Assembly (NCBI GenBank): GCA_016931535.1 | Contig: JAFGEP010000096.1 | Span: 104,091 to 168,090, forward strand | Length of the DNA: 64,000 bases | Reading direction: 5' to 3' | Origin: Bradymonadales bacterium | GTDB taxonomy: Bacteria; Myxococcota_A; Bradymonadia; JAFGEP01 | Made by a program: the position numbers and the translations under genes | In this document: positions 1 to 64,000 of the stretch, one piece after another | Numbering within the stretch: the stretch's first letter is position 1 | How the letters are laid out: every line of letters starts with the position of its first letter | Notes under the pieces: model-generated | What the model was told of the DNA's origin: nothing | The model's database searches: none | The model's input: the letters and a program-made list of their open reading frames with translations, nothing else

Positions 1-141
1 CCGCGTCGCCCGGGCGTTTTCCTCCTCCTGGGTGCACTCTGCCACCCGGCGGCGCCAAGTGCTTGACGAAATCGGGTCGCTCCCACATCCTGGTTCAGCC
101 CGGCCTGGAGGGCTCGATCCGATGATCCGTGAGGTCGGTCC

Positions 142-1524
142 GTGAGAGTAGGGAAGCGCCTCACCTGCACATTGACCTGCGGTCTCTGGTTCTGGATGGC
201 ATGGATGGGGTGGCCCGGGGTGGGCCAGGCCTCTCGCTTTTTTGTCTCCATGGAGAGCGCTGGCGACGCCGACGAGCTGACGCGAAGCGACCTGGACGGC
301 CTGGTACGGCGCCGTTTCTCTCAGAGCCTTTTCTTCTCCGGTACCCACCTGCTCACCGAGGAGAGCAACTCCCTGGAGATCCTGTTTCGAGGTCGAGCCG
401 ACACCGACTTCGCTCGGCTGGTGGACGAGCGTTCCCGTGATCCGAGGGAACGGGAGGCGATCGGCTTCGAGCTGCAGATGGCCTATCTCCGTTATGCGCC
501 CACCGACTCGATCTCCTTGCGGGCCGGACGGTTGTTTGTCTTGGGGCCGCTGCCTGCCGTCGACCTGGACGGGCTCGCCCTGCAGATCAACGGGTTTCAC
601 GGGTGGAGCGGCCAGGTGGGGTTGGGACGGGAGGTCCGCTATGGGCAATCCCGGGTAGACGGTGGAGCCTTCGACGCCCTGGGGCCGCGTTGGTCCTACT
701 TTGACGACCCGAGGGAGGAGACGACCTGGTTGACCCAGGCCGACCTGGGTTGGTCGGGCGGCCCGGTGACCGCCCGGGGAGGGCACCGGGTGGGCTGGCG
801 TCACGGGGACCGGGTCAGTCAGCTGACCTCGCTGGTCGGGCGTCTGGTCTTGGGAGGTTGGGACGGGACCTTGCGGGGCACCTTCAATCACCTGATGGAA
901 AGGCCGGATCGGCTCGAGGCTCGGGTGACGATCCCGCTGGATGTGCTTTCGACCCGTCTACGCCTGGGATATAGCTACCTGCGTCCCTGGTTTGACGGCG
1001 ACAGCATCTTCAACGTCTTTCCCATGTCGCCCCACGTGTGCTGGCAAGCAGGGGCGGAGACTCGGCTCTCCCAGCGAACCGAGCTGTGGGTGGGCGGGCA
1101 CCAGCGGGTCTATGCTCTCCAAGAGGAGATCCCCTGGCTGGGAGGCCTCGATCCCGCTGCCGACACCTACTCGTCGGGCGGTGAGTTCAACCTGTATGCC
1201 CAGCTCCTGCCGGTCCTGCATGTTCGCGGGACCTTCAGTGGAGAGACCGGGTACGGCGGTACATTGCTCAGCACCGAGGCGGCTGCTTCCTGGCAGGTCG
1301 TGCCTCAGCGGCTCGAGCTGGGCGCGAGGTTACGTCACTTCTACCTGTCGGATCCGGATTTCAGCGGAACGAGGGAGCACCAGGGGGCGGCCAGGTTACG
1401 GGGGGCTTTTCGATTGAGTAGCTTTGGCGATCTGGCGGTCACCCTGGAAGGGGTAAGCAACTTTCGGACCACCGTGGCGTTCAGAGCGATGGCACTGGCC
1501 ACCTTCGACCTGGGGCCGTTTTGA
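142..1524 (+). CDS. Putative outer-membrane beta-barrel protein; the start codon is uncertain
   Basis: 460-aa ORF with alternating hydrophobic/polar beta-strand-like pattern, Gly/Tyr/Arg-rich, and a C-terminal ...FDLGPF ending in Phe, typical of OMP barrels. Its stop is 2 nt before the next ORF. No recognisable catalytic motif. Confidence 0.4.
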   Translation: MRVGKRLTCTLTCGLWFWMAWMGWPGVGQASRFFVSMESAGDADELTRSDLDGLVRRRFSQSLFFSGTHLLTEESNSLEILFRGRADTDFARLVDERSRDPREREAIGFELQMAYLRYAPTDSISLRAGRLFVLGPLPAVDLDGLALQINGFHGWSGQVGLGREVRYGQSRVDGGAFDALGPRWSYFDDPREETTWLTQADLGWSGGPVTARGGHRVGWRHGDRVSQLTSLVGRLVLGGWDGTLRGTFNHLMERPDRLEARVTIPLDVLSTRLRLGYSYLRPWFDGDSIFNVFPMSPHVCWQAGAETRLSQRTELWVGGHQRVYALQEEIPWLGGLDPAADTYSSGGEFNLYAQLLPVLHVRGTFSGETGYGGTLLSTEAAASWQVVPQRLELGARLRHFYLSDPDFSGTREHQGAARLRGAFRLSSFGDLAVTLEGVSNFRTTVAFRAMALATFDLGPF

Positions 1525-1741
1525 CGTGGCGAGTGGGACTGGTGCATGGGGAACGGGTCCTCCCGATCAGGGGGAATCAGCCGAATCGGGGCGCAAAACG
1601 ACAGAAGTCCGACCTGCCGAACGGCAGACCGATCCGAGGGTGGTGAGAAGACTCGTCGGATCGATGCGTCACGCCGAAGGGGCCGGCACTGCCGGTCATC
1701 AGATCGGCTCGGGTGTCCTTTGGACCTTCCATCGCTGGTCG

Positions 1742-2983
1742 ATGTGGTTCCCAGCAGTCTTGCGGTTCGGGTTTTCGTCCAGCTGGAGTGCTGGCAGGTC
1801 GTCCGATCGAACTGGTCGGGGGGTGCGGCTATGGATTGGCCTGGGGGCAGTGCTGGCGTTGGCCTGGGGGGCCTATGCCTGGGGTGAATCGGGGGATCTG
1901 ATCGGGACGCGGCTGCCCTCTAGGGCGGTATATCCTCCCCATGACTACCAGGTGATCTTCGACCACGCCTTTCACAGCCAGCAGTCGCCATGCCCCCTTT
2001 GCCACCGCATGGTGGCGATGGATGAGGGGGTCCCGGCCGAACCGATGCCCTCCATGGAGACCTGTGGAAGCTGTCACGACCAGGCAGCCGACACCGAGGA
2101 TCCGCTGGCGTGTTCCCATTGCCATCGCGACTACCGGCCGATGTGGCCGGATGATCGCGGGATGACCGGCGTTCGCGATCCGCGCTTTCCCCTGGTGAGG
2201 CCCAGGCCCCCCGTGAGGCTGGCGGCCAATCTCCACTTCGAGCATGGCACGCATGGGCGGATCCCCTGCGTCACCTGCCACCCGATGGAGGTGGAAGGTG
2301 GCGCTTCTCTGCCGCTGGAAGAGCTGTGCCTGGATTGCCACCGGAGCTCGGCGGTTTCGGACGACTGTGGGACCTGTCATCCTTCCGGCGATGACGGGCG
2401 GCTGGTCACCCGTTTTTCGGGCAGCCGCACAGCGAGCCCGCAGCTCCTCCGTCCCGCCGACCACGGCCTCTCGTTCCGACAGGACCATGGGGGAGCGGTA
2501 CAGGCGGAGCCGACCGCCTGTTTCCGGTGCCACTCGGAGCAGAGCTGTCTGAACTGCCACGTGCCCTCCCTGGGGATCAGGACCATCCACCCCCCGGGTT
2601 TCATCGAGGATCACGGTCTGGATGGGCGGCGAGCGGGGAGAAACTGTGCTTCTTGCCACCAGGTCACCGCCTTCTGCGTCGACTGCCACGTCGATGCGGG
2701 ATATGGAGACGACACGGTTCACGGACCCGTCTCGGGGTACCCCTACCACCCGGCCGGCTGGCAGGATCTGGATGGGCGGCATGGCCGAGCGGCCCAGCGA
2801 AACCTGGCCGAGTGCGCATCCTGCCATCAGGAGAGCCACTGTGCGGGATGCCACCAGGCGGTGTCTCCCCACGGTCCCGCCTTTGGCGCGCGGTGTGGGA
2901 CGTTGCGATCGGCCAATCCCTCCGTATGCACACGCTGTCACGCCGACGAGTACATGGCGTCCCTTCTGGACCGATGCCGATGA
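1742..2983 (+). CDS. Multi-haem c-type cytochrome, ~13 CXXCH motifs, with an N-terminal transmembrane/signal anchor
   Basis: CXXCH motifs read directly: CPLCH, CGSCH, CSHCH, CVTCH, CLDCH, CGTCH, CFRCH, CLNCH, CASCH, CVDCH, CASCH, CAGCH, CTRCH. The hydrophobic segment WIGLGAVLALAWGAYAWG precedes the first haem site. Start chosen at ATG 1742 (MWFPAV...). The ORF is open from 1526, so the true start could be upstream. Confidence 0.75.
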   Translation: MWFPAVLRFGFSSSWSAGRSSDRTGRGVRLWIGLGAVLALAWGAYAWGESGDLIGTRLPSRAVYPPHDYQVIFDHAFHSQQSPCPLCHRMVAMDEGVPAEPMPSMETCGSCHDQAADTEDPLACSHCHRDYRPMWPDDRGMTGVRDPRFPLVRPRPPVRLAANLHFEHGTHGRIPCVTCHPMEVEGGASLPLEELCLDCHRSSAVSDDCGTCHPSGDDGRLVTRFSGSRTASPQLLRPADHGLSFRQDHGGAVQAEPTACFRCHSEQSCLNCHVPSLGIRTIHPPGFIEDHGLDGRRAGRNCASCHQVTAFCVDCHVDAGYGDDTVHGPVSGYPYHPAGWQDLDGRHGRAAQRNLAECASCHQESHCAGCHQAVSPHGPAFGARCGTLRSANPSVCTRCHADEYMASLLDRCR

Positions 2984-3202
2984 TCTCTTCGTGAAGGTGC
3001 GGCCTCCGACGACCACCGGGGGATCGGATCCAACGCGTCGAGTGAGCGGGAGCTGCCTCGGAAACCAGGAGCCGGAGCGTGGGGCTGTCCTTGGGGGAAG
3101 GTCTGGCTGTAAGATGAGACGAACGCCGGAGGTTCGGGTTACAATCATGTTCCAGCTTCCAGCGGGAGCTGCGTTGACGGGAGAGGTTCAGGGGAGGCCA
3201 CC

Positions 3203-3757
3203 ATGGGCATGCAAGTGACCAAGGAGATGTTGGACGCCAGGCAGCAGAAGCTGATGGACACGGCCAACCAGATACTGAAGCTGGCCAACACGAAGGGCGA
3301 GCACGGGGACGAGATCGTGAAGCTGGCGAACCAGGCCCAGAAGGAGGCTCAGGAGCTGGAGGCGATGGCCAAGGTGTACGAGGCCCAGTCGCTGGAGGGC
3401 CGCAAGCCGGCAAAGGCGGTGCCAACAACCATCTACGTGGAGCTGACCGACGAGCAGCGCAAGCGCATCCTGGATGAGACCGGGGTGCGCATGGAGAGGG
3501 TGGAGATTCCGGACGATACCGGGATCATGGAGCGGACCATGCCCGTCAACCAACCTCCGGACATCTACCCCCTGGCTTTGCAGCAGGCCCGTTCGAGAAA
3601 AGCACTGGAAGAGGCCGAGCAGGCGGCAATGGCCGATGCGGCCAAGGGGCTGGCTGCCCTGAAGGCGCAGCGCAACCCGGACATGGACAAGCTGGTGGAG
3701 AAGGCCAAGGCGGATCCCAACTTCCTGTGCGGTCTGTTACAGAAACAGAAAAAGTAG
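3203..3757 (+). CDS. Hypothetical Lys/Glu/Ala-rich, coiled-coil-like protein
   Basis: 184-aa ORF with a GGGAGG-like RBS just upstream of the ATG. Coding-like codon usage, no signal peptide, no recognisable domain. Confidence 0.5.
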   Translation: MGMQVTKEMLDARQQKLMDTANQILKLANTKGEHGDEIVKLANQAQKEAQELEAMAKVYEAQSLEGRKPAKAVPTTIYVELTDEQRKRILDETGVRMERVEIPDDTGIMERTMPVNQPPDIYPLALQQARSRKALEEAEQAAMADAAKGLAALKAQRNPDMDKLVEKAKADPNFLCGLLQKQKK

Positions 3758-3998
3758 GAAGGGGCGAGGTTCGGATCCTGGCGAGTCCCAGTTCGGTTCA
3801 TCACCCATGTGGACCGGTCTGGGAAAGGGGAGGCCTTGTCGAATGGAGGTCAGGGACGACCGTCGGGCTGCCGAGAGGTTCTGGCGTGTACAGTTGGCAC
3901 CGAGGGAAGGGGTTGGCCACGGTGCTCGGGTCGATGGTCCCCCGAGGGCCATGTTACCCTGATTCCAGAAGGGCAATCACCAGAGTCGATCCGGGGGG

Positions 3999-4904
3999 CT
4001 AGGCGATGGTGTGGCCGGGAGCGCCGATGTTGTCGCCGCTGACCACCGGTCCCACCGGGACATAGGGTGGGGAGAAGGTGGGGATGGGCCCCTTGCCCAT
4101 GACCAGCATGACCTGCTGCTGGGGCAACCACATCAGGAAAGCCAGGGACAAGGTGGTGGCCACGGCCTCGAACAGGGTCTCGTGGAACTTGTCCGGGTCG
4201 TCGTCCTTGATCTTTTGGTCCAGGGCGTCCACGCACGCTTTTTTCATGTCGCTGGGGGCGACGATCTTGGACATCATGGCGGAGGGACAGGCGATAAAAG
4301 GGACCGGTACGTTGGGCATGGGGGGTGCCATGGGGCCCGGGAAGGCGGCGAAGGCGGGGTACCAGGGCAATCCGGGCACCATGACCTTGGCCGCCCAGGC
4401 GTCGAAGCACTCCCCAACCCCTTTGGCGCAGGCCTCCAGGAACTTTTTCTTGTTGTCCTTCCAGGCGGCGCCGCCGGGGAACATCTTGATCTTGTCCTCC
4501 ATCTTGGGGCCGTCGAGGCAGCCGGGGGTCCCGATGGCCGACACCGCCATGACCTTGAGGTCTTTTAACTTGGCTTCCAGCCGCCACATGTCCACGCCGA
4601 ACTTGACGGCGTCGATCAGGCCATCGTAGAGCTCCTTGTAGGCCTTGCCGATCTCGTCGCAGCTATCCTGGTGGTACTTGTTGGCGTTTTGTGGGTTGAG
4701 CCAAGGGAATGGCGTCTGTCCCGGGGTGGCGACCTTTTCCTCGGGTTTGAGGGAATCATCGTAGTGTTTGGCGGCGGGATCGCCCTGGGGCTGCTTCCAT
4801 TCCGTGGGCAGCTTGTGCATCTTCCCGACAAAGACCAGCTCACCTAGGATGTTGATGGGGCTCAGAGGGGGCATCTTTTCTCTCCGCTTCGCGCTTCTCC
4901 TCAA
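3999..4904 (-). CDS. Hypothetical Cys-containing protein with no recognisable domain
   Basis: 301-aa ORF, divergent from the PAAR gene and convergent with the 3203 ORF. Local GC is slightly lower than the surroundings. No signal peptide. Confidence 0.5.
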   Translation of the reverse strand: MRRSAKRREKMPPLSPINILGELVFVGKMHKLPTEWKQPQGDPAAKHYDDSLKPEEKVATPGQTPFPWLNPQNANKYHQDSCDEIGKAYKELYDGLIDAVKFGVDMWRLEAKLKDLKVMAVSAIGTPGCLDGPKMEDKIKMFPGGAAWKDNKKKFLEACAKGVGECFDAWAAKVMVPGLPWYPAFAAFPGPMAPPMPNVPVPFIACPSAMMSKIVAPSDMKKACVDALDQKIKDDDPDKFHETLFEAVATTLSLAFLMWLPQQQVMLVMGKGPIPTFSPPYVPVGPVVSGDNIGAPGHTIA

Positions 4905-5149
4905 AAGCTAGTCATTGGTGTCGAACTGTTCAAGTGCCGCGATGCTGGGTCCCTGCCAGTTGAGTGCGGGAACTTTGTTCCGCCACTTGCACAACGGCAG
5001 AATACACCATACCTTTGTGATTGGGCCAGGGTGATTTGGGCCCGGCGATGCGGTCGCTCGTTTCGCCTCTCCATGGGGTAGGGCGAAGGGCCCCTTCGCG
5101 CGATAACCAGTACGTTTTGTCGAGTGCGAACAAATAGTAGGAGTATCCG

Positions 5150-5473
5150 ATGCCTGCAGCAGGTCGTCTCGCAGATCTAGCCAAAGCGGATCCTCATGCC
5201 CATTGCTGTCCCGCCTGCCCTCATCCCACAGTGGGTCCCTTGATCCTTGGCTCGCCCGATGTGTTCATCAATAACATGCCAGCGGGGCGAAAGACGGATA
5301 TGGGCATCCATGCCGCCTGCTGTGGACCCAACATCTGGATGGCGGACGCCGGAAGCGGCACCGTGTTCATCAACGGGAAGGCCGCCTTCCGCAAGGACGA
5401 TGCCACCAAGCATTGTGGAAGCTTCGCTGGCAAGCTGATCCAGGGCAGCCCCGACGTGATCGTCGGCGATTGA
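5150..5473 (+). CDS. PAAR-domain protein (PAAR_motif/DUF4150-like spike-tip protein)
   Basis: 107 aa with repeated PAAR-type segments: MPAAGR...GSPDVFINNMPAGR...DMGIHAACCGPN...GSGTVFINGKAAFR...HCGSFAGKLIQGSPDVIVG. The paired CC/C metal-site residues are present. Confidence 0.8.
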   Translation: MPAAGRLADLAKADPHAHCCPACPHPTVGPLILGSPDVFINNMPAGRKTDMGIHAACCGPNIWMADAGSGTVFINGKAAFRKDDATKHCGSFAGKLIQGSPDVIVGD

Positions 5474-5720
5474 CCCGCCCGGTCCGATCCCTTTCCCCGA
5501 CCATTCGACCACCCCGCGCAGCGAACGAGGACCGTTGACCAACCAGATCCCGGTCTCTTTCCACCTGCTCCGGTAGCTCCGTCGTTTTTCCCGCCCCTCG
5601 AGGTCCGCCGCTCGGGGCCACTCTGTCCGGTTCGACCCGTTTTCCCTGTTCGAGTGGGCGGACAAGCAGAGCGCTCTCCCCTGCCGCGCCAATCGCGGGG
5701 CAGGCAGTGGATTTTTACCT

Positions 5721-6677
5721 TCACCCCTCCTTGACCGCCAGCCTTCCGTGGAGTCGATAGCGATATCGCACCCGGTGGGTGCGGGCCATCTCCCAGGGGA
5801 TCGAATCGACCCGTTCCAGAGTGCGCAGGCCAAGGCGGTGCAGCAGCGCATCCCACTGGCCGTCCTCGGTGGCCAGCCAATGTTCCGGCTCGACCAGCGA
5901 GCGGCTCCAGCTATCCGGCTGTGCCAGGATCAGGTAGCCGCCCGGTCGGATGAGCGCCACGGCCTGCCCGAGAACCACCCAGGGATCGCGGACGCTGTCC
6001 AGCAGGTTGACGGCCAGCACCAGGTCGAAGGCGGAAGCGGCCAGGGGCGGATGGAGGACATCGGCACAGATCCAGCGCACCCGTCCGGGGGTGGGGCTTA
6101 CCGGGACATCGGCCTGGGTGAGCTCGAACAGCCCTTCCGACCGGAGGCGAGGCCAGACGAGCTGTTGGCTCCGTTGGGCCAGGTTGGCCCAGTAGAGGTT
6201 GGTCGGTTCGTGGTCGAGACCCGTGACGGCGCAGCCGGTCCGGTGGGCGATCTCCAGGGTGAGGCGACCGGGACCGCAACCGAGGTCCACCGCCGTCTGG
6301 GTCGGCTCCGGGATGCGGGGCAGCAACAGGTCGCACAATGCGGTAAACGGCTCGGCTTCTCCTCCGTAGTGGGCGGACAGGTACATGGCGGCGAAGACCG
6401 CACTATCCCAGGTCGGCTCGCCGGGTGTCAGGCTGTTCAGCTCCACCAACCAACGCGCCATGGAAGGGAGATCACGGTTCACGTCGACCTGCAGAATCGA
6501 GTCGACAGACCCCGGCACGATCACCGGAACGCCGTTGGAGAGACGGGGAAACACTCGGCGGCAATCCGGGTTGGAGCAGGTCAGGCTATCCGGGTCGACC
6601 GGCCAGGCCTGGGGTGGCTGGCGGCACAGGGGGCAGATGAGAAGCTCGGAGGGATGAACAGCCATGCACCCTGTCAT
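5721..6677 (-). CDS. Class I SAM-dependent methyltransferase with an N-terminal Trm112-like zinc ribbon
   Basis: CxxC...CxxC ribbon (LICPLCRQ...LTCSNPDCRR) followed by the SAM motif I VDLGCGPGRLT. The start (ATG 6677 or 6665) is uncertain. Confidence 0.7.
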   Translation of the reverse strand: MTGCMAVHPSELLICPLCRQPPQAWPVDPDSLTCSNPDCRRVFPRLSNGVPVIVPGSVDSILQVDVNRDLPSMARWLVELNSLTPGEPTWDSAVFAAMYLSAHYGGEAEPFTALCDLLLPRIPEPTQTAVDLGCGPGRLTLEIAHRTGCAVTGLDHEPTNLYWANLAQRSQQLVWPRLRSEGLFELTQADVPVSPTPGRVRWICADVLHPPLAASAFDLVLAVNLLDSVRDPWVVLGQAVALIRPGGYLILAQPDSWSRSLVEPEHWLATEDGQWDALLHRLGLRTLERVDSIPWEMARTHRVRYRYRLHGRLAVKEG

Positions 6678-6731
6678 GCAAGAGGGGAAGAATGCTGCCG
6701 ACAACGAAACGGCCCGCAAGGGAGCGCATTC

Positions 6732-7493
6732 ATGGTCCGATGGTATATCACGCTCTTGTGGACGGCACTACTGGGGATGACATCCGGCTGCGAGGAGCAG
6801 CTGCTGTTCGAGCCCGATCCATTTCAGCGGGAGCTGGTGCGCACCTATGCCCGTGAGACCGGCTGGGCGGATCGGGCTTTCGGAGCCGACCTGGTATGCA
6901 TCACAACCACCAGACCCCTGTGTCTGTGCGACCCCGAGCGGCTGGACCAGATCGTCAACGGGCTCCCCAACCACCTGAGACTGGACCTCAACAGCGCCTC
7001 GCGGGAGGAGCTGATCCGACTTCCCGGGATCGGACCTCGCCTCGCCGAGCGGATTCTCGCCTCCCGTCGGGATCGCCCCTTTGCCTGTGTGGAGGACCTG
7101 ACCCGGGTAGAGGGTATCGGCCCTGGCCGTCTGGCCAAGCTAGCCCACCTGGTGCGGGTGGGGGCCCATGAGCCGGATCGTTCTGAGACTCGAGAGGAGC
7201 CCGAGGTAGCGGAGGAAGCTGGGGGAGGCGAGCGTGGGGTGGCGCCAGGCACGGGAGCGGCGCCGGACAGGGCGGAGAGGGCAGACAGGAGGGAAAGGGC
7301 GAGCAGAGGGGAGAGAGCCCAGAGGATTTCCTCTTCGAGGGGAAGGCATAGCCGGGGGAGAAGGGGGCCAAGGGAGCCGTCTGATGATCCGGGGATGGCT
7401 GCCAGCGGTGAGGCGAACCGGTTTTTCCAGCGGATCCGGGACCTGGTGGTCGCGGTGGTGGCGAGCAGCAAAATAGCTGTGCACGACCGGTGA
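6732..7493 (+). CDS. ComEA-family helix-hairpin-helix DNA-binding lipoprotein
   Basis: Lipobox LLGMTSGC, then the ComEA signature DLNSASREELIRLPGIGPRLAERILASRRDRPFACVEDLTRVEGIGPGRLAKL. Acidic/basic low-complexity C-terminus. The upstream part of the long 5748..7493 ORF is antisense to the methyltransferase and was rejected. Confidence 0.75.
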   Translation: MVRWYITLLWTALLGMTSGCEEQLLFEPDPFQRELVRTYARETGWADRAFGADLVCITTTRPLCLCDPERLDQIVNGLPNHLRLDLNSASREELIRLPGIGPRLAERILASRRDRPFACVEDLTRVEGIGPGRLAKLAHLVRVGAHEPDRSETREEPEVAEEAGGGERGVAPGTGAAPDRAERADRRERASRGERAQRISSSRGRHSRGRRGPREPSDDPGMAASGEANRFFQRIRDLVVAVVASSKIAVHDR

Positions 7494-7561
7494 AGCGTTG
7501 GCGGTGATCCACGGGCCGTGGGGCACACAAAGGGAGGAGGAGGAGCCCTGGCAGCGGCGAC

Positions 7562-8797
7562 TCAGTGGTCTCCGTCACACTCGATAGGGCCCAACGGCAG
7601 CTCCTGGTCCGCCAGGAAACCCATGAGCAGGCGGGAGCCGTGGGTGCTGCCCAGGTAGTGGTGGATCTCCTCGCAGGCTCCTCCGATGCGCAGGTTGCTG
7701 CCCGGTCCGGTCTCGTATCCTGCCGACGTCACCACAGCCCGCCCGTTGACGGGGTTGTATACCAGCATCCGGGTTCCTCCCGCGGGTCGATAGCGCCAGT
7801 ACATGTTGACATACCAGGCCTCGTCGAGTACTGGCGGGCGCACGGTGGAGCCCTGGCCATATTCGCACCCGCCCTCTCCGGCGGGGGCCCAGTCGCTGGT
7901 GCGGGTCATGACATAGCCGGAGACGCTCTGGGAGAGCGCATAGTGGTCCTCGAGCCCCTCTCTCGAAGAGGTGGGCCATCCGTCCGGAAATTCCTGGGTG
8001 GTGACCAGGTGGGCTTCGCGCACCACCTCGCCGATGGCCGGTAGCTGCAGCGGCTCTTCGCGGTTGATCAAGTCGATGGGATCTTGCTGCATCTGGCAGA
8101 CGCCCGAAAAGAGATCGGTCAGATCCACCTCCAGCGTGTAGGGACCAGCCAGGGCGGTTCCCTCGGAATCGACCCAGGTATCGACCACCAGGTAGAGGTC
8201 TTCTTCGGGCCACACCACGTGGTAGAAGCGGTAGTGATGGCGCACGAGGCATGCATCAGGATCCGGTCCGGACAACAGGTGGATGTCCACATCGATCTCC
8301 TGTTCGCTGCCATCGCCAACCGATACGGACAGGACACCGGCCGAGGGAAGAACCAGGCGATAGACCACTTCGGCGCCCGACTCGTTGATGGTGGGGGCGC
8401 AGCTGTAGGCGTCCACCTCTGCCTGGTCCACCAGGGAGGTGTCGCGGGAATCGGAGAAAGGAAAGCGGTCGATGACAAACGGCTCCTCCCAGGTGCCGGT
8501 GCCGGTCGGGAAGGGGGACTGGTCCTCGATCTCCGGAGACCAGTCACCGGGATCGATCGTACCATCGAGGACGAGATCGGGATCGGTCGGGAGTTCTGTG
8601 GGGGGAAGATCCGGGTCGTCGATCTCCGGGTCGGAGACCGGGATGTCGGACGGTCCCTGGTCGATCGGTTCAGCGTCTGAGATGTCGGATCGATCCGAAG
8701 CGGGAACATCGTGCAGCACCTGGCAGCCGAGGGGCTGCAAGGTCAGCCCGAAGAGAAGGACCGCAAGGTGGCAGCGAGCGAGAGAGGGTGCGTGCAT
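7562..8797 (-). CDS. Hypothetical secreted lipoprotein with an acidic Pro/Asp-rich N-terminal region
   Basis: Signal/lipobox LAVLLFGLTLQPLGCQ. 411 aa, coding-like GC3, no identifiable domain. Confidence 0.5.
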   Translation of the reverse strand: MHAPSLARCHLAVLLFGLTLQPLGCQVLHDVPASDRSDISDAEPIDQGPSDIPVSDPEIDDPDLPPTELPTDPDLVLDGTIDPGDWSPEIEDQSPFPTGTGTWEEPFVIDRFPFSDSRDTSLVDQAEVDAYSCAPTINESGAEVVYRLVLPSAGVLSVSVGDGSEQEIDVDIHLLSGPDPDACLVRHHYRFYHVVWPEEDLYLVVDTWVDSEGTALAGPYTLEVDLTDLFSGVCQMQQDPIDLINREEPLQLPAIGEVVREAHLVTTQEFPDGWPTSSREGLEDHYALSQSVSGYVMTRTSDWAPAGEGGCEYGQGSTVRPPVLDEAWYVNMYWRYRPAGGTRMLVYNPVNGRAVVTSAGYETGPGSNLRIGGACEEIHHYLGSTHGSRLLMGFLADQELPLGPIECDGDH

Positions 8798-8920
8798 GGC
8801 CGTGCCTTTGTCGTCGTGCCGGTTCATTCCACCTTGTTTGATAGCAAGCCTCTACCGTTTGCGCAAACGGTCGTCTATGATTCTATCCGTTCGGTGCAAC
8901 AACCAATAGACGAGGGAAAG

Positions 8921-9187
8921 ATGGACGAGGATACCTCGGGTTCTTCGAAGGAGAAACCGGTGGTCGCTGCCACCAGCCCCATCGCGCTCGAGCTGGAGGC
9001 GGGCACCTACTGGTGGTGCAGTTGCGGGCGTTCTCAGGCTCAGCCGTTCTGTGATGGTTCGCACGTCACCACCGGCTTGACACCACTGGAGTTTTCCCTC
9101 GAGGAGACCCGCACGGTCTACCTGTGCAGATGCAAGCAGACGAAGACCCCCCCCTTCTGTGACGGCAGTCACAACCGGTTGACCTGA
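8921..9187 (+). CDS. CDGSH-type iron-sulfur domain protein (mitoNEET-like, tandem CDGSH)
   Basis: Two C-x-C-x(n)-CDGSH motifs: WWCSCGRSQAQPFCDGSH and LCRCKQTKTPPFCDGSH. RBS GAGGGAAAG upstream of the ATG. Confidence 0.8.
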   Translation: MDEDTSGSSKEKPVVAATSPIALELEAGTYWWCSCGRSQAQPFCDGSHVTTGLTPLEFSLEETRTVYLCRCKQTKTPPFCDGSHNRLT

Positions 9188-9222
9188 CTTACGCCAAAAG
9201 GCTCGTCCGCAGGCGGAGGGGA

Positions 9223-12162
9223 GTGAAATCGTTGCGAATCGAGGCGACCATGCCGGTGTCAGACCCTCTTTCTGCAACATCGATAGAAGCCTCGCGTTCT
9301 CCACGCGGTACCAGGCACGTCTGTGTGTGGTGGGTATGCGGCTCCTCTGGCCAGCAGACGGGAAACCCCGGCAGTCGCCAGGCGAGGGGCGGTATCCCGT
9401 CGATCTGTCTTGCGCTGCTGGCCCTCTCGTTGGGGTGGGCGACCTGGGGATGCAAGGTGGAAGTGGCCGAGGTCCATTGCCTTGCCAGCACCGACTGCCC
9501 CGACCCGGGACAGCAATGTGTGGGGGGCCGGTGTGTACAGACCGATGACGGGGTGGATACCGGAAAGGACACCGAAGAGGATGCCCAACTGGATATCGAC
9601 CTCCCCGATTCGCAAGTGGATGGGGAGGACCAGGAGGACCAGGTAGAGCTGTGTGACTTTCAGCCCTACTGCTCGAATGACGAGAAAACGCTGATCACCT
9701 GTGTATCCGGCATGGTGGTCAGCCAGGATTGTGGCTCCCTGCGCTGTTGTGATGACGCCTGCGTGGATGTGAACAGCTCCGTGGCGCACTGTGGGGGGTG
9801 CGGCGACCGTTGCCCCGGCGCCGAAGAGGGGGTGAGCTCCACCTGTGTCAATGGCAATTGCCAGTCCTCCTGTCTGCTGGGTCGCATGGACATGAACGGA
9901 GATCTGGCGGAGGACAACAGCGACGGTTGTGAATGCTCCCTGGTTGATCCGGTGGGCGACTGCCCTCACCATGACTGCGGCTCGGGCACCACGGAGGAGG
10001 ATCGCTGCGACCTGAGCTCGCGATACCTGTATGTGGCCCCTGCACCCCTGGGCAGCTCCAGTGGAGATGGGAGCGCCGCTCAACCGTTCAAGACTCTCGA
10101 TGCGGCTCTCTTGGCCGTGACGGAGGACCACAACGTCATCCTGGTGGCGTCGGGCATCTACAACCTGAACCAGAAGCCGATCCAGTATGACGGGGAGGTG
10201 GAGATCTGGATCGCCGGAGGTTTCGATCCCTCGACAGACTGGCAGCGGTCGGAGGAACACCCCAGCACGCTAGCGGGGGCCAACCCGGTTGTCGAGATCG
10301 CGGGGAGCGCTCCAAGTCACTGGGTCCACCTGGTTCTCCTGGCGGAGGATGGAAGGGACGGGGGCCAGGCGGGAGAATCGGGAGAGACCAGCATCGGGAT
10401 GGTGGCGGTCAACACCGACCTCTCTCTGCACGAAGTGGAAGTGATAGCGGGTGATGGCGGCCTGGGCCAGCACGGGGCCGCGGGTTCTTCCGGGGTCGAG
10501 GTGAGCGTGCGAGGTCAAGCCGCTCAACCGGGTCTCGACGAGTGTATCTGCAATACGAGCGACCGGTGCACCACGGGTACGGGGAACAATATCTGTCCGC
10601 GGGCCGGGGGTTTAGGAGGAGGGAGCAATACCTGTCGCGAGGTGCCACGCTCCCACACGCGGGGAGGAGCAGGGGGGAGAGGGAAATACGGCGCATTGGA
10701 TGCGATGCCGGGTACGGATGGCGGTCATCCGTATGGAGGACTGGGAGGTACAGTAGGTTCGGGGGTCTTTCAGAACGGAGGGGTGGGAGCTGACGGATCG
10801 GCGGGAGCGCCAGGCATTGGTGGTGGGCCGTTTGGATATGTCCGCGGCAATCGCTGGCATTCTTTGCCAGGTGGTACCGGTGGAGAGGGACAGCCGGGTT
10901 TCGGAGGTGGGGGAGGTGCCGGGAAGGACCATGCACAAGATGACCAGGTGGCTGGCGCCTCCGGCGGTGGGGGTGGATCGGGAGGTTGTGGCGGTGTCGG
11001 AGGCCAGGGGGGGGGCGGTGGCGGAGGGAGCATCGCACTGTTGCTGATCGATACGCGAGCCCTCCTGGATGGCGGCCGGTTGGAGTCGGGAGAAGGCGGC
11101 GATGGCAGCCACGGCGCACAGGGGGGGGTGAGTCAGCCGGGTGAGTCGGGTCAACTGGGGGGCGCATTTGTCAACGGCTTGGGGGAGACCGAGAGGGCCG
11201 GCTCTGGTGGCGACGGTGGTGACGGTGGCGATGGCGGCCACGGTGGAGGGGGGGCGGCCGGTCTGTCGGTCAGCCTGATGGCGGTCGGATACCAGGAGGC
11301 CATTCGCTGGCTGGAGTTGCCTGATCTGGTCCACGGAGCAGCGGGAGTGGGCGGTGATGGGGCGCCGGACTATCGACTGGATCTGGATGGGGATGGCCTG
11401 CCCGACACCGAGGTCCTCTCCTCGGGGTACATCGGATATGCCGGCTATTTCCTGCGGTACGGCGAGGCCAAGACGGAAAGCGAGGAATCTGGCCAGTGCC
11501 CGCGAGGGATGGTCGAGGACTCGTCGGGGGTGAGCATCGGAGGTTTGCAGAGCCAGGTGACCTACTGCATCGACATGGTCGAGGCCACACGGCCGATGGC
11601 GACCAGCACGCAGGCCGAGGATTCCGACTGGAGCTTTTCTGGAGCTCAGGCCATGGCAGGTTACCAGGTGCTGCCCTGGAACCAGGTCAACCTGGTCGAG
11701 TCGATCATCGCCTGCAGCCGGGCGGGGAAAACCCTGTGTCCCATCGGGTTCCAACAAAATACCTGCCGGGGCGGAGAGGCGAATCATCCCTATCCCTATG
11801 GAAGCCCTCATCAGCCTGGGTTATGCAATGACGCCAGCGGAGGCCAGGGGAGCGTGGCCGTCACCGGAGGATATCCGTTGTGCGTTTCCTCCACAGGACC
11901 GGTCTTCGACCTGACCGGCAACCTGGCCGAGTGGGCCATCTCCATCCTTCCGCTGATGGGCGTCGATACCACCGAAACCGCTTATGGCGCGGTGGGCGGC
12001 AGCTACCTGGACGACAAGAACGACTCGTGCTGCAGCGCCCTGGAGTGGCTTTCAGGGATGAACATGTACGTCCGCCGGGAGGACCTGGGATTTCGCTGCT
12101 GTATGATCGCGGGCCATCTGCTCGATCAGGAGTACGGGGCGGTCATCATTCACGACCAGTGA
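9223..12162 (+). CDS. Large secreted Cys-rich-repeat / Gly-rich protein with a C-terminal FGE-sulfatase (SUMF1-like) domain
   Basis: Lipobox-like LALLALSLGWATWGC. Myxococcales-type Cys-rich repeats (C..DC...C..G.C, e.g. CGGCGDRCPGAEEGVSSTCVNGNCQSSC). Long GGxGG glycine-rich stretches. C-terminal motifs GNLAEWA...VGGSY...RREDLGFRCC match the FGE/SUMF1 fold. The start is uncertain. Confidence 0.65.
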   Translation: MKSLRIEATMPVSDPLSATSIEASRSPRGTRHVCVWWVCGSSGQQTGNPGSRQARGGIPSICLALLALSLGWATWGCKVEVAEVHCLASTDCPDPGQQCVGGRCVQTDDGVDTGKDTEEDAQLDIDLPDSQVDGEDQEDQVELCDFQPYCSNDEKTLITCVSGMVVSQDCGSLRCCDDACVDVNSSVAHCGGCGDRCPGAEEGVSSTCVNGNCQSSCLLGRMDMNGDLAEDNSDGCECSLVDPVGDCPHHDCGSGTTEEDRCDLSSRYLYVAPAPLGSSSGDGSAAQPFKTLDAALLAVTEDHNVILVASGIYNLNQKPIQYDGEVEIWIAGGFDPSTDWQRSEEHPSTLAGANPVVEIAGSAPSHWVHLVLLAEDGRDGGQAGESGETSIGMVAVNTDLSLHEVEVIAGDGGLGQHGAAGSSGVEVSVRGQAAQPGLDECICNTSDRCTTGTGNNICPRAGGLGGGSNTCREVPRSHTRGGAGGRGKYGALDAMPGTDGGHPYGGLGGTVGSGVFQNGGVGADGSAGAPGIGGGPFGYVRGNRWHSLPGGTGGEGQPGFGGGGGAGKDHAQDDQVAGASGGGGGSGGCGGVGGQGGGGGGGSIALLLIDTRALLDGGRLESGEGGDGSHGAQGGVSQPGESGQLGGAFVNGLGETERAGSGGDGGDGGDGGHGGGGAAGLSVSLMAVGYQEAIRWLELPDLVHGAAGVGGDGAPDYRLDLDGDGLPDTEVLSSGYIGYAGYFLRYGEAKTESEESGQCPRGMVEDSSGVSIGGLQSQVTYCIDMVEATRPMATSTQAEDSDWSFSGAQAMAGYQVLPWNQVNLVESIIACSRAGKTLCPIGFQQNTCRGGEANHPYPYGSPHQPGLCNDASGGQGSVAVTGGYPLCVSSTGPVFDLTGNLAEWAISILPLMGVDTTETAYGAVGGSYLDDKNDSCCSALEWLSGMNMYVRREDLGFRCCMIAGHLLDQEYGAVIIHDQ

Positions 12163-12387
12163 CCGCGTCGCGCCAGCCCCTCATCTATCCCCGACTCTTG
12201 TTCACATCTGCCGATCCTTGTGTGGTTAGGCCGTAAATGCGGCGATCAGCCGCAGTTGGTTCTTGAAATCCGGGTAAAACCAGAGCCGACCATCGAACGG
12301 GTCGGCTTCAGGATCTTCCAGGCCGTTTCGCGGTCAGGAGAGGATGTGGAAGACCTTGGCGCAAAGTGCAATGTGATGGCCTTCTTT

Positions 12388-12412
12388 CGCCCCTTCGGGG
12401 CTTGCTTTTCGG
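12388..12412 (+). terminator. Candidate Rho-independent terminator hairpin (GCCCC-TTC-GGGGC followed by TTGCTTTTC)
   Basis: GC stem plus T-rich tail in the convergent intergenic region between 9223..12162 and the M20 hydrolase. A second perfect hairpin CCCCGGGC/GCCCGGGG lies at ~12425-12448. Confidence 0.3.
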
Positions 12413-12554
12413 TTCTCCTCTGTTACCCCGGGCTTCAGCCCGGGGTGTGCGGCATAGTTGCAGACCAAGCCCCGTTAGGGGCGACACCCGACACCTGTGT
12501 ATTTTGGGAAAACTCGCCCTTGTCGGTTGTCGTGACCCGAGATGTGATCAAGAG

Positions 12555-13787
12555 TCAGCATCTATCCAGGGCCGACCAGGTGGCACACAGGTGCTCCAGC
12601 AAGCCCGCCAGGTGCTGGACCGCATAGGGGATGCAGGTTTCATCCACGTCGAACTGGGCGCTGTGGATCGGATGGACAATCCCCTTGGCAGGGTTGGAGA
12701 CACCCAAAAAGAGATAGCAGCCCGGTACGGCCTGGCTGAACTGGTAAAAATCCTCCGATCCCAACATGGGCGGGATGACCGCGACCCCTTGGGGGCCAAC
12801 CGCCTGTTCCAGGAAGGCGCGGGCTTTCGCTTCCAGCTGGGGGTGGTTGATCACGGCCTGCGTGCTTTGCTGGATTTGCACCTCTCCTCTTCCACCAAAG
12901 GCTGGGGGGATCTCCGAGACAACCTGTCGAATGGCGCTCCTGACGGCCTGGCGTAGCTCGGGATCGAAGGTCCGCAGCGATCCGCACAGTTCGGCCTCAC
13001 CGGCGATCACGTTGTGGGCTGTTCCCGCCCGGATGGTTCCCAGGGTGAGGACGCAGGGGTTGCGGGGATCGACCACACGGCTGGGGAGGGAAAGCAACGC
13101 CTCGATGACCGGCGCCGCCATCCGGATGGTGTCCACCCCCTGGTAGGGATAGGCGCCGTGAGCGGACCGACCGAACAGGCGGACGGTGAGGATGTCGTTG
13201 GCCGCGAAAGCGCCCCCTTGGCCCAAGCCGAATCTCCCGACCGACAGGTCGGTGTGGCAGTGGATCGCGAAGATAGCGTCCACGCCATCCAGCGCCCCCT
13301 GTGCCACCATAGCCTCTGCGCCGATGGGCCCATCCGAGCGGGGTGGCGCCTCTTCGGACGGCTGGAAGAGGAAGCGGACCCTCCCCTGCAGCTCTGCCCT
13401 CCGCTCGGCCAGGGTTCGGGCGATTCCGATTGCGACGGCCAGGTGGACATCGTGTCCGCAGGCGTGCATGACCCCCGGTCGGCAGCTGCGATACGGGGTC
13501 TCGTTGACCTCGTCGATCGGCAAGGCGTCCATGTCGGCGCGATAGGCGAGCAGAGGGCCGGGGAGGTCTCCCTCGAGGTCGGCGATCACCCCGTAGCCTG
13601 CCACAGCCGTTCGAAGCCGAAGCCCGGCGGGTTGGAGCCAGGCGACGATCCGGGATGCGGTTTCCGCTTCCTGGCCGGACAGCTCGGGGTTCCGGTGAAA
13701 ATCCCGCCGCAGGTCGATCAGGAGCTCTGGTTTGAACATGGATGGCAAGAGGTCACCCATAAAAGCCAGGGCATCCGCCCCGGTCAT
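12555..13787 (-). CDS. M20-family amidohydrolase (N-acyl-L-amino-acid amidohydrolase / hippurate-hydrolase-like)
   Basis: M20D metal-binding motifs MHACGHDVH, FQPSEE and GGAFAAND...FGRSAHGAYPYQGVD. ATG at 13787 (MTGADALAFM...). Confidence 0.8.
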   Translation of the reverse strand: MTGADALAFMGDLLPSMFKPELLIDLRRDFHRNPELSGQEAETASRIVAWLQPAGLRLRTAVAGYGVIADLEGDLPGPLLAYRADMDALPIDEVNETPYRSCRPGVMHACGHDVHLAVAIGIARTLAERRAELQGRVRFLFQPSEEAPPRSDGPIGAEAMVAQGALDGVDAIFAIHCHTDLSVGRFGLGQGGAFAANDILTVRLFGRSAHGAYPYQGVDTIRMAAPVIEALLSLPSRVVDPRNPCVLTLGTIRAGTAHNVIAGEAELCGSLRTFDPELRQAVRSAIRQVVSEIPPAFGGRGEVQIQQSTQAVINHPQLEAKARAFLEQAVGPQGVAVIPPMLGSEDFYQFSQAVPGCYLFLGVSNPAKGIVHPIHSAQFDVDETCIPYAVQHLAGLLEHLCATWSALDRC

Positions 13788-14050
13788 TACGAACGCGTGG
13801 AGTCGAAGCGGGGGAATGCCTGGGCAAGACAGACCTCCGCAGGTTTTCCGTGCGTAAAATAGTAACGACTCGGGGCCAGGGTGACAATCCGGCAGGGCTT
13901 CCCCACCGGCTTGACCTTTCCTCACCGGTTACTGTGGACCGCTTCGGTGGCCTGTTGGCACTGTTTCTCTCTGGCAATTGGCTGCCCGAGCTTGCCAGCC
14001 CTGGGCTGGAGCAGGTACCATGGGAATGTCACAACCAAAGAGGGAACTGT

Positions 14051-14876
14051 CATGCATCCCAGCAGGCATTGGATCCGCCCGAGCGCGGTGGCGGGCCAGT
14101 TCTATCCGGGATCTCCTGCGGCATTGGAGGCCACTGTCAAGCGCCTGCTGTGGCCACACGAGCGGGAGGCAGCCCTGGCTGTCATCGCGCCGCACGCGGG
14201 ATTTCTCTACTCCGGTGCGACGGCGGGTCGGGTGTTTTCGCGGGTTCGGGTGCCGGATCGGGTGGTCATCGCTTGCCCCAATCACACGGGGTGGGGGGCA
14301 CCTTTGGCGGTCTGGCCCGAGGGGGCGTGGGAGATCCCAGGGGCAGCCATTCCGGTGGACGAGGAGCTGGCGTCGGCGATCATGGCGGAGGACAATCGGT
14401 TCCAGGCTGACAGGCAGGCCCACCTGATGGAGCATGCCGTCGAGGTGGAGCTGCCGTTTTTGCGCGCCCTGAACCCCGCCGTCCGGATCGTGCCGATCAC
14501 CATCGGGTCGTTTCCGCGAGAGAGCTTGATCGAACTGGGGATGGCCCTGGCCCACGTGGCCTGGGACCGATCCGAGGACCGGGAGATCCTGTTCGTGGCC
14601 TCAACCGACATGAGCCACTACGTCCCCGCAGCCGAGGCCGAGCGGTGCGATCGAATGGCATTGGACCGGATCGAAGCGCTCGATCCCAGGGGTCTCTACG
14701 ATACCTGTCACGAGCAAGCCATCTCGATGTGCGGAGTGGCACCCACGACCATGGTACTCACGGCGGCGGTGGAGCTTCACGCGACCTCGGCCAGGATCGT
14801 GGACTACACCCATAGCGGCATGGTGACCGGCGACGATAGGAAGGTGGTGGGATACGCTGGGGCGATCGTGAGCTGA
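14051..14876 (+). CDS. MEMO1-family protein (AmmeMemoRadiSam system protein B-like)
   Basis: MEMO signatures VIAPHAGFLYSG, MEHAVEVELPFL...RIVPITIGS and FVASTDMSHY. ATG 14051. Confidence 0.8.
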
Positions 14877-15265
14877 GGCTAGCTCATGGGCTGAGCCGGA
14901 TCGCCCTTTGAGGCGTCTGGGGTTGTCGCCTGCCTGACAGGTAGGATCACCCCCATCGGCGCTTCGCCCCCTGGATGCAGATCCAGTCAGCTTTGCGCCA
15001 TCTCCCCGGCTGGCACGACAAGCCGGGGAGTATCAGGCGTCGGTCATCTCCTGTTTGAGCAGCCACCAGCTGTCATCCTCGAAGCGATGAAGTAACAGCA
15101 CAAGGAGGCCTGAACGGGTGCGAACCTTGAAGTAGGCTCCCTCCGGATCATACCAGCGGTCGGAGATCCCCATCACCGGTTCGGGGGGGTCCTCCAGCCA
15201 GACAGCGCGGGGCTCCTCATCCGCCTTGTAGCCGGAGTAGGAATCGACCCGGATGCGCCGGCGGG

Positions 15266-15691
15266 TCAATCGGTCACCCCGATGACCGTCAAGCGGACGG
15301 TTCTTCTGCGTGGGCGGCTGTCCAGGTTGATGAGGATGGGTTGCTGCCAGGTGGAGAATGCCGCTCGTGCATCCACGACCGGCGCGCTGAGGGAGGGTCC
15401 CAACAGGGCTGCTCGCAGGTGGGAGAAGCCGTTGCCGTCTCCCCAACGGGCGTTGTGGGCATAGTCGGCGTCGATGGGCGCGATCCGATCGAGCGCTTTT
15501 TTCAGGTCGGCGAGGCAGCCGGACTCGAACTCGATGGTGGTCAGCGCCGCGGTGGAGCCTTCGGCAAAGAGGGTGATGATCCCCTGGCGGATCTTCGATT
15601 CTCGGATCGCCTGGTCCACCGCCTGGCTGAGATCGGCGGCGTCGAAAGGTGCCTTGAGATCGGTGCTGTAGGTTGTGTGATGGACGATCAT
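15266..15691 (-). CDS. YjbQ/UPF0047-family protein (secondary thiamine-phosphate-synthase-like)
   Basis: 141 aa, MIVHHTTYSTDLKAP...ITLFAEGSTAALTTIE...GNGFSHLRAALLGPS, typical of UPF0047. ATG confirmed at 15691. Confidence 0.75.
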   Translation of the reverse strand: MIVHHTTYSTDLKAPFDAADLSQAVDQAIRESKIRQGIITLFAEGSTAALTTIEFESGCLADLKKALDRIAPIDADYAHNARWGDGNGFSHLRAALLGPSLSAPVVDARAAFSTWQQPILINLDSRPRRRTVRLTVIGVTD

Positions 15692-15704
15692 GGTTCCGTG
15701 TGTG

Positions 15705-17078
15705 TCAGGAGGGCTCCTCCTTGGGTGGGTGGGGCAGGGAAGGGGAGCCGTCGTCTTTCTTTTCGGCGGGTGTGCCGTCTTCATTGTTTTTGGGGATCGG
15801 CTCGATGAGTACGCTGACGATGTGGGTGGGCTCGGCCTCCAAGACGGTGAACAGGTAGTTGTCGTGTTCGAGGTGGTGTCCGGCCTGGGGGATGGCTCCC
15901 AGCTGGTCGGTGAGAAAGCCGCCGAGGCTCTCGTAGTCGTGATCTTCGGGGAACTTGAAATCGAGCTCATCCTCCAGCTCGTACAAGCCGACGCGGGCGT
16001 CGGCAACCATACGGCCTAGCTTGTCGATCCGGATGATGGCCTCTTCCTGGTCGAACTCGTCGAGGATCTCGCCGAAGAACTCCTCGATGATGTCTTCCAG
16101 GGTCACCACGCCGGCGGTGCCGCCAAACTCATCCACGGCGATGGCCAGGTGGATCCGCCGTTGCTGGAACTCGGCGAGGAGCGAATCGACCTTCTTGGAG
16201 ATGGGGACGAAGACGGGGGTGTGCAGGTAGTCTCTGACCTGGAACTCTTCGGGCGCCTTGTTCGCCAGCAGGAAGCGAAGGACATCCTTGGCGTAGAACA
16301 CGCCGACGATGTCATCGACGTTCTCGGCGTAGACCGGAATGCGGGAGTGGCCGCAATCGACCAGGGTCTGCACCATGTCGTTGAAGGGGATGTCATCGGG
16401 GACGGCCACCATGTCCACCCGAGGGATCATCACCTCCTTGACGAGGGTATCCCCGTACTCGAAGACGGTGTGCAGCAGCCGTTCCTTGTCTTCGCCCAGG
16501 CTGCCTTCTCGGGTGCCGAGGTTGACCATGAACTCGATGTCGTCCTCGGTGACCGACTGCTGGTTGCCATCCAGCTCCTTACCGATAGCGCCACGGACGC
16601 CCGCCCTGATGAAGCGCACCATGAACAGGGTGAAGGGGTAGAACAGGTAGTAGGAGAGCTGGACAAAGCGCATGGCTTTGGGAGCGATGCGCTGGAAGTA
16701 GGCCTTGGAGAGGAGCTTGGGGGTGATCTCGCCGAAGGTGAGGATGAGAAAGGTCATCACGCCGATTGCCAGAGCCAGCGCCCAGCCCTCGGAGGATCCC
16801 TGTCCTTGGGGGTTGGCCAGCAGGTGGTAGGAGAGATTGGTGGCCAGGGCGGTGGCGGCGATGTTGACCAGGTTATTGCCGATGAGGATGGTGGTCAGGA
16901 CATGGAACGGCTTGTCTACCCACAGCTTGAGGGCGCGATGCTTGCGGGGGTTTTCCTCCAGCAGCTTGGCGCTTCCCACGGGGCCGAGCGCGGTGAGCGC
17001 CGTCTCGCTACCGGAGTAGATGCCGGAGAGGAGGACAAAAACCACGATGCCGAGAATTTCAAACCCCAAGCCGTCCAC
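15705..17078 (-). CDS. CNNM/CorC/TlyC-family transporter-associated protein (DUF21 + CBS pair + CorC_HlyC)
   Basis: Four N-terminal TM helices, the GEITPK motif, tandem CBS domains and a C-terminal CorC/HlyC transporter-associated domain. Confidence 0.8.
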   Translation of the reverse strand: MDGLGFEILGIVVFVLLSGIYSGSETALTALGPVGSAKLLEENPRKHRALKLWVDKPFHVLTTILIGNNLVNIAATALATNLSYHLLANPQGQGSSEGWALALAIGVMTFLILTFGEITPKLLSKAYFQRIAPKAMRFVQLSYYLFYPFTLFMVRFIRAGVRGAIGKELDGNQQSVTEDDIEFMVNLGTREGSLGEDKERLLHTVFEYGDTLVKEVMIPRVDMVAVPDDIPFNDMVQTLVDCGHSRIPVYAENVDDIVGVFYAKDVLRFLLANKAPEEFQVRDYLHTPVFVPISKKVDSLLAEFQQRRIHLAIAVDEFGGTAGVVTLEDIIEEFFGEILDEFDQEEAIIRIDKLGRMVADARVGLYELEDELDFKFPEDHDYESLGGFLTDQLGAIPQAGHHLEHDNYLFTVLEAEPTHIVSVLIEPIPKNNEDGTPAEKKDDGSPSLPHPPKEEPS

Positions 17079-17585
17079 AGTAACTCCGCGAGATCGGGCT
17101 CAAATCACCATGGACCGTGGCTCGCCCTTTCGGAGGCGTCCATGCTCTTCCGGTCGAGCCCGGATCGGCCCGACCACCGCCGCTGTGAGGGGAAAGATAT
17201 GAGTCCGCGAGATCCAACGTGTTCCAGTTCGTTTCCCCGCTGGGCCCGGGAACCCGGGCGCGATGCCCTGGTCGTTCCGAGTGACCGGAGCCCTACCTGG
17301 GGTGTTGCCGTGGCGCTCTCACTCCTGGAAGAGGTCCTGACGGACCCCGGCTTTCACCAGGGGAGGATTGTGCACACACTGCAACTCAATTTTCATCATG
17401 GCTGTTTTTACCGCCCTTGTCGAGATTCATCGAGCGGATTGTCCCGGTGAACCGGCAGGCTGTCAAGAAGCCGTTTCCTGGAGGCAAACCCGTCATCCTG
17501 TAACACTTGCGCAAAGACCACGCTCTATGGAAAAAGGTCTGATCTGTCGTTGGGTTGGGCTTCTGTTCACTGGCGAGGATATCAA

Positions 17586-20018
17586 ATGCGAGCCGTACTG
17601 TTCTCACTGGTCTTGACATGGCTGATTGGCTTGACGCCCCCTTTGTGGGCTCAGGATGCTCCCCGGGTGGATCTCGAGGAGCTGAACCCCGATACGCATC
17701 CCGGCATCCGTCTCGTGTGGGACGGTCCAAGAGAGATGCCGGGTGCCATTCTGGGGCTCGAGCTGCCCGTACGAAGCGATGATCCGGCAGGGGATGCACG
17801 AGTTTGGCTGGACCGCCACGCCCACCTGTTCGGGGTCCAGGATCCGGTCCGCGAGCTGGCGTTCGAACGGATGTCTCGAACACCGACCCGCCAGGTGATC
17901 CGTTTTGCCCAGTGGATCGGGGAGGTGCCGGTGCTGGGGGGAGAGATCGTGGTCGTGCTGGACCAGGATGGGAACCTCCGTTCGCTGGTCAACGGGTACA
18001 TCCCCCTGGATGCTGCTCTCGATGAGCTGCTCGAGATCGAGCCGGAGTGGGACCGGGAGCTGGCCTTCGAGCGGGCGATGAGAGAGGGGGACGGCCTGTT
18101 CGCGACGCCGGAGGCGATGACCGCCCGCGATATCACCCGGTTGGTCTATGTCTCTCCTGTAGGGCAGTCGCCCATGCTGGCCTGGGAGGTCCATCCCCCG
18201 GGGGTTGCGCTGCACCTCAACTACAAGCTGTACTACGACGCGTTGACCGGCGAGCGGTTGTACCTGGTCAACGATATCCGCCATGCCGAGCTGGCCAATG
18301 TGTTCCTGTTCAGTCCCGGCTACGAGGGCACTGCAGAACCGGTGGTGGACGAGCTGCTGCTGCGGGATGACCCCGACGGCTACCTCACGGGGCCGTACCT
18401 GAAGGTGAACAACTGCATCGACACGGGGGAAACGGTCATCCGCAGGACGCGCGAGGTCCCCATCTGTACCGAGATGCAGGTGGCTGTCGCTGACGAGTCG
18501 GGCGACTTCCTGTACGAGCCGGACTTTTTCTCCCCAGAGGACACGTTCGCGGAAGCGCACATGTTCTATCACACGATGCGGATCTACCAGTACCATCGGA
18601 ACCTTGGCCTGGACACGGTGACCACCGTGCCGCTCATGGCGACGGTGAACTACCGGGTGGCGGCAGACACCTCCAGCTCGGAGGAGCGGCTGGCCCCCTA
18701 TGACAACGCCTTTTTCTATCCGGCCGGCGACTATGGCTACTTTGTGCACGAGTACGACTCGATCGTGTTCGGGCAGGGAACGGAGGTCGATTTCTCCTAC
18801 GACGCTGATGTGATCTACCACGAGTTCACCCATGCGGTGTTTCAGAAGATCGCCTCTCCCGGTTACCTGACCTACGACGAATACGGCCTTCGATCGGATC
18901 CCGGCGCGTTGAACGAGGCGATGGCCGACTACTTCGCGGGGACGGTGACCGGAGATCCCGAGATCGGGGAGTTTGTGGGGCCACGAGTCGATTTCAGCGC
19001 CGATCCGGCCAGGAATATCCGTACCCTGGAGAACACCGCGACCTGCCCCACCTCGCTCATCGGGGAGTCTCACCAGGACTCGGTCCATTTTTCCGGGGCG
19101 CTGTGGGAGATCCGGAGCGCCTTTCTGGAGGCTCGACCCGAGGAGATCGAGGTCTTCGACGGTGCCGTCTATAACGCCATGAACCAGTTCACCGAGCTGG
19201 TCACCTTTGACCGGGCGGCGGCCTTGCTGGCCCATGAGCTGGAGGATCTGGGGGTCGAGCTGGAGGAGGAGATGGAAGCGGCCTGGGCGCGCCATGGGGT
19301 GCTGGACTGCCAGCGCTGGATCGATCTGAGCGACCCGGAGTCGGCGGGGGGCGAGATCTACCTGTTTGGAACCGACTACATCACCTTGACACCATGGGTG
19401 CCCGGCTTCGTCCAGTATCGGGTGACCATACCCGAATCCGATCGCATCGCCACCAGCATCGGCATCGGCTTCGACTTTTTCACCTATGACATGGGTCGAT
19501 GGGGAGGTCCGGTGGTGCCCGGTTTCGTCATCTCCGAGAATGAGCCGGTTCAGTTCCGGATCTCCGGGACCCGGCTCTCGGGCAACTGGACCCAGCAGAT
19601 CGAGGCCAGCTCTGTGCTGTCGACCCGTTACCAGGCGACCTGGGAGGTGCCGGAGGGGATCGAGCCCGGGGAGTATTACTTCCTGCCGGTAGGGCTGTCG
19701 GGGATCGAGAGCCTGCTGTGGGATGTGCAGGCCGACGTCGAGTACAAGGATGCCGAGCCGGAAGAAGAGCTGGAGCCGGTCGTAGAGCCGGCACCGGAAG
19801 AGATGGAGGAGCAGCCAGAGGAGCTGTTGCCGGATGCCGGGACGGCAGACCAGGGGGCCGAAGAGGTGGAGTCCGACATGGGGGCTTCTTCCGCAAGTGA
19901 CGATGACGGCTGTGGCTGCAGCGCCACCGGTTTTCGGAGCGCAGGACGGTCGGTCGGCGTGCTGCTTCTTGCGGGATTTGGAATACTATTCCGGCGCCGA
20001 CGTCTGAACCATACGTGA
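17586..20018 (+). CDS. Secreted M4 (thermolysin-like) zinc metalloprotease with a MYXO-CTERM-type C-terminal sorting tail
   Basis: Signal peptide MRAVLFSLVLTWLIGLTPPLWAQ. Zinc site HEFTH followed by GALNEAMADYF (HEXXH + NEAxSD third ligand). C-terminus DDDGCGCSATG...VGVLLLAGFGILFRRRRL (GCGC + hydrophobic + Arg-rich). Confidence 0.8.
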   Translation: MRAVLFSLVLTWLIGLTPPLWAQDAPRVDLEELNPDTHPGIRLVWDGPREMPGAILGLELPVRSDDPAGDARVWLDRHAHLFGVQDPVRELAFERMSRTPTRQVIRFAQWIGEVPVLGGEIVVVLDQDGNLRSLVNGYIPLDAALDELLEIEPEWDRELAFERAMREGDGLFATPEAMTARDITRLVYVSPVGQSPMLAWEVHPPGVALHLNYKLYYDALTGERLYLVNDIRHAELANVFLFSPGYEGTAEPVVDELLLRDDPDGYLTGPYLKVNNCIDTGETVIRRTREVPICTEMQVAVADESGDFLYEPDFFSPEDTFAEAHMFYHTMRIYQYHRNLGLDTVTTVPLMATVNYRVAADTSSSEERLAPYDNAFFYPAGDYGYFVHEYDSIVFGQGTEVDFSYDADVIYHEFTHAVFQKIASPGYLTYDEYGLRSDPGALNEAMADYFAGTVTGDPEIGEFVGPRVDFSADPARNIRTLENTATCPTSLIGESHQDSVHFSGALWEIRSAFLEARPEEIEVFDGAVYNAMNQFTELVTFDRAAALLAHELEDLGVELEEEMEAAWARHGVLDCQRWIDLSDPESAGGEIYLFGTDYITLTPWVPGFVQYRVTIPESDRIATSIGIGFDFFTYDMGRWGGPVVPGFVISENEPVQFRISGTRLSGNWTQQIEASSVLSTRYQATWEVPEGIEPGEYYFLPVGLSGIESLLWDVQADVEYKDAEPEEELEPVVEPAPEEMEEQPEELLPDAGTADQGAEEVESDMGASSASDDDGCGCSATGFRSAGRSVGVLLLAGFGILFRRRRLNHT

Positions 20019-20089
20019 AACCGATCGCGCGGGTCTACTGGCAGCGCGGTCGACGTTACGGTAGTGGGCTGGCCAGGGAGTGTAGGGCA

Positions 20090-20836
20090 ATGGGCAAGCA
20101 CCTGATGGTACTGGTCGTTTGGGGCCTCGTCCAGGGAATGCCAGGGGGAGATCGACTCCTGGCTGCGGCCTTGGAGGGGGACCAGGTGGAGCGGATCGAG
20201 GCGCTGCCGGCCGAGCTGACCCAGGGGGAGAACCCGCCGGCAGAAGAGCCGTTGTCGCTGGACGCAGTGGTCGGTCGGGTCCAGGCCTTCTATGACAACA
20301 GCCTGTCGTACCATGCCGATTTCGAGCAGATCTACACCAACATCGCGCTAGACCAGGATCAGACCTCCAGCGGCCACATGTACTTCTTGAAACCAGGGAG
20401 GATGCGCTGGGACTACCAGAGCCCTCAGCCGAAGTACCTGGTCAGCGATGGCACCGTCCTGTGGATGTACGAGCCGGAGTTCAACCAGGTGGCACGCCTG
20501 GAGCTGGCCAACACCGAGTTCCCCTCGGCCTTGCGGTTCCTGATGGGCGAGGGGGTGCTGGCCCAGGAGTTCGATATCAGCCCCTGTCCCACCGCCGAGG
20601 AGGGGGCCTACTGCCTTCACCTGGTTTCCCGCATTGGGGAAGGGGACTACCAGTACCTCGAGTTCCTGGTGGATGGGGTCACCTTCTCGGTGCGAGAGAC
20701 GCTGGTGGTCGATCCGATCGGCAACCGGAACCGGTTCATCTTCCGCAATGCCACCACCACCGACCCCTTGCCCGAGGAGGGGTTCCAGTTTACCCCCCCG
20801 CCCGACGCGCGCTTCGTCACCCCCGAGATCCAGTGA
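20090..20836 (+). CDS. LolA-like outer-membrane lipoprotein carrier protein
   Basis: Signal peptide, then VQAFYDNSLSYHADFEQIY...GHMYFLKPGRMRWDY...YLVSDGTVLWMYEP, which aligns with the E. coli LolA core. Confidence 0.75.
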   Translation: MGKHLMVLVVWGLVQGMPGGDRLLAAALEGDQVERIEALPAELTQGENPPAEEPLSLDAVVGRVQAFYDNSLSYHADFEQIYTNIALDQDQTSSGHMYFLKPGRMRWDYQSPQPKYLVSDGTVLWMYEPEFNQVARLELANTEFPSALRFLMGEGVLAQEFDISPCPTAEEGAYCLHLVSRIGEGDYQYLEFLVDGVTFSVRETLVVDPIGNRNRFIFRNATTTDPLPEEGFQFTPPPDARFVTPEIQ

Positions 20837-20983
20837 TCCCAACTCTGCACCAGGGCTTCTCGGTGTTCGCGCCACCCGTCGGGCGAGCAGCAGGTGGCGT
20901 TGGATGATCATTTCTTTTCAGGGCCGGTCAATGGGGTACAATGGCTCCCATCGAATCACTTGCACGAGGACAGGGAGGTCACC

Positions 20984-21853
20984 ATGCGAGAGATGCTGAG
21001 GCAAGGATTGAAGAGATTCCTCGGCGCGGAACCCGCTCGTTATGCCAGGGGACGGCGCAACGCGACCATCATCGCCATATCCTCGCAGAAGGGAGGGGTG
21101 GGCAAGACCACCACAACGGTAAGCCTGGGCGCGGCCCTGGCCCGATTTCACGGACGCGCCACCCTGATCTTGGACATGGACGCCCAGGGCCACGTCCACG
21201 AGAGCCTGAGAGAGCACGTGGTGGGCCAGGGGGGCCGCCTCTCCTCGATCCTGCTCTCCTCCAGCAGCGCAGATGTGCTCGACAGCATCGTCAGCACCAC
21301 CATCGCCAACCTGCACATCACCCCCGCTGATCGCCACCTCAGCGAGACCGAGAGCCTGCTGGCCACCAAGATCGGCAAGGAGTTCATCCTGCGGGATGCG
21401 CTCAAGTACACCCGCACCCACTATGATTTCATCCTGATCGACTGCCCCCCCAACCTGGGCAACCTGACGCTGAACGCACTGGTGGCGGCCGATGCGGTGC
21501 TTATACCGTGCGATCCGTCACCGCTCGCCATCTCCGGGGTGGGGGAGATCATCCGGACGATGGCCACCATCAACGAGCGGCTCAACCGGGACCTGGACAT
21601 CCTGGGGATCCTGCTGACCCGGATCGATGGCCGCAACCGGACGGTCAACGAGGCGGTGGAGCGAGAGCTGCGCCGGGACTATGGAGACCTGGTGCTGGAC
21701 AACACCATCGGCGTCAATACCGGTCTGGCCAAGTCCCAGTTCTCTGGCACCTCCATCTACGACTACGACCCGGAGAGCCGGGCCGCCCTGCAGTACCGGA
21801 AGGTCGCGCAGGAGATGATGGCAAGGATGATGGGGAGCGTCTTGAGCTCCTAG
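20984..21853 (+). CDS. ParA/MinD-family P-loop ATPase
   Basis: Deviant Walker A ISSQKGGVGKTTT, Walker B LIDCPP. GGAGG RBS upstream of ATG 20984. Confidence 0.85.
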   Translation: MREMLRQGLKRFLGAEPARYARGRRNATIIAISSQKGGVGKTTTTVSLGAALARFHGRATLILDMDAQGHVHESLREHVVGQGGRLSSILLSSSSADVLDSIVSTTIANLHITPADRHLSETESLLATKIGKEFILRDALKYTRTHYDFILIDCPPNLGNLTLNALVAADAVLIPCDPSPLAISGVGEIIRTMATINERLNRDLDILGILLTRIDGRNRTVNEAVERELRRDYGDLVLDNTIGVNTGLAKSQFSGTSIYDYDPESRAALQYRKVAQEMMARMMGSVLSS

Positions 21854-22159
21854 TCTGCGCTTCCTGGTTGAGGGGCGGAGCCGGGTGGCGGCCCGACCGC
21901 ATGGGCCGCGATCGACTCGGAAGAGCAGACAGGCGGACGGCCTTGCTGGTCAACTGTTGGTGGGGGGAGAGGTAAAACCGGAAGCGGAACGCATCAAGCG
22001 GGTAGCGGATCACCGACATCTCGGGTTATCTATGGGGGGTTCTTGGCGAAGGGGTGCGGCAAGCCGAGCACGGTCACCCCACACCCAAGATCCGAAGCCA
22101 ACACACAAATACGCAGGTTGGAGGTCACGGTGCACCAACAGGATCTGGCACTGGGAGCG

Positions 22160-23671
22160 ATGGGGCTCGTGCAGGAGGAGCCGACGATTTTCGACGTCGG
22201 TCGGCCGGGGTTGACCGGTGTGGATCTGGGGCCCTGCGACGTGCCTGGGGTCGAGCCTACCGAGGTGATCCCGGAGGACTGGTTGCGCAGGGAGCCGGCC
22301 GAGCTACCGGAGGTGAGCGAGCCGGACGTCGTCCGTCACTACACGCGGTTGAGCCAGTGGAACTACAGTATCGATACCGGGTTGTATCCGCTGGGGAGCT
22401 GCACGATGAAGTACAACCCACGGATGAACGAGGCATTTGCCCGTTTGGAGGGTTTTGCCCGGTTGCATCCCTACCTGCCGGCCGAAAGGGTGCAGGGGGC
22501 CTACCGGCTGATGGTCGAGCTGCAGGAGATGCTCTGCGAGATCAGCGGGTTGGATGCCTGCTCGCTCCAACCGGCGGCGGGTGCCCAGGGGGAGCTCACC
22601 GGGCTGCTCTGCATCCGAGCCTACCATCGGCAGCGCGGCCAGGGCGATCGCCGGACGATCCTGGTACCGGACAGCGCCCACGGTACCAATCCGGCCAGCG
22701 CCGCCCTTTGCGGGATGAAGGCGGTGCAGATCCAGAGCGGCCAGGACGGCATCGTCCATCCGGATGCGGTGAGAGCCCGGATCGATGAGAAGCTGGCCGG
22801 GATCATGATCACCAATCCCAACACGCTGGGGTTGTTCGAGTCCCACATCGAGGAGATCTGCCGGCTGGTGCACGAGTCGGGGGGGCTGGTGTACTGCGAT
22901 GGGGCCAACATGAACGGCGTCATGGGGCGTTCCCGGCCGGGGGACTGGGGGGTGGATGTGATGCACCTCAACCTCCACAAGACCTTCTCCACGCCGCATG
23001 GGGGCGGGGGTCCTGGCGCCGGTCCCATCTGTGTCCGGCGGATCCTGGAGCCCTTTCTGCCCGTTCCTCGGATCGAGCGGGACGAGGAGGGGCACTACCT
23101 GGCGACGACGGACCGTCCCTTGTCGATCGGGCGGGTCCGGAGCTTCTATGGCCAGTTCCTGGTGCTGGTTCGGGCCTACGCCTACATCAAGACCTGCGGT
23201 TATGCGGGGTTGCGGGCCGCGGCCGAGTCGGCCGTGCTGAACGCCAACTACCTGCGGGTGCGTCTGCAGGAGCACTTTCCGATCGCCCACGATCGCTCGT
23301 GCATGCACGAGTGCATCTTTTCCGACCAACAGCTGCAAGCGTATGGAGTCAAGACGCTCGATGTCGCCAAACGGCTGATCGACTATGGCTTTCATCCCCC
23401 GACGGTCTACTTTCCCCTCATCGTGAAGGGCGCCCTGATGATCGAGCCCACCGAGAGCGAGAACCGCCAGACGCTGGATCGATTCGTCTCGGCCATGGCC
23501 GCCATCGCCCGGGAGGCCCGCGAGAATCCGGAGCTGCTGCACCAGGCGCCTAGCCGGGCCTTTCGCCGCCGGCTGGATGAGACCCAGGCCAACCGACGTC
23601 CCATCCTGACCTATCGCATGGGAGCGGGTCAGAACCGGAAAGGTCAGGGGTCGAAGAACCAGTCGGTGTAG
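22160..23671 (+). CDS. gcvPB: Glycine dehydrogenase (decarboxylating) subunit 2, glycine cleavage P-protein C-terminal subunit
   Basis: N-terminus EPTIFDVGRPG...AELPEVSEPDVVRHYTRLSQWNYSIDTGLYPLGSCTMKYNP and the PLP-lysine region HLNLHKTFSTPHGGGGPG match GcvPB. No gcvPA is adjacent. Confidence 0.85.
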   Translation: MGLVQEEPTIFDVGRPGLTGVDLGPCDVPGVEPTEVIPEDWLRREPAELPEVSEPDVVRHYTRLSQWNYSIDTGLYPLGSCTMKYNPRMNEAFARLEGFARLHPYLPAERVQGAYRLMVELQEMLCEISGLDACSLQPAAGAQGELTGLLCIRAYHRQRGQGDRRTILVPDSAHGTNPASAALCGMKAVQIQSGQDGIVHPDAVRARIDEKLAGIMITNPNTLGLFESHIEEICRLVHESGGLVYCDGANMNGVMGRSRPGDWGVDVMHLNLHKTFSTPHGGGGPGAGPICVRRILEPFLPVPRIERDEEGHYLATTDRPLSIGRVRSFYGQFLVLVRAYAYIKTCGYAGLRAAAESAVLNANYLRVRLQEHFPIAHDRSCMHECIFSDQQLQAYGVKTLDVAKRLIDYGFHPPTVYFPLIVKGALMIEPTESENRQTLDRFVSAMAAIAREARENPELLHQAPSRAFRRRLDETQANRRPILTYRMGAGQNRKGQGSKNQSV

Positions 23672-25128
23672 AACATCCCCATCCGTTTGAAGGTCACCGC
23701 GCCGAAGGCGTTGACCAGAAACCCCACCACCACCAGTACCTTGAAGAGGACGGTGAGGGGGTATCGCCCGATGGCCAGCAGGACGATGAGATAGGGGGTG
23801 TAGTCCAGGCTGAAGCGATAGCCGAACTGCTCCCAGCCGGTGTTCTGGTAGAAGAAGTGGAGCACCGCCATCAGGAACACCACCAGCCATAACAGTCGGA
23901 ACCAGAACACATCCTGGCGATACAGGCGGGGTCGGTTCTTGAACAGGTAGAACCATACCGGGGTGGTGAGAAACAGGCTCATGCCGTGCCGGCTGATCAG
24001 GACGTAGGGTGGATGCAGCTGGAGGCGTGGCACCAGGGCAAAGGCGGCGGCCAGGTTCCTTCCCAAGAAGTGGTAGTTGAACAGTCCGTAGTCTCGGATG
24101 TGGGTGAGACGGCCTTCCGCCAGGTATCGGTGGCCGAACTCGAACCAGCTCTCGAACCGGGCATGGTTCATGTAGAGCAGCGCGATGCCGATCACCAGGG
24201 GAAACAGGCAGAACTGGGCCAGCTTGAAGAGGGTCCGGCCCCAGTCCGAACGACGCCAACGTCCTCCCGGGAAGAAGAGGAAAGCGAAAAAGAGGAGGGC
24301 GGACCAGATCAGTGGGGTGCGGGTGGCAAAGCCGCAGGCCAGGAACAAACCCGCCAAGAGAGGATGCCTGGCGTCCAGCGCACAGAGCAGGTAGAGCAGA
24401 GTGAAGGTGATCCCGACGATCAGGGCGGTGAACCAGACCTGGCCCAGGATGGAGCACCACAGGTAGGTGGTTCCGAAGCCGAACAGGAAGACCAGCCAGA
24501 GGTTCTCCTGGTGGCTTCGCTCGGACCGTCCTCCCCGGGAGATCCGGCGCAGCACCAGGTACATCAGGGGCAGGTTGAGGGCCGCGAAGAACAGGGTGAA
24601 CCAGATGTCGTTGAATCCGTAACCCCAGATGGCCACCCCCGGCATCATGAGAACGGCCGGCCCCGGCGGGAAGGAGACATAGTAGTGGCGCTGCTCGCGC
24701 AGGCGGCGCTGGTCGGCCTGGTCGACAAGGTACATCTCGCCCGACAGGGTGAGAAACTTGCCGGCCTCTCGGTCGTACCATACCCCGCGGACGACCTCGC
24801 CTCCCGGGAGCTCCGTCTCGATATAGCGGGCCCAGTCGTTGTCGTGTCCCGGTGGCGGGTGCCGGGTCAGCTCCAGCTGGCCGTGGAGGAAGGCGTCGGC
24901 CAGGTAGATGAAGTGAGGATCGGTGGACTGCCTGCCGAGGCGGTCGAAGGTGAACAGGCAGAAAACGACCAGGCCGATGAAGAACAGGGCGAGCGGGGTT
25001 CGGATCGAGCGCCAGAACCCCAGTCCAGGGGCATCGGCCAGTGATCGGTCAGGGTCCAGAGAGGCCACCTCTCCATAGGGGCTGGGGTGGGTCCCGGAAG
25101 CGGTGATTTTCTCCAGTCGTTGGACCAC
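23644..25128 (-). CDS. Polytopic membrane protein, GT-C-like (ArnT/PMT-family-like glycosyltransferase candidate)
   Basis: About 12 predicted TM helices, aromatic-rich. Converges on gcvPB with a 28-nt overlap. The family assignment is tentative. Confidence 0.5.
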   Translation of the reverse strand: MVQRLEKITASGTHPSPYGEVASLDPDRSLADAPGLGFWRSIRTPLALFFIGLVVFCLFTFDRLGRQSTDPHFIYLADAFLHGQLELTRHPPPGHDNDWARYIETELPGGEVVRGVWYDREAGKFLTLSGEMYLVDQADQRRLREQRHYYVSFPPGPAVLMMPGVAIWGYGFNDIWFTLFFAALNLPLMYLVLRRISRGGRSERSHQENLWLVFLFGFGTTYLWCSILGQVWFTALIVGITFTLLYLLCALDARHPLLAGLFLACGFATRTPLIWSALLFFAFLFFPGGRWRRSDWGRTLFKLAQFCLFPLVIGIALLYMNHARFESWFEFGHRYLAEGRLTHIRDYGLFNYHFLGRNLAAAFALVPRLQLHPPYVLISRHGMSLFLTTPVWFYLFKNRPRLYRQDVFWFRLLWLVVFLMAVLHFFYQNTGWEQFGYRFSLDYTPYLIVLLAIGRYPLTVLFKVLVVVGFLVNAFGAVTFKRMGMFYTDWFFDP

Positions 25129-25428
25129 CTGCTCTGTATGGCTCCTATCCGGTTGGGTTGCCAGAGGCTGGCCGGGAAATAGCAGGCTATCCGGAGGATG
25201 ACAAGGGTGGAGCGACGCCGCCTGGGGTCACAAGCCCGCTTTTTTCCCGCCTGGTTGCGCGGCCAGTTCGATCGCGGCAGCAAGGCGCCCTCTCGCCCCC
25301 GCACACGACCGTGACTCCGGGCGGCTGAAGCGGGTCCGGGACCTTGGGGCTCCTTGTGCGGGTGTGGGGCACGATGGGGGACCAGCAGTTGCTTGGAAAG
25401 AGGGCGGAGTGGGGCTACTGTGGGCGCG

Positions 25429-27150
25429 ATGCGAAGGGTGACCGCCATGGCGGATCGGGTGCGGCGCCTGGTAGGGCAAAGCCCCACAAGACTCGGGCTG
25501 GCGCTGTTCTGCCTGCTGGTGGTGGCCTACCTGCCGGCATTGGCCAACGGCTTTGTCTGGGACGACATCAACGACATCTTGTTGAGCGACCGGCTGCGGA
25601 GTTGGGCCGCTCTGGGCGAGGTATTTCGGAATCCGGCGATGTGGGCGGCCGATCTCAATGTCGGTCCGGTGGCGACCTATCGCCCGCTGTCGCTGGGCTC
25701 CTTTGTCATCGACTACCAGATCTTCGGGTTGAACGCCTGGGGGTATCACCTGAGCAGCATCCTCTGGCACGGCCTGGCCCAGCTGGCGGTCTTTCTGCTG
25801 TTGCGCCGGTGGGTGCCGGCCGGGGCGGCCTTCGTGTTGGCCCTGATCGGCGGGCTGCATCCGGTCACTACTGAGGCGGTGGTCTGGATCAACGGTCGTT
25901 CGGAGGTGTTTGCGCTCCTGTTCGGAGCCCTGGCTTTGCTGGTGGCATCGAGGGGTTCGCCGAGCTGGGGGCGAGGGGTGGCGGTGGGTTGCCTGCTGCT
26001 GCTGTCGGCGCTGGGGAAGGAGACCGGTCTGGTGTTCATCCCCCTGGCGGTAGCCGTCCCCTACCTGCCGTGCGGCTCGTCACCAGGCAGTAGAGTCGGG
26101 GAGTCGGTCGAGCTTGCAGGGGTTGAGGAGCATGTCCGGAGAGGGAAGGAGGTTTTTCGGGGGGTGCCCAACCTGGCGATGGGGTTGGTGGTCGGAGGGC
26201 TGTACTTTCAAATGAGGAGGTGGGCCGTCGGGTTCGAGCTGGCGGTCCCGAGGTTCGAGCTGTGGGAAGCGCTGACCGTGCTGCCCTCGGTGACCCTCAA
26301 GGCGCTGCAGGCGATCGCGATCCCGCTCGATCGCTCGGTGGTGCCGATGTCGCACTGGTTGCAGGGGCTGGCCGGGTGGGAGCGGGGGCTGTACGGGATC
26401 GCCTTTGGCCTGCTGGTCGCGCTGTGGGGGGTGTTGCTGATCAGGCGGCGCTGGCTGGCGTTGTTTGGTTTGAGCTGGTGGCTGGCGTCGCTGATGCTGC
26501 TTCCCCTGATCGTGGTCATGAAGTGGCCGGGGCTACACCGCTGGTTGTACATCGGTCTTCCCGGGCTGGGGCTGGCGATCTATCGGCTGGCCGGCCATCG
26601 CCTCCGGGCGGGCGTGGTGCGGAACGGGGTGGTGATCGCGCTGATCGGTGGCTCTCTGTTCCTCACCGAGCGCAACATCCCGGTCTGGCGGGATCAGATC
26701 TCCCTGTTTCACGCCATGGTCGAGGAGTGGCCGGAGGATCCCTACGCCTTCCAGTCGCTGGCGGTAGCCTACCTGCATGCCGATCGAAATCGGGAGGCGG
26801 AAGAGGCGCTGCGCATCGCCATCGAGCTGGGACCGTGGAGCAGTCGGGCGCACTGGCTGTTGGGGGCGGCCCTGGCTCGCCAGGGCCACTGTGAGGAAGG
26901 GGTGAGGGCGGTGTACTCCCATCCGGAGGTGGTGTCCCAACCAGAGATGACCTCGGTCCGTGACCTGGGGGAGTGTTATCTCGGTCGGGGGCAACACGAT
27001 TCTGCGGAGCGGTTCTTCCGGCTATGTGCCGAGCGGATCACCCGGTGTCAGCAGGCGATCTCGCAGCTCGAGGCGATGGAAGAGGAAAGTGGGCCAGGGG
27101 GCGGAGGCGGCCTGGTACCGGAAGGGAGCGGGTCGCTGGTCAATCCATGA
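25429..27150 (+). CDS. TPR-containing membrane protein of the TMTC/PMT-like (DUF1736, GT-C) type
   Basis: FVWDDINDIL motif characteristic of PMT/TMTC-type GT-C enzymes, multiple TM helices, C-terminal TPR repeats (AYLHADRNREAEEALRIAIELGPWSSRAHWLLGAALARQGHCEEG). Confidence 0.55.
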   Translation: MRRVTAMADRVRRLVGQSPTRLGLALFCLLVVAYLPALANGFVWDDINDILLSDRLRSWAALGEVFRNPAMWAADLNVGPVATYRPLSLGSFVIDYQIFGLNAWGYHLSSILWHGLAQLAVFLLLRRWVPAGAAFVLALIGGLHPVTTEAVVWINGRSEVFALLFGALALLVASRGSPSWGRGVAVGCLLLLSALGKETGLVFIPLAVAVPYLPCGSSPGSRVGESVELAGVEEHVRRGKEVFRGVPNLAMGLVVGGLYFQMRRWAVGFELAVPRFELWEALTVLPSVTLKALQAIAIPLDRSVVPMSHWLQGLAGWERGLYGIAFGLLVALWGVLLIRRRWLALFGLSWWLASLMLLPLIVVMKWPGLHRWLYIGLPGLGLAIYRLAGHRLRAGVVRNGVVIALIGGSLFLTERNIPVWRDQISLFHAMVEEWPEDPYAFQSLAVAYLHADRNREAEEALRIAIELGPWSSRAHWLLGAALARQGHCEEGVRAVYSHPEVVSQPEMTSVRDLGECYLGRGQHDSAERFFRLCAERITRCQQAISQLEAMEEESGPGGGGGLVPEGSGSLVNP

Positions 27151-27934
27151 GGTCGTAGCAGATGTCGTCGTGGTCCTCGTACCACTCCTGGGTGCCACTG
27201 TTCATGCGAGAAAGCACCTCGGCCCGGCTACCCAGGCTCCACATGCCCAGCTCCTGCTCGATGGCCTCGAACTCGGCCTCGCAGTAGGTGGCCATGCGGT
27301 CGCACTCGTAGCGGGTGAAGGTCAGGGCGTGGCCGTTTCGGGCCATGTGCTCGCTCAGGTCTCCCACCTCACCGTCCAGGAACGCCAGGTAGCGGTCGAA
27401 GGTGTCCAGGGGGCAAGGTTGTCCCGGCGACTGACCGCAATGGACGGTCACCTGCTGGCCTTCAGCCACGTCTGCCAGGGCCTGCGCGGCGTTGTACCCC
27501 CACGGTTCCTGGTCGGAGGAGCAGACGTACTGGTATCCATCGGCCGTGTACTGCCGTGTCTTGTCGCATTCCGGTGCGTTGATCCCGTAGAGCCGCACCT
27601 TGTGGTACCAGCCGTCGACGGTGACATGGACGGTGTCGCCGTCGGTGATGACTGTGATGGTGCCGACCACCCCCTCGCGCAGGATCCGGTCGGGGGTGGT
27701 ATCCGGACTGGTATCGGGCTGGCTGTCGGGTGGAATGGCCGTGTCGTCGCCGTTCTCCTCCGCCGCGGTGTCGAAGAGAGGTGGCACATCGGCGGGGGCA
27801 TCTCGCAGAGAGCCGGCGGAAACGCTGTCGGAGGGGCCGCTGGAGCACGCGACCAGAGCGGTGCCGGGCAGGGCCGACAAGAGGAGGATCAGAGCGAGGG
27901 ATCCAAGGGCCGAAACAGGAGTACGAGGGTTCAT
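27140..27934 (-). CDS. Thermonuclease (staphylococcal-nuclease-like) lipoprotein
   Basis: Lipobox LLLSALPGTALVACS. SNase core TVITDGDTVHVTVDGWYHKVRLYGINAPE. Confidence 0.8.
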   Translation of the reverse strand: MNPRTPVSALGSLALILLLSALPGTALVACSSGPSDSVSAGSLRDAPADVPPLFDTAAEENGDDTAIPPDSQPDTSPDTTPDRILREGVVGTITVITDGDTVHVTVDGWYHKVRLYGINAPECDKTRQYTADGYQYVCSSDQEPWGYNAAQALADVAEGQQVTVHCGQSPGQPCPLDTFDRYLAFLDGEVGDLSEHMARNGHALTFTRYECDRMATYCEAEFEAIEQELGMWSLGSRAEVLSRMNSGTQEWYEDHDDICYDLMD

Positions 27935-28160
27935 GGCATTCTCGATATGGCCTTCTTGACCAGGTCAGGCGGCGAAGGCGGGATTGACAATTTTCTTCAA
28001 CCGCCCAAATGTAAGGGGACATCTCGTTTCCCCTCCTTTCTTGTAGGGGCAGCGGCGATTTGACGCAAGGGCCAGGGGGAGCGGAAATAGGCGAGAGGTG
28101 ATGCTCGGTTCTGGTATAGTAAGGCAGGTGCCGAGGGAGCTGATCGAGGTTCGGGTTTCC

Positions 28161-29273
28161 ATGAGTTTTCGGTTGAATGGGATCCGGTACTGGGTGCTGT
28201 TGGGGCTGGTGTTGGCCAGCCTGCAGACGGGGGTTGTGCAGGCCCAGGACGAGGAAGAGGAAGGAGAAGAGGAGGAGCTTCTACCCGAGCTCGAGATCAC
28301 GTTGCCTCGCGGTCTGGATCGGTCTCGTATGATTCCACCGGAACCCAGGGCCACGGTCCTGGATCGGTATCAGACAAACCGGATGCGTCCGCTTCGCGAC
28401 TCCGATCAGAACACCGGGGTCGGCCTTGCCCCCGGTTTCGAGAGACCCTCCGAGGCGGAGCGCCATGGGGATCGAGACGAGAGGCGGGAAAGCCGTCTGT
28501 CGGGCCTGAGGGATGGAACGCGCGCCAGCCGGCCCACCCCGACCTCTCGGCGCACATCGAGCAGCGGGAGCACACAGGTCACCCAGCGTTCGACCTCTGG
28601 ATCGAGGTCCGTTGCCACGGCTTCCGGGGGAACGACCCAGGAGGGGAGCACCAACATGCGGCGGGCACCGGGAGCCCAACGGGCACCCGGTTCCCCTGCG
28701 GAGTACGGGCGACTGATCGTGATCACCCAGTTCGATCGGGTGAGTGTGACGGTGGAGGGGCAGTCCTATCCCTATGGCTCGATGGATGGGGTGCTCCTGG
28801 TCGCAGGGGAGCAGTACGAGGTCGTGCTGGAGCCGAACACCCAGGGCGATCCGGACAGGGCGGCAACGGCATCTCAGAGTCGCCGGGTCATCTCGGTGCG
28901 ATTGCAGCCCGACGAGACGCGGGTGCTGATGGCCGATCTGAGCACGCCTTCCACAGGCCGCTCCAGTCGATCGACGGCCAGCACCCGCCGGCAGAGTGCT
29001 CGGCGAGAGACGGAGGAGAGCCGGTCGGAGGAGAGCACCGGTTATCTGGGGGTGAGCTCGAGCCCCCGGGGTATCGTCTACGTGGATGGCAACAACACCG
29101 GGCAGATGACACCGGCTCGTCGCATCGAGCTGGAACCGGGTCGCCACGAGGTACGCATCTTCTACGAAGCCGAGGACCGGTTCAGCGAGACCAAGAATGT
29201 GCTGATCCGGGCGGGGGTGAACACCAACGTCTTTTTCCGTGACCGGGGCCCGGAGGAGGCGGAGGCGGAGTAG
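28161..29273 (+). CDS. Secreted protein with a C-terminal PEGA domain
   Basis: Signal peptide, acidic EEEEGEEEE stretch, S/T/R-rich linker. C-terminal PEGA-like GYLGVSSSPRGIVYVDGNNTGQMTP...LEPGRHEVRIFYE. Confidence 0.6.
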   Translation: MSFRLNGIRYWVLLGLVLASLQTGVVQAQDEEEEGEEEELLPELEITLPRGLDRSRMIPPEPRATVLDRYQTNRMRPLRDSDQNTGVGLAPGFERPSEAERHGDRDERRESRLSGLRDGTRASRPTPTSRRTSSSGSTQVTQRSTSGSRSVATASGGTTQEGSTNMRRAPGAQRAPGSPAEYGRLIVITQFDRVSVTVEGQSYPYGSMDGVLLVAGEQYEVVLEPNTQGDPDRAATASQSRRVISVRLQPDETRVLMADLSTPSTGRSSRSTASTRRQSARRETEESRSEESTGYLGVSSSPRGIVYVDGNNTGQMTPARRIELEPGRHEVRIFYEAEDRFSETKNVLIRAGVNTNVFFRDRGPEEAEAE

Positions 29274-29501
29274 CACTGCTGAGCATCGCCATCCGCCGGG
29301 TCGGTGGCCCGCCGCCTCTTCGCCCTGCTCTGCGGGGTGGCGATCCGTCACCCGACATGGCATGCGGTGTACCAGCAAGGTCATCATGTCCAGGCGCACC
29401 CGCGCGCTCACCCACAGGCGAACCGTCAGACCCAGGCTCACAGGCAGCAATCTGACTGGGCATCGGCGACTGGTGCTCTTGGGGGAAGAGGGAATCTGGA
29501 C

Positions 29502-30767
29502 CTAGGCAAGCCGGACGGGTTTGCCTTCCAGCCTCTCCACCAGCTGGAGCGCTTCTACCAGGTTGTCCTCGATGGAGCAGTAGGTCCAGCTGCCATAACG
29601 GCCGATGGAGTAGACACCGTGTCTGGCGAGCCGTTCCTTGAGGCTGGCGACGGCTTGCTGTGACTTCGAGGTGATGTGGACATAGGCCGGGTCGAGCACC
29701 ACGTTGTGGGAGGCGATCAGCCGTTGACTCCCCACGATTCCGGCCGTCTTGAGGTCGTTCAACACGCGATCTTGCATGGTGGGGACATCCACGGCTGCGG
29801 AGGTGGGAAGTCCGATCTCGATGTAGAGGCTCATCTGCGGCGAGCCGAAGATGTTGTCGTAGAAGCCGACGCGGTAGAAGCAAAATCGAGGTTCGGGAAG
29901 GTACATCCAGTGGATCTGGGTGGGGCCCTTGGTGTCAAAGCCCAGGTTGAAGACCAGCACCTTGTTGGAAGTGAACAACCCCGGTTCGTGCTCGATACCG
30001 GTCATCTCGAGGAGTCGGTTGAAAGGAGTGGTACAGACCAGGGTGGAAAAGGCGATCTCGCGCTGGTTGGTCTGTGCCACCTTATGTTCCAGGTCGATCC
30101 GCAGCAGCGGTTCGTTCAGGGAGATCCGATCGTCCGGCAGGCGGGACTTGAGGGAATCGATGTAGGCGACGGCGCCGGATCTCGGGTAGGTGAAGGTGGT
30201 GTTGTAGGACCGGTTGTTGGGGAACTTGAAGTTGCGGATGATCTCGGCGAGGTCGGCGTGGGGGAAGAAGCGTCCCATGGCGTCGACGTCCAGCCGGTCG
30301 AGATCACAGGCGTAGAGCTTTTCGTTGTAGGGAAACAAGAACCGCCGGCAGATTCCGGAGCCGAACCGTGTCAACAACATGTCCTGGAAGCTTTCGACCG
30401 GGCGCTCCTCCCGGAAGAACAACTCGTACAGGCAATCGATGAAGTCCTCCTTGGGGAGCTGGTGGATATTCTTCTGGAAGGGAAAGTCCACCAGGGTTCC
30501 CTCGAACAGGATGCGGGCCCACTTGGTGATGGTCTGGACCTCGCCGGGGATCATCTGGCTGACCAGGTACCGCTCGAGGTGAGGATGGCGGAAATGGAAG
30601 AAGTGACCGGAGTAGTCCCAGACAAAGGGCCCTTGGCGAACCGTCTTGCAGTATCCCCCGATCTGGTCCTCTGCCTCCAAGACGAGCAGATCCTGACGGG
30701 GGGTGAAGCTGGCGTAGGCCAGGCCGGTGATGCCGGCGCCGATGACGAGGGTGTCGATAACATCCAT
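29502..30767 (-). CDS. FAD-dependent UDP-galactopyranose-mutase-family (Glf-like) protein
   Basis: N-terminal GxGxxG (LVIGAGITGLAY), IGGY, YSGHFFHF (compare Glf GAHIFHT), and a C-terminal GRYGSWTYCSIEDNL resembling the Glf GRLAEYKYYDM tail. Confidence 0.55.
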   Translation of the reverse strand: MDVIDTLVIGAGITGLAYASFTPRQDLLVLEAEDQIGGYCKTVRQGPFVWDYSGHFFHFRHPHLERYLVSQMIPGEVQTITKWARILFEGTLVDFPFQKNIHQLPKEDFIDCLYELFFREERPVESFQDMLLTRFGSGICRRFLFPYNEKLYACDLDRLDVDAMGRFFPHADLAEIIRNFKFPNNRSYNTTFTYPRSGAVAYIDSLKSRLPDDRISLNEPLLRIDLEHKVAQTNQREIAFSTLVCTTPFNRLLEMTGIEHEPGLFTSNKVLVFNLGFDTKGPTQIHWMYLPEPRFCFYRVGFYDNIFGSPQMSLYIEIGLPTSAAVDVPTMQDRVLNDLKTAGIVGSQRLIASHNVVLDPAYVHITSKSQQAVASLKERLARHGVYSIGRYGSWTYCSIEDNLVEALQLVERLEGKPVRLA

Positions 30768-31163
30768 GGGCGCGCTCAGGGTGCGAGGTGCGGTCGGACA
30801 AGAGGGTTGCGTCGCAACACCCAGCCCTGCTGGGTGGAGAGCTCCACCTCCTCAGACCGGCGACCGGAGGGCAGTAGAGGAAACACCAGGTTGTCATAGT
30901 CGGGACAGGACGCCCCAAAGGCCAGCACATCCTGGCACTCCGGAGTGTCCGGCAGCGGATCCGTTCTACCGCAGGTAACGTCCTGTGTGAACAGCTCCGT
31001 GGTATGACGGAGCCCCCCCAAAAAACCGCCTCGGGGGCGATGATCATCCCGATGCGGCCAGGGTCCTGGCGGAAGGAGGACATCTCCACCAAGCCGGCAG
31101 AATTTCTCGTTGCCTCTCACCAGATGAGACCTATAATGAGTAAATCGGCCTGGCGCTACTCTG

Positions 31164-34100
31164 TTGAATGGAATTATGACTTTACTACCCACTACCAGCA
31201 ATGGCCCCCTCCGAGCAGTACCCCCATCGGTTCAGCAAACGACCTTGGGTTTGAAAGCACCACCGCACCAGCAGGAGCTGGAGAGCCTGAGACAGCTCCG
31301 GGCGGAGGTGACAGAAGGCAAGACAGGCCGGGCAGCCATCCTGATCGGCCCCGGCGGCACAGCTGGGGCGGAGTTGCTGACCCAATGGAGGCAAGAGCTG
31401 CACCGCCAGCGGGAGCCGGTGTTCGAGGCGGACTGTTACCCTGGCGGGAGTGCCTACGCCCCTCTGGTCGAGGTGATGGCGCGTTACGTGCGGGTGGTCG
31501 AGAACCTGGGGTTGATGGACGCTGCGTTGGGTCAGCTTTACAGCCAGGTGGGCAAAGATCTGGGTGTTGTGCGGCTGGTGTCGGCCGAGCGGGGCCCTGC
31601 GGGCCCCCGGCGGGAAGGGGACGAGCTGCGGTTTTACGAGAGGCTGGGAGAGCTGTTCTCGCGATTGAGCGAGAAGGTCTCCGGCGTGATCCTGATCCGG
31701 GATCTTCACCTGGCGGATGCTGCGACGCGAGCGGCGGTCCAGTACTTGCTGCGCTTCGTGGTGACCGACCCCTTTTCCGGGGTCTCCCAAGCCCCATCGG
31801 GGTCGGTCTCTTTCGTGGGGCTATTTGCGGTATCGCTGGCGGAAGGGGAACCGTTGCTGGCCAACCTGCGAGAGCACCTCGATGGGCGACAGGGGGTTCG
31901 GTTCATCGACCTGACCGATGCCACCGAGGAGTCGGTGCGGCGGTTTTTGAGCAGTCCGGAGGTGATCCAGCGGTTTCTGGATTCGACGGGTGGAGATGCG
32001 ATCCACTTGGAGTCGCTGGTAGAGTCGCTTCCCCACAACGTCGAGGATCTGTACCTGCGGCGCTGCGAGCAGCTTTCCTCGCAGGAGAGGGAGGTGCTGG
32101 AGGGTCTTGCGGTCTGTGGCAAGCCCATTGCGCCCGACCTGTTGCTGCTGCTTTTGGGGCTGGAGTCCTGTGCGGTCATCCTGAACGACCTCATCCAGAA
32201 GCGGGTGATCGTGCGCCGGGTGCAACGGGGGCAGCTATTGATCGATCTGCCCTCGCAGGGGAATCGGCAGGTGATCTACCACCGGCTCGATCCAGCCAGG
32301 CGTGCTCGGCTGCACGGTCGGTACGCCGGGATACTCAGGCAGAGGGCCCGATTTGGTGATTCGCCGGATGTGGCGGAGCTGGCTCGTCACTACCTGAGGG
32401 GCGAGCATCCCCAGGAGGCGATCGAGACCTCTCTGCTGGCGGCTGAGCGGCTTCACATGACCTTTGCTTACGAGCAGGCGATCGAACTGCTGGAGGCCGC
32501 CTTGCCGTTGACGGCTGGGGGGAAGGACCGCCAGGCGGTGCTGGAACGGCTGGTCGACCTGTACGGCTGCCGGCACGAGCATCGACGGGCGTTGTACTAC
32601 TGCGGACTGCTGAAGAAAGAGGTGAGGCCCACCGACCGGGGGGTGCTTTTTCGGCGGACGGCCGAGTTCTTGCTCCAACTGGGCAGCTACCGGAGCGCCC
32701 TGCGCTTGTTGGAAAAGGCGGAGCAGGCGTTCGAATCGACAGGGGATGCGGCCGATCGTCAAGAGGAGCGCATCCGGATCGCTGCCATCGCTGCCGAGGC
32801 CCTCTATGGGCTGGGGCAGCACGACCGGGTGGTCCGGGAGTGCCAGGCGGGTTTGGGCCGGGTCCTCGGTTCGACTCAGGCCGAGGTGTTGCGCCAGGCG
32901 ATCCGGCTGAACAACACACTGGGCAAGGTGTACCTCCAGCAGGAAGAGTATGACAGGGCCATCGCGGTCTTTCGCCAGAATCTGGAGCAAGCCCAGGAGC
33001 AGGGGTGGTCGGAGGAGGCGGTCCGGGCCCGCTTCAACCTGGGTACCGTGGCGCTTTCCCAGCGGGACTATGAACGGGCGGAGGAGCTCCTGTCGTCCTG
33101 CCTGGTTTCCGACGAGGGCGAGGTCAGCCCGGTTATCCGTGCCTTCATCCAGATGAACCTGGCGGTGGCTTATCACAAGACCAACCGTTACGCCCGGGCC
33201 CTTGATTCCTACCTGCTCAGCCTGTCCACCTTCTCCCGGTCGGGCAACGAGCTGCAGTACGCGGTGGCGGCCATGAACCTGGGGGCGCTGTACGAGCTTC
33301 TAGGAGATCTGGGACGGGCGCGCGAGCTGGTAGGGCACAGCTTGAAGATCATGCAAGCACGGGGCATGCGCTACTACGAAGGCTGGGCCAGCTACGTGCT
33401 GGGAAGCATCGCGCTGGAGGAGGGACAGCTCGGGGAGGCCCGGGCATGTCTGGCGCATGCTCTACAGGTCATGTCCCAACAGGGTTCGGAGACCTGGGTG
33501 CAGCGCATCCAGGTGCGCCTATGTCGGCTGGATCTCCAGGCCGGCGAGGTCGCCGGTTGCCGGGCTCGGCTATCGGCTCTGGTACAGGCCGGTACGACCC
33601 GGGAAGAGCGCGAGATCGAGGCGGAGGCCCATCAAAGTCTGGGACAGGCCCTGATCGCTTCCGGCCAGACCGAAGCCGGGCTTTCGGAGCTGATGAGGGC
33701 CCGCAATCTGGCCGAAGAGGTCGAGGCCCAGGACCGGCTATGGCGGATCGATCTCCGTCTGGCGGAGCAGTACCAGCGCGACGGCCGGTCCGGTGAGGCG
33801 ATCGCCAGGCTGCAGGCTGCCGCCTCCCTGATCCACAAGGTGGCGGAGCAGCTGCCGCCCGGCGTCGAGTCGGTGTTTCTGGGTACCCCAGAGCGACAGC
33901 GGGTGTTTCAGCTATTGGAGGAGATCCGATCCAGCCGGCATCGGCCGGCGCCGATCACCAAGCAGATGGCGCTGCCGCAGGGTCGTGACTTTGCGGTCTG
34001 GCGTAAGCGTTATGGCCGGATGGTCGGGGACGACCGCAAGCTGCTGCAGATTTTCCGGATGATCGACCGGATCGCCGATAGCGGCTCCACGGTCTTGATC

Positions 34101-35165
34101 CAGGGGGAGAGCGGCACCGGTAAGGAGCTGATCGCAGAGGCGATCCACAACAACAGCTCCCGACGGGACCAGCCGTTCGTGAAGGTCAACTGCGCAGCCT
34201 TCGTGGAGACGTTGCTGCTCTCCGAGCTGTTCGGCCATGAAAAGGGCGCCTTCACCGGTGCCCTGAGCCGCAAGAAGGGCCGATTCGAGCTGGCCGATGG
34301 CGGCACCCTGTTTCTGGACGAGATCGGGGATATCTCGCAAAACACCCAGATCGCCCTGCTGCGCGTCCTGCAAGAGCGGACCTTCGAGCGGGTAGGAGGG
34401 GGCGAGCCGATCGCGGTGAATGTCCGGGTCATCGTGGCTACCAATCAGGCGATCGAGGAGATGGTCAAGCGGGGGGAGTTCCGGCTGGATCTGTACTACC
34501 GGCTCAAAGGTGTGATCGTCGAGCTCCCCCCCTTGCGATCCCGGCGCGGAGATATCGCGCCGTTGCTGAACCATTTCACCGCGCTTTGCCAGCCGGCGGG
34601 CCAGGGCAAGCGTTTTTCCTTCGAGGCCTTGGAGTACCTGACCCGCTACAGCTGGCCGGGCAACGTTCGCGAGCTGGAGAACTTTGCCCGAAGCATCTCG
34701 CTGTTTGTGGATGAGCCGGTCATCGACCTGCATCACATCCTGCAGTTCGAGGAGTTCTTCGATGACGGGGAGAGGATCGAGGAGCTGCCCGAGGATCTCC
34801 TGGCGGGGCTGCGGGAAGCGAGCCGATCACCAGAGGGATGCCGGATGGAGCAGGTCTGGTCCGCACAGCCATCGGAGCCGCCCCACCCCGACGAACCGGT
34901 GCCGATCGGAGCACAGGACGGCGGTTCGGTGGGCAGCGCGATGATGGTCTGGGCCAGAAACGAGGGGTTGGGCCTGCCCGAGCTGCGGCGGTGGATCGAG
35001 CTGGAGTACATCAAGCGGGCTCTGGCGGAGACGGGAGGGAATGTCACCCAGGCGGCGAAGCTTCTGGATATGAAGCGACCGCGGTTGAGTCAGATCATCA
35101 ACGGGACAGCCGAGCTGTCCGAGCTCAGGGACAAGCTGACCTCAACCGGGGAGGAAGGCACATGA
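31164..35165 (+). CDS. Giant sigma-54-dependent transcriptional activator with a degenerate NTPase-like/TPR N-terminal region and a Fis-type HTH
   Basis: Sigma-54 AAA+ core [15 protein letters not shown]...[13 protein letters not shown]...[10 protein letters not shown]...GNVRELEN. C-terminal [22 protein letters not shown]. The N-terminal 900 aa has a P-loop-like [15 protein letters not shown] that lacks the Walker Lys, plus many TPR-like repeats. Confidence 0.8.
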
Positions 35166-36052
35166 AAACGGTCATCACAACCTTCATCCCGATTTTGTTG
35201 CTGCTGGGCACCTTGTCGGGGTGCGCCCTGCTACAGGACGACCCCGCCGGCAGCCAGGAGGCGCCGGGCAACATTCCCCTGGGGGAGCAGACGGTCGCGC
35301 TGCAATCCGTGTTCGTGCTGGCCGAGCTGGACAGACTTCCCCCCGAGGTGCACCTCGAGGATCTGTACCTGGGGGTGGGAGCGATCTTCTTCGAGCCCAC
35401 CGATGGAAGCGATGCCGGTTTTGCCTATGCCAACCGTGACCCGTTCGCGCTGCACTTCCAGATCGACCAGGGAGAGATCCGGGCCGTTGCCCCGACGATC
35501 ATCCTTCCGGAGGGAGGAGAGTTCCAGATCTCGGTCCAGCTGGAGCCGCAACGCCTGCTGGCGCAACATCCCGGATCCGCGCTCTACTCGGCTCCCGAGG
35601 AGACCGACGAGGTTTCGCTGGTCTTGACCGGCACCTACGAGAAACCCGGACGACTGCCCAAGGATCCCCTGGTGGCCACTGAGCCGGCCCCGCTCCCATG
35701 GCGTCCGCAGCCCAACGAATCGCGGGACCTGCAAAGCGAGAGCAAGTCGGCCGAACCGGAGGAGATCCCCTTCATCTACGTCAGTGACCGCAGCGTCCGT
35801 TTTGTGCTGGGCGAGGTAGACCTGGAGAGCGGCAGTGCGGTCGAGCTGGTGATGCAGGTTCCGTTCGGGCTCTGGGTCGAGGAGAACCTGTCTCCGGCAC
35901 TCGACCGGGCCCTGGATTCCGGGTCGCCCGAGGAACGGGTAAGCGGCGATCTCAACAGCGAGATCGATCTGGATCTGTCCCGATGGCTGGAGGGACCTGA
36001 CGACGACGGACTCGACGGCCTGATCGGTGGTATCCAGGTGATCATCCGGTAG
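35162..36052 (+). CDS. Hypothetical lipoprotein, translationally coupled to the sigma-54 activator
   Basis: The ATG overlaps the upstream stop (ATGA). Lipobox LLLLGTLSGC. Confidence 0.6.
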   Translation: MKTVITTFIPILLLLGTLSGCALLQDDPAGSQEAPGNIPLGEQTVALQSVFVLAELDRLPPEVHLEDLYLGVGAIFFEPTDGSDAGFAYANRDPFALHFQIDQGEIRAVAPTIILPEGGEFQISVQLEPQRLLAQHPGSALYSAPEETDEVSLVLTGTYEKPGRLPKDPLVATEPAPLPWRPQPNESRDLQSESKSAEPEEIPFIYVSDRSVRFVLGEVDLESGSAVELVMQVPFGLWVEENLSPALDRALDSGSPEERVSGDLNSEIDLDLSRWLEGPDDDGLDGLIGGIQVIIR

Positions 36053-36265
36053 CGCACGGTTGGTTCAAGCTGCCACCTTCGGGTGGTGCGACATCCCTTG
36101 GCCCCTCGATGGGGCTGATCGAGGCCACCGAGGGCCGGTTCACCACAGGACAAGTTTCCAGGCGCACCGCCGCGGGTGACGTTTGCCAGGGAGCGCGAAC
36201 CCCGTCGGGCTGGTCGTCGATCTGGGTGCTCCTCTTGCCTGCCGGGGATGCTGGACGTATGTTAG

Positions 36266-36670
36266 AGACGGTTCAGGTCGGTCGCGCGGTCGCCGGTCCT
36301 TCAGGGGATCGGAGGAAAGTCCGGGCTCCACAGGGCAGGGTGGTCGCTAACGGCGACCAGGGGCAACCTTCGGGACAGTGCCACAGAGAGCAGACGGCCG
36401 CCCGGTTTCGTGAGAAACGGCGGTCACGGTGAAAGGGTGCGGTAAGAGCGCACCGGCGTGCCGGTGACGGTACGCGCAAGGCAAACCCCACCCGGAGCAA
36501 GGCAAAGCAGAGAGGTCGGCCAGAGCGCCGAGGGGGTGGCCCGCTCCCCGTCTCTCGGGTATGCCGCTTGAGGCACCTGGCAACGGGTGCCCTAGAGGAA
36601 TGATCGCGGCGGATCGTCCGTCATTGGCCGATCCGTACAGAACCCGGCTTACAGACCGGCCTGGACCTCC
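36266..36670 (+). ncRNA. rnpB: RNase P RNA, bacterial type A
   Basis: Universally conserved blocks GGAGGAAAGTCCGGGCTCCACAGGGCAGGGTG, GTGAAAGGGTGCGGTAAGAGCGCACCG, CACCCGGAGCAAGGC and ACAGAACCCGGCTTA. A 14-bp P1 helix pairs 5' GGTTCAGGTCGGTC with 3' GACCGGCCTGGACC. The ends are good to about 10 nt. Confidence 0.92.
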
Positions 36671-36711
36671 ATCCCGGACCCTATGGGTTGACTCGGAGAT
36701 GAAAAGGCCCC

Positions 36712-37335
36712 ATGTCAGCACGCTATAGGCCACCACTGTTGCTGTTTTCCTCGCCGGTGGAGCTGTCCGCCTGCTGCGATGCCCTGAAGGAGAAATGTAG
36801 CCTGCCATTTTCGGCGGAGCGGATCGGGGTTGGCCCCCGCAACGCTCGCCACAGCACGGCCCAGCTCCTGGACACCATCGATCCGCCGAGCCTGGTGTTG
36901 GCGGTGGGAGGGGCGACCTGGCTGTTACCTGGGAAGATCCCCGCTGTTTCGATCTGGGCCCGCGAGATCAAGCGGATCGGACAGGTGACCATCCGGCCCG
37001 AGATCAACCTGAGCTCGCAGTCACTTCAGCAGTTCGCAATGTACTCGGCTCGCCTGGTCACCGTCTCCAGGCCGGTGGTCAACCGCGAGAGCGGGGCCGA
37101 TATCGCCAACGAGGTGGAAGCGGAGATGGCGGACATGGAGTCCCACTCCATCCTCTCCGAATGTGTGCGCCGCGAGGTGTCCTGTGCCGCGATCCGGGCG
37201 GTGGTGAATCGAGCAGGGGAAAACCTGTCCGAACGCTACCGGGAAGCCACCGTGTCCGCGATGAACCTCTTGGGACAATCCCTGGTCGCGATCCTGCGAT
37301 GGCACGACGCCAAAGAGATGCGCCGACTTCGCTGA
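36712..37335 (+). CDS. Phosphorylase-family-1 nucleosidase-like protein (MTA/SAH nucleosidase / futalosine-hydrolase-like)
   Basis: PNP_UDP_1-like layout: PLLLFSSPVELSAC near the N-terminus, VLAVGGATWL (GxAGG-like), C-terminal ADMESHSILSECVRREVSCAAIRAVVNRAGEN. Starts 41 nt after rnpB with an AAAGG RBS. Confidence 0.5.
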   Translation: MSARYRPPLLLFSSPVELSACCDALKEKCSLPFSAERIGVGPRNARHSTAQLLDTIDPPSLVLAVGGATWLLPGKIPAVSIWAREIKRIGQVTIRPEINLSSQSLQQFAMYSARLVTVSRPVVNRESGADIANEVEAEMADMESHSILSECVRREVSCAAIRAVVNRAGENLSERYREATVSAMNLLGQSLVAILRWHDAKEMRRLR

Positions 37336-38363
37336 TGCCGTCCGGGAGCCAGAGAACAGTGACCGACTCGACTCTTTCTGCCTGCTCGGTGGTCATCCCC
37401 ACCTACAACCGCCTCGACCGAGTGTGCCAGGCGGTAACAAGCGTGCTTCTGGGGCGACTGCCAGCCGCCGAGGTCCTGGTGATCGACGACGGAAGCCAGG
37501 ACGGTACCGCCCAGGTGTTGGCCACAAGGGGAGCTCCGGTCCGGGTGATCCGCCTGGAGCGAAATGGGGGGGTGGCCCGAGCCCGGAACCTGGGGATCAG
37601 GCTGGCGGTCCATCCCTGGATCGCGCTTTTGGACTCGGATGACCGCTGGTTGGAGGAGCACCTGGAATGCCTGGTGAAGCACCTGGCCGCCTGCCCCGAC
37701 CGGCGGGTAGTGCAATGTCGAGAGCGCTGGTTTCGGCGCGGAGCTCGCGTGGCAGCCAGGAAGCACCAGCAGCCCAGATCGGGGGATCTGTACCTGCCCT
37801 CCCTCGAGCTTTGCCTGGTCTCCTCCTCGGCCGCGCTGGTCCACAGGGACCTGTTCTTCGAGGTGGGTCTCTACGACGAGCGGCTCCCGGTGTGCGAGGA
37901 CTACGACCTCTGGTTGCGGATGGCCACAAAGACCTCCTTTGGACTGGTCGATCGCGAGACGGTGGTCAAGGACGGTCCCCGAGAGGACCAGCTCTCCCGG
38001 CGCTTCTGGGGGATGGACCGATTTCGGGTCTTTGCCCTGGTCAAGCTGTTGAGCAGCCACCTCCCGGAGCGGTGGGCCCCGCAGACCCGCCAGGTGGCGT
38101 TGCGCAAGCTGGAGGTGCTGGCCGGCGGAGCCGCAAAGCGGGATAACCCACTGGCGGTCAAGGCCTATCACCGGTGGATGGAGGCCATCCGGCAAGGCGA
38201 GGGGGGCTGCCACGGTGATCCGGACGGGAACACGACCCGGCTGCCTGCACTGCTAGAGAACGCGGGGTTCACGTGGGAGGAGCGGGCATCGGATCCGATC
38301 CTCTCGGCACTGCTGGAACCACAACCGGAGCCGGTTTGGTCGGTGGTGGCGGAATCTCGGTGA
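37334..38363 (+). CDS. Family 2 glycosyltransferase
   Basis: GT-A fold motifs SVVIPTYNRLD, VIDDGSQDGT and the DxD LLDSDD. Start overlaps the upstream stop (TGATG). Confidence 0.8.
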
Positions 38364-39370
38364 AGGAGCATCCTGTGCAACATGGCGAACAAAACGGTGG
38401 TCCGACAGGTCGGATTACCTGCCTGCCTTTACATTCGGTCGCCATCGAGGACCAACGCTACCGGATCAGCAAGGGCGGGGCGGCCGACAGCCTGCGGGAG
38501 AGTATCGGGAGATGGGGCTGTCTGACCCCTCCCGTCTGCCACCAGACCGACGGCAGTCTGGTGCCGGTTACCGGCTTCCGGCGGCTTCAGGTTTGCCGGG
38601 AGCTGTTGGGGCCGGAGGGCACGGTCGAGGTGCGGGTGATGGACTCGTCCACCCCTCCGGTCGACCTGCTCTCCCTGGCGGTCTGGGATACCCGGAGGGA
38701 TGGGGCGGTCAATCCGTTTCTGGTGTGCCGGACGGTGCGCCGGGCCCTCGATCTGGGGCTGGAGAGGGAGCTCATCAAGGGGCGTCTCCTGGTCGATCTG
38801 GGGCAAGAGCCCGAGGACTCGGTGATGGACCGGCACCTGAGCCTGGAGCGGATCTGTGGACCTCTGGCCGAGGCGCTGGAGAGCCGTGGAGTCTCCTTGC
38901 GCCGTGCGCTGCGGTGGGTATCCGTGGGTGACAAGGCGGGTGAGCTGCTGGCCTGGCTGGCCGAGTCGTTTCGGCTGAATGGGCGGGCGCTGCAGGAGTG
39001 GGGCGGGATGCTGGACCAGGTGGCGCGACGGGACGGGATGAGCTGGCAACAGGTGGCTGAGAGGGCGGAGCTTGTCGCGCTGGCCACAGAGCAGGATCGC
39101 CAGCTGGACCAGCGGGCACAGGCGGCATTCGGCCGCCTGTGGGCGCTGCGCTACCCGACCTGGCAGGCGGCCAAGGTGGAAGCGGAGCAGCGGGTGAAGC
39201 GGCTGGGATTGCCCGAGCGGGTGGAGGTGAGCTGGGACGAGCGGTTCGAGGAGGAGGGCTTCACCCTGTCGATCGCGGTGCGGCAACCGGAGCAGCTCCA
39301 GGCGGACCTCGAGTCGCTCCTGGAACCGGAGCGCCTGGACCGTATCGCCAAGCTGCTGGAGGCGCTGTAG
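38360..39370 (+). CDS. ParB/sulfiredoxin-like nuclease-domain protein
   Basis: N-terminal ParB-like block SVAIEDQRYRISKGG...LTPPVCHQTDGSLVPVTGFRRLQVCREL (GxRR motif). Alpha-helical C-terminal half. GTG start overlaps the GT2 stop (GTGA). Confidence 0.55.
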   Translation: MKEHPVQHGEQNGGPTGRITCLPLHSVAIEDQRYRISKGGAADSLRESIGRWGCLTPPVCHQTDGSLVPVTGFRRLQVCRELLGPEGTVEVRVMDSSTPPVDLLSLAVWDTRRDGAVNPFLVCRTVRRALDLGLERELIKGRLLVDLGQEPEDSVMDRHLSLERICGPLAEALESRGVSLRRALRWVSVGDKAGELLAWLAESFRLNGRALQEWGGMLDQVARRDGMSWQQVAERAELVALATEQDRQLDQRAQAAFGRLWALRYPTWQAAKVEAEQRVKRLGLPERVEVSWDERFEEEGFTLSIAVRQPEQLQADLESLLEPERLDRIAKLLEAL

Positions 39371-39462
39371 CCGGTCCGGGTACATGGACGGCAAGGACCA
39401 TTGCGGCGAACCGGTCCGGTTATAGGAGAGATCGGCAGCCCGATCAGGAAAGGTAGGTTTCG

Positions 39463-40629
39463 TTGAGCGGTTTCGGCTTCAAGCGGGTCACGATCGAGCG
39501 GGATGTGGCAGAGCTGCCGGTGGCTCGCAGGTGGGCGGACTATGCCCTCCAGCAGCGGTTGGAGCTGGTGTGGGCCGAGCCGCAATCCGCGGCGATCCAC
39601 CAGGGGAAAAGCCTCTACGAGGGGAAGCAGGAGGTGGTGGTATGCCGATCGAAGGGGTCGGCCATCAAGCCCTGTCGAGGTCGGGATACGCGCTGTGTTC
39701 CCTGCAACCTGCACGTGATCAACCAGACCTCCAACTGCCCTTTCAACTGCAGCTACTGCTTCCTCCAGATCTACGTGAACAACCCGGTGACCACAGTCCA
39801 CGCCGATGTGGAGGAGATGATCGACCAGGTCGAGCGCCTGCTGGCCACGCAGCCGGAGCGGCTGTTCCGGGTCACCACCGGGGATCTGGGGGACAGCCTG
39901 GCGCTCGACGAGATCTCGCTGGTCAACCGGGACCTGGTCGAACGCTTTGCCCGGACCTCCAACGGCCTGTTGGAGCTGAAGACCAAGTCCCACCGCGTGG
40001 AACCGCTGCTCGACCTGGATCATCGCGGCCGGACGGTGGTCTCCTGGTCGATGAACACACCGGAGATGATCGCCGCCGAGGAGCACCGATGCGCCAGCCT
40101 GGAAGAGCGGCTGGAGGCGGCCCGGCGGGTGGTGGAGGCGGGGTACCTGGTGGCATTCCATTTCGATCCGATGATCGTGCACGACAGCTGGCAGGAGGGG
40201 TACCCGGCGGTGGCCCGACGGATCTTCGAGACGGTTCCGGCCGGGCGGGTGGCCTGGGTCAGCCTGGGATCCTTTCGTTTCCACCCGCCGTTGCTGGAGC
40301 GGGTGGAACACCGGTTTCCCGGCAGCCGCATCACCCTGGGCGAGCTGACGCTGGCCTCGGACGGCAAGATAAGGTACTTTAAGCCGATTCGAATCGGACT
40401 GTACCAGATCCTCTGGAAGGCCATTCGAGAGGCTGGTGGCCCTGACCCGTTCGTCTACCTGTGCATGGAGCTTCCAGAGCTGTGGCGGCGGGTGGCGGGG
40501 CATGTGCCGGAGCCGGACTACGGGCTGGACTTCGAGTTTGCCTGCAGCCTGGTCCGGCGCTATCCCTGGTTGATGAAGCGGCCGCCTCGACGGGAGGCCT
40601 ACCAGGGGGCCGGTTTGCTGGGTGGTTGA
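39463..40629 (+). CDS. SPL-family (spore-photoproduct-lyase-like, COG1533) radical SAM protein
   Basis: Cx3Cx2C cluster CPFNCSYCFLQ (compare B. subtilis SplB CMGHCHYCYLQ). Probable TTG start at 39463 with a GGAAAGG RBS. Confidence 0.7.
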   Translation: MSGFGFKRVTIERDVAELPVARRWADYALQQRLELVWAEPQSAAIHQGKSLYEGKQEVVVCRSKGSAIKPCRGRDTRCVPCNLHVINQTSNCPFNCSYCFLQIYVNNPVTTVHADVEEMIDQVERLLATQPERLFRVTTGDLGDSLALDEISLVNRDLVERFARTSNGLLELKTKSHRVEPLLDLDHRGRTVVSWSMNTPEMIAAEEHRCASLEERLEAARRVVEAGYLVAFHFDPMIVHDSWQEGYPAVARRIFETVPAGRVAWVSLGSFRFHPPLLERVEHRFPGSRITLGELTLASDGKIRYFKPIRIGLYQILWKAIREAGGPDPFVYLCMELPELWRRVAGHVPEPDYGLDFEFACSLVRRYPWLMKRPPRREAYQGAGLLGG

Positions 40630-40705
40630 GGCGGGGCGCATCCTGGCGATGGGCGCTCTGTGATGGTTGGAGATGGTCAACACAGGAAACGACTAAGAGA
40701 GCAGC

Positions 40706-41242
40706 ATGACTGAGGGACGAGAGCGCAAACGTACATGGCGGGAGATCGATCAGGCCAAGGACAAGAGCTACCACCGGCGTGAGGAGAGACCCGGGACGGT
40801 GCCGGAGAAGGGCAGCCGGTCCAACAAGGCGTACAAGGCGGAGCTGGATCGGTTCTTCAACGCGGGTCAGGCCAGCCTGCGCATCAAGACCCTGATGAAG
40901 GAGACCACCAAGGATCTGCCGCTGACAGCCGAGGAGAGTCCGGAACGGATCAAGCTGGTTCGCAAGGTGCGCAGCGCGGAGACCTTCGACGAGTTCGTGA
41001 CGGCGGTGAACGAGCTGAGGGGCCAGTTCGGATTGCCTCGCGACGTGGACATCCTCTCGCGGGTGCTGGAGCACCCCAACCAACAGGTGGTCCGGGAATC
41101 GCTGAAGCTCCTCAAGGAGCTGGCCAACCGGCTATCGCTTCTCCAGCTTCGTGCGATCGAAGTCCGCCTGGATGCCCTGGAGCTGAGCACCGACGATCCC
41201 GAGACCCTGTCAGACCTGGACGAGCTGCGCAACCTGATCTGA
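40706..41242 (+). CDS. Hypothetical protein with a basic N-terminus, Glu/Leu-rich
   Basis: 178-aa ORF inside the same-strand cluster. No recognisable domain. Confidence 0.45.
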   Translation: MTEGRERKRTWREIDQAKDKSYHRREERPGTVPEKGSRSNKAYKAELDRFFNAGQASLRIKTLMKETTKDLPLTAEESPERIKLVRKVRSAETFDEFVTAVNELRGQFGLPRDVDILSRVLEHPNQQVVRESLKLLKELANRLSLLQLRAIEVRLDALELSTDDPETLSDLDELRNLI

Positions 41243-41358
41243 GCGGGAGCGGGGACCAGGCAGCCGGGCAGTTCGAACCCGATCCCGGCCACCAGCAAGC
41301 GACATCGGATCCGACCCGGCTCGAAAGCAGCCGCCCGCATCGATGGAAAGGAGAGCGA

Positions 41359-42477
41359 GTGAACCAGAAGACGAAGGATGATCGGGAGTCCCGGGCAGCC
41401 CAACCCGGTCGGACCGCCGTATCCGATCTCCGGCCGGGAGAGCGGGTCACGACGACGCTGTTGACTCTGGACAAGCAGGCTCTGGTGACCCGCACGGGAG
41501 CACCCTACCTCAGCCTTCTATTGGGCGACCGCAGCGGGCAGGTGAACGCCAAGGTCTGGGAGAAGGCGGAGTTGTACGAGCAGAGCGTGGACTCGGGAGA
41601 CATCATCCGGGTGGATGCTCACGTGGAGACCTACAAGGGACAGGTACAGCTCCGGGTCGTCCACCTGGAGCGGGCGGCGCTCGATGGGATCGACATCGGC
41701 GAGTTTCTTCCCGCCTCCCGATTTGACCGGGGACAGATGATGTCGGAGCTGAGACAGCTGGTGGCCCGGGAGCTGAACGATCCGGATGTGCGCAGGGTGC
41801 TGCTGGCGGTGCTCGGCAACCAGGAGGTCGCCCAAGGGCTTCTGCGGGCGCCGGCCGCCAAGCTGAACCATCACGCCTACATCGGCGGTCTGTTGGAGCA
41901 CACCCTGAGCATGTGCCGGCTGGCCCAGCAGATCGCTCGCCACTACGCCCGGCAGTACCCCAACCTGCTCGACACCGATCTGCTGGTCGCCGGGGCGGTG
42001 CTTCACGACATCGGCAAGATCTGGGAGCTGTCCAGCGAGCCACACATCGACCTCACCGATGCCGGCCGCCTGCTGGGACACATCCCGTTGGCGGTGGCGC
42101 TGCTCGACCGCGTCTTGAAGAGCCTCGACCTGGAGGACACCGCGCTGGCGCTGCGGCTCAAGCACATGATCTTGAGCCACCACGGGGAGTACGAGTACGG
42201 CGCGGTGGTCCTGCCCCAGACGCCCGAAGCCCAGGTGCTGCACTACCTGGACCAGGTCGATGCCAAGCTGAACATGTTCGCCGATGCCATCGAGCGGACC
42301 GAGGGAAGCTGGTCCGCCTACGTCAAGCCGCTGGGCCATTTCGTCTACGCCGGAAACCGGCCCCAGGGAGATGCCGGCAACCCGGCCGAGGATGGCGCCG
42401 GCGGGGAGGACTCCCGCTCCACCTCCGGGAAGACGCTGGACCTGTTCGCGCCGCCCAAGACAACGGCCGAGGGGTGA
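41359..42477 (+). CDS. OB-fold + HD-domain phosphohydrolase, YhaM-like 3'-5' exonuclease family
   Basis: N-terminal OB-fold (LLTLDKQALVTRTGAPYLSLLLGDRSGQVNAKVWE), then HD motifs LNHHAYIGGLLEHTL...AVLHDIGK...LSHHGE. GTG start. Confidence 0.7.
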   Translation: MNQKTKDDRESRAAQPGRTAVSDLRPGERVTTTLLTLDKQALVTRTGAPYLSLLLGDRSGQVNAKVWEKAELYEQSVDSGDIIRVDAHVETYKGQVQLRVVHLERAALDGIDIGEFLPASRFDRGQMMSELRQLVARELNDPDVRRVLLAVLGNQEVAQGLLRAPAAKLNHHAYIGGLLEHTLSMCRLAQQIARHYARQYPNLLDTDLLVAGAVLHDIGKIWELSSEPHIDLTDAGRLLGHIPLAVALLDRVLKSLDLEDTALALRLKHMILSHHGEYEYGAVVLPQTPEAQVLHYLDQVDAKLNMFADAIERTEGSWSAYVKPLGHFVYAGNRPQGDAGNPAEDGAGGEDSRSTSGKTLDLFAPPKTTAEG

Positions 42478-42514
42478 GGGCACCTTGACGCGGTCCGTTC
42501 CCCCTCGCCCGCGC

Positions 42515-42955
42515 GAGCGTGAGCGCCTGAGCGCCTGAGCGCGAGCGTGAGCGACTGAGCGTGAACGTGAGCGGGACCGCCTGATCGTAAACCTGATCGG
42601 GATCGTGATCGATGTGGGCCCCAGTGGTCGAAGCCCCTGTCCTGCAGCCGCTCGTCGGCTTCGCCTTCCGAGCCCTTCGGGCTCGGGCTCGCGCTGCAGG
42701 GCAGTGTCTTCTCCCTCTGCCGTCGCACCAGGCAACACCCTGCGTGCCCATCGAGCCAGCCGTGAGCGTGAGCGCTTGAGCGCCTGAGCGTGAGCGTGAC
42801 CGTGTACTGGCCAGGGTCGTTCTCGTTCACGTTCAGGTTCACGTCAACGTCAACGTCAACGCCACGATCGTGAACCTGACCCTGATCGTGACCGGCTGAG
42901 CGGGAGCGTGAGCGCCTGACCGAGCGCGATCGCGAACGACTACCAGGCGTGGGGT
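42515..42955. repeat. Degenerate 6-nt-period tandem/inverted repeat array (GAGCGY / CTGAGC / GTGAAC units and their reverse complements)
   Basis: Runs such as gagcgtgagcgcctgagcgcctgagcgcgagcgtgagcgactgagcgtgaacgtgagcg and the inverted cgttcacgttcaggttcacgtcaacgtcaacgtcaac. A GC hairpin ccgagccc-ttc-gggctcgg sits in the centre. Non-coding. Confidence 0.7.
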
Positions 42956-43039
42956 TTCATCATGCCCGCGACCACGACCCGCTGCCGGTTGACACTGGCG
43001 GAGGGGAATGGTAGATGCCCGCTGGATGAAGGGGGGGGT

Positions 43040-43112
43040 GCCAACGTAGCTCAGTCGGCAGAGCAGCGCACTCGTAATGCGCAGGTCCCCGGTTCGAATC
43101 CGGGCGTTGGCT
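43040..43112 (+). tRNA. tRNA-Thr (anticodon CGT)
   Basis: Hand-folded cloverleaf: acceptor GCCAACG/CGTTGGC, D-stem GCTC/GAGC, anticodon stem GCGCA/TGCGC with loop CTCGTAA, T-arm CCCGG-TTCGAAT-CCGGG, discriminator T. 73 nt, no encoded CCA. Confidence 0.9.
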
Positions 43113-43233
43113 TGAACCAAGAAAATTCTCACCCGAATCGCGACGCAATCGCGACACGAATTGCGACATCGCCTGTCGAGTCCTGCTTTTGGTAGGGGAC
43201 GGCTCGAACGGGCGATCCTCCTGCCCTTAGTTT

Positions 43234-45375
43234 CTACTCCAGGCTTCGCGGGGGTCTTCGCCGGGTGGTTTGCTGGCGGGGAGGTTCCTGGGGCGGCTCT
43301 TCCTGTTGCGTTGGCTGTTCCTCTTCCAGCTGGGCTGGGGGCTGCTGCTCGTCGGCAGCTGCCTGTTGGCGTGTCTGCTGGGCCCGAGAGTTGCACTCGT
43401 GGAGGGGGGCCAGGTAGCGCCTGCGCAGGGCAGGGGAGATCTGGCGCATCTGGACGATGGCCTCGTCGGCGGCGCGGCAACGGTTGTTGTCGAGGGCGGC
43501 TTCAGCCGTGGCGATGAGCTCGCGGGCGCGGATGAGGTTACGGGCGACCTGCAGGTTCAGCTCCTGGTCCTCGGGGGTTTCCAGCAGCGCTCTCACCGTG
43601 GCCAGCTTTTGAGCCGCCGAGTCCACGTTGGCTGCGTTCAGCAGGAGCGCGGCCTGTCCAGCGAGGCCGGCGGCCTGTACCAGCTTGAAGGGCTGGTCGG
43701 GAAGAGGGGCAAGCTGAACCTGGGGGACGACGTTGGCACCGGTGGCGGTGGCCAGGAGATCCGTGGCGGTGCGATCGGTGCCTGGCGCGGATGCGGCCGA
43801 CGGTTGTGCGGAGTCCAGGATGGCCAGGAGGGTTGCCGCGGTCGGCTGACCGGGGGGTTGTGTTCCCTCCGGGACGGCTCCGCTGCCGTCGAGTGCTCCA
43901 GCGGTTGCTGCAAGGGTTGCCTGGCCGCCGGGGTCGGGCGTCTCGGCGGGAGCATCCTCGCGATCGGCGAACAGGAGGAAGTAGAGGGCGAGACCGCCAC
44001 CGACCAGGAGCAGCACTACCCACCATGCCGAGGAAACGTGGAATCTCTTGAGGCCGGCCGGCGAGAACTCCATGGGATCGACGTCGATGATCTTCCCCAT
44101 GGGGCTCTCTGCCTCGTCACCCCACGAGTACTCCTCCTCTTCTTTGTGGACGGGGGCCGGACCGAAGGAGAAGTCGGGTTCGGCATGAGCGGAGAGGGGA
44201 GATATCGGCTGGCCGGTGAGCGCTTGCTCCCATTCGCCGCTGCCTTTTTGGGGAGCCTTGAGCTCCAGGGTCTGTTCTTCAGCCAGGCGGGCGTTGGCCG
44301 CCTTGACCTCGTCCGGCTCGGTGGTCGAGCCGCGCAGTGAGCTGGAGCGCGAAGGACCGGTGGACTTGGCGGGAAGGTCGGGGAGCCTGGGGGTGATCTC
44401 CTCCAGGCGCGAGAGCACGTCGAGGGCGTTGGCAGGACGGGCTGAAGGCTCCTTTTGCAGGCATTTCTGGACCAGTCGAACCAGGTCTCCGGGGAGGTCA
44501 TCTCGCTCGAACAGCGCCTCCATGGGAGGGGGGTCCTTGATCTGGCGCTGGATGAGACGGGCGCGGTTCTTGTCTTCGAAGGGGGGGTGACCGGAGAGCA
44601 TGAAGAACAAGATGCAGCCCAAGGAGTAGGTGTCGGTGGCGAAGCTGACATCGAGCCCCTGGGCCTGTTCGGGCGACATGTACTCGGGGGTGCCGAAGAC
44701 CGCTCCGGTCTGGGTCAGTCGGCACTCGCCGTCATCGAGAATCTTGGCGATACCGAAGTCGATGACATTGGCGGTGTAGCGTTCGCCGGGACCTTCGGAG
44801 ACCAGGATGTTGTCCGGTTTGAGGTCCCGGTGGACGACCTGCTCGGCATGAGCGGCGGCCAGGACCTCGGCGATCTGGATGCCGAGTCGGAGGGCCAGGG
44901 CTGGGGGGAGCACGGTGTGCTCCTGGACCAGGTCGGTCAGGGAGATGCCTTCGATGAACTGGGTGACCAGGTAGAGGGTTCCGTCGTTCAGGCGTCCGAA
45001 ATCGAGCAGGGTGACGGCGTTGGGGTGCTTGACCCGGCTGTGTGTGCGGGCCTCGTTGAAGAAGCGGGCGACCAGCTTCTCGTCGGTGGCGAACTTGCGG
45101 TGGAGGAGCTTGACCGCGACCCTCTGGGGCAACGTCTCGTGCTCCGCGATGTAGACCTCGCCCATACCGCCTTCGGCGATCCGCTTCTTGATCCGGTATC
45201 GTCCGGCCACCATCTGTCCCAGGTAGGGGTCGGATCGGCTGTTCTCTTTGAATGCCGCCTTGCCGCAGAAGCCACAGTAGCGTGCGCCCAGGTCGAGCTG
45301 GGATCCGCAATGGGGGCAGGTGATGGTGGCCCTGGTCTCTTCCATGAACAAGCGCTCGAGAGTTCGCGGTTCCAT
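43234..45375 (-). CDS. Ser/Thr protein kinase with an N-terminal zinc ribbon and a C-terminal TM + Pro/Gln-rich extracytoplasmic region
   Basis: Zn ribbon CPHCGSQLDLGARYCGFCG. Hanks motifs GGMGEVY, VAVK, HRDLKPDNIL, DFG and GTPEYMSPE. One TM helix (WWVVLLLVGGGLALYFLLF). Confidence 0.85.
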   Translation of the reverse strand: MEPRTLERLFMEETRATITCPHCGSQLDLGARYCGFCGKAAFKENSRSDPYLGQMVAGRYRIKKRIAEGGMGEVYIAEHETLPQRVAVKLLHRKFATDEKLVARFFNEARTHSRVKHPNAVTLLDFGRLNDGTLYLVTQFIEGISLTDLVQEHTVLPPALALRLGIQIAEVLAAAHAEQVVHRDLKPDNILVSEGPGERYTANVIDFGIAKILDDGECRLTQTGAVFGTPEYMSPEQAQGLDVSFATDTYSLGCILFFMLSGHPPFEDKNRARLIQRQIKDPPPMEALFERDDLPGDLVRLVQKCLQKEPSARPANALDVLSRLEEITPRLPDLPAKSTGPSRSSSLRGSTTEPDEVKAANARLAEEQTLELKAPQKGSGEWEQALTGQPISPLSAHAEPDFSFGPAPVHKEEEEYSWGDEAESPMGKIIDVDPMEFSPAGLKRFHVSSAWWVVLLLVGGGLALYFLLFADREDAPAETPDPGGQATLAATAGALDGSGAVPEGTQPPGQPTAATLLAILDSAQPSAASAPGTDRTATDLLATATGANVVPQVQLAPLPDQPFKLVQAAGLAGQAALLLNAANVDSAAQKLATVRALLETPEDQELNLQVARNLIRARELIATAEAALDNNRCRAADEAIVQMRQISPALRRRYLAPLHECNSRAQQTRQQAAADEQQPPAQLEEEQPTQQEEPPQEPPRQQTTRRRPPRSLE

Positions 45376-45641
45376 CGTGTAAACACCGATCGGCAGGGGT
45401 TATTTCCCGAGGGCAGTGGCCTGGTCCGGCCAGCCATGGTGGCAGGCACACCCGTTGTTCCACCGCCGTCGAGAGTACCCGGGCCGATGGGCATTTCCAA
45501 AAAAGGTATAGCAAGTTTGGGGGTCGGGGGACAGGGAATGTCCTCAGCCGAGTTTCGCGGGGGGGGCAACAGGTGGCCAGACCGCCTTTGGGGGAGCCAC
45601 AAGCGGTTGGTGGTGGGATGCGCTGGACGGTGGGGCCCGTG

Positions 45642-48338
45642 CTAGCGAGTGAGGAGCTCTCCCAGCTGTGTTTTGACCCGATCCCGGATGGCGGGGTAGA
45701 TGTTCGGCTTGAGCTCTTCGATCTGATCGAGCAGGTGGTTGACCAGGGGGATGTCCTTGCGGAACACCGCCATGGTGACCTGTCCGATGATCAGGTCGAT
45801 GGCTTTTTCGATCTCGAAATCCTCCAGGATGGTGGCCCGATAGCGGCGTCTGAGCTCGACGGTCTTCAGGTTCTGATGTGCGGCTTTGACGCGGGCCAAG
45901 AGCTCGCGCGCCTTTTCTTGGGTAGATGGCTCCAGGTCCTCGCACCGCTGGGGGGAGTACTCCTCTTCCAGGTGGGACAACGCTCTGTCGATCTCCGCCT
46001 GGGTGGCCATCCAGTGCAGATGGAGAATCTCGAAGTCGTCAGCCTGGCGCAGGTTCCGGTAGTGCTCGGTGATGACCTCCTCCCTCTTGGCGCGAGTGGC
46101 GTGCTGGGAGGGTTTCGGGAGGAAGGAGAGTAGCCCCAGCTCCTTCAGTGCGAAGACGGCGGCGAAGGTCTGGGCGCGGGTGAGATTGGAGATTCGGGTC
46201 AAGGCGCGTAGCGAATGCTCACCACCAAGGCAGGTGGCGACAAAATGCTCCAGCTTGCCGTCCAGCCCCAGATCCTGGCAGAGGATGTCGGATCGGATCG
46301 ACAAGGTGGGATAGGAGGAGAGGTGTGGTTCCTGGATTTTTGTCATCTCGTCCCAGGACAGGGCGCCAAGCTGCCGATACAGGGGGTGAAAGCCCTTTGG
46401 AGGGGGTGAGCTGCGCAGCCCCAGCAAAGGAGGAGGGGGATCGAGGGCGAAAAGCCGGTAGGTCAGGGATCCTGCCGTGCCGAGTTCCGCGAGCAGCAGT
46501 TTGACCTTGGCCCGGTTGGCGTTTTGGAGCAAGCTGGAGTCCATCAGGCCCAGCTCGTGAATGGCGGTCTCTTCGGGGATGTTTCGCTCCGTCGCCGCTT
46601 CCCATATCTGTCTGGCCGATGCCTGGGGAAGAAGCCCCTGACCGGCCAACAAGAGGGGCAAGGAGTACTTGACGTCAACCGGCAGTCGGTAGGCGTCGGT
46701 CAGGGTGTCTGCCTGGTAGAAGAAGAACCAGCGCTGCTGATCACCAGGAGCATCGGCCACGAGCACACAGCACTGGGGCTTCCGGGCAGCCTGCACGACA
46801 ACGTCCAGCAGCTCGCTTCCGTCCGCGATCCCTTCGACCAGTGGGGGGGGCTGCAGATCCAGAACCTCCAGGAATCGATGGGCGCTCTCCAGCAGGCGAA
46901 GCTCTTCCGCCTCATCCGGCGTTGTCTCTTCCCCTTCGGCTCTCCCCTGGGCCACGGGGGTCTTGCCGGAGAGGCTGGTCGTCCTTCCTGTGGAGGCCGG
47001 CCGAGGTGTGGATTTCGTCTTGTCCAGCTCGCTGGCTGTCGGTTTTCCCGATAAGGCCGTCTGCTTCTTTGAGATCTCTTCGTGCCGTGGTGACGACGGC
47101 TCTCTGAGGGGCGCGGGGATAGCTGGCTGCGGTTCAAAGGGGACGAACCGTGCGGACCCCTCCTTGTCGTCCATCCCGGCGGTGACCGGTGACATCGGGT
47201 GCACTGGCTCCGATTCGGTCTGATCGGCGCGTGTCTCCGTAGGAGGTCCTTTTTTGGGTGATGGGATCTCCTGCGTCGGCTCGAAAGGAACGAACTGGAT
47301 TGATTCCTTTTCCTCCTGCCCTGTTGGACCTCCCTGGGAGCGGGGGGGTTCTTCCGTGGTGTCGAGAAGGTCCTCCAGGGAGACCGACTCCGGAACGGTC
47401 ACGCCGGAAATGAACGGTTGCAGCGTTGGCTTGCTCGCTCGGGATTCCCCGAAATCTGCCCTGACGGGTCGAGGGGAAGATGCCTCCTGTGCCAGCGAGG
47501 CAGGTGCTCCTGGAGTGGAAGGCGACTCCGACGGAAGGGGGGCAAGCTCGAGCCGCGGGATGGAGACCTCCGATCTCTGGGGGTCGGCACCGGGCGGTGG
47601 AGTGGATGCTGGCAATTGCGGTGAAGCGGGCTCAGAAAGTGGGGTGGGAACCGCCGCATCCAGACCGGTGCCTTCGCGGGCGATGGCAGAGGGGGTCTCA
47701 TTCTGGATCAGCTCATCCAGGGATACTTCGAGGGGCTGATCACGAGCCGGAATTCCCCGATCATCGGGTGATGGCATCTGGTCCGGACGCTTGCCTCGCA
47801 CCTGACCAGGACCGCCTGGAGGGCGGGTGACCTTGCATTTTTCGATGTCTTCCGCACGCACTCCGGTGGGAGCGGTCTGAGCGGTGGAGAGGCTTGGCTG
47901 GGGTTCTGCAAGGGAAGAGTCCTGTGCATGCGGTGCGATGCCAGGAACAGTTTGGGGGCCGGTCGTGCCTTTGGCTTCAGCTTGCTTCCCCGGCTGCCCA
48001 GAGGAAAGGGTGGTCAGAGAGGCGGCCAGCCGTCGGATGACCGTCTGGATCTGATCCGGCGCGAGGTCGGGTTGAAGGACGGCGATCCCGGCATTCCAGG
48101 CCAGGATTCTGCCTATGAACGCCTCCTGGTCTGGACCGGCTTGCAGTACGATCTTGATCTCTTGCTGGGGCGGCGGATGTTCACCGACGGAGAACAGAAA
48201 AGCTCCCATCTCCTGGCACTGCGCGAGTAGATGGCGCAACGGCTCGGCGGAGTCGAAGGCTGCGATCAGACGCGTCTCCTCTCCTGCACCTGCCGGTGCC
48301 AGTGTTGCTCGTGGGTTCCCCTCCACAGGCCTCACCAT
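45642..48338 (-). CDS. Large hypothetical protein with a Pro/Ser/Thr-rich central linker, a DUF4388-like region and a C-terminal J-domain-like helix bundle
   Basis: 898-aa ORF with coding-like codon usage and low-complexity PSTPGAP stretches. The C-terminal DFEILHLHWMATQAEIDRAL resembles a degenerate J-domain. Confidence 0.5.
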   Translation of the reverse strand: MVRPVEGNPRATLAPAGAGEETRLIAAFDSAEPLRHLLAQCQEMGAFLFSVGEHPPPQQEIKIVLQAGPDQEAFIGRILAWNAGIAVLQPDLAPDQIQTVIRRLAASLTTLSSGQPGKQAEAKGTTGPQTVPGIAPHAQDSSLAEPQPSLSTAQTAPTGVRAEDIEKCKVTRPPGGPGQVRGKRPDQMPSPDDRGIPARDQPLEVSLDELIQNETPSAIAREGTGLDAAVPTPLSEPASPQLPASTPPPGADPQRSEVSIPRLELAPLPSESPSTPGAPASLAQEASSPRPVRADFGESRASKPTLQPFISGVTVPESVSLEDLLDTTEEPPRSQGGPTGQEEKESIQFVPFEPTQEIPSPKKGPPTETRADQTESEPVHPMSPVTAGMDDKEGSARFVPFEPQPAIPAPLREPSSPRHEEISKKQTALSGKPTASELDKTKSTPRPASTGRTTSLSGKTPVAQGRAEGEETTPDEAEELRLLESAHRFLEVLDLQPPPLVEGIADGSELLDVVVQAARKPQCCVLVADAPGDQQRWFFFYQADTLTDAYRLPVDVKYSLPLLLAGQGLLPQASARQIWEAATERNIPEETAIHELGLMDSSLLQNANRAKVKLLLAELGTAGSLTYRLFALDPPPPLLGLRSSPPPKGFHPLYRQLGALSWDEMTKIQEPHLSSYPTLSIRSDILCQDLGLDGKLEHFVATCLGGEHSLRALTRISNLTRAQTFAAVFALKELGLLSFLPKPSQHATRAKREEVITEHYRNLRQADDFEILHLHWMATQAEIDRALSHLEEEYSPQRCEDLEPSTQEKARELLARVKAAHQNLKTVELRRRYRATILEDFEIEKAIDLIIGQVTMAVFRKDIPLVNHLLDQIEELKPNIYPAIRDRVKTQLGELLTR

Positions 48339-48519
48339 GACCTGGCCTACCTCAAGCCAGAGTGTAGCGGCGGGATTTCTGGATGGAAAGAACCAAGCGC
48401 GGTTCCAGTCGGCGCTTCGAGGGGAATCCCAGGCTAGGCCGCACGGGGCAGGAACGAGAAAAGATGCGACCTGGGCCGTTGCTCGGTCTTCGGCCTTCTT
48501 TCCTGTCCTCTGGCGGAGG

Positions 48520-49239
48520 TCAGGGCGCGGCGGTTTCGGTTGATGCCGGTTCCTGCTCGGCGGGTTGAGCCGCTTCAGGCTGGTCGTCAGCGGGAGGTTC
48601 CTGCTCGGCGGGTTGAGCCGCTTCAGGCTGGTCGTCAGCGGGAGCTGGCTCCTCGGTGGGGGTCGGCTGGGCGGGAGGTTCCTGCTCGGCGGGTTGAGCC
48701 GCTTCAGGCTGGTCGCCAGCGGGAGGTGTCACCGCCGGTTGTTCGGGCAGCGCCTCTTGTGGGGTGTCCGCAGGTTCCGGCTCGACCGGCTCGCCCTCTG
48801 TGGCCGGTGGAATGATCGGGATCTCAGGTTCGGTGGACGGTTCGACTGGAGGTTGTGGTGGTGTGGGGATCTCCAGCTCGAAGGGCTGAGAGGTCGAACC
48901 TTCGAGGTCGATCGGGATTTCTCCGGGCTCTCCGGGGGTTCCCAGGGTTTGTCCGATGGCGCCCGAGACCTCGTTGGGATCGACGTAGCCGCCGCCGACA
49001 CGGCTGGCGGGGTTGCTGGAGATGAAGGCGAGGATGAGGGAGAGCACCATGAACATGAAGGCCGATCCGACCGTGAGCTTGGAGAGGAAGGTGGCTGCGC
49101 CCCGAGCGCCGAAGACGGAGTCGGAGCCGCCTCCTCCGAAGACGGCGCCCATGCCGTCACCTTTCCCCGCTTGCAGGAGGACGACCATGATGAGAAACAG
49201 GCAGTTGAGGACGAACAGTACGTACAGCGCGGCAACCAT
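48520..49239 (-). CDS. secG: Preprotein translocase subunit SecG with a long Pro/Glu-rich tandem-repeat C-terminal extension
   Basis: SecG core MVAALYVLFVLNCLFLIMVVLLQAGKGDGMGAVFGGGGSDSVFGARGAATFLSKLT + second TM. ATG confirmed at 49239. The ~150-aa tail contains three 16-aa (48-nt) repeats of PADDQPEAAQPAEQEP. Confidence 0.8.
   Translation of the reverse strand: MVAALYVLFVLNCLFLIMVVLLQAGKGDGMGAVFGGGGSDSVFGARGAATFLSKLTVGSAFMFMVLSLILAFISSNPASRVGGGYVDPNEVSGAIGQTLGTPGEPGEIPIDLEGSTSQPFELEIPTPPQPPVEPSTEPEIPIIPPATEGEPVEPEPADTPQEALPEQPAVTPPAGDQPEAAQPAEQEPPAQPTPTEEPAPADDQPEAAQPAEQEPPADDQPEAAQPAEQEPASTETAAP
48549..48725. repeat. Three copies of a 48-nt direct repeat, two adjacent and one after a 33-nt spacer, inside the secG 3' region
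   Basis: gttcctgctcggcgggttgagccgcttcaggctggtcgtcagcgggag occurs at 48549, 48597 and 48678. It encodes the repeated PADDQPEAAQPAEQEP motif. Confidence 0.85.
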
Positions 49240-49479
49240 GACCCATGCCCTTCGAGGGTTCGCTTCGCTGCCTTGCCGGACGGCATCCCAGATGGTTTTG
49301 GACGACCGTGGCAGCGGGAGGCGAACTATACCGGCCAAGGTAGAGAGACGCAATTGTTTTATGGGGGGAGTCGGTGGCGCCGGGTGGCGGCAGGACCGAG
49401 GGATCGCCGCCGCTCCACGAGCGCCGGCCATTGGTCGGTGGGTGGTTTGAGATGCCGGGGGGTGATGGGGTACAGAGGG

Positions 49480-50754
49480 CTAAGCCCCCTGGGGGCCGAC
49501 CAGCTTATCGGTCTTCATCCGGTCTACCAGGGCGGTGGGGATGGTGAGGGAGCCATCGGCGTTCTGGTAGTTCTCCAGGATGGCGACGATGGTTCTCCCG
49601 ATGGCCAGCCCGGAGCCGTTCAGCGTATGCAAGTGCTGAGGTTTCCCGTCTGGGGAGCGGTAGCGGATGTTGGCTCGACGGGCCTGGAAGGCCTCGAAGT
49701 TGCTGCAGCTGGAGATCTCGCGGTAGCAGTTCTGGCTTGGGATCCAGACCTCGAGGTCGTAGCACTTGGCGGCGGAGAATCCGAGGTCTCCGCTGCACAG
49801 GCTCACCACCCGATAGGGGAGGCCCAAAAGCTGGAGCACCCGCTCGGCGTCTGCCACCAGGGATTCCAGCTCCTGGTAGCTGGTATCGGGGTGGCTGAAC
49901 TTGACCAGCTCGACCTTCTCGAACTGGTGCTGCCGGATGAGCCCGCGGGTGTCGATCCCGTAGCTTCCCGCTTCCTTCCGGAAGCAGGGGGAGTAGGCCA
50001 CGTACTTGATGGGAAGCCGCTCTTCGTCCAGGATCTCGTCGCGGTGGTAGTTGGTGACCGGGACCTCGGCGGTGGGCACCAGGAAATAGGAGTCAACCTG
50101 GAAGCTGTCCTCGCGGAACTTGGGCAGCTGGCCGGTTCCCATCATCGAGGCCTCGTTCACCAGGAAGGGGGGCAAAATCTCCAGGTAGCCGTGTTGCTTG
50201 GTGTGCAACTCCAGCATGAAGTCGACCAGCACGTGGCTGAGTCGAGCCAGCGCCCCTTTCAGGAACGCGAAGCGGGCTCCGGTGACCTTGCCGGCGCGAT
50301 CCATGTCGAGCAACCCCAGGAGTTCTCCCACGTCAACGTGATCTCGAGGGGGGAAGTCGAACTGGCGCGGAGCGCCCCACACCCGGATGACGGCGTTGTC
50401 GGACGAGTCCCGTCCCTGGGGAACGGACTGGTGGACCAGGTTGGGGATGTACAGCAGCCGTTGCTGCAGGGTATCCACCACCTCCTTGCGCTGGTCGTCC
50501 AGCAACTTGGCGCGCGTGGATAGCTCCCTGAGCTGGTTCCTGAGCTCCAGGAACTCCGGGCTCGACTTGTCGATCGCCTTGATCCGTTCCTGGTCCTGTC
50601 GCTGTTCGAAGCGAGCCGCTTCGGCCTGGAAGATGAGATTTCTGCGGGTTTCCAGCAGGACGGCCAGCTCTTCGAAGTCGATCTCGACATGGCGGAGAGC
50701 GGTCCGTTGCCTAACCTCATCAAAGTGTTCTGTCAGGTAGTGTAGATCTAGCAT
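49480..50754 (-). CDS. serS: Seryl-tRNA synthetase
   Basis: [14 protein letters not shown] aligns with E. coli MLDPNLLRNEPDAV. Class II motifs include [25 protein letters not shown] and [15 protein letters not shown] confirmed at 50754. Confidence 0.92.
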
Positions 50755-50764
50755 GGTGTGTGTA

Positions 50765-50848
50765 TGCGAGAGGGGGGACTCGAACCCCCACAGCCTTGCG
50801 GCCACAAGATCCTTAGTCTTGCGTGTCTGCCAGTTCCACCACTCTCGC
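50765..50848 (-). tRNA. Type-II (long variable arm) tRNA, Leu-like, anticodon loop CUAAGGA reading AAG
   Basis: Reverse complement: GCGAGAG-UG-GUGGAACUGGCAGACACG-CAAGA-CUAAGGA-UCUUG-UGGCCGCAAGGCUGU-GGGGG-UUCGAGU-CCCCC-CUCUCGC-A. Architecture is near-identical to E. coli tRNA-Leu. 84 nt, no encoded CCA. Confidence 0.8.
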
Positions 50849-50931
50849 ACCCCTTCCTGCAGCGCCCATTACCACAAATGAAGACCGGCGGTCAACGGCG
50901 GTTTTTCCCCGGCCTGCGGATCGATCCGCGA

Positions 50932-51690
50932 TCAGGACCAGGCAGCCTGGATGATGGCGAGGAAGCTTTCTGCCGAGAGACTGGCACCGCCGACCAGGCA
51001 GCCGTCAATGTCGGGTTGGGCCAGCAGTTGGGCGGCGTTCTGCGGCTTGACGCTGCCGCCATACTGGATGCGCACGGTACCAGCCAGCTCGGGGGAGTAG
51101 TGTTGGGTCAAGTAGGCGCGGATGAAGGCGTGAACCTCCTGCGCTTGCTCTTCGGTGGCCGTCTTCCCGGTCCCGATGGCCCAGATCGGCTCGTAGGCCA
51201 GCACCAGGCGCTCGACCTCGGAAGCGGTCAGGCCCTCCAGACCGCCCTCCAGCTGTTGCGCCACCCTCGTCATGGTCTGTCCGGCCTCCCGTTCCTCCAG
51301 GCTCTCCCCAAAGCACAGGATCGGGGTGAGATCGGCGTGGAGGGCCGCCCGGATCTTCCGGTTGACGGTCTGGTCGGTCTCCAAGAAGTGCTGGCGCCGT
51401 TCCGAGTGGCCGACGATCACGTAGCGGCAACCGACGGCCCGCAACATGGGGGCGGAGATCTCGCCGGTGAACGGTCCCGACTCCTCCCAGTGGAGGTTCT
51501 GGGCGGCCAGCGCGATGGGATGGCCGGCCAACCGTTCGGCGAGCTGCGCCAGGTGGGTGAAGGGGGGGGCGACGACCACGTCGGCGGCCGGGGGGTCGGG
51601 AAGCCCGGCGCACAGCTGATCGACCAGGACGAAGGCCTGGGCGGGGGTGGTGAACATCTTCCAGTTTCCGGCGATGATCGGTCTACGCAT
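50932..51690 (-). CDS. tpiA: Triosephosphate isomerase
   Basis: [12 protein letters not shown], active-site [10 protein letters not shown] and [14 protein letters not shown]. Confidence 0.92.
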
Positions 51691-51828
51691 GGTCTACTCC
51701 GGTTGCCTCTCCGCCGAAGCGGGATTGATCGGCGCTGGCCTTTCGGGTCGAGTTGTTGGCGGGAATCAGCACAGAAGTCTTCGTGTTGGAAAGCGCCGGT
51801 GAGCGGCGAGTCGGGTTGTTGGCTCGGT

Positions 51829-53028
51829 CTAGAACTGGTGGCCGGCTCGAAGCGCTTCGATACCGGGGAGGGACTTGCCCTCGATGAACTCCAGAGAGGC
51901 GCCGCCTCCGGTCGACACATGGGAGATCCGGTCGGTGAATCCGGCCTTCTTGACGGCGGCGGCCGAGTCGCCGCCTCCCACCACCGACACGGCGGGGGAG
52001 TTGGCGATCGCCTCGGCCATGGCGTGAGTGCCTGCCCTGAAGAGGTCCTTCTCGAACACGCCGAGTGGGCCGTTCCAGAAGATGGTTCCCGCCTGGCCGA
52101 CCTTTTGAGTGAACCGCTCGATGGTCTGAGGCCCCACATCGAATCCGGCCTGGTCGACCGGGATCTCCGCCCCCTCGGTGACCATCACGGTGTCGCTTTC
52201 CAGGGAGGGGGCCACCACGTGGTCGGAGGGGAGCAGCAGCTCGGTGCGTCGGCTATCGGCCAGGCTCAAGAGCTCGCGGGCCAGGTCCAGCTTGTCGGTC
52301 TCGACCAGGCTCTTTCCGACCTCGATCCCCTTGGCTTTCAGCAGGGTGTAGGCCATGGCGCCGCCGATGAGGAGGGCGTCGCATCGTTCGATCAGGGAGC
52401 GGATGACGCCGATCTTGTCCGAGACCTTGGCACCGCCCAGCACCGCCAGGAAAGGCCGTTGGGGGTTGGCAAGGAGACGGCCCAAGAACTCCAGCTCTCG
52501 CTGTACCAGGAGGCCGGCGCCTTTGTCCTGGAAGTGCTGCACCATGGTGTACATGGAGGCATCGGCTCGATGGCAGGTGCCGAAGGCGTCGTTCACGTAC
52601 ACCTGGAAGGGCTGGGCGAGCAGCCTGGCGAAATCGGGGTCGCCTTTCTTTTCTGCGGGGTGGAACCGCAGGTTCTCCAGGACGGCCACCGAGCCGGCGG
52701 GCAGGTCTTTGACCAGCCGCATGACCCCCTCCCCCACGCAATCGTCGGCGAAGCGGATCTCGTCATCCAGCAGCTCGGCCAGGCGGGTTGCGCAGGGCTC
52801 CAGCGAGAAGGCGGGATCCGCCCCCCCCTTGGGCCGCCCCAGGTGACTGGCCAGAACCAGGCGGGCACCGGCCTGACGCAAGGCGAGAATGGTAGGCAGG
52901 GCCCCCTGGATGCGGGCATCGTCCCGAACCCGCTTCCCATCGAGGGGGACATTGAAATCGACCCGACAGAACACCGGCCGGTTTTCCACCGCCAGCTCGT
53001 CCAGAAATCGGATGCCGGTCAACTCCAT
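51829..53028 (-). CDS. pgk: Phosphoglycerate kinase
   Basis: RVDFNVPLD...[10 protein letters not shown] at the N-terminus, C-terminal [12 protein letters not shown] at 53028 overlaps the gap stop (TAATG). Confidence 0.92.
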
Positions 53029-54035
53029 TACAGTCGCTCCCCGACATACTGGGCGAGATCGAGCAGGCGCAGGCTGTAGCCCCACTCGTTGTCGTACCAG
53101 CCGAACACCTTGGCCATCCGGTCTCCCAGGGCCATGGTCAACAGCGAGTCGAAGACGCAGGAGTGCGAGTTACCGATGATGTCCACGCTGACCAGCGGGT
53201 CGGTGGCGAACTCGAGGATGCCGGCGAGCGGCCCGGCGGCGGCCTCTTTCACGGCGGCGTTGATGGCCTCCTTGGAGACGGGCCGCTCGGTGTTGATGAC
53301 CAGGTCAACCAGGCTGCCGTTGGGGGTGGGGACGCGGATGGCGATCCCGTCGAGCTTGCCCTTGAGGTCGGGCAACACCAGCCCAACCGCCTTGGCGGCT
53401 CCGGTGGTGGTGGGGATCTGCGACACGGCTCCGGAGCGGGCGCGCCGGTAGTCCTTGTGGATCCCATCGAGCATCACCTGGTCGTTGGTGTAGCTGTGGA
53501 TGGTGGTCATGAAGCCGCTGGCGATGCCAAAGGCCTCGTGAAGGACCTTGGTCATGGGGGCCACGCAGTTGGTGGTGCAGGAGGCGTTGGAGACGATGTG
53601 GTGGCGAGCCGGGTCGTAGGCGTGCTGGTTGACACCCATGACAAAGGTGCCATCCACGGCGCCCTTGGCAGGGGCGCTCAGGATGACTTTCTTGGCGCCC
53701 CCCTGGATGTGGGCGATGGCCTTGTCCTGGCTCAGGAATCGACCGGTGCATTCGAGCACGACATCGACCTTCAGGTCGCTCCAGGGCAAACGTGCCGGGT
53801 CCCTCTCGGCCAGGACCTGGATCCGATGTCCGTTCACGACCAGGTTGGACCCGTCGGTTTCCACCGTCCCACCGAACTTCTTGTGGATCGAGTCGTATCG
53901 GAGGAGGTGGGCCAGCGCCTCCACGTCGGAGAGATCATTGACCGCCACGAACTCGAAGTTGGGGTTGGCGATCCCACCGCGAATGACACAACGCCCGATC
54001 CGTCCGAACCCATTGATACCGATGCGAATACCCAT
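53028..54035 (-). CDS. gap: Glyceraldehyde-3-phosphate dehydrogenase
   Basis: NGFGRIGR Rossmann start, active site SNASCTTNC, C-terminal WYDNEWGYS. Confidence 0.92.
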   Translation of the reverse strand: MGIRIGINGFGRIGRCVIRGGIANPNFEFVAVNDLSDVEALAHLLRYDSIHKKFGGTVETDGSNLVVNGHRIQVLAERDPARLPWSDLKVDVVLECTGRFLSQDKAIAHIQGGAKKVILSAPAKGAVDGTFVMGVNQHAYDPARHHIVSNASCTTNCVAPMTKVLHEAFGIASGFMTTIHSYTNDQVMLDGIHKDYRRARSGAVSQIPTTTGAAKAVGLVLPDLKGKLDGIAIRVPTPNGSLVDLVINTERPVSKEAINAAVKEAAAGPLAGILEFATDPLVSVDIIGNSHSCVFDSLLTMALGDRMAKVFGWYDNEWGYSLRLLDLAQYVGERL

Positions 54036-54194
54036 AATGTTCCTCTAGGTGATAAAAATCGTCCCATTTCAACACGACGGGCCTTTATACGGTGGCTGCC
54101 ATCAGGATGCAAGAAGGCATCCAAAGGGGTCGGAAACACTCGACCGGCTTGGTGAGCGCCACGGCACTACCTGGTGGCGAGCGCGGGTGCCCTG

Positions 54195-54931
54195 TCAGTT
54201 GAGCCACCGACCCTCAGAGGGGGATTCGTCCCGAGAGATCACACGAAAACGCCGGCGGAACAGGCGGCGCTTGAATCGAAGCCACCAGAGCTTCCAGGCC
54301 GGCGGGTTCCATCGAAGCAGTAGAAGCGCAGTGAGCATGCCACCCCAGTGGGCCTGAACCGCGATGGCCTCGCCGGAAAGCAAGCGGATCAGATCGATCA
54401 CCAGGAAGGCGATGAGGAGGCTGCGACCGCTCAGGCGGAAAAAGAAAAAGAACAGGGTCTGGCGCCAGTACATCAGGCAGTAGCCCATCACGACACCCGC
54501 GATGGCTCCCGAGGCGCCGATGGCAATGCCCAGCGGATGGCCGAACAGCCAGTAGGCCAACAGGGCCGAGACCAGGTACAACAGGCCACCGCCCAGGCCA
54601 TAGGCCACAAAGTGGCGAAGAAAGCGGGCCGTGCCCAGCATCTGCTCGATGGTAGGGCCGAAGAAGTAGAGCACGATCAGGTTGAAGCCCAGATGGAAGA
54701 TCTGGTCGGGATCGTGGATCCACATGTACGAGATCGGTTGCCAGAGCCTGACCCGAGCGATCCCGTCGAGGGAGAGACCGACCCATCGAATGATGCCGTC
54801 CATGCGGGCCTGGTTGAAGCCGAGGGCGTAGGCTACGGCCAGCTCGACCAGGAAGATGGCCAGATTGACGGCTAGCAACAGCTTCACCCCCCGTCTAAGC
54901 GGGGGGCGGTAGGAGAGGGGTCGACCGGAAC

Positions 54932-54935
<4 letters not shown>
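54195..54935 (-). CDS. Rhomboid-family intramembrane serine protease
   Basis: Six TM helices, catalytic GASGAIAG motif and a downstream His in a TM segment. Start overlaps the upstream regulator stop (ATGA). Confidence 0.75.
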
Positions 54936-56290
<1,355 letters not shown>

Positions 56291-56448
56291 AGATCGGCTC
56301 GCGGATGCCTTGGCGCCAAGGCTAGATTGTCGTCTGCTCGAGGCTCGGGATCAAGAGGTGTTCATTTCCGCTCGCAACGGCCACCGGCTCGCTCACCCTT
56401 ACCCTCCCGCTCCCGCTCCCCATCAGGAACATCGTTTGCATCGCAGGC

Positions 56449-57390
56449 TCAGAAGCGGACCACTTCGATGGTTTCCCGGAGCGATTTTTGGGGACGGTAG
56501 TTGAGAACCTCGCGGGCTCGGCGGTCGTCCACCATGCAGACATACTTGAGGAAATCGAGCTCGGCGGGGGTCAGCGCGCTGACCCGGAGATTCCAGAGGA
56601 GCTTGACGAGGGGTTTGGCGATCAGCTCGGGAATGGGGATCTTGGTTCGGCCGAGCTGTTTGTGAAGCACGGAGAGGGCGATGGCGCCTGGCCCGGCGAT
56701 GTTGAAGACGCCTCGGACACCGGGTTTCAGGCTGAGCACGATGGCTTCGATGAGGTCTTCGACGTGGATGACCTGCATCATGGGATCGAAGCCCAGGATG
56801 GTGGGCGGGTTCTTGAGACGCAGGTAGTTGGAGGGGGCGTTGCTGAGGTGTCCGAGGATGTTGACCGGCCGGAGGATGACCGTGTCGATCTCCGGATGCC
56901 GCCAGAAGAAGGAGTTGGTATAGATGTCGACCTCGATCAGGTCGCGGATGCCGGAGAAGGTGGAGGCGCCCAGCAGGGGGGCTTCCTCGTTGAGGAACTG
57001 GTTGTTGTTGGGGCTAGCGCCGTAGACGTTGGCGCTGGAGAGGAGGACGAACTTGGGGACATTGTGCTTGGCGCAGTAGTCGAGCAGCTTGTGGGTGCCG
57101 ACCACGTTGAAGGAGTGATGCTCTTCGGCGTCCTTGCGGAGGTCGTGGACGATGTTGAGGTGGATCACCGCGCCGATGCCCCCTTTACGGAAGATGTCCT
57201 CGCAGGCTTTGCGCCGGATATCCATCTGGTAGACGGTGACGTTTTTGGGGAGGTAGCGGGATCCGCGGCGATCGATGCCGATGATCTCGTACTCCTTGTG
57301 CAGCCTGCGGGCAAGCAGGCGACCCATGCGGCCGCTGATTCCGGTGATCACGAGCTTCTGCTTGGCAGGGGGACGGCGCCTTGGTTTCAT
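56449..57390 (-). CDS. NAD-dependent epimerase/dehydratase-family (SDR) protein
   Basis: N-terminal VITGISGRMG (GxxGxxG), YxxxK region and Rossmann fold. Confidence 0.7.
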   Translation of the reverse strand: MKPRRRPPAKQKLVITGISGRMGRLLARRLHKEYEIIGIDRRGSRYLPKNVTVYQMDIRRKACEDIFRKGGIGAVIHLNIVHDLRKDAEEHHSFNVVGTHKLLDYCAKHNVPKFVLLSSANVYGASPNNNQFLNEEAPLLGASTFSGIRDLIEVDIYTNSFFWRHPEIDTVILRPVNILGHLSNAPSNYLRLKNPPTILGFDPMMQVIHVEDLIEAIVLSLKPGVRGVFNIAGPGAIALSVLHKQLGRTKIPIPELIAKPLVKLLWNLRVSALTPAELDFLKYVCMVDDRRAREVLNYRPQKSLRETIEVVRF

Positions 57391-57409
57391 GGTGAGCCTC
57401 ACCAACAGT

Positions 57410-58285
57410 CTACCAGAAGATGGCCCGCCGTTTCTCGAGCCCCTGGTTGACCAGATCCTGAACGGCCTGCCGTACGATCTCCACCTTTTCCTTCAGCACC
57501 CGATCCTCATCATCCGGGTCTCCCTCGAATCGCATGGGGGTGCCGTAGTGGAGACGGTAGCGGACCGGATACGGGAAGAGGCCGGCCAGACCCAGCCAGG
57601 GAAAGGTCGGGGTGATGGGGAACGAGGGGGCTCCGACCAACCGGGCCAGCTTTCTGGCGTTCACAAAGGAAGGGGCCTGCTCCTCGGCACCGATCACGGC
57701 CAGCGGCACAATCGGGGTGCCGGTTTCCAGCGCCAGCCGCATGAAACCCAGGCCGAACTCCTCCAGCTGGTAACGCCGGTCAAAGGTCTTGGAGATGCCG
57801 CGAACCCCTTCCGGAAAGACCAGGATCCCTTCGCCTCGGGAGAGCAGCAGCACACAGTTCTCCGGGGTGCCCACCACCTGGCCGCAACGGGCCAGAAAGA
57901 AGCTGACGAAGGGGAGATCCGGAACCCACTTCTCCACCATGGAGCGCAGCAGCCGAGGCGGGGTCCGGCTCAGGATGGCGGATCCCACGATCACAAACCC
58001 GTCGAGGGGGATCTGGCCGGAATGGTTGGCGACCACCAGGACCGGTCCATCGGAGAGGTTCTCGATGCCGAAGACCTGAGTCCGGAAGTAAGAACGGTAC
58101 AGCCACTGCCCGAAGGGGATCACGTACTTCAGAAAGCCGGGCTGGAAACCAAAGGGGTCGAAGCCGAACTCATCCTGCTGGCGGTCCAGCTGCTCGATCC
58201 AGGCCAACACCTGGTCGTCGATGGCCTGGGAGGCCAGCTGCTCCATGAGCTCGGAGAACCGTTCCAGGATGACGGTCTTGTCCAT
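57410..58285 (-). CDS. Lysophospholipid/glycerolipid acyltransferase (PlsC/AGPAT family)
   Basis: Acyltransferase motifs ANHSGQIPLDG (HxxxxD variant) and VFPEGVRG. Confidence 0.75.
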   Translation of the reverse strand: MDKTVILERFSELMEQLASQAIDDQVLAWIEQLDRQQDEFGFDPFGFQPGFLKYVIPFGQWLYRSYFRTQVFGIENLSDGPVLVVANHSGQIPLDGFVIVGSAILSRTPPRLLRSMVEKWVPDLPFVSFFLARCGQVVGTPENCVLLLSRGEGILVFPEGVRGISKTFDRRYQLEEFGLGFMRLALETGTPIVPLAVIGAEEQAPSFVNARKLARLVGAPSFPITPTFPWLGLAGLFPYPVRYRLHYGTPMRFEGDPDDEDRVLKEKVEIVRQAVQDLVNQGLEKRRAIFW

Positions 58286-58637
58286 GAGCCTTCTCTCTCG
58301 TCACGCCGTTGCCCCATCAGAGGGCGATCGGGCTTGCTCTTCCCCGGTTTCTTCGTTTTCCCTCTTCCCCGGGAGCGTTGGCGGGTTCCCCCGATTCCTG
58401 CCGCATCGCCCGCCGGGGACGCGGTTTTCGAGGGTCACGTCAACAGGCGCCCCACCCCTCGCCAGGGAAGCGCTGGAATTCGGTTGCCATTCCCGGATCG
58501 ATTGTCGCTGCAACCTGCGACGGGGTCAACGGGCAGGTGTCCACCAAGAGGGTCCCGTCCAAGCGGCCCCTTGCGCCGTCGGACAAACCGGTTAAAGTGA
58601 CGGTACGGGAATCTTGCGGTCCGACCCTCCTGGAGTA

Positions 58638-59393
58638 ATGACCATGAGTGTAATCGAACGGCTCAACCGCCTGGTGCGCGCCAATCTCAATGACTTCATC
58701 TCTCGCGGTGCCGGGAGGGGTGCGCTGATGGAGGTGAAGAGGAGCCTTTCCGAGGCCAGGGCGCAGCTGATCGAGTGTCGAGCGACCGAGAAACGGCTGG
58801 CCCAGGAGTACGAGGGGTATCTCGACGAGGCGCTGTCATGGGAGGAGAGGGCGATGCTGGCTCTGCGGGCGGGCGACGAGCCTCTGGCCCGCAAGGCGCT
58901 CCAACGTAAGTACCAGGTGGAAAAACAAGCTCGTGAGGTGAAGCGGCAGCTGGACGACCAACGGGCCTACATGGTGGACCTGTCGCGCTCACTGGATGCC
59001 ATCGAGGTCAAGCTGGAGGCCGTCCGGGAGCACTCCAGGGTATCCCGCGGACAGGAGGGAAGAGTCGGCGAGGTTGGGCGGGGCGTCCCCCCCGTTGGAC
59101 CCCGGAGCATCGAGCCCCAACGTCTGGCCGATCTGGAAGCGGAGGCCGAGCTGGGCAGGCTGGTGACCCCCGAGAGCTTCACCGCCTTCGACGACATGGC
59201 CTCCCGGATATCTCGGGCAGAGGCCGAAACGGAGGCGTTACGGGAGCTCGATTCCTCCCCCACCTCTGGCTGGGAACCTACCGACGCCATCGATGCCCGG
59301 TTCAGGGAGCTCGAGATCAAGCGGGACATGGATCGGCTGGCCGGCAGGGGAGATGCGCTGAGCGATCTGCGCCGGCTGCTCGATGAAGAGTGA
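58638..59393 (+). CDS. PspA/IM30-family protein (phage-shock protein A-like)
   Basis: N-terminus SVIERLNRLVRANLNDFISRGA aligns with E. coli PspA [22 protein letters not shown]. Coiled-coil throughout. The ATG at 58638 or 58644 is ambiguous. Confidence 0.8.
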   Translation: MTMSVIERLNRLVRANLNDFISRGAGRGALMEVKRSLSEARAQLIECRATEKRLAQEYEGYLDEALSWEERAMLALRAGDEPLARKALQRKYQVEKQAREVKRQLDDQRAYMVDLSRSLDAIEVKLEAVREHSRVSRGQEGRVGEVGRGVPPVGPRSIEPQRLADLEAEAELGRLVTPESFTAFDDMASRISRAEAETEALRELDSSPTSGWEPTDAIDARFRELEIKRDMDRLAGRGDALSDLRRLLDEE

Positions 59394-59444
59394 CGGTCAG
59401 CCCGTCAATCGCCGCAATTTTCGTTGGCAAGCCGACCGGTGAGC

Positions 59445-59996
59445 TCAACCCCTGGGATCGACCGAGGTGTCGGAGCCTGTTGGCTGAAAGGCAAGCGGCC
59501 AATCGCGCGATCCGAGCCGCAACCGGTATCCATCAGGGGCCGGTTCGACCTGACTCATCAAGGCATGGTACGCCGCTCGCAGGAAACGGGCTTCCAGTCG
59601 GCCCTCCTTGATGCGGGCGACCAGTCGGTCGCCGCCATCGTATTGCAGCGAAGCGGGGTCCAGGGGTTCCTCACTCCCGTCGCTCAGATGCAGGGTGATG
59701 CGACCTGCGGGCTGGTCGAGGGAGAGTCGGGTGACGAAGAGGGGGGTATCTTCGACCGCAATGGGGTACACCGAACGTCCGACCGCCAGGACGAAGGTCC
59801 CTGCGGGGGTCCGGTCGATGCTCCGTTGGAAGAGGGCCACGATCCGGGGGTGTGACAGCGGCTCGTCCTGGAACCACCAGCGGCCATGTCGGTCGAGCCG
59901 GATCGGTTCGAGCGCGGTGCCTTGCCGCAAGGCCAGGCGGATCGATTCCGGGATGTCGGGGTCGTCCTGGATCTGTTGCAGCAGGTCTGGATCCAC
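59445..59996 (-). CDS. DUF1285-family hypothetical protein
   Basis: 183-aa ORF, IRLDRHGRWWFQDEPLSHPRIVALF...FVLAVGRSVYPIAVEDTPLFV, consistent with DUF1285. Confidence 0.55.
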   Translation of the reverse strand: MDPDLLQQIQDDPDIPESIRLALRQGTALEPIRLDRHGRWWFQDEPLSHPRIVALFQRSIDRTPAGTFVLAVGRSVYPIAVEDTPLFVTRLSLDQPAGRITLHLSDGSEEPLDPASLQYDGGDRLVARIKEGRLEARFLRAAYHALMSQVEPAPDGYRLRLGSRDWPLAFQPTGSDTSVDPRG

Positions 59997-60001
59997 CGGT
60001 T

Positions 60002-61468
60002 TCAGCCTTTCATGACGGCGATGGGTTTGAGACGGGCCACTTTTTTGGCGATGCCGGCCCGATGGACGACGTCCACGACCGAGGAGACGTCCTTGTAGGC
60101 TTCCGGCATCTCCTCGTTGACTGTGGCTCGACTGGCGGCGCGCAGTCGGATGCCCTGGCGTTTGAGCTCGGCGGTGATGTCCCGTTTGTGGGCCTTTTTC
60201 TTGGCGGCCATGCGGCTGAGCAGGCGGCCGGCGCCGTGGCAGGTGCTGCCGAAGGTTTCCTGGTAACCCATCTGGGTGCCGACCAGGACGAAGGAGTATC
60301 GGCCCATGTCGCCCGGGACCAGGACCGGCTGTCCGATCTGACTGTAGGCGGCGGGCAGGTCCGGGTGACCTGGTGGAAAGGCGCGGGTCGCGCCCTTTCG
60401 ATGGACGCAGAGCCTCCTTTGCGCTCCCTGGACTTGGTGCACCTCCAGCTTGGCGATGTTGTGGGCCACGTCGTAGACCAGCTCGATGCGGTGGCTGGCA
60501 GGGCCGATCTGGAACAGCTGCTCGACACAGAGGCGGAGCTGGGCGGTGATCAACTGGCGATTGGCAAAGGCGTAGTTGGCCGCGGCGGCCATGGCGCCCA
60601 GGTAGGCTCTCCCCTGCTCGCTATCCAGCGGTGCGGCGCAGAGCTGGGGGTCGGGCAGGTCGATGCCGTACTTGCGGGAGGCCTCGAGCATGACGGGCAA
60701 GAACTCGTCACACACCTGGTAGCCGAGGCCACGGCTGCCGGTGTGGATCAAGAAAGTGACGGTGTTGAGCTCCAGTCCCAGAATGCGGGCAACCGTTTCG
60801 TCGTAGATCTCGTCCACGTAGCCGATCTCGCAGAAATGGTTGCCGCTGCCCAGGGTGCCAAGCTGGGGCGCTCCCCGTGTCCGGGCTCTGGGGCTGACCT
60901 GGTCGGGCCTTGCCCCCTCGATGCAGCCGCGATCCTCGATGAACTCCAGGTCCCGCTCGGTCCCATGCCCCTGGCGGATGCACCAGCGGGCCCCCTGTGA
61001 GAGGACGGCGTCCATGGCCTTGGGGTCCAGCCGGATGTCCTGTCGGGTGGCTCCCACCCCGGCAGGGATCCTGGCATATAGCCCGTTCAGGAGATCCCCC
61101 AGCGAGCGACGGACGGCATCCAGCTCGAGATCGGAGCGGAGCAGTCGGACCCCGCAGTTGATGTCAAACCCGACGCCCCCGGGGGAGATGATCCCGCTGG
61201 AGGCATCGAAGGCGGCCACGCCTCCGATGGGGAATCCATAGCCCCAGTGGATGTCGGGCATGGCCATGGACGGGCCGACGATCCCTGGCAACTGGGCCAC
61301 GTTGGACACCTGGTCGAGACAGGGATCGTTTCGGACCGACTCGACCAGCTCATCCCCCAAGAAAATGAGACCCTCTGTGCGCATGGCGCCGGTTCTGGCG
61401 ATGCGCCATCGGATGTCGTCAACCCGCTCCAGGTTGCCCGCGTGCTTCCGGCTAGATTGCTTGGACAC
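60002..61468 (-). CDS. rtcB: RNA-splicing ligase RtcB (3'-phosphate/5'-hydroxyl nucleic-acid ligase)
   Basis: Aligns end-to-end with Pyrococcus RtcB: MPDIHWGYGFPIGGVAAFD, GFDINCGVRL, GSGNHFCEI, HTGSRGLG, HRKGATRAFPPGH, STCHGAGR. GTG at 61468 preceded by a GGAGGAG RBS. The ORF-track start at 61600 would overlap archease. Confidence 0.88.
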   Translation of the reverse strand: MSKQSSRKHAGNLERVDDIRWRIARTGAMRTEGLIFLGDELVESVRNDPCLDQVSNVAQLPGIVGPSMAMPDIHWGYGFPIGGVAAFDASSGIISPGGVGFDINCGVRLLRSDLELDAVRRSLGDLLNGLYARIPAGVGATRQDIRLDPKAMDAVLSQGARWCIRQGHGTERDLEFIEDRGCIEGARPDQVSPRARTRGAPQLGTLGSGNHFCEIGYVDEIYDETVARILGLELNTVTFLIHTGSRGLGYQVCDEFLPVMLEASRKYGIDLPDPQLCAAPLDSEQGRAYLGAMAAAANYAFANRQLITAQLRLCVEQLFQIGPASHRIELVYDVAHNIAKLEVHQVQGAQRRLCVHRKGATRAFPPGHPDLPAAYSQIGQPVLVPGDMGRYSFVLVGTQMGYQETFGSTCHGAGRLLSRMAAKKKAHKRDITAELKRQGIRLRAASRATVNEEMPEAYKDVSSVVDVVHRAGIAKKVARLKPIAVMKG

Positions 61469-61574
61469 GGTGGTGCTCCTCGGGTCCACCCCCGACCGCC
61501 AAGGGGCAAGCCCAACACGGCCTCGGTGTGCGGTCCTGAGCCCTTGCCGATGGAAGGGAGAACCGATCTTTATG

Positions 61575-62042
61575 CTATACGTCGAAGACCAGATCGGCAA
61601 ACCAGATCGGGGTCTCGATATAATCCTGATCCCGGCGGGCGTTGGTTTTCGGGGCAGCCTTTTCCCGTTCGACCTTCAGCTCATGGTAGGTGATCGCCTT
61701 GATCTCCCGCAGACCGACATGGTGATTGGGATCGAAGGTCAGACAACGGGTGGCGACCTGGAGCTGGTCTCCATGCAGATGCGCTTTTACAGCCACGGGG
61801 AGGAGTCGATGCACGTCGAAGCAGAACAAAAGTTCGCGAAGGAGCTCGACCAGGCGCTCTTCGGGGGTTGGTCGGCAAATGGTGAAGCTTCGGTCGATCT
61901 CCTCGCCGTCCAGCCCTTCGGCGATGATCTCGGTCATGGCCAGTGCCGCCGATTCGTACAGGTCGGTCTCGCGGGCCCCATGCAGGCGGATCTTGATATC
62001 GGCAGTGTGTTCGAGCCACTCGTACTGGGGGATCCGCCTCAT
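61575..62042 (-). CDS. Archease (RtcB activator)
   Basis: YEWLEHTADIKIRLHG...ITYHELKVE, typical of the archease family, immediately upstream of rtcB. Confidence 0.85.
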   Translation of the reverse strand: MRRIPQYEWLEHTADIKIRLHGARETDLYESAALAMTEIIAEGLDGEEIDRSFTICRPTPEERLVELLRELLFCFDVHRLLPVAVKAHLHGDQLQVATRCLTFDPNHHVGLREIKAITYHELKVEREKAAPKTNARRDQDYIETPIWFADLVFDV

Positions 62043-62099
62043 GGATCGATCTCGTTTTCGGACATGGGATGTTGGCGTGCAGAGGGACTCGCGGTCAGG

Positions 62100-63212
62100 T
62101 CAACTGCGGCCCTGCCTTTTCAGGATCTCTTCCTGTAGGACCTGGATGGCAAGCTGCCGCACCTCCTCGCGCAAGAACTGGTCCACCCTTTCCTGCATGT
62201 AGTTGCGAAGCCGTAATTCCAGCCCGTCGCGGAACAGCTGTCGCAAAGCGTCTCGAACGATGGGAGGCAGAAGCTCTCGCAAGACCGCGCGCAGCTCTTG
62301 TTGATCCACGTAGGGGGTGGCCGCTGGCCGGACCTCCGCTGGAGGGACCACCATGGCAGCGGGTCGCTGAGGAGCAGGGGGGGCGACCGGTACCGCAGCA
62401 GGAGGGGGGACCCGCATCGAGGGCGAGGTGGGGGACTGTGACGTCGGCGGCTGAAACCCTCGGGGGAGACGACCGCTCGGGGGGCGCGGCGGCGCAGGGA
62501 TTTGTTGTCCGGTGGCGTAGCGTGGGCCGGGTGGATAGGAGGCCCGTTGACTGGACGACACCTCGCGGGAGGCGGGGCCGCGCCCGATCCCTCCTGCCGT
62601 CGCAGGGGAGGGATAGGATTCCTGGGCCGCAGGAGCCGAAGCCGCCATGTAGCTTCCGGAGGGAAGGGGCTGCACTGCCGGCGCGGGGGCCACGTAGCTG
62701 GGCCCCCGGAACGGCTGCTCCGCAGGGGGTGCTCCCCGGGGAGGAGGGGTAGGGGCATAGGGCGCCGGTTGACCGACCGGTTGTGGAGGGGGCGGGGAGT
62801 AGGCCGGCTGTTCGATGCGGGGTGCGGAGGGTACCCGGAAAGCCGGCGCTGCCGCCAGGAGCCTGTTGAGGGTGGTGAGCAGCTCTTCGGTCAGAAAAGG
62901 CTTTATCAGGACGGCATCCGCTCCCGATGCATAGGCCTGGTTTTCATTGAAGGGGGCATAGCTGCCCCCCAGGATGATGGTGGGCACGTGGGCGGTGGCG
63001 GGGTTGCTCTTGATCTCCCGGCACAGGTCCAACCCGCTGACGTCGGGCAGGACGTAGTTGATCAGCAGCAGGCCGATGGCATACTGGTAGATTGCCTGGC
63101 GGCACTGTGCCCCGTTGGTCGTGGCGATCAGATCATGCCCGGAGCCCTTGAGGGCCATCTCCACCACGCGGCGAATCGTTTGACTCTCTTCAACTACAAG
63201 TACGATTGCCAT
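62100..63212 (-). CDS. FrzS-like pseudo-receiver protein (REC-like domain lacking the phospho-accepting Asp, Pro-rich linker, C-terminal coiled coil)
   Basis: CheY-like fold MAIVLVVEESQTIRR... but LLLINYVLPDVSG has Asn in place of the phosphorylated Asp. A ~170-aa Pro-rich linker follows, then a charged helical C-terminus. Confidence 0.65.
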   Translation of the reverse strand: MAIVLVVEESQTIRRVVEMALKGSGHDLIATTNGAQCRQAIYQYAIGLLLINYVLPDVSGLDLCREIKSNPATAHVPTIILGGSYAPFNENQAYASGADAVLIKPFLTEELLTTLNRLLAAAPAFRVPSAPRIEQPAYSPPPPQPVGQPAPYAPTPPPRGAPPAEQPFRGPSYVAPAPAVQPLPSGSYMAASAPAAQESYPSPATAGGIGRGPASREVSSSQRASYPPGPRYATGQQIPAPPRPPSGRLPRGFQPPTSQSPTSPSMRVPPPAAVPVAPPAPQRPAAMVVPPAEVRPAATPYVDQQELRAVLRELLPPIVRDALRQLFRDGLELRLRNYMQERVDQFLREEVRQLAIQVLQEEILKRQGRS

Positions 63213-63422
63213 CGGATTCAGCTCATACTAGCGTGTCACTCACTGCTAGCACGCCAGCATCCGAAGCGTCAAGAAGTGGCCTTCGGGGACCCGATGAACC
63301 GCTGTCGGGCGCAGTCACCCAACTGGCAACGGATGGCGGGGTGCAAACTAGTTTGATCCCGGCCGGTTTGGCGGTAATCTGTGACGTCGCACCAAGGGGG
63401 TGCGCAGGGTAGGGAGAGTTCG

Positions 63423-64000
63423 ATGGTACGCGCCTTGATCTGGCCGACGGCAGCCGTCTCGACCTTCTGGCTGCTCTTTCTTCTGAACACCGATGCGCTG
63501 GCACAGGATCAGCCGGCGCGCATCGTGATGTCGCAGGATACCGACGAATGGCATACGGGGAGCTTCTCGACCGGTGCGTCCGTGCAACGGTTGGAATCCG
63601 GGTGTGGCGGGATCATCTCCGAACTGCCCAGCTTCATCCTGGATCTCGAGCAGGATGGATGGGTAGAGATATCGCTGATGCCCGGCGACGACCAAGGGGC
63701 CGCCCTGGTGTTGCGAAGAGGGGGTGAAACACGCTGTGCCGATAACCGCCAGGATCGCGACGAGCCCCTGCAGATCGAGGATTTCCTGGTGGCCGGAGAG
63801 TACTACCTCTACGTGGGCCGGCTCGATGGGGTGAGGCCGGGCGAGTTTCGCCTCCATGTGCAGGGTGGCCCCACGGCGGTCGCCAACCGGATGAGGCGGA
63901 ACAGGGCGATGCGGTTCACGGGGATCAGCGGGGGCGAGGCAGAGGCTGCCTCCCGCCTGGCAGGCTGTCCGGGAGCCATCAGCCTCAGCCCCAATCACGT
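63423..64000 (+). CDS. Secreted hypothetical protein, 3'-truncated at the window end
   Basis: ATG 63423, signal peptide MVRALIWPTAAVSTFWLLFLLNTDALAQD. Open to the window edge, so absent from the ORF track. Preferred over the overlapping minus-strand ORF 63348..63998. Confidence 0.5.
   Translation, partial: MVRALIWPTAAVSTFWLLFLLNTDALAQDQPARIVMSQDTDEWHTGSFSTGASVQRLESGCGGIISELPSFILDLEQDGWVEISLMPGDDQGAALVLRRGGETRCADNRQDRDEPLQIEDFLVAGEYYLYVGRLDGVRPGEFRLHVQGGPTAVANRMRRNRAMRFTGISGGEAEAASRLAGCPGAISLSPNH

Follow-up and report, generated by a model that had tools for sequence, protein, structure and literature searches.

Two-gene porin-cytochrome (Pcc) conduits are known: a pcc consisting of a porin and a 12-haem or 14-haem cytochrome was reported in Anaeromyxobacter and Kuenenia, and such a pair was argued to bridge the outer membrane with no outer cytochrome involved (PMC4245776). 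Geobacter-type Pcc systems show the gene order ombB-omaB-omcB and have porins with 18–22 predicted strands (PMC4245776, PMC4589669). In the pcc of I. album (IALB_1839–1837), the periplasmic cytochrome (400 aa, 14 haems) has as its two neighbors a porin and an outer-membrane cytochrome whose motif is atypical (PMC4245776). In the crystal structure of MtrAB (6R2Q), MtrB has 26 strands, of which no more than 22 touch MtrA, and MtrB has been likened in size to FimD and LptD (PMC7198977).

The gene pair analyzed here adds to the two-gene, Anaeromyxobacter-like kind. It lies in a window of 64 kb (the whole stretch of DNA that was analyzed) from a Bradymonadales bacterium and consists of an outer-membrane β-barrel gene (ORF1, positions 142–1524, plus strand) and a 13-haem c-type cytochrome gene (ORF2, positions 1823–2983, plus strand). 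The two genes are probably best explained as a Pcc-type conduit of two components that carries electrons through the outer membrane, judging from the predicted barrel fold, the haem motifs, the strict gene pairing and the homology to Pcc-type clusters. The initial annotation of this DNA had proposed a porin-cytochrome pair; it was right about both ORFs and the 13 CXXCH motifs, but not about a 2-nt gap between the genes and a membrane anchor in the cytochrome. Our literature search for Bradymonadales and multihaem returned nothing, and no literature on this pair was found for Bradymonadales or for Myxococcota beyond Anaeromyxobacter.

The barrel gene

ORF1 starts with GTG at position 142 and encodes, as initially annotated, a 460-aa product on the plus strand with the C-terminal end ...FDLGPF. 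The NCBI start is at position 205 (439 aa), at the cost of the signal peptide. The start at 142 was preferred because it adds a typical signal peptide (MRVGKRLTCTLTCGLWFWMAWMGWPGVGQA, positions 142–231, cleavage probably after residue 30), as found in the equivalent position in the homologues. The AF2 model of ORF1 was a 22-stranded β-barrel (pLDDT 87.3, pTM 0.80), in agreement with the barrel proposed earlier. In this model, an N-terminal helix (residues 3–22) is followed by strand 1 from residue 32, such that the mature protein opens directly with strand 1 and consists of the barrel only, with no plug domain. The product was thus neither cytoplasmic nor devoid of β-strands, the two outcomes on which the barrel proposal would have foundered; it is predicted to be secreted (signal peptide) and all-β (AF2). 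The structural neighbors of the model in Foldseek were outer-membrane barrels throughout, MtrB included. No Plug or TonB_dep_Rec Pfam domain was found in ORF1 or in its 54 homologues. The ORF1 family had no match in Pfam or NCBIfam and no PDB sequence match at E ≤ 10. We therefore conclude that standard annotation misses this barrel family, for which no Pfam or NCBIfam model exists.

Conservation in the barrel family was highest in the motif RPWFDGDSIFNVF (residues 281–293, positions 982–1020), which lies in a loop, a non-strand segment of the AF2 model that joins strands 13 and 14. P282 was invariant, and F284, S288, I289 and F293 were nearly invariant (54 sequences). The terminal Phe pointed out in the initial annotation is present in ORF1 but is not a family-wide feature, with most homologues ending in ...E(V/L)W(P/R/L).

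The spacer and the start of the cytochrome gene

The cytochrome had been described as starting 2 nt after the barrel gene, at position 1526. This start was an artefact of taking the longest possible ORF. Codon-position GC values were 0.62/0.68/0.62 in positions 1526–1822, compared with 0.68/0.55/0.76 in positions 1823–2983. The cytochrome is 386 aa long in the NCBI call and 383–405 aa long in homologues, and the homologues align from the hydrophobic N-terminus onward (16-sequence family alignment). Because of the lack of upstream GC bias, the NCBI call, and the lengths and alignment of the homologues, the start was placed at GTG 1823. Thus, positions 1525–1822 (plus strand) form a non-coding spacer of 298 nt that is open in the cytochrome frame and has no codon-position GC bias. 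No terminator-like or promoter-like site and no Rfam match were found in it. In related loci, the barrel and cytochrome genes lie tightly together, either overlapping by 4 nt or directly adjoining. The spacer, which means that the genes are not translationally coupled in the window, was counted against the conduit.

The cytochrome gene

ORF2 encodes a 386-aa precursor with exactly 13 CXXCH motifs, as first noted, and no variant motifs. The chance expectation, calculated from the 28 Cys and 32 His of the 485-aa long ORF, was approximately 0.1 motifs. All 13 motifs and at least 10 non-motif His were invariant in the 16-sequence alignment of the family, and the motifs and the distal His are packed into about 365 mature residues. 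The supposed membrane anchor corresponds to residues 3–19 (RLWIGLGAVLALAWGAYA), followed by WGE; from its sequence, with an AxA site, it looks like a cleavable Sec signal peptide (VRLWIGLGAVLALAWGAYA then WGE, positions 1823–1879, plus strand). No lipobox Cys was found in the N-terminus of ORF2 or in those of its homologues, which are equivalently hydrophobic.

The 13 haems fell into two regions. Haems 1–6 (positions 1991–2380, plus strand) form an N-terminal extension of two c7-like trihaem units, with motif spacings of 24/16 and 20/13. The first unit was matched by the c7 trihaem models of both Pfam (Cytochrome_C7, PF14522; E = 8.4e-11, 42 bits against a cut-off of 24.8 bits, residues 143–201 of the long ORF) and NCBIfam (TIGR04257; 32 bits, under the cut-off of 40 bits). 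ORF2 is thereby a member of the c7 type (trihaem c7 domain), a membership that describes its domain and not its function. Haems 7–13 (positions 2519–2941, plus strand) form a C-terminal core, with pairs of CXXCH motifs only 9–10 residues apart, that was present in every Myxococcota homologue examined. The motif CASCHQExxCxxCH and other core motifs were invariant in the family. Homologues with seven haems (L009, L016, L026, L032 and L033) aligned only to HMM positions ~190–391; they lack the region of haems 1–6, which is thus dispensable in the short relatives. The best PDB match of the family profile was the dodecahaem GSU1996 (3ov0; 3.9e-31), in three matched stretches. An AF2 model of ORF2 (25-sequence alignment; pLDDT 54, pTM 0.35) was too poor for a fold search or a length estimate and was not used.

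Conservation of the pair in Myxococcota

Using the pattern FDx[DSA]SIFN[VLI]F, derived from a 10-sequence sub-alignment of the barrel family, we found 48 loci in GTDB species representatives. In 46 of these 48 genomes, a cytochrome homologue directly followed the barrel homologue on the same strand; in the other two, the contig ended there. Synteny in relatives, suggested earlier as a check on the pair, was thus conserved. The same barrel-then-cytochrome arrangement was present in L001, L004, L007, L057 and L058. All 48 carrier genomes were Myxococcota MAGs, from Bradymonadales, Polyangia, Haliangiales, Nannocystaceae and other lineages. Among Myxococcota not considered metal respirers, predatory Bradymonadales included, the pair is widespread.

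The haem count of the partner cytochrome varied (7, 11, 13, 14 or 16) on barrels of similar length. Within 7 kb of the pair, no other ORF with at least two CXXCH motifs was found in about 50 loci, with one exception. The 64-kb window encodes no other c-type cytochrome and no inner-membrane or periplasmic redox partner, which was also counted against the conduit. A minor-pilin/PilX_N/PilY1-like cluster adjoined the pair in 15 of about 55 related loci, all from a single clade. In Bradymonadales, the pair was linked to this type IV minor-pilin/PilY1-like operon in two gene arrangements. No pilin genes were found in the 64-kb window. Two kinds of neighboring candidates were discarded: a conserved 597-aa plus-strand gene downstream, which proved to be a shadow ORF antisense to a genuine Fe-S/CCG gene on the minus strand, and several seemingly conserved minus-strand clusters over the cytochrome, which were shadow ORFs of high-GC DNA.

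Remote homologues in Pcc-type clusters

The ORF1 profile matched barrels of Ignavibacteria-type, Cloacimonetes and Gemmatimonadota loci with 39–78 bits, and hhalign between the barrel families gave a probability of 98.8% (E = 7.9e-17, 376 columns). The partner cytochromes of these remote barrels matched the ORF2 profile (E = 1e-43 to 1e-56). Some of the remote loci carried further multihaem cytochromes. Rieske and cytochrome b genes were added in L059 and L062, and a 6-haem lipoprotein cytochrome with a GSu_C4xC__C2xCH motif was found in L061 and L062. L061, from Ignavibacteriaceae, fits the published I. album pcc: the gene order agrees, and so do the 400 aa and the 14 haems of the cytochrome. 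The porin-cytochrome pair first proposed is therefore supported by pairing that is kept in 46 of the 48 genomes and in distant relatives, and by the remote homology of both proteins to Pcc-type components.

Proposed mechanism and alternative explanations

In the arrangement that we infer, including insertion of the cytochrome into the barrel, its outward-facing end, the substrate and which way the electrons flow, ORF1 would be exported by the Sec pathway and form a plug-less 22-stranded β-barrel in the outer membrane, a Pcc-type, porin-like sheath. ORF2 would likewise be exported by Sec, receive its 13 covalent haems in the periplasm and thread into the barrel lumen, provided that loops L4, L7 and L8 of the barrel leave it open. 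The C-terminal 7-haem core would lie inside the barrel and reach the cell surface, and the N-terminal pair of c7-like trihaem units would jut into the periplasm and exchange electrons with redox partners located there or in the inner membrane. The haems, closely spaced and mostly bis-His, would form an insulated chain linking the periplasm with an extracellular acceptor or donor; another cell, humics or minerals of Fe(III) or Mn(IV) are candidates, and a separate surface cytochrome would be unnecessary.

In a different use of the same two proteins, ORF1 would be a conventional channel for solutes or substrates, and the 13-haem protein a soluble periplasmic reductase or oxidase that is merely co-expressed with it and never enters it; a substrate (e.g., a metal chelate, a sulfur compound or a metalloid) would diffuse through the barrel and be reduced in the periplasm. 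We regard this as unlikely. Known diffusion porins have 14–18 strands and, to our knowledge, no barrel of 22–26 strands is known that does not surround a plug or a partner protein, whereas ORF1 is plug-less. Across several phyla, the two genes are paired almost without exception, while the number of haems in the cytochrome shifts from 7 to 16. Moreover, relatives belong to canonical Pcc clusters of three parts, including an outer lipoprotein cytochrome, a set-up that would make sense only with electrons crossing the outer membrane. Decidedly unlikely is an usher-like or two-partner-secretion-like pore for export or assembly, which would move the cytochrome to the surface instead of serving as a static sheath, possibly for a filament or a surface layer and possibly together with neighboring type IV minor-pilin machinery. 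The best TM scores of ORF1 were those to two ushers, the barrels of FimD and PapC (TMq 0.43–0.54), and speak for such a pore, as does the minor-pilin/PilX_N/PilY1-like cluster next to the pair in 15 related loci; pilus-like machinery has been implicated in the export of Geobacter cytochrome nanowires. However, ORF1 has neither the N-terminal and C-terminal periplasmic domains and plug of ushers nor the POTRA domains of TpsB/Omp85, and the pilin linkage is limited to one clade and absent from the window. The usher similarity does not discriminate, since MtrB itself resembles FimD and LptD in size (PMC7198977).

The initial annotation had named an inner-membrane quinol dehydrogenase of the NapC/NrfH type with an unrelated upstream gene as the finding that would overturn the pair. 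About 17 residues at the N-terminus of ORF2 do form a hydrophobic segment, which is probably cleaved, and a NapC/NrfH/CymA-type protein would keep such a segment in the membrane. Nevertheless, this reading is very improbable. NapC and NrfH have four haems in about 190 aa, in contrast to 13 haems in the 386 aa of ORF2, which showed no match to PF03264 (Cytochrom_NNT) and has an AxA site after the hydrophobic segment. Membership in the quinol dehydrogenase family was not supported, and the upstream gene, far from being unrelated, is strictly co-conserved and encodes a predicted secreted β-barrel.

Significance

We know of no extracellular respiration in Bradymonadales, a further point against the conduit. 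If the pair is indeed a Pcc-type conduit, the capacity for extracellular electron transfer would extend to Bradymonadales and to many other lineages of Myxococcota, in which the module, present in 48 species-representative MAGs, is annotated merely as hypothetical protein. Twenty metagenomic relatives of the barrel and the cytochrome likewise carried no protein name or were labelled hypothetical. A profile of the ORF1 family would be a useful metagenome marker for Pcc-type conduits. The stated default of MHCscan is at least 15 haems per cluster (PMC11475568), and a two-gene module with 13 haems would presumably be skipped by a screen of that type. With cytochromes of 7, 11, 13, 14 or 16 haems paired to barrels that differ little in length, this natural series would offer a way to ask which haems lie inside the sheath. 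A further, rather speculative and on balance unlikely proposal takes the distribution and the pilin linkage described above as its basis: the pair may be a self-sufficient minimal trans-outer-membrane wire (22-strand sheath, 7-haem core and two c7 units) for electron exchange upon contact or for a redox role associated with pili (e.g., attack on prey or minerals), and not for classical dissimilatory metal reduction.

Comparison with known systems

The pair differs from MtrAB (Shewanella), PioAB (Rhodopseudomonas) and MtoAB (Sideroxydans) in both components. MtrB has 26 strands and about 650–700 aa, in contrast to 22 strands and 460 aa in ORF1, which does not belong to the MtrB/PioB barrel family. 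In mtrAB and pioAB, the cytochrome precedes the barrel, whereas the order is reversed in ORF1-ORF2, and ORF2 is not an upstream decahaem MtrA-type cytochrome (10 haems in MtrA, 13 in ORF2). The match of ORF2 to MtrA (6r2q_A; 6e-11) covered partial stretches at the generic level of haem motifs and was weaker than those to GSU1996, ActA and HMC. The closest solved sequence relative of ORF2 is the elongated "nanowire" dodecahaem GSU1996 of G. sulfurreducens (3OV0), which has a similar haem density. GSU1996 is built of four c7-type domains and occurs free in the periplasm, with no known barrel as partner. The N-terminal part of ORF2 matches the Cytochrome_C7 model of Pfam and the nanowire_3heme model of NCBIfam; however, GSU1996 is of the c7 type throughout, whereas only haems 1–6 look c7-like in ORF2.

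By structure, ORF1 falls in the same size class as 22–24-stranded barrels, with 7–12% sequence identity. The longest alignments (310–325 residues) were to the TonB-dependent receptors ZnuD, TdfH, FhuA and PiuA, and the highest Foldseek TM score was to the usher FimD (0.54). Both TonB-dependent receptors and ushers hold another polypeptide segment in the lumen, whereas ORF1 lacks a plug, a TonB box and the periplasmic domains of ushers; its strand count fits a TonB-dependent receptor, but the plug and the TonB box of that family are missing.

The closest likeness is to Pcc systems as defined by Shi et al. (2014; PMC4245776), in which a porin is followed by a periplasmic multihaem cytochrome, as in ORF1-ORF2. 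Barrel-first order and a barrel smaller than MtrB, noted initially as oddities, are both normal for Geobacter-type Pcc (PMC4245776, PMC4589669). The 22 predicted strands of ORF1, which also has a signal peptide and barrel neighbors as expected of a secreted outer-membrane barrel, are within the range of 18–22, and the 13 haems of ORF2, an adjacent, co-oriented and probably secreted cytochrome, are within the range of 5–14 (PMC4245776). Unlike in most pcc clusters, no outer-membrane lipoprotein multihaem cytochrome (a usual but not obligatory component) was found in the window, and no OrfR-type regulator was found near ORF1 and ORF2. The lack of an outer cytochrome is shared with the two-gene clusters of Anaeromyxobacter (12 haems) and Kuenenia (14 haems), whose published cytochromes have 338–344 aa, compared with 386 aa and 13 haems in ORF2. 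Many of the carrier lineages in Myxococcota are absent from the 2014 survey of Pcc (PMC4245776). The likeness to Geobacter and Anaeromyxobacter is one of description, and the sequence link runs via the Ignavibacteriaceae cluster that fits the I. album pcc; by this indirect link, the ORF1/ORF2 pair is placed as an unannotated, probable remote relative of the Geobacter-type Pcc systems.

Results

Both genes described in the initial annotation were present on the forward strand of the window, which is part of a Bradymonadales MAG: ORF1 (142..1524; 460 aa counted from its GTG) and, after it, an ORF with 13 CXXCH motifs. Their products were identical to the NCBI "hypothetical proteins" JW797_11130 and JW797_11135. 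The two genes had been placed 2 nt apart; this gap was an artefact of an ORF drawn upstream for as long as its frame was open, and the true non-coding spacer between barrel stop and cytochrome start is 298 nt long (1525-1822). The codon-position GC of 1526-1822 was flat (0.62/0.68/0.62); the rest of the cytochrome ORF (0.68/0.55/0.76) and ORF1 (0.65/0.51/0.79) showed the marked third-position bias of real genes of this genome. Because of this flat composition, the NCBI call of 386 aa, and homologues that are 383-405 aa long and alignable from a hydrophobic N-terminus, the cytochrome start was set at GTG 1823. The spacer is open in the cytochrome frame and misled ORF callers, one assembly's call beginning at ATG 1664 (439 aa). 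Searches of the 298 nt for terminator-like sites, promoter-like sites and Rfam families gave no match. The NCBI start of the barrel gene, ATG 205 (439 aa), removes the signal peptide, and the GTG at 142 gives one resembling those of the homologues.

When the barrel motif was scanned against one genome per GTDB species, 48 loci were recovered, all in Myxococcota MAGs (Bradymonadales, Myxococcales, Polyangia, Haliangiales, Nannocystaceae, Kofleriaceae, Persicimonas and Lujinxingia). The synteny held in these relatives: a match to the cytochrome profile (E 1e-56 to 1e-117) directly followed the barrel on the same strand in 46 loci, and the contig stopped before any cytochrome gene in the other two. 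The pairing was the same in three metagenomic loci (L001, L004 and L007), with the cytochrome start overlapping or abutting the barrel stop, and in two distant members (L057 and L058). The junction in relatives was a 4-nt overlap or abutting genes. No second multihaem gene was found within 7 kb of the pair in these loci, except for one ORF with 2 CXXCH, and none elsewhere in the 64-kb window. The pair is therefore a two-gene module in Myxococcota.

No Pfam or NCBIfam model matched ORF1, and a Pfam scan of 54 homologues gave only two single weak matches, one of them LptD. No PDB sequence matched the family profile, even at E ≤ 10. An exhaustive HMMER search returned 226 representative clusters matching ORF1 at E ≤ 0.001, and nearly all full-length members were 430-520 aa long. 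The AlphaFold2 model from a 54-sequence alignment was confident (mean pLDDT 87.3, pTM 0.80). It contained an N-terminal helix, corresponding to the signal peptide, and 22 predicted beta-strands, which supports the barrel first proposed from composition. Assuming a periplasmic N-terminus, the periplasmic turns were 2-8 residues long and the longer connections were extracellular (L2, 17 aa; L4, 31 aa, low confidence; L7, 17 aa; L8, 17 aa). Strands alternated between hydrophobic and polar residues (mean difference 2.3 Kyte-Doolittle units), with Arg, Asp, Glu, Ser, Thr and Gly abundant on the polar face. The best-conserved motif of the family, RPWFDxxSIFNxF, was located in L7. Barrel closure and lumen width were deduced from the secondary-structure assignment and the list of structural neighbours. 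The model thus predicts a large outer-membrane barrel without plug or periplasmic domain. The terminal Phe noted initially is real but not typical of the family, most members of which end in W-P/R/L.

The Cys and His content of the cytochrome predicts approximately 0.1 CXXCH by chance. All 13 motifs and at least 10 more His were invariant in a 16-sequence homologue alignment. The supposed N-terminal membrane anchor, residues 3-19 of the true protein, is followed by AYA↓WGE and is probably a cleavable Sec signal peptide. Pfam detected only one c7 trihaem domain, at the N-terminus. The haem-motif spacings (24, 16 / 52 / 20, 13 / 51 / 9, 33, 10 / 46 / 9, 29) suggest that haems 1-6 form two c7-like trihaem units, followed by a 7-haem part with closely spaced motif pairs. 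The best solved relative of the family profile was the elongated dodecahaem GSU1996 (3ov0; 3.9e-31), followed by ActA of alternative complex III, 16-haem HMC cytochromes and, more weakly, MtrA (6e-11). The AlphaFold2 model of the cytochrome was of low quality (pLDDT 54), a frequent outcome when haems are not modelled, and was left out of the analysis.

Five loci from Persicimonas, Lujinxingia and related MAGs carried a short 7-haem cytochrome (L009:6098-7171, L016:8251-9171, L026:8425-9231, L032:2606-3802 and L033:7717-9219) next to barrels of normal size. The alignment of these short versions was confined to haems 7-13, the C-terminal half, which identifies that half as the conserved core and the two c7-like units as a dispensable addition.

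In 15 loci, including L004:1-8012, L007:1-6465 and L001:1-7718, the pair adjoined a type IV minor-pilin cluster that encodes N_methyl proteins, PilX_N and a PilY1-like protein (1100-1700 aa). The cluster was divergent and upstream in L009, L012, L016, L020, L022, L026 and L030-L033, and downstream on the same strand in L024 and L054. The two different arrangements argue for an association beyond inherited synteny, and this linkage is the most unusual lead. The cluster was absent from the 64-kb window and, if this genome has it at all, would lie upstream of the window start. In 10 Myxococcota loci a gene for a 700-940-aa protein came just after the cytochrome, convergent in 9 (L010:9963-12170, reverse strand; equivalents in L011, L013, L014, L015, L021, L023, L025, L027 and L028). 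Its multi-helix hydrophobic N-terminal half, 4Fe-4S dicluster domain and two CCG domains make it an HdrD/DsrK-like membrane Fe-S protein and a candidate inner-membrane redox partner. A long ORF antisense to this gene was rejected as a shadow ORF with false apparent conservation. In two Bradymonadales-like loci the cytochrome gene was overlapped at its 3′ end by a gene (L001:10588-11730 and L007:9170-10321) for an acidic, helix-rich lipoprotein of approximately 380 aa (lipobox LLAGC or FASC; no Pfam match); the window had no counterpart downstream of its pair. Directly upstream of the barrel gene of one distant family member lay a gene (L058:5552-5992) for a monohaem cytochrome of 146 aa, with 1 CXXCH and a weak PSCyt1 match.

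The neighbours of the pair at 3203-12162 had no obvious electron-transfer link. Those on the forward strand encode a helical protein of 184 aa (3203-3757), a PAAR-domain protein (5150-5473), a helix-hairpin-helix protein (about 6709-7470), a CDGSH zinc-finger protein (about 8898-9164) and a Gly-rich protein of 979 aa (9223-12162). Those on the reverse strand encode a SAM methyltransferase (5721-6719) and two proteins of unknown function, one of 301 aa (3999-4904) and one of 421 aa that has a hydrophobic segment at its N-terminus (7562-8827).

Four loci from outside Myxococcota were reached through more remote homologues of the cytochrome; in each, the gene immediately upstream of the cytochrome encoded 400-490 aa without a confident Pfam match (one faint LptD). 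The ORF1 family HMM scored these proteins at 39-78 bits (E of about 1e-5 or better, judged from a whole-library search), and profile-profile comparison of the barrel families gave 98.8% probability (E 7.9e-17, 376 columns). The Cloacimonetes locus (L060) had 9-haem, rhodanese, barrel and 11-haem genes, with Fe-S/NrfD genes downstream; the Ignavibacteriaceae locus (L061) had barrel, 14-haem and 6-haem lipoprotein cytochrome genes, the last with a GSu_C4xC__C2xCH motif. In the Gemmatimonadota locus (L059:1-6542; multihaem, Rieske, cytochrome b, 8-haem, barrel, 16-haem) and a metagenome contig (L062:1-8222; multihaem, Rieske, cytochrome b, 11-haem, 3-haem, barrel, 14-haem, 6-haem, then cytochrome-assembly and haem-synthesis genes), the pair was co-oriented with Rieske, cytochrome b and two or three more multihaem cytochromes. 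Each of these two strings looks like a complete quinol-to-outer-membrane chain.

Discussion

To our knowledge, MtrAB is the only solved conduit. By analogy with it, the barrel would sheathe and insulate the haem chain; the 22 predicted strands would enclose the conserved 7-haem core, and haems 1-6 would extend into the periplasm. MtrB has tight periplasmic turns, long surface loops and a FimD/LptD-like size, and its strands 1-4 make no contact with MtrA, leaving 22 that do (PMC7198977). The Rieske/cytochrome b and NrfD-type modules encoded alongside the pair in relatives suggest a connection to the quinone pool. The barrel fold is predicted, and we infer that the cytochrome is inserted, which way round it sits, in which direction electrons flow and what the substrate is.

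It could be suggested instead that the barrel is an export or usher-like pore, given the usher similarity of ORF1 and the minor-pilin genes adjoining the pair within a single clade; yet usher and POTRA domains are both missing from ORF1, and the same usher resemblance is seen in MtrB. That the cytochrome is a NapC/NrfH-type inner-membrane enzyme, the alternative named in the initial annotation, is contradicted by its haem number, the lack of a NapC/NrfH signal (PF03264) in Pfam and the strict pairing with a barrel.

A porin-cytochrome pair, as first proposed, is the reading that agrees on every point tested with the porin-cytochrome (Pcc) clusters described by Shi et al. 2014 (PMC4245776), the likeness being to the published description. 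Pcc porins have 18-22 predicted strands, each porin gene is associated with a periplasmic cytochrome gene, and these cytochromes carry 5-14 haems (PMC4245776). The Ignavibacteriaceae locus fits the description of the Ignavibacterium album pcc cluster (PMC4245776). Anaeromyxobacter (Myxococcota) and Kuenenia were reported to have clusters of two genes, in which the cytochrome carries 12 or 14 haems; a membrane crossing that needs no outer cytochrome was proposed for them (PMC4245776). The kind of system is already known, its two-gene form in Myxococcota having been in the literature since 2014. What is new is that a large barrel family without a curated model has been recognised, that it is strictly paired with a cytochrome of 13 (or 7) haems in many Myxococcota lineages, including Bradymonadales, and that it shows apparent remote homology to the Pcc clusters of the Ignavibacteria, Gemmatimonadota and Cloacimonetes type.

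What the first reader, a model, noticed from the sequence alone, without database searches (positions are those of the whole stretch)
3203..5473. Orphan PAAR-domain gene with two unknown neighbours in a slightly lower-GC patch
A 107-aa PAAR protein (5150..5473) is divergently arranged with a 301-aa Cys-containing unknown (3999..4904, minus). It is next to a 184-aa Lys/Glu-rich coiled-coil unknown (3203..3757). The 245-nt divergent intergenic region (4905-5149) is noticeably AT-richer. Established knowledge: PAAR proteins cap VgrG spikes of T6SS and related contractile injection systems, and usually neighbour effector, immunity or adaptor genes. No VgrG, Hcp or Tss genes are in the window, so the neighbours are candidate cargo/immunity or adaptor proteins. 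The status of the PAAR-associated module is unknown.
Basis: partly seen in the sequence, partly recalled or inferred. Interest (0 to 1): 0.55.

Follow-up and report, generated by a model that had tools for sequence, protein, structure and literature searches.

The report
PAAR tip gene with novel partner family
A small spike-tip (PAAR) gene in a predatory Bradymonadales genome sits in a conserved four-gene module whose central 291-aa protein founds a large uncharacterised family, linked in Myxococcota to injection-system spikes and across phyla to a dedicated set of protein-modifying enzymes.

Summary
All three ORFs, the divergent arrangement, the AT-richer spacer and the absence of T6SS/CIS genes in the 64 kb are real.

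The 107-aa protein is an intact PAAR. Its closest solved relative is the eCIS tip protein SalCis10. It is 64% identical to the PAAR domain encoded inside an Afp/Pvc-class injection-system locus of Polyangia.

The 291-aa neighbour ("X291") is the notable part. It has no Pfam family and no match to a known fold. It occurs in at least 287 species genomes, mostly Myxococcota. In 26 of 82 loci it lies within 6 kb of this PAAR subfamily or a gpV-like spike, often 7–10 nt away.

Its ~210-aa proline-rich core defines a superfamily of 696 clusters. There the core is fused behind DUF4150/PAAR-like domains, Tat/Sec signals or disordered N-termini. In 5 of 6 distant loci it sits directly beside an orthologous B12/radical-SAM enzyme, usually with a methyltransferase and a 2OG oxygenase.

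The methyltransferase at 5721–6719 belongs to the module. X184 is a fast-evolving partner of X291.

Best reading: X291 is an enzymatically matured passenger carried on a PAAR-capped spike. Its function is not shown.

This is a new variant of a known kind of system.

The parts
3203..3757 (+). X184: a 184-aa Lys/Glu-rich helical protein with no signal peptide. It is a fast-evolving, Myxococcota-specific partner of X291, candidate chaperone or antidote.
3999..4874 (-). X291: a 291-aa proline-rich protein (the ORF extends to TTG 4904; the likely start is ATG 4874). It has an N-terminal ~77-aa region specific to signal-less members and a ~210-aa conserved core (residues ~78-290) that defines a new superfamily. 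Candidate matured passenger of the PAAR-capped spike.
   Evidence: Searches cover the ORF, start and family. The AF2 model has pLDDT 83.7 and pTM 0.81. No fold or sequence match in PDB or BFVD. 287 species genomes. 696 clusters at 50% identity. Fusions and signal peptides. Neighbourhood statistics.
4875..5149 (.). Divergent, AT-richer intergenic region between X291 and PAAR, presumably holding both promoters. It contains a sigma-54-like -24/-12 element on the minus strand at 4959-4942, about 70 nt upstream of the X291 start.
   Evidence: GC 56%. Sigma-54-like match CTGGCAGGGACCCAGCAT, 10 of 13 consensus positions. This is a consensus match only. No sigma-70 site, Rfam family or flanking repeat.
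5150..5473 (+). PAAR: a 107-aa Cis10-type spike-tip protein. It is inverted relative to the MT->PAAR->X291 operon seen in relatives.
   Evidence: PF05488 at 44.1 bits against 27. Best solved relative is SalCis10 (9rce), E 2e-7, full length. 64% identical to the N-terminal PAAR domain of the 984-aa protein in the L001 CIS locus. The subfamily has 537 hits, about 106 aa, at 60-79% identity. Three R..D repeats and nine His/Cys are invariant.
5721..6719 (-). Class I SAM-dependent methyltransferase with an N-terminal Trm112-like zinc ribbon. The start is probably ATG 6665.
   Evidence: Pfam Methyltransf_11/23/25. Its best NCBIfam match is only partial: the OvoA C-terminal methyltransferase, 60.9 bits against a cutoff of 170. 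The orthologous family lies within 6 kb of X291 in 23 of 82 loci, 11 of them directly adjacent, typically MT->PAAR->X291. It is present in the L001 CIS locus.

Best explanation
The 107-aa gene is an intact PAAR spike-tip protein of the eCIS Cis10 type. Together with X291, X184 and the adjacent methyltransferase it forms a detached piece of a module conserved across Myxococcota. In Polyangia this module lies between the spike (Cis8) genes and the PAAR/baseplate genes of an Afp/Pvc-class contractile injection system.

X291 is the constant element. Its ~210-aa proline-rich core is a modular exported domain. In other phyla it leaves the cytoplasm through Tat or Sec signals, or is fused behind a DUF4150/PAAR-like domain. 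It is almost always encoded beside an orthologous B12-dependent radical-SAM enzyme, usually with a methyltransferase and a 2OG-Fe(II) oxygenase.

Most likely mechanism (inferred): X291 is matured in the cytoplasm by these enzymes. It is then carried out of the cell as a passenger on the PAAR-capped spike of a contractile machine encoded elsewhere. X184 acts as its private chaperone or antidote.

Shown: the families, the gene linkages, the domain fusions and the conservation.
Inferred: modification of X291, its physical attachment to PAAR, its export, and its effect on a target.
For: 1. PAAR identity. Pfam above cutoff. Best solved match is the eCIS tip SalCis10. Invariant PAAR repeats and Cys/His.

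2. Orthology to a CIS-encoded PAAR, 64% identity. That locus has Cis7- and Cis8-like proteins matching solved Pvc/Afp/AlgoCIS/SalCIS parts, plus gp25, Baseplate_J and Tail_P2_I. The MT-X291-X184-rSAM block lies between Cis8 and PAAR.

3. Linkage. In 82 non-redundant loci, PAAR or a gpV-like spike lies within 6 kb of X291 in 26. This holds in at least six different gene orders, often with 7-10 nt gaps. All 22 PAAR hits lie within 5.3 kb although up to 10 kb was searched on each side.

4. An independent T6SS-style island reads VgrG-DUF4123-...-PAAR-X291like-DUF2169.

5. Rosetta-stone fusions. DUF4150/Tox-PAAR-like + X291 core occurs in P0259 (58.2 bits against a cutoff of 31) and P0373. PxPYPN remnants occur in three more.

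6. Export logic. Tat and Sec signals, CARDB domains or disordered basic N-termini replace the N-terminal 77 aa in other members.

7. Enzyme cassette. The core sits beside an orthologous B12-rSAM in 5 of 6 distant loci: L089 (Armatimonadota), L090, L092, L093 and L094. HMM scores reach 531-543 bits, and one pair overlaps by 4 nt. Orthologous MT and PhyH are present in four of these loci. In Myxococcota, rSAM occurs in 24 loci, MT in 23 and a PF13640 oxygenase in 11 of the 82.

8. X291 has conserved but low-confidence proline-rich segments and no conserved catalytic-type residues. That fits a substrate or docking role better than an enzyme.
Against: - No contractile-machine gene is in the window. 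The rest of the genome could not be searched.
- Cultured Bradymonabacteria are reported to lack a T6SS (PMC11509652). Their eCIS status is unknown.
- 29 of 82 X291 loci show none of the partners within the available flanks.
- The loci are related genomes, so the counts are not fully independent.
- No B12-rSAM lies in the window's 64 kb.
- The Myxococcota methyltransferase is not orthologous to the methyltransferase of the distant cassettes.
- The oxygenase is a different 2OG family in Myxococcota (PF13640 rather than PhyH).
- Very high conservation of X291 is unusual for delivered effectors.
- No modification, interaction or secretion has been observed.
- A complex prediction could not be run.
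Confidence: 0.5

Rival explanations
1. X291 is a conventional toxic effector and X184 is its immunity protein. Together they form a kin-discrimination or predation toxin-antidote pair loaded on PAAR.
For: The core sits C-terminal to DUF4150/PAAR-like domains and to varied trafficking N-termini, as toxin domains do in polymorphic toxin systems. A small, fast-evolving, signal-less gene abuts X291 in 23 loci. Bradymonabacteria show kin discrimination without a T6SS.
Against: X291 is not polymorphic: 55-70% identity across orders and uniform length. Across the superfamily only G, W, P, F, N and V are invariant, with no catalytic signature. X184 is absent near X291 in about 70% of loci, and its orientation varies between upstream on the same strand and convergent. 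Tat/Sec-exported homologs have no X184. No toxin or immunity profile matches.
Confidence: 0.22
2. X291 is not cargo. It is a cytoplasmic assembly factor or structural accessory of the spike tip, functionally like the DUF2169/TvpA, Eag or DUF4123 adaptors. It stabilises PAAR on the gpV/Cis8 spike.
For: It is tightly adjacent to PAAR or the spike and very highly conserved, like structural parts. It lies between the spike and baseplate genes in L001. Accessory proteins that chaperone PAAR are a known concept (PMC13373197).
Against: Many homologs carry Tat or Sec signals and occur with no PAAR or spike nearby. In the fusion proteins the core sits in the position of the delivered domain. An adaptor role does not explain a dedicated rSAM/MT/oxygenase cassette. 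No similarity to DUF2169, DUF4123 or DUF1795.
Confidence: 0.15
3. The linkage to PAAR is historical synteny. X291 and its enzymes form a cell-envelope or housekeeping system unrelated to injection. The window's PAAR is a stranded relic, or it acts independently, possibly without any contractile machine.
For: X291 is widespread and often alone: 29 of 82 loci have no partner. The window is ordinary chromosome. The closest relative L086 keeps PAAR+rSAM but has no X291 within 10 kb. Bradymonabacteria reportedly lack a T6SS.
Against: Proximity survives many rearrangements, including at least six gene orders and the window's local PAAR inversion. The PAAR is under strong purifying selection, with all motifs intact. 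DUF4150-core fusions exist, and a second, T6SS-type island has the same PAAR->X291 order.
Confidence: 0.13

Closest known systems
Afp10/Pvc10/Cis10 PAAR-like tip proteins of extracellular contractile injection systems (e.g. SalCis10, PDB 9rce)
   Same: Same size, with a full-length alignment to SalCis10 (E 2e-7). PAAR repeats and Cys/His ligands are conserved. An ortholog domain is encoded in an Afp/Pvc-class locus next to Cis8/Cis9/Cis11-like genes. SalCis10 caps the Cis8 trimer (PMC13266070).
   Different: In the window it is detached from any CIS gene and inverted relative to its partners. The subfamily has an extra invariant HxCxxCxH N-terminal motif. It also appears in a VgrG/DUF4123/DUF2169 island.
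Auxiliary (orphan) vgrG/PAAR-effector islands of T6SS, and specialised PAAR- or DUF4150-fused effectors (Tde2, Tse6, Rhs types)
   Same: A tip or spike gene travels with a specific partner gene away from the main machine. The partner's core also exists as a C-terminal fusion to a PAAR-like domain.
   Different: The partner is highly conserved rather than polymorphic, has no recognisable toxin fold or catalytic residues, and comes with modifying enzymes. No Hcp or Tss genes were seen in any locus examined.
PAAR/VgrG accessory proteins: DUF2169 (TvpA), DUF4123 (Tap/TEC), DUF1795 (Eag), TvpC/DUF6484
   Same: They are encoded next to PAAR or VgrG and needed for loading. L087 carries DUF4123 and DUF2169 alongside PAAR-X291. 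A 136-aa neighbour family weakly resembles the spike's terminal beta-prism, like the TvpC mimics (PMC13373197).
   Different: X291 and X184 match none of these families. X291 homologs are exported by Tat or Sec in other phyla.
Tailoring enzyme sets of proteusin RiPPs (polytheonamide: B12-rSAM C-methyltransferases + N-methyltransferase + Fe/2OG hydroxylase) and protein-modifying B12-rSAMs (methyl-coenzyme M reductase methylases). This comparison is from my own knowledge.
   Same: The same trio of enzyme classes is encoded directly beside the presumed substrate gene. The rSAM's best partial NCBIfam matches include the RiPP rSAM ApyD and the MCR glutamine C-methyltransferase.
   Different: The presumed substrate is a confidently folded ~210-aa domain, not a short leader-core peptide. 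All enzyme scores are far below family cutoffs. No modification has been demonstrated.

Membership tests
PAAR domain (Pfam PF05488) | Profile match above the curated gathering score | tested here: met
   44.1 bits against a cutoff of 27, E 2.4e-11.
PAAR domain (Pfam PF05488) | Three PAAR-type repeats and conserved metal-binding His/Cys | tested here: met
   R6/D9, A45/R47/D50 and R81/D84 are invariant in 23 subfamily members, as are H18, C20, C23, H25, H54, C57, C58, H88 and C89. This is sequence level only.
PAAR domain (Pfam PF05488) | Binds the blunt tip of a VgrG/gp5/Cis8 beta-helical spike | not testable with these tools
   No complex prediction or experiment was possible. gpV-like spike genes are adjacent to subfamily members in L025, L028, L001 and L087.
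T6SS PAAR protein (NCBIfam NF033420 equivalog) | Score above the equivalog cutoff | tested here: not met
   34.5 bits against a cutoff of 124. T6SS PAAR structures 4jiw and 4jiv score below SalCis10.
eCIS Cis10/Afp10-type tip protein | Closest similarity to a solved eCIS tip protein, and orthologs encoded within an Afp/Pvc-class locus | tested here: met
   SalCis10 is the best PDB match over the full length. 64% identical to the PAAR domain in L001, whose Cis7- and Cis8-like proteins match solved eCIS parts.
eCIS Cis10/Afp10-type tip protein | A cognate contractile machine (sheath, tube, baseplate) in the same genome | not testable with these tools
   None in the 64-kb window.
Known T6SS adaptors/chaperones (DUF4123, DUF1795, DUF2169), considered for X291 and X184 | Profile match to the family | tested here: not met
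   No Pfam, NCBIfam or PADLOC match for either protein at E up to 0.1 or 0.01.
Polymorphic toxin / immunity pair (X291 / X184) | C-terminal domain combined with varied N-terminal trafficking modules | tested here: met
   DUF4150, Tat, Sec, CARDB and disordered N-termini all precede the same core.
Polymorphic toxin / immunity pair (X291 / X184) | Sequence polymorphism of the toxin, and a recognisable catalytic or pore-forming signature | tested here: not met
   Mean column identity is 65-70% across orders. The only invariant residues in the superfamily are G, W, P, F, N and V. No match to a known fold.
Polymorphic toxin / immunity pair (X291 / X184) | Cognate immunity gene consistently adjacent | tested here: inconclusive
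   X184 lies within 6 kb in 25 of 82 loci with mixed orientation, and is absent from the distant cassettes.
RiPP-like / enzymatically matured protein (X291 core + B12-rSAM + MT + 2OG oxygenase) | Substrate gene encoded directly beside its tailoring enzymes in independent lineages | tested here: met
   5 of 6 distant loci have the orthologous rSAM adjacent, and 4 of 6 also have MT and PhyH. In Myxococcota, rSAM is present in 24 of 82 loci.
RiPP-like / enzymatically matured protein (X291 core + B12-rSAM + MT + 2OG oxygenase) | Demonstrated covalent modification of the substrate | not testable with these tools
   This needs mass spectrometry after co-expression.
RiPP-like / enzymatically matured protein (X291 core + B12-rSAM + MT + 2OG oxygenase) | Short precursor with a leader and a cleaved core peptide | tested here: not met
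   The core is a ~210-aa domain modelled with pLDDT 84 and pTM 0.81. Some members continue for about 350 aa beyond it.

The most novel reading that the evidence does not exclude
The X291 core may be a protein-sized, RiPP-like product. It would have to be C-methylated and/or hydroxylated by its own B12-radical-SAM, methyltransferase and 2OG-oxygenase set before export. Its export route would have been swapped during evolution between Tat/Sec and the tip of a contractile injection system. In T6SS-less Bradymonadia, the PAAR-X291-X184 module would then be part of the 'undiscovered' contact-dependent system behind kin discrimination or predation.
Probability: 0.2. Interest if true: 0.85.

Novelty: new variant of a known kind. 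Interest (0 to 1): 0.62.

Why it matters
PAAR-tipped spikes are the loading dock of T6SS and eCIS, and new cargo classes and loading rules are actively sought, in part for engineered protein delivery.

This work gives an unannotated family of about 700 clusters a concrete, testable context. It has a defined partner (a Cis10-type PAAR or gpV-like spike), natural PAAR-like fusions, and a dedicated B12-rSAM/methyltransferase/oxygenase cassette conserved from Myxococcota to Armatimonadota.

If the maturation idea holds, it would be the first injection-system passenger known to me that needs radical-SAM tailoring. No paper in the searched library links the two.

It would also offer a candidate for the kin-discrimination or predation machinery of Bradymonadia, which are reported to lack a T6SS.

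If the idea fails, the result is still a clean new domain family plus a corrected gene model for the PAAR.

Tried and rejected
- Defence-system profiles (PADLOC): no match for X291, X184 or PAAR. The only match was the methyltransferase, which hit a generic mad2 methyltransferase region.
- Phage origin: X291 is absent from 2.9 million IMG/VR contigs.
- Mobile-element signs: no inverted or direct repeats flank the PAAR, despite its inversion.
- Riboswitch or ncRNA in the long spacers: no Rfam match at E up to 1.
- Sigma-70 promoters and terminators: nothing above the shuffled expectation.
- X184 fold search: only coiled-coil noise.
- The first single-linkage ORF clustering chained X291 with the methyltransferase and was replaced by per-family iterated HMMs.
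- Tvp accessory proteins (TvpA-D) were considered as identities for X291 and X184. They are DUF2169, pentapeptide, DUF3540/DUF6484 and PRK06147 proteins, so they were rejected.
- Orthology of the window methyltransferase with the distant-cassette methyltransferases: not detectable.
- Literature searches for radical SAM with PAAR, T6SS or CIS cargo: none found.
Full report
**1. Observation**

The 107-aa protein is a PAAR by Pfam: PF05488, 44.1 bits against a gathering score of 27. It has a TAGGAG ribosome-binding site. Homologs of 106-108 aa align over its whole length. The public annotation of the same MAG, a Bradymonadales bacterium with locus tags JW797_*, calls only a 77-aa fragment (P0132).

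The 301-aa ORF most likely starts at ATG 4874, which has a GGAGAG upstream. That gives 291 aa, matching about 290-aa homologs that all begin with MP.

The divergent spacer is 56% GC against 64% for the window. The 400-nt minimum is in the lowest 0.5% of windows and the whole finding is in the lowest 2%. The dip is real but modest.

Pfam scans of about 38 further ORFs show ordinary chromosomal genes. These include glycolysis enzymes, seryl-tRNA synthetase, RtcB, sigma-54 activators and kinases. There is no T6SS or CIS component. My module HMMs hit only four genes in the 64 kb: X184, X291, PAAR and the methyltransferase at 5721-6719.

**2. The PAAR**

Its subfamily has 537 detectable members, nearly all about 106 aa and 60-79% identical. 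Three R..D PAAR repeats and nine His/Cys are invariant.

It fails the NCBIfam T6SS-PAAR equivalog, with 34.5 bits against 124. Its best solved relative is SalCis10 (E 2e-7, full length). SalCis10 is the single PAAR-like cap on the Cis8 spike of the Salmonella eCIS (PMC13266070). It scores ahead of the T6SS PAARs 4jiw and 4jiv.

The window PAAR is 64% identical (E 2e-45) to the N-terminal domain of a 984-aa protein in locus L001, from an 8-Mb Polyangia-type genome.

L001 is an Afp/Pvc-class machine. Its 187-aa 'tube' protein matches the Pvc7/Afp7/Cis7 tube initiators. Its 354-aa hub matches Cis8 of several solved eCIS. It also has Phage_base_V, gp25, Baseplate_J and Tail_P2_I.

**3. X291 and its neighbourhood**

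More than 1,300 proteins match it. The best 120 are 56-67% identical and 283-317 aa long. Relatives occur in at least 287 GTDB species genomes, nearly all Myxococcota MAGs.

I fetched 80 of these loci with up to 10 kb of flank on each side, and five more through exact look-ups. I built iterated HMMs for each candidate neighbour family. In 82 non-redundant loci (window included), the following lie within 6 kb of X291:

| Neighbour | Loci |
|---|---|
| This PAAR subfamily | 22 |
| gpV-like Phage_base_V spike | 10 |
| PAAR or spike | 26 |
| X184 | 25 (23 with a gap of 300 nt or less) |
| Methyltransferase | 23 |
| B12-binding radical-SAM enzyme | 24 |
| PF13640 2OG oxygenase | 11 (all directly adjacent) |
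| 647-aa unknown | 9 |

All 22 PAAR hits fall within 5.3 kb of X291 although up to 10 kb was searched on each side.

The partners occur in at least six different gene orders:
- MT->PAAR->X291 with 7-10 nt gaps (L014, L016, L018, L020, L030).
- Spike->X291 with a 9-nt gap (L010-L012).
- X291, X184, spike, PAAR (L025, L028).
- X291 ... rSAM, PAAR, MT (L035, L045, L058, L068).
- Further arrangements.

Proximity has therefore been kept through repeated rearrangement.

In L001, L008 and L009 the block hydrolase-647-MT-X291-X184-rSAM lies between Cis8 and the PAAR/gp25/Baseplate_J genes.

Starting from PAAR instead, a MAG labelled Nitrospirae shows VgrG(678 aa)-DUF4123-...-PAAR-X291like-DUF2169. This is a T6SS-style island with the same PAAR->X291 order.

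The window has the order MT, PAAR, X291, X184, but the PAAR gene alone is inverted. It is flanked by unusually long spacers of 247 and 275 nt and has no flanking repeats.

29 of the 82 loci show none of these partners in the available flanks. The closest PAAR relative (L086, which is syntenic with the window) has PAAR-rSAM but no X291 within 10 kb.

**4. The superfamily**

An exhaustive profile search found 696 clusters at 50% identity with E up to 1e-3, and 517 with E up to 1e-10.

The conserved core corresponds to X291 residues about 78-290. The first ~77 residues are specific to signal-less members.

Other members put different modules in front of the core:
- A DUF4150/Tox-PAAR-like domain: P0259 at 58.2 bits against a cutoff of 31, and P0373 at 31.2 bits. 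Three more have PxPYPN remnants.
- Tat-type or Sec-type signals, sometimes with CARDB domains.
- Most often, low-complexity basic N-terminal extensions without a signal.

A few members add about 350 aa after the core.

Across 26 diverse members only G122, W160, P173, F175, P185, N188, G260, G262, V277 and G280 are invariant. The signature is VPGLPWYPAFAAFPGPxAPPxPNxPxP ... GxGPxPxFxPPxVPxGPV. These segments are among the least confident parts of the model. Nothing resembles a catalytic site.

**5. The enzyme cassette**

Six distant members could be placed on contigs. Five have an orthologous B12-binding radical-SAM gene immediately adjacent:
- L089, a Fimbriimonas-like Armatimonadota MAG. Its rSAM scores 531 bits against my Myxococcota rSAM HMM and is 41% identical over 453 aa.
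- L090.
- L092.
- L094, where the rSAM and core genes overlap by 4 nt.
- L093, a 1.26-kb contig showing only the rSAM tail followed by the core gene.

Four of these also have mutually orthologous methyltransferases (35-55% identity) and PhyH-type 2OG oxygenases (29-50% identity).

The rSAM belongs to no curated family. Its best partial matches are the RiPP rSAM ApyD, HpnJ, BchE and the MCR glutamine C-methyltransferase, all far below their cutoffs.

The Myxococcota methyltransferase (window, L001) is a different class I subfamily from the distant-cassette methyltransferase. The Myxococcota oxygenase is PF13640 rather than PhyH. Only the rSAM link is strictly orthologous across phyla.

**6. X184**

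X184 evolves fast, at 26-40% identity where X291 keeps 55-70%. It has no signal peptide or family. It is predicted to be a helical hairpin plus a small beta-alpha-beta unit (pTM only 0.40), and it gives only coiled-coil matches.

It accompanies X291 even where no PAAR is near, and it is absent from the distant cassettes. It is therefore a partner of X291 rather than of PAAR.

**7. Interpretation**

Shown:
- A genuine Cis10-type PAAR.
- A conserved PAAR/spike-X291 linkage, including one inside a CIS locus.
- PAAR-like-core fusions.
- Alternative export signals.
- A cross-phylum X291-core/B12-rSAM cassette.

Inferred:
- X291 is modified by these enzymes in the cytoplasm. This is compatible with Tat export of folded proteins and with spike loading.
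- X291 then rides on the PAAR-capped spike.
- X184 assists or neutralises it.

I put this at about 0.5.

Rivals are a classical toxin/immunity pair, a non-exported spike-assembly accessory, and mere historical synteny with a relic or machine-independent PAAR. Each is weighed in its own section of this report.

A key gap is that I could not search the rest of this genome for a contractile machine. Cultured Bradymonabacteria are reported to lack a T6SS yet show kin discrimination (PMC11509652). This makes the question more interesting.

No paper in the searched library connects radical-SAM enzymes with PAAR, T6SS or CIS cargo.

**8. Verdict**

The finding is real, and more interesting than a routine orphan PAAR. 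The PAAR itself is a known kind. Its constant partner is a new, large family with an unusual enzyme cassette.

Novelty: new variant of a known kind. Interest: 0.62.

Noticed in passing
window 5150-5473: The public annotation of this MAG calls only a 77-aa PAAR fragment (P0132). The full 107-aa ORF with a TAGGAG Shine-Dalgarno is supported by 106-108-aa homologs. The N-terminal 30 aa that were dropped include invariant residues: R6 and D9 of the first PAAR repeat, and H18, C20, C23 and H25 of the HxCxxCxH motif.
   Followed up: yes
window 4942-4959 (minus strand): A sigma-54-like -24/-12 element (CTGGCAGGGACCCAGCAT, 10 of 13 consensus positions) lies about 70 nt upstream of the X291 start. The window also encodes two sigma-54 activators (31164-35165 and 54932-56290). 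This is a consensus match only.
   Followed up: partly
L053:9485-9895 (-) and 10 other loci (L013, L023, L024, L035, L042, L044, L045, L049, L055, L058): A 136-aa family lies next to X291 on the opposite strand and ends in ...VRVVGKMIYLN. It aligns weakly (hhalign E 2e-4, probability 46%) with the last ~60 residues of the gpV-like spike. It may be a mini beta-prism or spike-tip mimic. In 10 of these 11 loci a PF13640 2OG oxygenase also lies directly downstream of X291.
   Followed up: partly
L087:5016-12261 (GCA_016214845.1, labelled Nitrospirae): A T6SS-style island: VgrG-DUF4123-117aa-346aa-277aa-PAAR-X291like-DUF2169. The flanking PEGA, Ser/Thr-kinase and FHA genes look Myxococcota-like, so the bin label may be wrong.
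   Followed up: partly
L086:9108-9938 and window 5721-6719: The gene upstream of PAAR in the closest relative is weakly EgtC-like (ergothioneine amidohydrolase, 43.8 bits against 218). The window methyltransferase's best partial NCBIfam match is the OvoA C-terminal thiohistidine methyltransferase (60.9 bits against 170). Both enzyme types act on histidine-thiol chemistry, next to a PAAR rich in invariant His/Cys. This is unexplained.
   Followed up: no
L001:13058-16012: The CIS-locus PAAR carries an ~870-aa C-terminal extension with an MgtE_N-like helical repeat (49.5 bits). It is not a recognisable toxin domain.
   Followed up: no
L010, L011, L015 (upstream of the spike gene); L001:6056-6871: An alpha/beta-hydrolase gene recurs next to the gpV-like spike and X291. 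It could be a lipase-type effector of the same module.
   Followed up: no
window 5748-7493 (+): This long ORF overlaps the methyltransferase on the opposite strand and is mostly spurious. Its last ~240 codons look like a real lipoprotein with helix-hairpin-helix (ComEA-like) motifs. A ComEA-like (HHH-domain) gene lies next to the ortholog of the window's 421-aa gene in the syntenic locus L086.
   Followed up: no
window 9223-12162 (+): A 979-aa Cys- and Gly-rich secreted-looking protein with a weak C-terminal FGE-sulfatase-like match (E 0.059). It has no relative in any X291 locus, so it is not part of the module.
   Followed up: partly
window 142-2983 (+): A 460-aa unknown is followed directly by a 485-aa multihaem cytochrome (Cytochrome_C7/nanowire triheme domain) just upstream of X184. 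Neither is found in other X291 loci, so they are not part of the module.
   Followed up: partly

Follow-up and report, generated by a model that had tools for sequence, protein, structure and literature searches.

The HpnH/HpnG and MqnE/MqnB enzymes of the hopanoid and menaquinone pathways are pairs of a radical-SAM adenosylation enzyme and a dedicated nucleosidase, and in the hopanoid pathway HpnH and HpnG are followed by HpnI, a glycosyltransferase of family 2 (GT2). In the 7-deazaguanine DNA system, DpdA/DpdB, a ParB-fold protein is encoded beside a DNA-base enzyme. On double-stranded DNA, a phage thymine dioxygenase (5mYOX) needs a ParB-like activator whose NTP-binding residues are conserved in a role that is unclear (PMC13229309). 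Phage M6 gp53, a radical SAM isomerase of thymidine hypermodification that resembles spore photoproduct lyase (SPL), remodels a DNA base (PMC8989533). Here we describe four genes of a Bradymonadales MAG, G1-G4 (positions 36712-40629 of the window, the whole 64,000-nucleotide stretch analysed), which form one operon and represent a conserved, uncharacterised radical-SAM pathway of many bacterial phyla; we found no published description of this module in the literature searched.

The first-pass annotation had read the locus as six co-directional genes between rnpB and a hexamer-repeat spacer followed by tRNA-Thr(CGT); all of these elements were confirmed (Table 1), as were its family assignments. 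G1 begins 44 nt after rnpB, G1 and G2 overlap by 1 nt at a TGATG junction (previously taken for an ATGA overlap), and G2 and G3 overlap at GTGA. Gaps of 92, 76 and 116 nt separate G3/G4, G4/G5 and G5/G6, G1-G4 being translationally coupled or closely spaced. The spacer carries three degenerate TGAGCG-type blocks (approximately 42511-42611, 42761-42861 and 42873-42942), and 10 of the 12 matches to GAGCGTGAGCG in the window fall within it (chance expectation 2.8). At about 115 nt and 180 nt, the gaps between G6 and the tRNA in the related loci L001 and L004 leave no room for such an array.

Table 1. Features of the locus, numbered from the first nucleotide of the window.
Feature	Positions	Strand	Details
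rnpB (RNase P RNA, class A)	36274-36667	+	287 bits; upstream context
G1, MTAN/HpnG-like nucleosidase or phosphorylase, module gene 1	36712-37335	+	207 aa
G2, GT2, module gene 2	37335-38363	+	342 aa; PF00535 102 bits
G3 (X), ParB/Noc/KorB-type protein, module gene 3	38360-39370	+	336 aa
G4, SPL-fold radical SAM enzyme, module gene 4	39463-40629	+	388 aa
G5, charged protein without family, neighbour outside module	40706-41242	+	178 aa
G6, YhaM-like OB-fold + HD phosphohydrolase, neighbour outside module	41359-42477	+	372 aa
Spacer with degenerate TGAGCG-type hexamer repeats	42478-43039	.	562 nt; context
tRNA-Thr(CGT)	43040-43112	+	downstream context
Kinase gene	43234-45375	-	Pkinase match 1.5e-47

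The suggestion that this is a genomic island is not supported, for relatives preserve the order of the entire block between rnpB and the tRNA, with protein identities of 40-55%. L001, L004 and L011 likewise have rnpB ahead of the cluster, a tRNA gene occupies the equivalent downstream position in relatives, and GC is flat across the region (0.64-0.68). The real unit is, furthermore, of four genes and not six: G5 and G6 are unrelated neighbours that co-occur with the module only in four Bradymonadales loci. G5, described initially as a small basic protein, is highly charged but not basic (pI 7.9), gave nothing significant against Pfam, NCBIfam and PADLOC (best E 0.02-0.045), and its homologues are confined to Bradymonadales (loci L001, L004 and L011), where it always stands immediately before the YhaM-like gene and three extra genes separate the pair from the SPL-like gene. 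G6 shares with the 3'-5' exoribonuclease YhaM an OB-fold and an HD domain aligned over nearly the full length (HD 52.6 bits, tRNA_anti-codon 32.8 bits), but reaches only 215.6 bits against NF010007 (cut-off 460), and its linkage to the module is confined to Bradymonadales.

The four-gene module itself recurs widely. Of 74 evaluable GTDB loci, drawn from many phyla, 53 have the gene for X immediately before the SPL-like gene and in the same orientation, and an orthologous GT2 gene (250-290 bits on the subfamily profile) lies directly upstream of X in 23 of 49 loci. Fusions of nucleosidase and GT2, about 500 aa long, occur in some 10 loci according to gene calls and Pfam, and an AKR or SDR gene follows the module in at least 13. 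A reciprocal search starting from GT2 recovered the order (PNP)-GT2-X-SPL-(AKR/SDR). It also yielded a second arrangement, class B, which runs GT2-nucleosidase-SPL'-SDR and contains no ParB-like gene; SPL' is a distant SPL relative, and hhalign aligns the protein in the middle, of 284 aa, with the module nucleosidase (probability 97.7%, E 1.3e-12). Nucleosidase, GT2 and an SPL-family enzyme can therefore function together when no DNA-binding protein accompanies them. In six loci without X, dnaE abuts the SPL-like gene. The co-localisation of GT2, ParB-like and SPL-like genes in other phyla, by which the first-pass annotation had proposed to judge itself, was thus found, and its view of a real, uncharacterised and functionally linked gene set plausibly acting on nucleic acid is supported.

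G4, which carries the motif CPFNCSYCFLQ, shares the full-length fold of SplB (TIGR04070; PDB 4FHC). It scores 109 bits against PF20903 (SPL), and a Foldseek search with its AF2 model (pLDDT 84.5) returned 4fhc at E 9e-23 and TM 0.72/0.81, the next radical SAM enzyme following at 1e-5. The CxxxCxYC cluster motif and the SAM-contacting Ser and Arg (S196, R272) are common to both enzymes. Within the family's invariant segment D-G-K-x-R-Y-x-K-P-x-R, residues D300, K302, R304, Y305 and R310 are unchanged in 84 of the 84 homologues surveyed; when the HMM alignment is extended without gaps, these residues map onto the Arg304/Tyr305 hairpin and Lys309 of SPL. This would place a basic/aromatic R-Y segment at the DNA-flipping hairpin, although the predicted G4 hairpin is short (strands 295-297 and 303-305) and its equivalence to the SPL hairpin tip only putative. 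In other respects the two enzymes part company. G4 reaches 121 bits of the 400 required by TIGR04070 and 59 of the 437 required by TIGR03886; SPL residues R193, E268, C140 and Y98 are replaced in the family by S/A, S, E/D and I/F, respectively; a C-terminal extension of about 50 aa is present; and four extra cysteines are conserved (C71, C78 where C80 is usual, C81 and C334), which hint at an additional metal site and a chemistry unlike that of SPL. Hence, the earlier assignment was right as to family, but G4 is not spore photoproduct lyase, and the idea of a spore-DNA repair locus is not supported, given the loss of the SPL catalytic and lesion-binding residues and the spread of the family, represented here by a Bradymonadales MAG, over non-sporulating phyla, where it is partnered with ParB-like, GT2 and nucleosidase genes. 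M6 gp53, too, is an SPL-like radical SAM enzyme, and it acts on a modified DNA base in a multi-enzyme tailoring pathway; however, it is viral, its similarity to G4 is remote, and it works with a kinase and a PLP enzyme where G4 is accompanied by a ParB-like protein, a GT2 and a nucleosidase. Phage collections contained no close relatives of G4.

Although G3 itself has no match in Pfam, the profile of its family (904 clusters at E<=1e-30) matches ParB/Spo0J/Noc at E 4e-14 to 1.5e-25, including Spo0J in the PDB (1vz0, E 3.9e-14) and M. xanthus ParB, the latter across the N-domain and HTH (E 1.5e-25). In fold, its AF2 model (pLDDT 76) comes closest to Noc, ParB and KorB, each with a probability of 1.0. 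On this sequence evidence, X is a genuine ParB/Noc homologue including the HTH, comprising an N-terminal ParB nucleotide-binding domain, the HTH domain and a family-specific C-terminal region. The equivalents of R54, R95 and N127 are retained, and Q52 and E93 are substituted. As in the 5mYOX and DpdA/DpdB systems, a ParB-fold gene adjoins that of an enzyme with a candidate role on a base of double-stranded DNA, and glycosyltransferases or tailoring enzymes are often close by. The partner, however, is an oxygen-sensitive radical SAM enzyme rather than an Fe/2OG dioxygenase or TGT, X keeps the HTH that the phage ParB-like proteins lack, and the module is chromosomal and absent from viral contigs.

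G1 falls slightly below the PNP_UDP_1 cut-off (22 against 25.1 bits). Its MTAN-type motifs (GxG, N-x-G-T/S-x-G, DME and (S/T)D with their surroundings) line up with those of its relatives, and it is 42-43% identical to the gene at the same position in L001 and L004. Most nucleosidase domains of the module keep DME and (S/T)D, the motifs of catalysis. HpnG is the top NCBIfam match of G1 (33.6 bits, below cut-off) and of the nucleosidase domain in the fusion protein of locus L008 (47.5 bits), and all Hpn and Mqn models remain far under their cut-offs. Identity with MqnB, which the first-pass annotation had named as the finding that would undo its proposal, was rejected (29 bits against 124.7, no futalosine genes nearby). 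Its suggestion that the nucleosidase clears by-product 5'-deoxyadenosine leaves the repeated fusion to GT2 unexplained; that the nucleosidase is fused to the next enzyme speaks against a role in by-product clearance alone. G2 belongs to a distinct, tightly conserved GT2 subfamily with the invariant motifs DDxS, DSDD-W, E-W-R-G-RVNP, CEDYD-W and DQLS. It lies below the cut-off of every NCBIfam equivalog (best scores MftF 82, EpsD 74 and arsenosugar GT 63 bits).

The best reading of the module, which we advance tentatively, is that a radical SAM enzyme assisted by a ParB-type protein modifies DNA, and that loss of adenine and glycosylation then follow. X, with NTP-phosphate-binding residues and an HTH but without hydrolysis residues, would bind DNA and position or activate the SPL-fold enzyme, in the way that DpdA and phage thymine dioxygenases are served by their ParB-like partners. 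The SPL-fold enzyme would flip out a pyrimidine but split no spore photoproduct; instead, the base would be attacked by the 5'-deoxyadenosyl radical, the likeliest outcome being a C-C adduct derived from adenosine, with a loop cysteine quenching the radical and the four extra cysteines binding an auxiliary metal site. A pathway-specific MTAN-like nucleosidase may then strip the adenine, in parallel to HpnG after HpnH and MqnB after MqnE, and GT2, joined in other genomes by a reductase, may elaborate the remaining sugar. A DNA target is favoured because of the full-length SPL fold, the invariant D300-R310 residues and a true ParB/Noc homologue with HTH, and because of the ParB-like activator and gp53 precedents and the adjacency of dnaE. 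Several observations count against this scheme. The Bradymonadales MAG has Asn at the catalytic Asp position of G1 and departs at two near-invariant positions of X, and we know of no SPL-family enzyme that transfers an adenosyl group. Class B dispenses with the ParB-like gene, approximately half of the X-SPL loci have neither GT2 nor nucleosidase nearby, and neighbours such as AKR, SDR and racemase usually belong to small-molecule pathways.

The main rival, possible if on the unlikely side, is a small-molecule or isoprenoid-lipid pathway built like that of the hopanoid side chain. With the 5'-deoxyadenosyl radical, the SPL-fold enzyme would attack an alkene in a lipid or metabolite and become joined to it as an adduct, an HpnG-like enzyme would remove adenine, the AKR/SDR would turn ribose into a polyol and GT2 would glycosylate it, the ParB-like protein acting as a regulator or NTP-using accessory enzyme (cf. 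SbnI, SerK). The Hpn and Mqn pathways share with the module the succession of radical SAM enzyme, dedicated MTAN-family nucleosidase, and reductase with GT2, HpnH, HpnG and HpnI acting in this order in the hopanoid pathway, and the HpnG matches, the class B trio and the downstream AKR/SDR genes all accord with it. So do the genes immediately upstream, namely MMPL in L008, UbiB in L001 and L004, and an IspH-UbiA fusion before the GT2 orthologues of seven loci, which likewise weigh against a DNA target. Every such lipid hint is, however, restricted to one lineage. Moreover, the Hpn similarity is sub-threshold throughout, the radical SAM enzyme is of a structural family other than that of HpnH, MqnE and ArsS, no membrane-associated domain was detected in GT2, and neither a squalene-hopene cyclase gene nor mqn genes turned up in the annotated surroundings of the module, whose operon includes, as tightest partner of the SPL-like gene, a ParB homologue with HTH.

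Direct-reversal DNA repair seems improbable. Here, X would scan DNA and recruit a lyase to undo an intrastrand cross-link, either methylene-bridged as in SP or of another radical-induced kind, arising under anoxia in non-sporulating anaerobes, with nucleosidase and GT2 as operon passengers or serving 5'-dA clearance only. Many carrier lineages are anaerobic, as is generally known of them, the SPL-like gene occupies chromosomal, housekeeping contexts, often alone or beside dnaE, and is absent from viral contigs, G4 has the SPL fold over its full length, and conserved cysteines of the enzyme lie in the loop that holds the 3'-thymine in SPL and supplies the H-donor Cys in clostridial SPLs. Yet all base-contacting residues of SPL are replaced, the additional cysteines suggest other chemistry, and the recurrent, coupled and sometimes fused nucleosidase-GT2 and the reductases are left without explanation. 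Less probable still is RNA modification, by which tRNA or rRNA would acquire a modified nucleoside that bears a sugar. In eukaryotes, B3GNTL1/QTGAL, of the GT2 family, glycosylates the queuosine of tRNA, and a position between rnpB and tRNA-Thr, near a YhaM-like RNase, would then reflect an RNA role; but these neighbours are peculiar to Bradymonadales, ParB-type HTH proteins bind DNA, and SPL-family precedents work on DNA. A six-gene phage-defence or DNA modification-restriction island inserted in a hotspot beside RNA genes, or a locus for DNA repair in myxospores, is very unlikely and largely refuted by the neighbourhood data: ParB-like proteins are known in Dnd and Dpd systems and PADLOC detected weak Cas3-HD similarity in G6 (E ~1e-5 to 1e-4), but no PADLOC model matched G1-G5, IMG/VR yielded no relatives, phage records reached only ~23% identity, plasmids gave true splB only, no integrase, nuclease or restriction partner is present, composition is flat, rnpB-to-tRNA synteny is kept, G5/G6 are unlinked outside one order, and the family is widespread in non-sporulating phyla.

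Returning to ParB-assisted modification, the likeliest task of the module is to form or process an adduct that carries a sugar, probably on DNA. The proposed pathway would end in chromosomal DNA with a base to which a sugar is attached.

The first four genes of the cluster that follows the RNase P RNA gene form a phylogenetically widespread, undescribed module that stands outside every characterised system. They encode an MTAN/HpnG-like nucleosidase (G1), a GT2 glycosyltransferase (G2), a ParB/Noc-type protein (G3) and a radical SAM enzyme with the fold of spore photoproduct lyase (SPL; G4), and the module is kin to ParB-assisted base-modifying enzymes and to pathways that pair a radical SAM enzyme with a nucleosidase. 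No description of this gene set was found in the literature searched, and neither radical SAM enzymes nor glycosyltransferases are named as partners in a survey of ParB-fold proteins (PMC12704722).

The layout of the region is as the first-pass annotation listed it, from rnpB through six plus-strand ORFs and a hexamer spacer to tRNA-Thr and a Ser/Thr kinase gene on the minus strand, and the composition is indeed like that of the surroundings, GC content being flat at 0.64-0.68. G1 and G2 meet in TGATG with one base in common, G2 and G3 overlap by GTGA, and the gaps elsewhere among G1-G6 measure 76-116 nt. No parA gene adjoins G3 within the window. The spacer carries three blocks of degenerate TGAGCG/CGTGAG/ACGTCA hexamers with several imperfect inverted repeats, and holds 10 of the window's 12 matches to GAGCGTGAGCG (2.8 expected). 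Since the OB-HD gene lies only ~115 nt from the tRNA in locus L001 and ~180 nt in L004, both from Bradymonadales relatives, an insertion or expansion seems to have produced this array. Upstream of rnpB lie two genes that are syntenic in relatives, one encoding a sigma-54 activator of 1333 aa that includes AAA_16 and TPR domains, the other a 291-aa protein without a family; an 897-aa downstream ORF has no Pfam match.

Features of the locus and of compared loci (L-numbers denote loci collected from other genomes or metagenomes)
Feature	Sequence	Position	Strand	Remarks
Sigma-54 activator and 291-aa protein	window	31164-36052		upstream of rnpB
rnpB	window	36274-36667	+	RNase P RNA, class A
G1	window	36712-37335	+	ORF call
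G2	window	37335-38363	+	ORF call
G3	window	38360-39370	+	ORF call
G4	window	39463-40629	+	ORF call
G5	window	40706-41242	+	ORF call
G6	window	41359-42477	+	ORF call
Hexamer-repeat spacer	window	42478-43039		562 nt, between G6 and tRNA-Thr
tRNA-Thr(CGT)	window	43040-43112	+	
897-aa ORF	window	45642-48338	-	
Acido-Lenti-1 match	L001	5357-5402		
UbiB kinase	L001	5899-7350		
UbiB kinase	L004	1393-2838		
E1 homologue and two unknown genes	L001	11265-14274		
E1 homologue and two unknown genes	L004	6652-9730		
MMPL transporter to AKR	L008	4998-12143	+	gammaproteobacterial
dnaE-adjoining SPL-like genes	L026, L027, L043, L047, L050, L057			
SprT-like neighbours	L029, L031, L036, L038, L044, L053, L058, L070			
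Class-B loci	L093, L096, L101, L109, L120, L124, L126, L130, L135, L136, L141, L147, L156, L158, L167			
IspH-UbiA fusions	L094, L099, L100, L103, L155, L160			full length in L094, L099, L160
Short ParB-like ORFs	L095, L104, L110, L115, L159, L170			

Comparison with relatives separates the module from its neighbours. The GT2, ParB-like and SPL-like members of the gene set proposed for a recurrence check do recur across phyla, whereas its HD gene, G6, is found elsewhere, as is G5, only in three Bradymonadales relatives (L001, L004 and L011). G5 has no significant family match in Pfam, NCBIfam or PADLOC and is, at pI 7.9, highly charged rather than the small basic protein first described. G6 is YhaM-like (HD 52.6 bits, OB 32.8 bits) and scores 215.6 bits against the YhaM exoribonuclease model NF010007 (cut-off 460). 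In the relatives, a UbiB kinase gene stands between rnpB and the nucleosidase gene, and a thiamine-dependent E1 (dehydrogenase alpha) homologue with two unknown genes (~510-530 and 100-110 aa) parts the SPL-like gene from G5 and G6; all four are missing from the window. An upstream rnpB and a downstream tRNA are shared by L001, L004 and L011, and the RNA-gene flanks are therefore inherited synteny and not the integration site of a genomic island, as had been suggested. Directly upstream of rnpB, L001 also carries an Acido-Lenti-1 sRNA match (49.7 bits, gathering score 37), for which the window has no match at the gathering threshold.

To follow conservation of the module, the genes around G4 homologues were compared, first at ten loci representing six proteins and then at 80 loci, one genome per GTDB species; here and in the reciprocal search described below, the 80-locus samples are best-scoring matches, mostly MAGs. 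With loci annotated from stop-to-stop ORFs, using custom profiles from the window genes and clustering of all flanking ORFs (counts are threshold-dependent), 53 of the 74 loci with enough upstream sequence had a ParB-like gene directly 5' of, and co-directional with, the SPL-like gene. These pairs come from Marinimicrobia, Nitrospirota, Thermodesulfobacteriota, Acidobacteriota, Margulisbacteria, KSB1, Deferribacteres, an actinomycete MAG and others. By a profile of three Bradymonadales sequences, an orthologous GT2 gene (250-290 bits) directly precedes the ParB-like gene at 23 of 49 loci. About ten of them have a GT2 ORF that reaches ~500 aa and bears a nucleosidase-like domain at its N-terminus, a fusion confirmed by gene calls and Pfam in L008 and L038; seven loci, the window included, have a separate nucleosidase gene just upstream. 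Reductase genes follow the SPL-like gene on its 3' side, encoding an aldo-keto reductase (AKR) at nine loci and an SDR at four to five. All of these elements come together in L008, where genes for an MMPL transporter, a nucleosidase::GT2 fusion, the ParB-like and SPL-like proteins and an AKR are tightly packed on one strand.

SPL-like genes without a ParB-like partner occupy housekeeping contexts. At six Marinimicrobia-type loci without the ParB-like gene, the SPL-like start is no more than a few bases from the end of dnaE (DNA polymerase III alpha), and in SAR324 the gene lies 3' of ribF and ahead of a Lon-domain gene, dsbA and hldE. In a further set of loci, largely from Nitrospirota or Thermodesulfovibrionia, a gene just 3' of the SPL-like one and convergent with it encodes a SprT-like metalloprotease, of a family tied to DNA-protein cross-link repair; this arrangement may be lineage synteny.

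The reciprocal search of metagenome contigs, made with an alignment of the GT2 subfamily, gave 80 orthologue loci (320-450 bits). In ~14 of the 80, the order GT2, ParB-like, SPL was found again, with an optional nucleosidase ahead and an optional AKR, SDR or racemase behind. Another ~19 show a second gene order, class B, in which GT2 is followed by a 284-aa protein, a distant SPL-family enzyme and an SDR or AKR. The 284-aa protein carries DMEA and vSDN motifs and matches the module nucleosidase (hhalign probability 97.7%, E 1.3e-12), not the ParB-like protein (hhalign probability <1%). The class-B SPL relative, of ~340 aa with the motif NCxYDCRYCFLQG, has none of the G4 family's four extra cysteines, nor its D-G-K-x-R-Y segment or C-terminal tail. 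Flanking genes of class B (acyl-CoA dehydrogenase, ADH, HemN-like, EngB, GH20, SSF) gave no functional clue and look like lineage synteny. Most of the other loci lie on short contigs; in seven, a fusion of IspH (LytB) with a UbiA-type prenyltransferase lies directly 5' of the GT2 orthologue, with no SPL-like gene following. Elsewhere, a ParB-like ORF of only ~190 aa precedes the SPL-like gene and an Asp/Glu racemase-family gene. Taken together, the nucleosidase, the GT2 and the SPL-type radical SAM enzyme recur under two gene orders and also in fused form, which is strong evidence that they are functionally linked; the ParB-like protein goes only with the SPL-like subfamily of the window.

The identity of G3 as a ParB homologue is solid. 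Pfam returned no match at threshold, ParB_N included, and a word-indexed search retrieved just three proteins, because the family evolves fast. A profile of seven homologues matched the structures of Spo0J, ParB and Noc at E 4e-14, a 54-sequence profile matched M. xanthus ParB (MxParB) at E 1.5e-25, and a fold search with the AF2 model (pLDDT 76) returned Noc, ParB and KorB at probability 1.0. By exhaustive profile search the family comprises 904 clusters (50% identity, E<=1e-30), nearly all of ~320 aa; G72 and R75 (GxxR) are invariant. With residue roles in CTP binding and hydrolysis assigned as in PMC13229309, profile alignment shows the equivalents of the phosphate-binding MxParB residues Arg54, Arg95 and Asn127 kept and the hydrolysis residues Gln52 and Glu93 replaced: the Gln52 position holds Arg or another residue, and GERR becomes G-F/W-x-R, with an aromatic residue where Glu stands. 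A helix-turn-helix follows the N-domain, the ParB/Noc alignment covering profile positions ~107-227, and is helical in the model at pLDDT 85-95. In the window's own G3, residues 115 and 121 are Gly and Leu; elsewhere these two positions of the ParB 'ENLxxR...E' box are almost always Arg and Glu.

The AF2 model of G4 (pLDDT 84.5) superposes on SPL along the whole chain, and Foldseek matches it to 4fhc at E 9e-23 (TM 0.72/0.81), the next radical SAM enzyme following at 1e-5. G4 scores 109 bits against Pfam SPL, 121 bits against the SPL equivalog TIGR04070 (cut-off 400) and 58.8 bits against the SPL-family model TIGR03886 (cut-off 437.55). Across the family, C92, C96 and C99 of the CxxxCxxC cluster are invariant, and the cluster motif with Tyr96 and the SAM contacts S196 and R272 are kept relative to G. 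thermodenitrificans SPL. On HMM alignment to 4rh0, the position of the H-atom donor Cys140 is E/D (E, D or Q in 84 of 84 homologues), Tyr98 is replaced by I/F, Arg193 by S/A and Glu268 by S; the roles of Cys140 (Bacillus type), of Tyr98 and of the lesion-base contacts Arg193 and Glu268 are those described for SPL (PMC3467042). Scores below both cut-offs, replaced donor and lesion residues, and homologues that spread well beyond endospore formers (Marinimicrobia, Nitrospirota, Acidobacteriota, Thermodesulfobacteriota, SAR324 and others, the source itself being a Bradymonadales MAG, with a protein 100% identical to G4) lead us to reject G4 as a spore photoproduct lyase, and the suggested spore-DNA repair locus falls with it.

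Four further cysteines of the G4 family (C71, C80, C81 and C334), essentially invariant among the 84 homologues, suggest an auxiliary metal site absent from SPL. C71 and C80/C81 (C78/C81 in the window) stand 11-21 residues ahead of the cluster motif and can be compared, by sequence position alone, with the clostridial donor Cys (beta3'-beta4' loop, Ser76 position). The invariant segment D300-G-K302-x-R304-Y305-x-K-P-x-R310 is at the spacing of the SPL Arg304/Tyr305 hairpin and Lys309, and may be its equivalent by spacing only, not by alignment; the predicted hairpin strands in the model are short. The C-terminal 109 aa have no match among PDB sequences, the C-terminal extension does not correlate with presence of the ParB-like gene, and pI values do not tell a DNA target from a small-molecule one. 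In the window, C78-x-P-C81 replaces CC, with the sole Pro at C80 among the 84 homologues and a unique Cys at 78.

For G1, the top named family is the hopanoid-associated phosphorylase HpnG (TIGR03468; 33.6 bits, cut-off 187.1), followed by the futalosine hydrolase MqnB (TIGR03664; 29.1 bits, cut-off 124.7); its 22 bits against PF01048 (PNP_UDP_1) fall just under the cut-off of 25.1, and the MTAN model gives 16.5 bits (cut-off 169). At such a score we reject assignment to MqnB and the futalosine pathway, a case that the first-pass annotation had named as fatal to its own proposal. Aligned with an E. coli MTAN sequence as a guide, most family members carry the MTAN-type motifs, with the ribose-binding Glu (DME) and the general-acid Asp (S/T-D); by the same guide G1 keeps DME and has Asn for the catalytic Asp (RAVVNRAG, residue ~167). 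G2 scores 102.2 bits against the GT2 family PF00535 (cut-off 23.3), and its subfamily has invariant DSDD (DxD) and CEDYD motifs; it reaches the cut-off of no named NCBIfam equivalog. Since G1, G3 and G4 of the window each depart from residues that are conserved elsewhere, these copies may differ somewhat in their workings from typical members of their families.

What is directly observed is which genes make up the module, how they are conserved and fused, and which residues they keep or replace; from this we infer its substrate and chemistry. HpnG, acting after HpnH, and MqnB, acting after MqnE, strip the base from a product carrying a radical-SAM-transferred 5'-deoxyadenosyl group, and in the hopanoid pathway a reductase and a GT2 come next. 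A parallel can be drawn between this removal of the base from an adenosyl product and the module nucleosidase, and an adenosine-derived intermediate is suggested because that enzyme is pathway-specific, has MTAN-type motifs in most members and is fused to the next enzyme. DpdB is required by DpdA. Likewise, a ParB-fold protein activates a DNA base-modifying enzyme on dsDNA (PMC13229309), and the characterised relatives of G4, SPL and phage M6 gp53, both act on DNA (PMC8989533 for gp53). These relatives, the ParB-fold activator precedents and a tightest partner that is a ParB homologue keeping its helix-turn-helix all point to a DNA target.

Combining these two lines, which point different ways, we tentatively favor a scheme in which a ParB-guided SPL-fold enzyme modifies a DNA pyrimidine, adenine is removed and the sugar is elaborated. 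The ParB-like protein would position the SPL-fold enzyme on DNA, where the latter would attack a flipped-out pyrimidine and yield an adenosine-derived adduct; the nucleosidase would take adenine off the adduct, and GT2, with a reductase in other genomes, would elaborate the remaining sugar. It is somewhat more speculative to extend this to a chromosomal, oxygen-independent DNA hypermodification of diverse, mostly anaerobic bacteria, in which a ParB-type NTP switch and an SPL-fold enzyme with an auxiliary Fe-S site, possibly through adenosylation, produce a sugar- or polyol-bearing base.

The main rival is a hopanoid-like pathway to a small molecule or lipid, with the ParB-like protein as a regulator or accessory enzyme; we consider it doubtful but credible, and it is favored by the class-B loci without a ParB-like gene, by the AKR and SDR reductases and by the MMPL, UbiB and IspH-UbiA neighbors. 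A pure DNA repair role is unlikely: the solitary, housekeeping distribution of the SPL-like gene speaks for it, but the fused nucleosidase-GT2 is left unaccounted for. An RNA target has little support and is quite improbable. Regarding defense, PADLOC-DB 2.0 gave no significant match for G1-G5 (G4 only pVip at E 0.034) and a weak Cas3-HD similarity for G6, a search of 2.9 million IMG/VR contigs turned up no relatives, phage records reached ~23% identity at best, and plasmid matches were confined to true splB of Bacillus and to SPL-family proteins with <=30% identity; we thus reject a known defense system or a viral origin. With this the original six-gene defense or spore-repair reading has little support and is very improbable, while the observations behind it hold and its ParB-like/SPL-like module with nucleosidase and GT2 is retained.

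To our knowledge, spore DNA repair is the sole cellular function characterised for the SPL family, and the G4-type subfamily occurs in at least 585 species-level genomes outside spore formers. The recurrent coupling and the nucleosidase/GT2 fusions provide a concrete, testable handle on the function of SPL-like enzymes. If the target is DNA, cellular genomes would build complex bases by radical chemistry without oxygen, bacterial chromosomes would join phages in the emerging use of ParB-fold proteins to activate DNA-modifying enzymes, and the enzyme set may be of use in DNA labelling. Should the wider hypermodification scheme be true, a glycosylated base whose synthesis starts with a radical SAM enzyme would be documented for the first time in cellular rather than phage DNA, and the ParB fold would gain a new job. 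If the target is instead a lipid or metabolite, the module would represent a second, non-hopanoid use of the logic of adenosylation, deadenination and glycosylation.

Follow-up and report, generated by a model that had tools for sequence, protein, structure and literature searches.

How does a junction between two genes come to hold several hundred nucleotides of repetitive DNA, and does that DNA serve a purpose of its own? The question is raised by a Bradymonadales bacterium in which a spacer of 562 nt, extending from the stop codon of a YhaM-like gene (42477) to tRNA-Thr(CGT) at 43040, is the site of a repeat array. Positions given here refer to the window, that is, the whole 64-kb stretch of DNA that was analyzed. 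On the basis of the repeat structure and its absence in relatives, we assign the array to the class of compound degenerate minisatellites, as a lineage-specific piece of cryptically simple DNA, and we give this reading a probability of about 0.6. Most likely, the array has no dedicated sequence-specific function.

The gene preceding the array (41359–42477, + strand) is complete and encodes a YhaM-like 3'-5' exoribonuclease with an OB fold and an HD domain (Pfam HD and tRNA_anti-codon); its product matches the NCBIfam YhaM model at E = 8e-64, which is under the family cut-off. The C-terminal TLDLF motif of this protein is common to the relatives and the protein ends a few residues later, and the shared motif indicates that the gene is not truncated. 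The first repeat unit appears approximately 35 nt 3' of the stop codon. On the other side, the tRNA-Thr gene (43040–43112, + strand) is preceded by a promoter, TTGACA-17 nt-TAGATG (42979–43007, + strand), which was located from the sequence and from an alignment with relatives (alignment A1) in which the pattern GTTGACA-17-TAnAT is common to the window and three relatives. This promoter was missed by a strict consensus scan because its -10 element ends in G. The right end of the array lies approximately 40 nt before the -35 element, and the promoter, which is kept in the relatives, delimits the inserted segment on its right side. The gene 3' of tRNA-Thr encodes a Ser/Thr kinase, and the sole terminator-like site returned by a terminator scan (43210–43226) is also 3' of the tRNA.

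The first-pass annotation placed hexamer-phased repeats before tRNA-Thr, and motif counts, lag self-identity and Tandem Repeats Finder all detected them there. Over 42510–42940, self-identity at a lag of 6 nt reached z = 10.4 relative to dinucleotide shuffles, with additional peaks at lags of 12, 20 and 26 nt; Tandem Repeats Finder reported periods of 6, 8, 20 and 26 nt. When the whole 64-kb window was scanned with a sliding frame, the two arms of the array ranked first and second for short-lag score. The motif GAGCGYGAGCG is present in six copies in the window (expected, 0.32), all of them on the + strand and all inside 42515–42914, and TGAGCGYSTGAGCG with at most one mismatch also occurs six times, against 0.18 expected.

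Anchoring the units on a GANC core yielded 32 sense-strand units, and 27 of the 33 spacings between successive cores measure either 6 nt (19 spacings) or 8 nt (8 spacings). The logo of the unit is C-[G/C]-T-G-A-N-C-G: outside the GA-C anchor, C is found at -3 in 29 of 32 units, T at -1 in 23 and G at +4 in 30, and the N position is free. Nearly all units share one orientation, which is the sense strand of both flanking genes. Variant units (GAGC, GATC and GTCAAC types) run together, with 15 adjacent pairs of the same type (permutation p = 0.02 versus random order). A clustering of GATC (Dam-type) sites was considered and dropped: seven sites in 446 nt, compared with 9.75 per kb window-wide, amount to only an approximately 1.6-fold excess, and this slight excess is due to GATC being part of the repeat units themselves.

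The array had been described as a 450-nt tract; the repeats are real but not continuous, because two periodic arms flank an aperiodic core of 147 nt. The left arm, L (42512–42612, + strand), contains 14 GANC-core units spaced 6, 8 or 12 nt, in which a GAGCG-type run is followed by a GATCG-type run and a higher-order periodicity is apparent at 20 and 26 nt. The core (42613–42759, + strand) is unique and non-periodic, without a significant lag in self-identity. The right arm begins with block R1 (42760–42806, + strand), whose six GAGCG-type units directly repeat the opening part of L. Next comes block R2 (42815–42862, - strand), composed of approximately eight inverted units, GTTCNC/GTTCNN and then three of GTCAAC, and complementary both to the end of L and to the beginning of the block that follows. 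In that block, R3 (42863–42940, + strand), GATCG/GAACC/GACC-type units give way to GAGCG-type ones, 12 in all, and the block directly repeats modules of L and R1.

The layout of two arms around a central hairpin, as first proposed, is correct, but formal alignment showed that palindromic symmetry is limited and that the arms are mostly direct repeats of each other. Direct alignments between blocks gave 38/42 identical positions for L and R1, 38/42 for L and R3 and 35/41 for R1 and R3, the direct module copies thus being 85–90% identical. R2 is the sole inverted block (22/26 versus L and 21/26 versus R3), and with the direct partner that adjoins it, it makes up a quasi-palindrome. The outer ends of the array (42512–42553 and 42893–42934) are direct copies and not inverted ones.

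The hairpin quoted in the first-pass annotation, with its 8-bp ccgagccc/gggctcgg stem at 42668–42686, is present in the core. The predicted apical hairpin has 9 bp (42667–42675 paired with 42679–42687) and a UUC loop, and it is nested in a GC-rich stem-loop (42617–42724) that includes a 12-bp stem (42637–42648/42693–42704). Folded as RNA, the core stem-loop has a z-score of -2.89, and one of 200 shuffles folds as well. A second, local hairpin is predicted across R2 and R3, where a perfect 10-bp stem of CAGGTTCACG and CGTGAACCTG encloses a (GTCAAC)3 loop; its stability is unexceptional (RNA z = -1.78, DNA z = -0.95). For the whole spacer, the + strand fold is marginal at z = -1.95, with 3 of 100 shuffles as good, and the - strand has z = -0.70. 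The core stem-loop is itself stable, but there is no U-tract 3' of it in the sequence and the terminator scan was empty across the region; terminators lacking a U-tract have been reported in high-GC bacteria.

The view that the region is non-coding and that the ORFs called there are artefacts of the repeats was borne out by the broken frames, by the lack of Pfam matches for the ORFs called in the array and by the failure to find any homologue, among 5.8 billion proteins, of the product of a representative minus-strand ORF, a search that doubled as a proxy test for related elements. TGA occurs on the + strand in 23 of 32 units, and these TGA units together with the alternation of 6 and 8 nt close all forward frames and leave the reverse strand stop-free, which explains the long minus-strand ORF calls made by gene callers. 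Rfam returned nothing relevant to the array at gathering or at permissive (E ≤ 10) thresholds: the match of lowest E-value below gathering was a eukaryotic miRNA model (E = 0.0036) at less than a third of the gathering score, and the others had E ≥ 0.09. The HD proteins of the relatives have long Pro/Glu/Ala-rich tails with a 6-nt periodicity at the DNA level. The array as a decayed C-terminal linker of the HD protein was ruled out, since the conserved TLDLF precedes the stop codon here, and reading the three frames by eye revealed no second LDLF-coding relic after the array.

An indel among related genomes, as had been envisaged in the first-pass annotation, is evident at this junction. Family-level relatives keep the same gene order (PNP_UDP_1, GT2, an ORF labelled ParB-like, an SPL radical-SAM gene, a gene for a 178-aa protein and the YhaM-like gene), and in most of them tRNA-Thr(CGT) follows directly 3' of the YhaM-like gene. 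Between the stop codon of the HD gene and tRNA-Thr there are 562 nt here, compared with 74, 114, 183 and 21 nt in four relatives (loci L082, L087, L090 and L094, respectively). Because the relatives have the same gene order and the same promoter but short spacers, the array plus its core is a lineage-specific insertion of approximately 430–480 nt upstream of a conserved tRNA-Thr promoter. No closer relatives were found in the collections queried: the next-best matches to the HD protein are at most 59% identical, and those from a GTDB protein-pattern scan are at most 41% identical. Within the spacers of the relatives, no copy-number variation was seen between samples, the contigs being identical.

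Two of the relatives carry repeats of their own at this junction. In L090, a short run of related hexamers (GCTCGY) in the opposite orientation abuts the -35 element of the same tRNA promoter. In L084, the tRNA is gone from the junction, and a different repeat with 20–66-nt units and GCGCCGAAGGCGC hairpins is found at the same gene end.

Arrays resembling this one exist elsewhere, as does a smaller one in the window. A small array built from units of this class lies in an intergenic spacer at 56380–56425 on the - strand, approximately 25 nt after the stop codon of another gene. In a Holophagae contig (L015), GTGAGC/GTCAGC units directly follow a yhaM-like stop codon and are succeeded by a perfect (AGCTGAG)17 array. 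In one phage group, a mixed 6/7/8-nt GTGAGC/GTAGGC array comes after a terminator hairpin and varies in length between related contigs in a VNTR-like manner; an annotated phage relative of these arrays was searched for and not found. Mixed 6/7/8-nt arrays with a GTGAGC core are seen independently in unrelated metagenome and phage contigs, and several of the look-alike arrays begin right at a stop codon (TGA or TAA), their units containing stops. Enrichment of tandem repeats 3' of yhaM-like genes was not significant (2 of 80 HD-gene 3' flanks versus 2 of 323 other 3' flanks with a score ≥ 0.55; Mann-Whitney p = 0.085).

How such an array could have been built is suggested by its internal structure. 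The 6-nt periodicity with 8-nt variants and the super-periods of 20 and 26 nt point to duplication at the level of both units and blocks, and the clustering of same-type units in runs argues for local copying rather than for independent sites. Together, the variant runs, the block copies of 85–90% identity, the inverted neighbor and the absence in relatives lead us to infer slippage, block duplication and template switching as the origin. In this scheme, a short G/C-rich unit with the consensus CGTGANCG, in 6- and 8-nt versions, would have been amplified by replication slippage; multi-unit blocks of approximately 26–45 nt would then have been duplicated; and one block, R2, would have been copied in the inverted orientation through intrastrand template switching, leaving arms that surround a GC-rich, hairpin-forming core. 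The product may have been tolerated because it occupies the only permissive place in the locus, between the YhaM-like stop codon and a self-sufficient tRNA-Thr promoter. In most prokaryotic phyla, hexanucleotide repeats show enrichment, and strand slippage is the main route by which short tandem repeats change (PMC12699852). We speculate that, if the array is read through from the upstream gene, the core and R2/R3 hairpins could incidentally act as a 3'-end barrier or as an insulator between the mRNA and the tRNA unit; a terminator or insulator effect of this kind could exist.

Among known kinds of DNA, the array is best filed as a further instance of intergenic minisatellites or cryptically simple DNA. 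With bacterial intergenic minisatellites and VNTRs it shares short head-to-tail units, strong periodicity, clustered variants, block super-repeats, an intergenic location and lineage specificity, and the look-alike GTGAGC arrays vary in length between related contigs, polymorphism in copy number being the hallmark of slippage arrays. It differs from typical members of this class in its mixed 6- and 8-nt units, its inverted block and its unique 147-nt hairpin core. The array also failed a CRISPR test, as its units are contiguous and 6–8 nt long and are not 25–40-nt repeats with unique spacers. Certain features argue against a minisatellite. In bacteria, deletion bias usually removes neutral DNA, and by that measure a degenerate repeat of approximately 430 nt is long; the near-uniform orientation of the units and a core hairpin significantly more stable than its shuffles also tell against it; and selection for a recognition motif could give the same pattern of near-invariant unit positions with a free N. 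The near-invariant flanks, the near-uniform orientation and the persistence of 430 nt together leave the functional readings a small remaining probability.

The most viable of these readings, which we regard as unlikely, is that the 3' UTR of the YhaM-like mRNA contains a functional RNA element. The core hairpin together with long-range pairing between the arms would then stop transcription or protect the message from 3'-5' exonucleolytic decay; alternatively, the phased GAG/GAN triplets would offer an oligomeric RNA-binding protein a platform of many sites. Such an element is consistent with the placement of almost all units on the sense strand of the upstream gene, with the better folding of the + strand than of the - strand, with the stability of the core hairpin, and with the position of the only terminator-like site 3' of the tRNA, so that nothing else parts the gene from the tRNA promoter. 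The missing U-tract and the lack of any relevant Rfam match even at the permissive threshold argue against it, as do the marginal z-score of the whole region and the lack of a known candidate binding protein; moreover, the relatives do without such an element, the tRNA of L094 starting only 21 nt after the stop codon. The RNA targets of TRAP in Bacillus, which consist of (G/U)AG triplets with 2–3-nt spacers and are bound by a protein of the Bacillus group, offer a comparison: the array resembles them in its sense-strand GAG/GAN triplets at regular short spacing, 14 of which lie in the left arm, but its spacers are 3 or 5 nt and there is no attenuator context.

Decidedly unlikely, in our judgment, is a protein-binding array at the DNA level, in which a small cooperative repressor or partition-type protein would occupy the units, making the array a regulatory or insulating region for tRNA-Thr or a centromere-like site. 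Contiguous 6–8-bp units in both orientations upstream of a promoter, with near-invariant flanking positions and one free position, are what such a site might look like, and the short run in L090 abuts the -35 element of the same promoter. Ribbon-helix-helix proteins bind arrays of this general form (the omega heptads of pSM19035, the tetramer boxes of ParG and the metboxes of MetJ), with 2–10 units beside the gene for the binding protein. The likeness lies in contiguous 4–8-bp units, direct and inverted, next to a promoter; the array described here differs from them in having approximately 40 units and no identified candidate gene for a binding protein, and in being absent in relatives. The 32 direct and 8 inverted units far exceed known operator arrays, the array ends approximately 40 nt short of the -35 element, none of the ORFs read near the array was noted as a partition ATPase or small repressor gene, and the order of the units resembles a copying history and not a set of designed sites.

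ParB had been suggested as the protein that might bind these repeats, and this proposal was not supported. The 16-bp parS palindrome TGTTNCACGTGAAACA has no match with up to three mismatches, and the resemblance to parS is limited to the general idea of repeated sites and to GTTCACG in the array, which resembles part of a parS half-site. The neighboring ParB-like ORF (38273–39367) gave no ParB domain hit and no Pfam, NCBIfam or PDB-sequence match, and its full-length homologues in L133 and L134 (35–39% identity) occur in relatives that have no array.

A broader form of the functional readings is that the array is a selected cis-element, a phased landing pad of approximately 40 CGTGANCG sites for an oligomerizing nucleic-acid-binding protein, with the core hairpin as the point of nucleation or as a boundary; we find this more doubtful still. 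If it were true, the array would act either as DNA upstream of the tRNA-Thr promoter or as RNA in the 3' UTR of the exoribonuclease mRNA, and the presence of GAGC-type arrays 3' of yhaM-like genes, as in the Holophagae contig L015, would not be coincidental.

Very improbable is the idea that this genome carries a dispersed mobile element, of REP-, BIME- or MITE-like type, of which the array is one copy. In its favor, the array is inserted relative to the relatives and contains hairpins and inverted segments, and a contig from an independent assembly of this organism ends within it, a common outcome at repeats. Similar to REP, BIME and REPIN sequences, the array is GC-rich and extragenic, follows a stop codon and combines hairpins with short direct and inverted modules. 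However, REPs are imperfect palindromes of approximately 20–40 nt with tens to hundreds of dispersed copies, whereas the unit here is a non-palindromic 6–8-mer. No second copy was found in the window, the 64 kb of this genome that the search covered, or elsewhere among the collections searched, and the suggestion of a REP-like element is accordingly not supported, though a low copy number may exist in the rest of the genome. A blastn search (word size 9) of the region against the 64-kb window and approximately 130 fetched loci recovered, apart from simple-repeat look-alikes, only the independent Logan assembly of this organism, and blastn against PLSDB plasmids and INPHARED phages gave zero matches to the array region. 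An exact 30-mer of the core was absent from JGI metagenomes, a repeat-pattern search of viral and metagenome collections yielded nothing but unrelated microsatellites of the (GTGAGCGC)n and (GTGAGCGT)n types, and no spurious-ORF product resembling that of the array was found. A test for MITE features showed no terminal inverted repeats, the outer ends being direct, and no target-site duplication was seen at the array ends.

We give the same very small weight to the array being wholly or partly an artefact of assembly. The source is a short-read MAG, in which repeats and GC-rich hairpins are error-prone, and the contig of the independent Logan assembly ends at the base of the apical hairpin (42670). 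Up to that point, however, the Logan contig is identical base for base over 42478–42670, an interval that takes in the left arm and the first part of the core. On both sides of the array synteny with the relatives is kept, the HD gene preceding tRNA-Thr, so that the join is not chimeric, and every periodic block is shorter than a typical read.

The first-pass annotation had also proposed a recombination or integration scar, which holds in the generic sense of an origin by recombination or slippage, the origin favored here, but not in the integrase sense. The least credible reading of all is a scar of integrase-mediated integration or excision at tRNA-Thr with remnant att arm sites: in one relative (L095/L096) an inverted tRNA-Thr fragment lies next to a phage-integrase gene, so that tRNA-Thr(CGT) does serve as an integration site, and arm-type sites consist of short repeats, direct and inverted, on either side of a core, but that integration is at the tRNA 3' end whereas the insertion here is on the other side, 5' of the promoter, no integrase and no duplicated tRNA segment accompany it (the 3' 25-mer of the tRNA occurs once in the window, and the gene 3' of the tRNA is the kinase gene), and 40 units far exceed the number of arm sites in known systems.

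Taken as a compound degenerate minisatellite, the array has been inserted into a gene-to-tRNA junction that is conserved in other respects, and its biological weight is small as it stands; it accounts for several spurious ORF calls and for one assembly break. It would be of interest in its own right only if the near-invariant unit positions are under selection, that is, if a protein or RNA partner exists. What has been found in the Bradymonadales, a predatory lineage that has received little study, is an unusually long and internally structured stretch of cryptically simple DNA, and the locus could become a VNTR marker for strain typing if close relatives are sequenced.

The conserved Bradymonadia gene cluster of the window (36712-42477), which is also present in the relatives L133 and L134, runs in the order PNP_UDP_1-like protein, GT2 glycosyltransferase, uncharacterised protein of ~330-365 aa, SPL-type radical-SAM enzyme, 178-aa protein and YhaM-like nuclease. 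Profile searches of the ~330-365-aa protein, which the first-pass annotation had called ParB-like, returned no match. The nuclease carries a low-complexity tail of variable length (about 35 to about 200 aa), at whose end the T(L/I)DLF motif is invariant.

Repeats of several kinds occur elsewhere in the window. A small array of the main array's unit class lies on the minus strand at 56380-56425 (units GGGAGC GGGAGC GGGAGG GTAAGG GTGAGC GAGCC), in sense orientation; it follows the minus-strand gene 56449-57405, whose stop codon is ~25 nt away and has the context CTGAGCC. A perfect 48-nt tandem duplication (48548-48660; 2.0-2.3 copies) is a coding repeat, since it falls inside the minus-strand ORF 48520-49431, in the Pro/Glu/Ala-rich C-terminal part of the product. 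Directly 3' of tRNA-Thr, the 11-nt unit AATCGCGAC[A/G]C is present in three tandem copies (43134-43168); its motif ATCGCGA also occurs at the end of the main array (42928-42936), so that the tRNA together with its promoter is bracketed by the motif, an arrangement that may be due to chance.

Look-alike arrays were found in a phage group represented by the IMG/VR and JGI contigs L099, L110, L113, L115, L120, L123, L124, L129 and L131 (for example, L110:4990-5125), which share a module in which a mixed 6/7/8-nt GTGAGC/GTAGGC array comes after a terminator hairpin (GCCCCTCACCCTCACGGGTGGGGGGCTTTT). From contig to contig this module varies in length between about 120 nt and >300 nt, and it recurs within a contig; a search for annotated phage relatives of this group found none. 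In the metagenome contigs L119, L121/L132 and L126, a TGA or TAA stop codon marks the exact start of microsatellite arrays whose units themselves contain stops, such as (GCGGGTGA)n and (GAGAGTAA/GAGAGTGA)n, a pattern suggestive of slippage arrays that have the stop codon as their anchor and would leave the protein unaltered.

A repeat stretch also follows the yhaM-like gene of a Holophagae MAG (JASFPU010000266.1; L015:4941-5152), where the stop codon is succeeded immediately by TGAGCG GTGAGC CGTCAGC TGTCAGC CATCAGC GGTCAGC and next, near the contig end, by a perfect (AGCTGAG)x17 array. Across 80 HD-gene 3' flanks compared with 323 other 3' flanks, repeats were not significantly enriched after yhaM-like genes.

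Among the relatives, L084 (JGI 3300073308) has no tRNA after the HD gene and instead carries a 270-nt repeat region (L084:5396-5672) of three 53-nt units and three 20-nt units, each of the latter forming a hairpin of the GCGCC-GAAG-GCGC type; its sequence is not related to the main array. In L095, the HD gene is followed straight away by an inverted 3' fragment of tRNA-Thr(CGT) and an adjoining phage-integrase gene (L095:4330-4385 and 4988-5962), and L096 is arranged likewise. Given this integrase-linked fragment, tRNA-Thr serves this lineage as an integration site.
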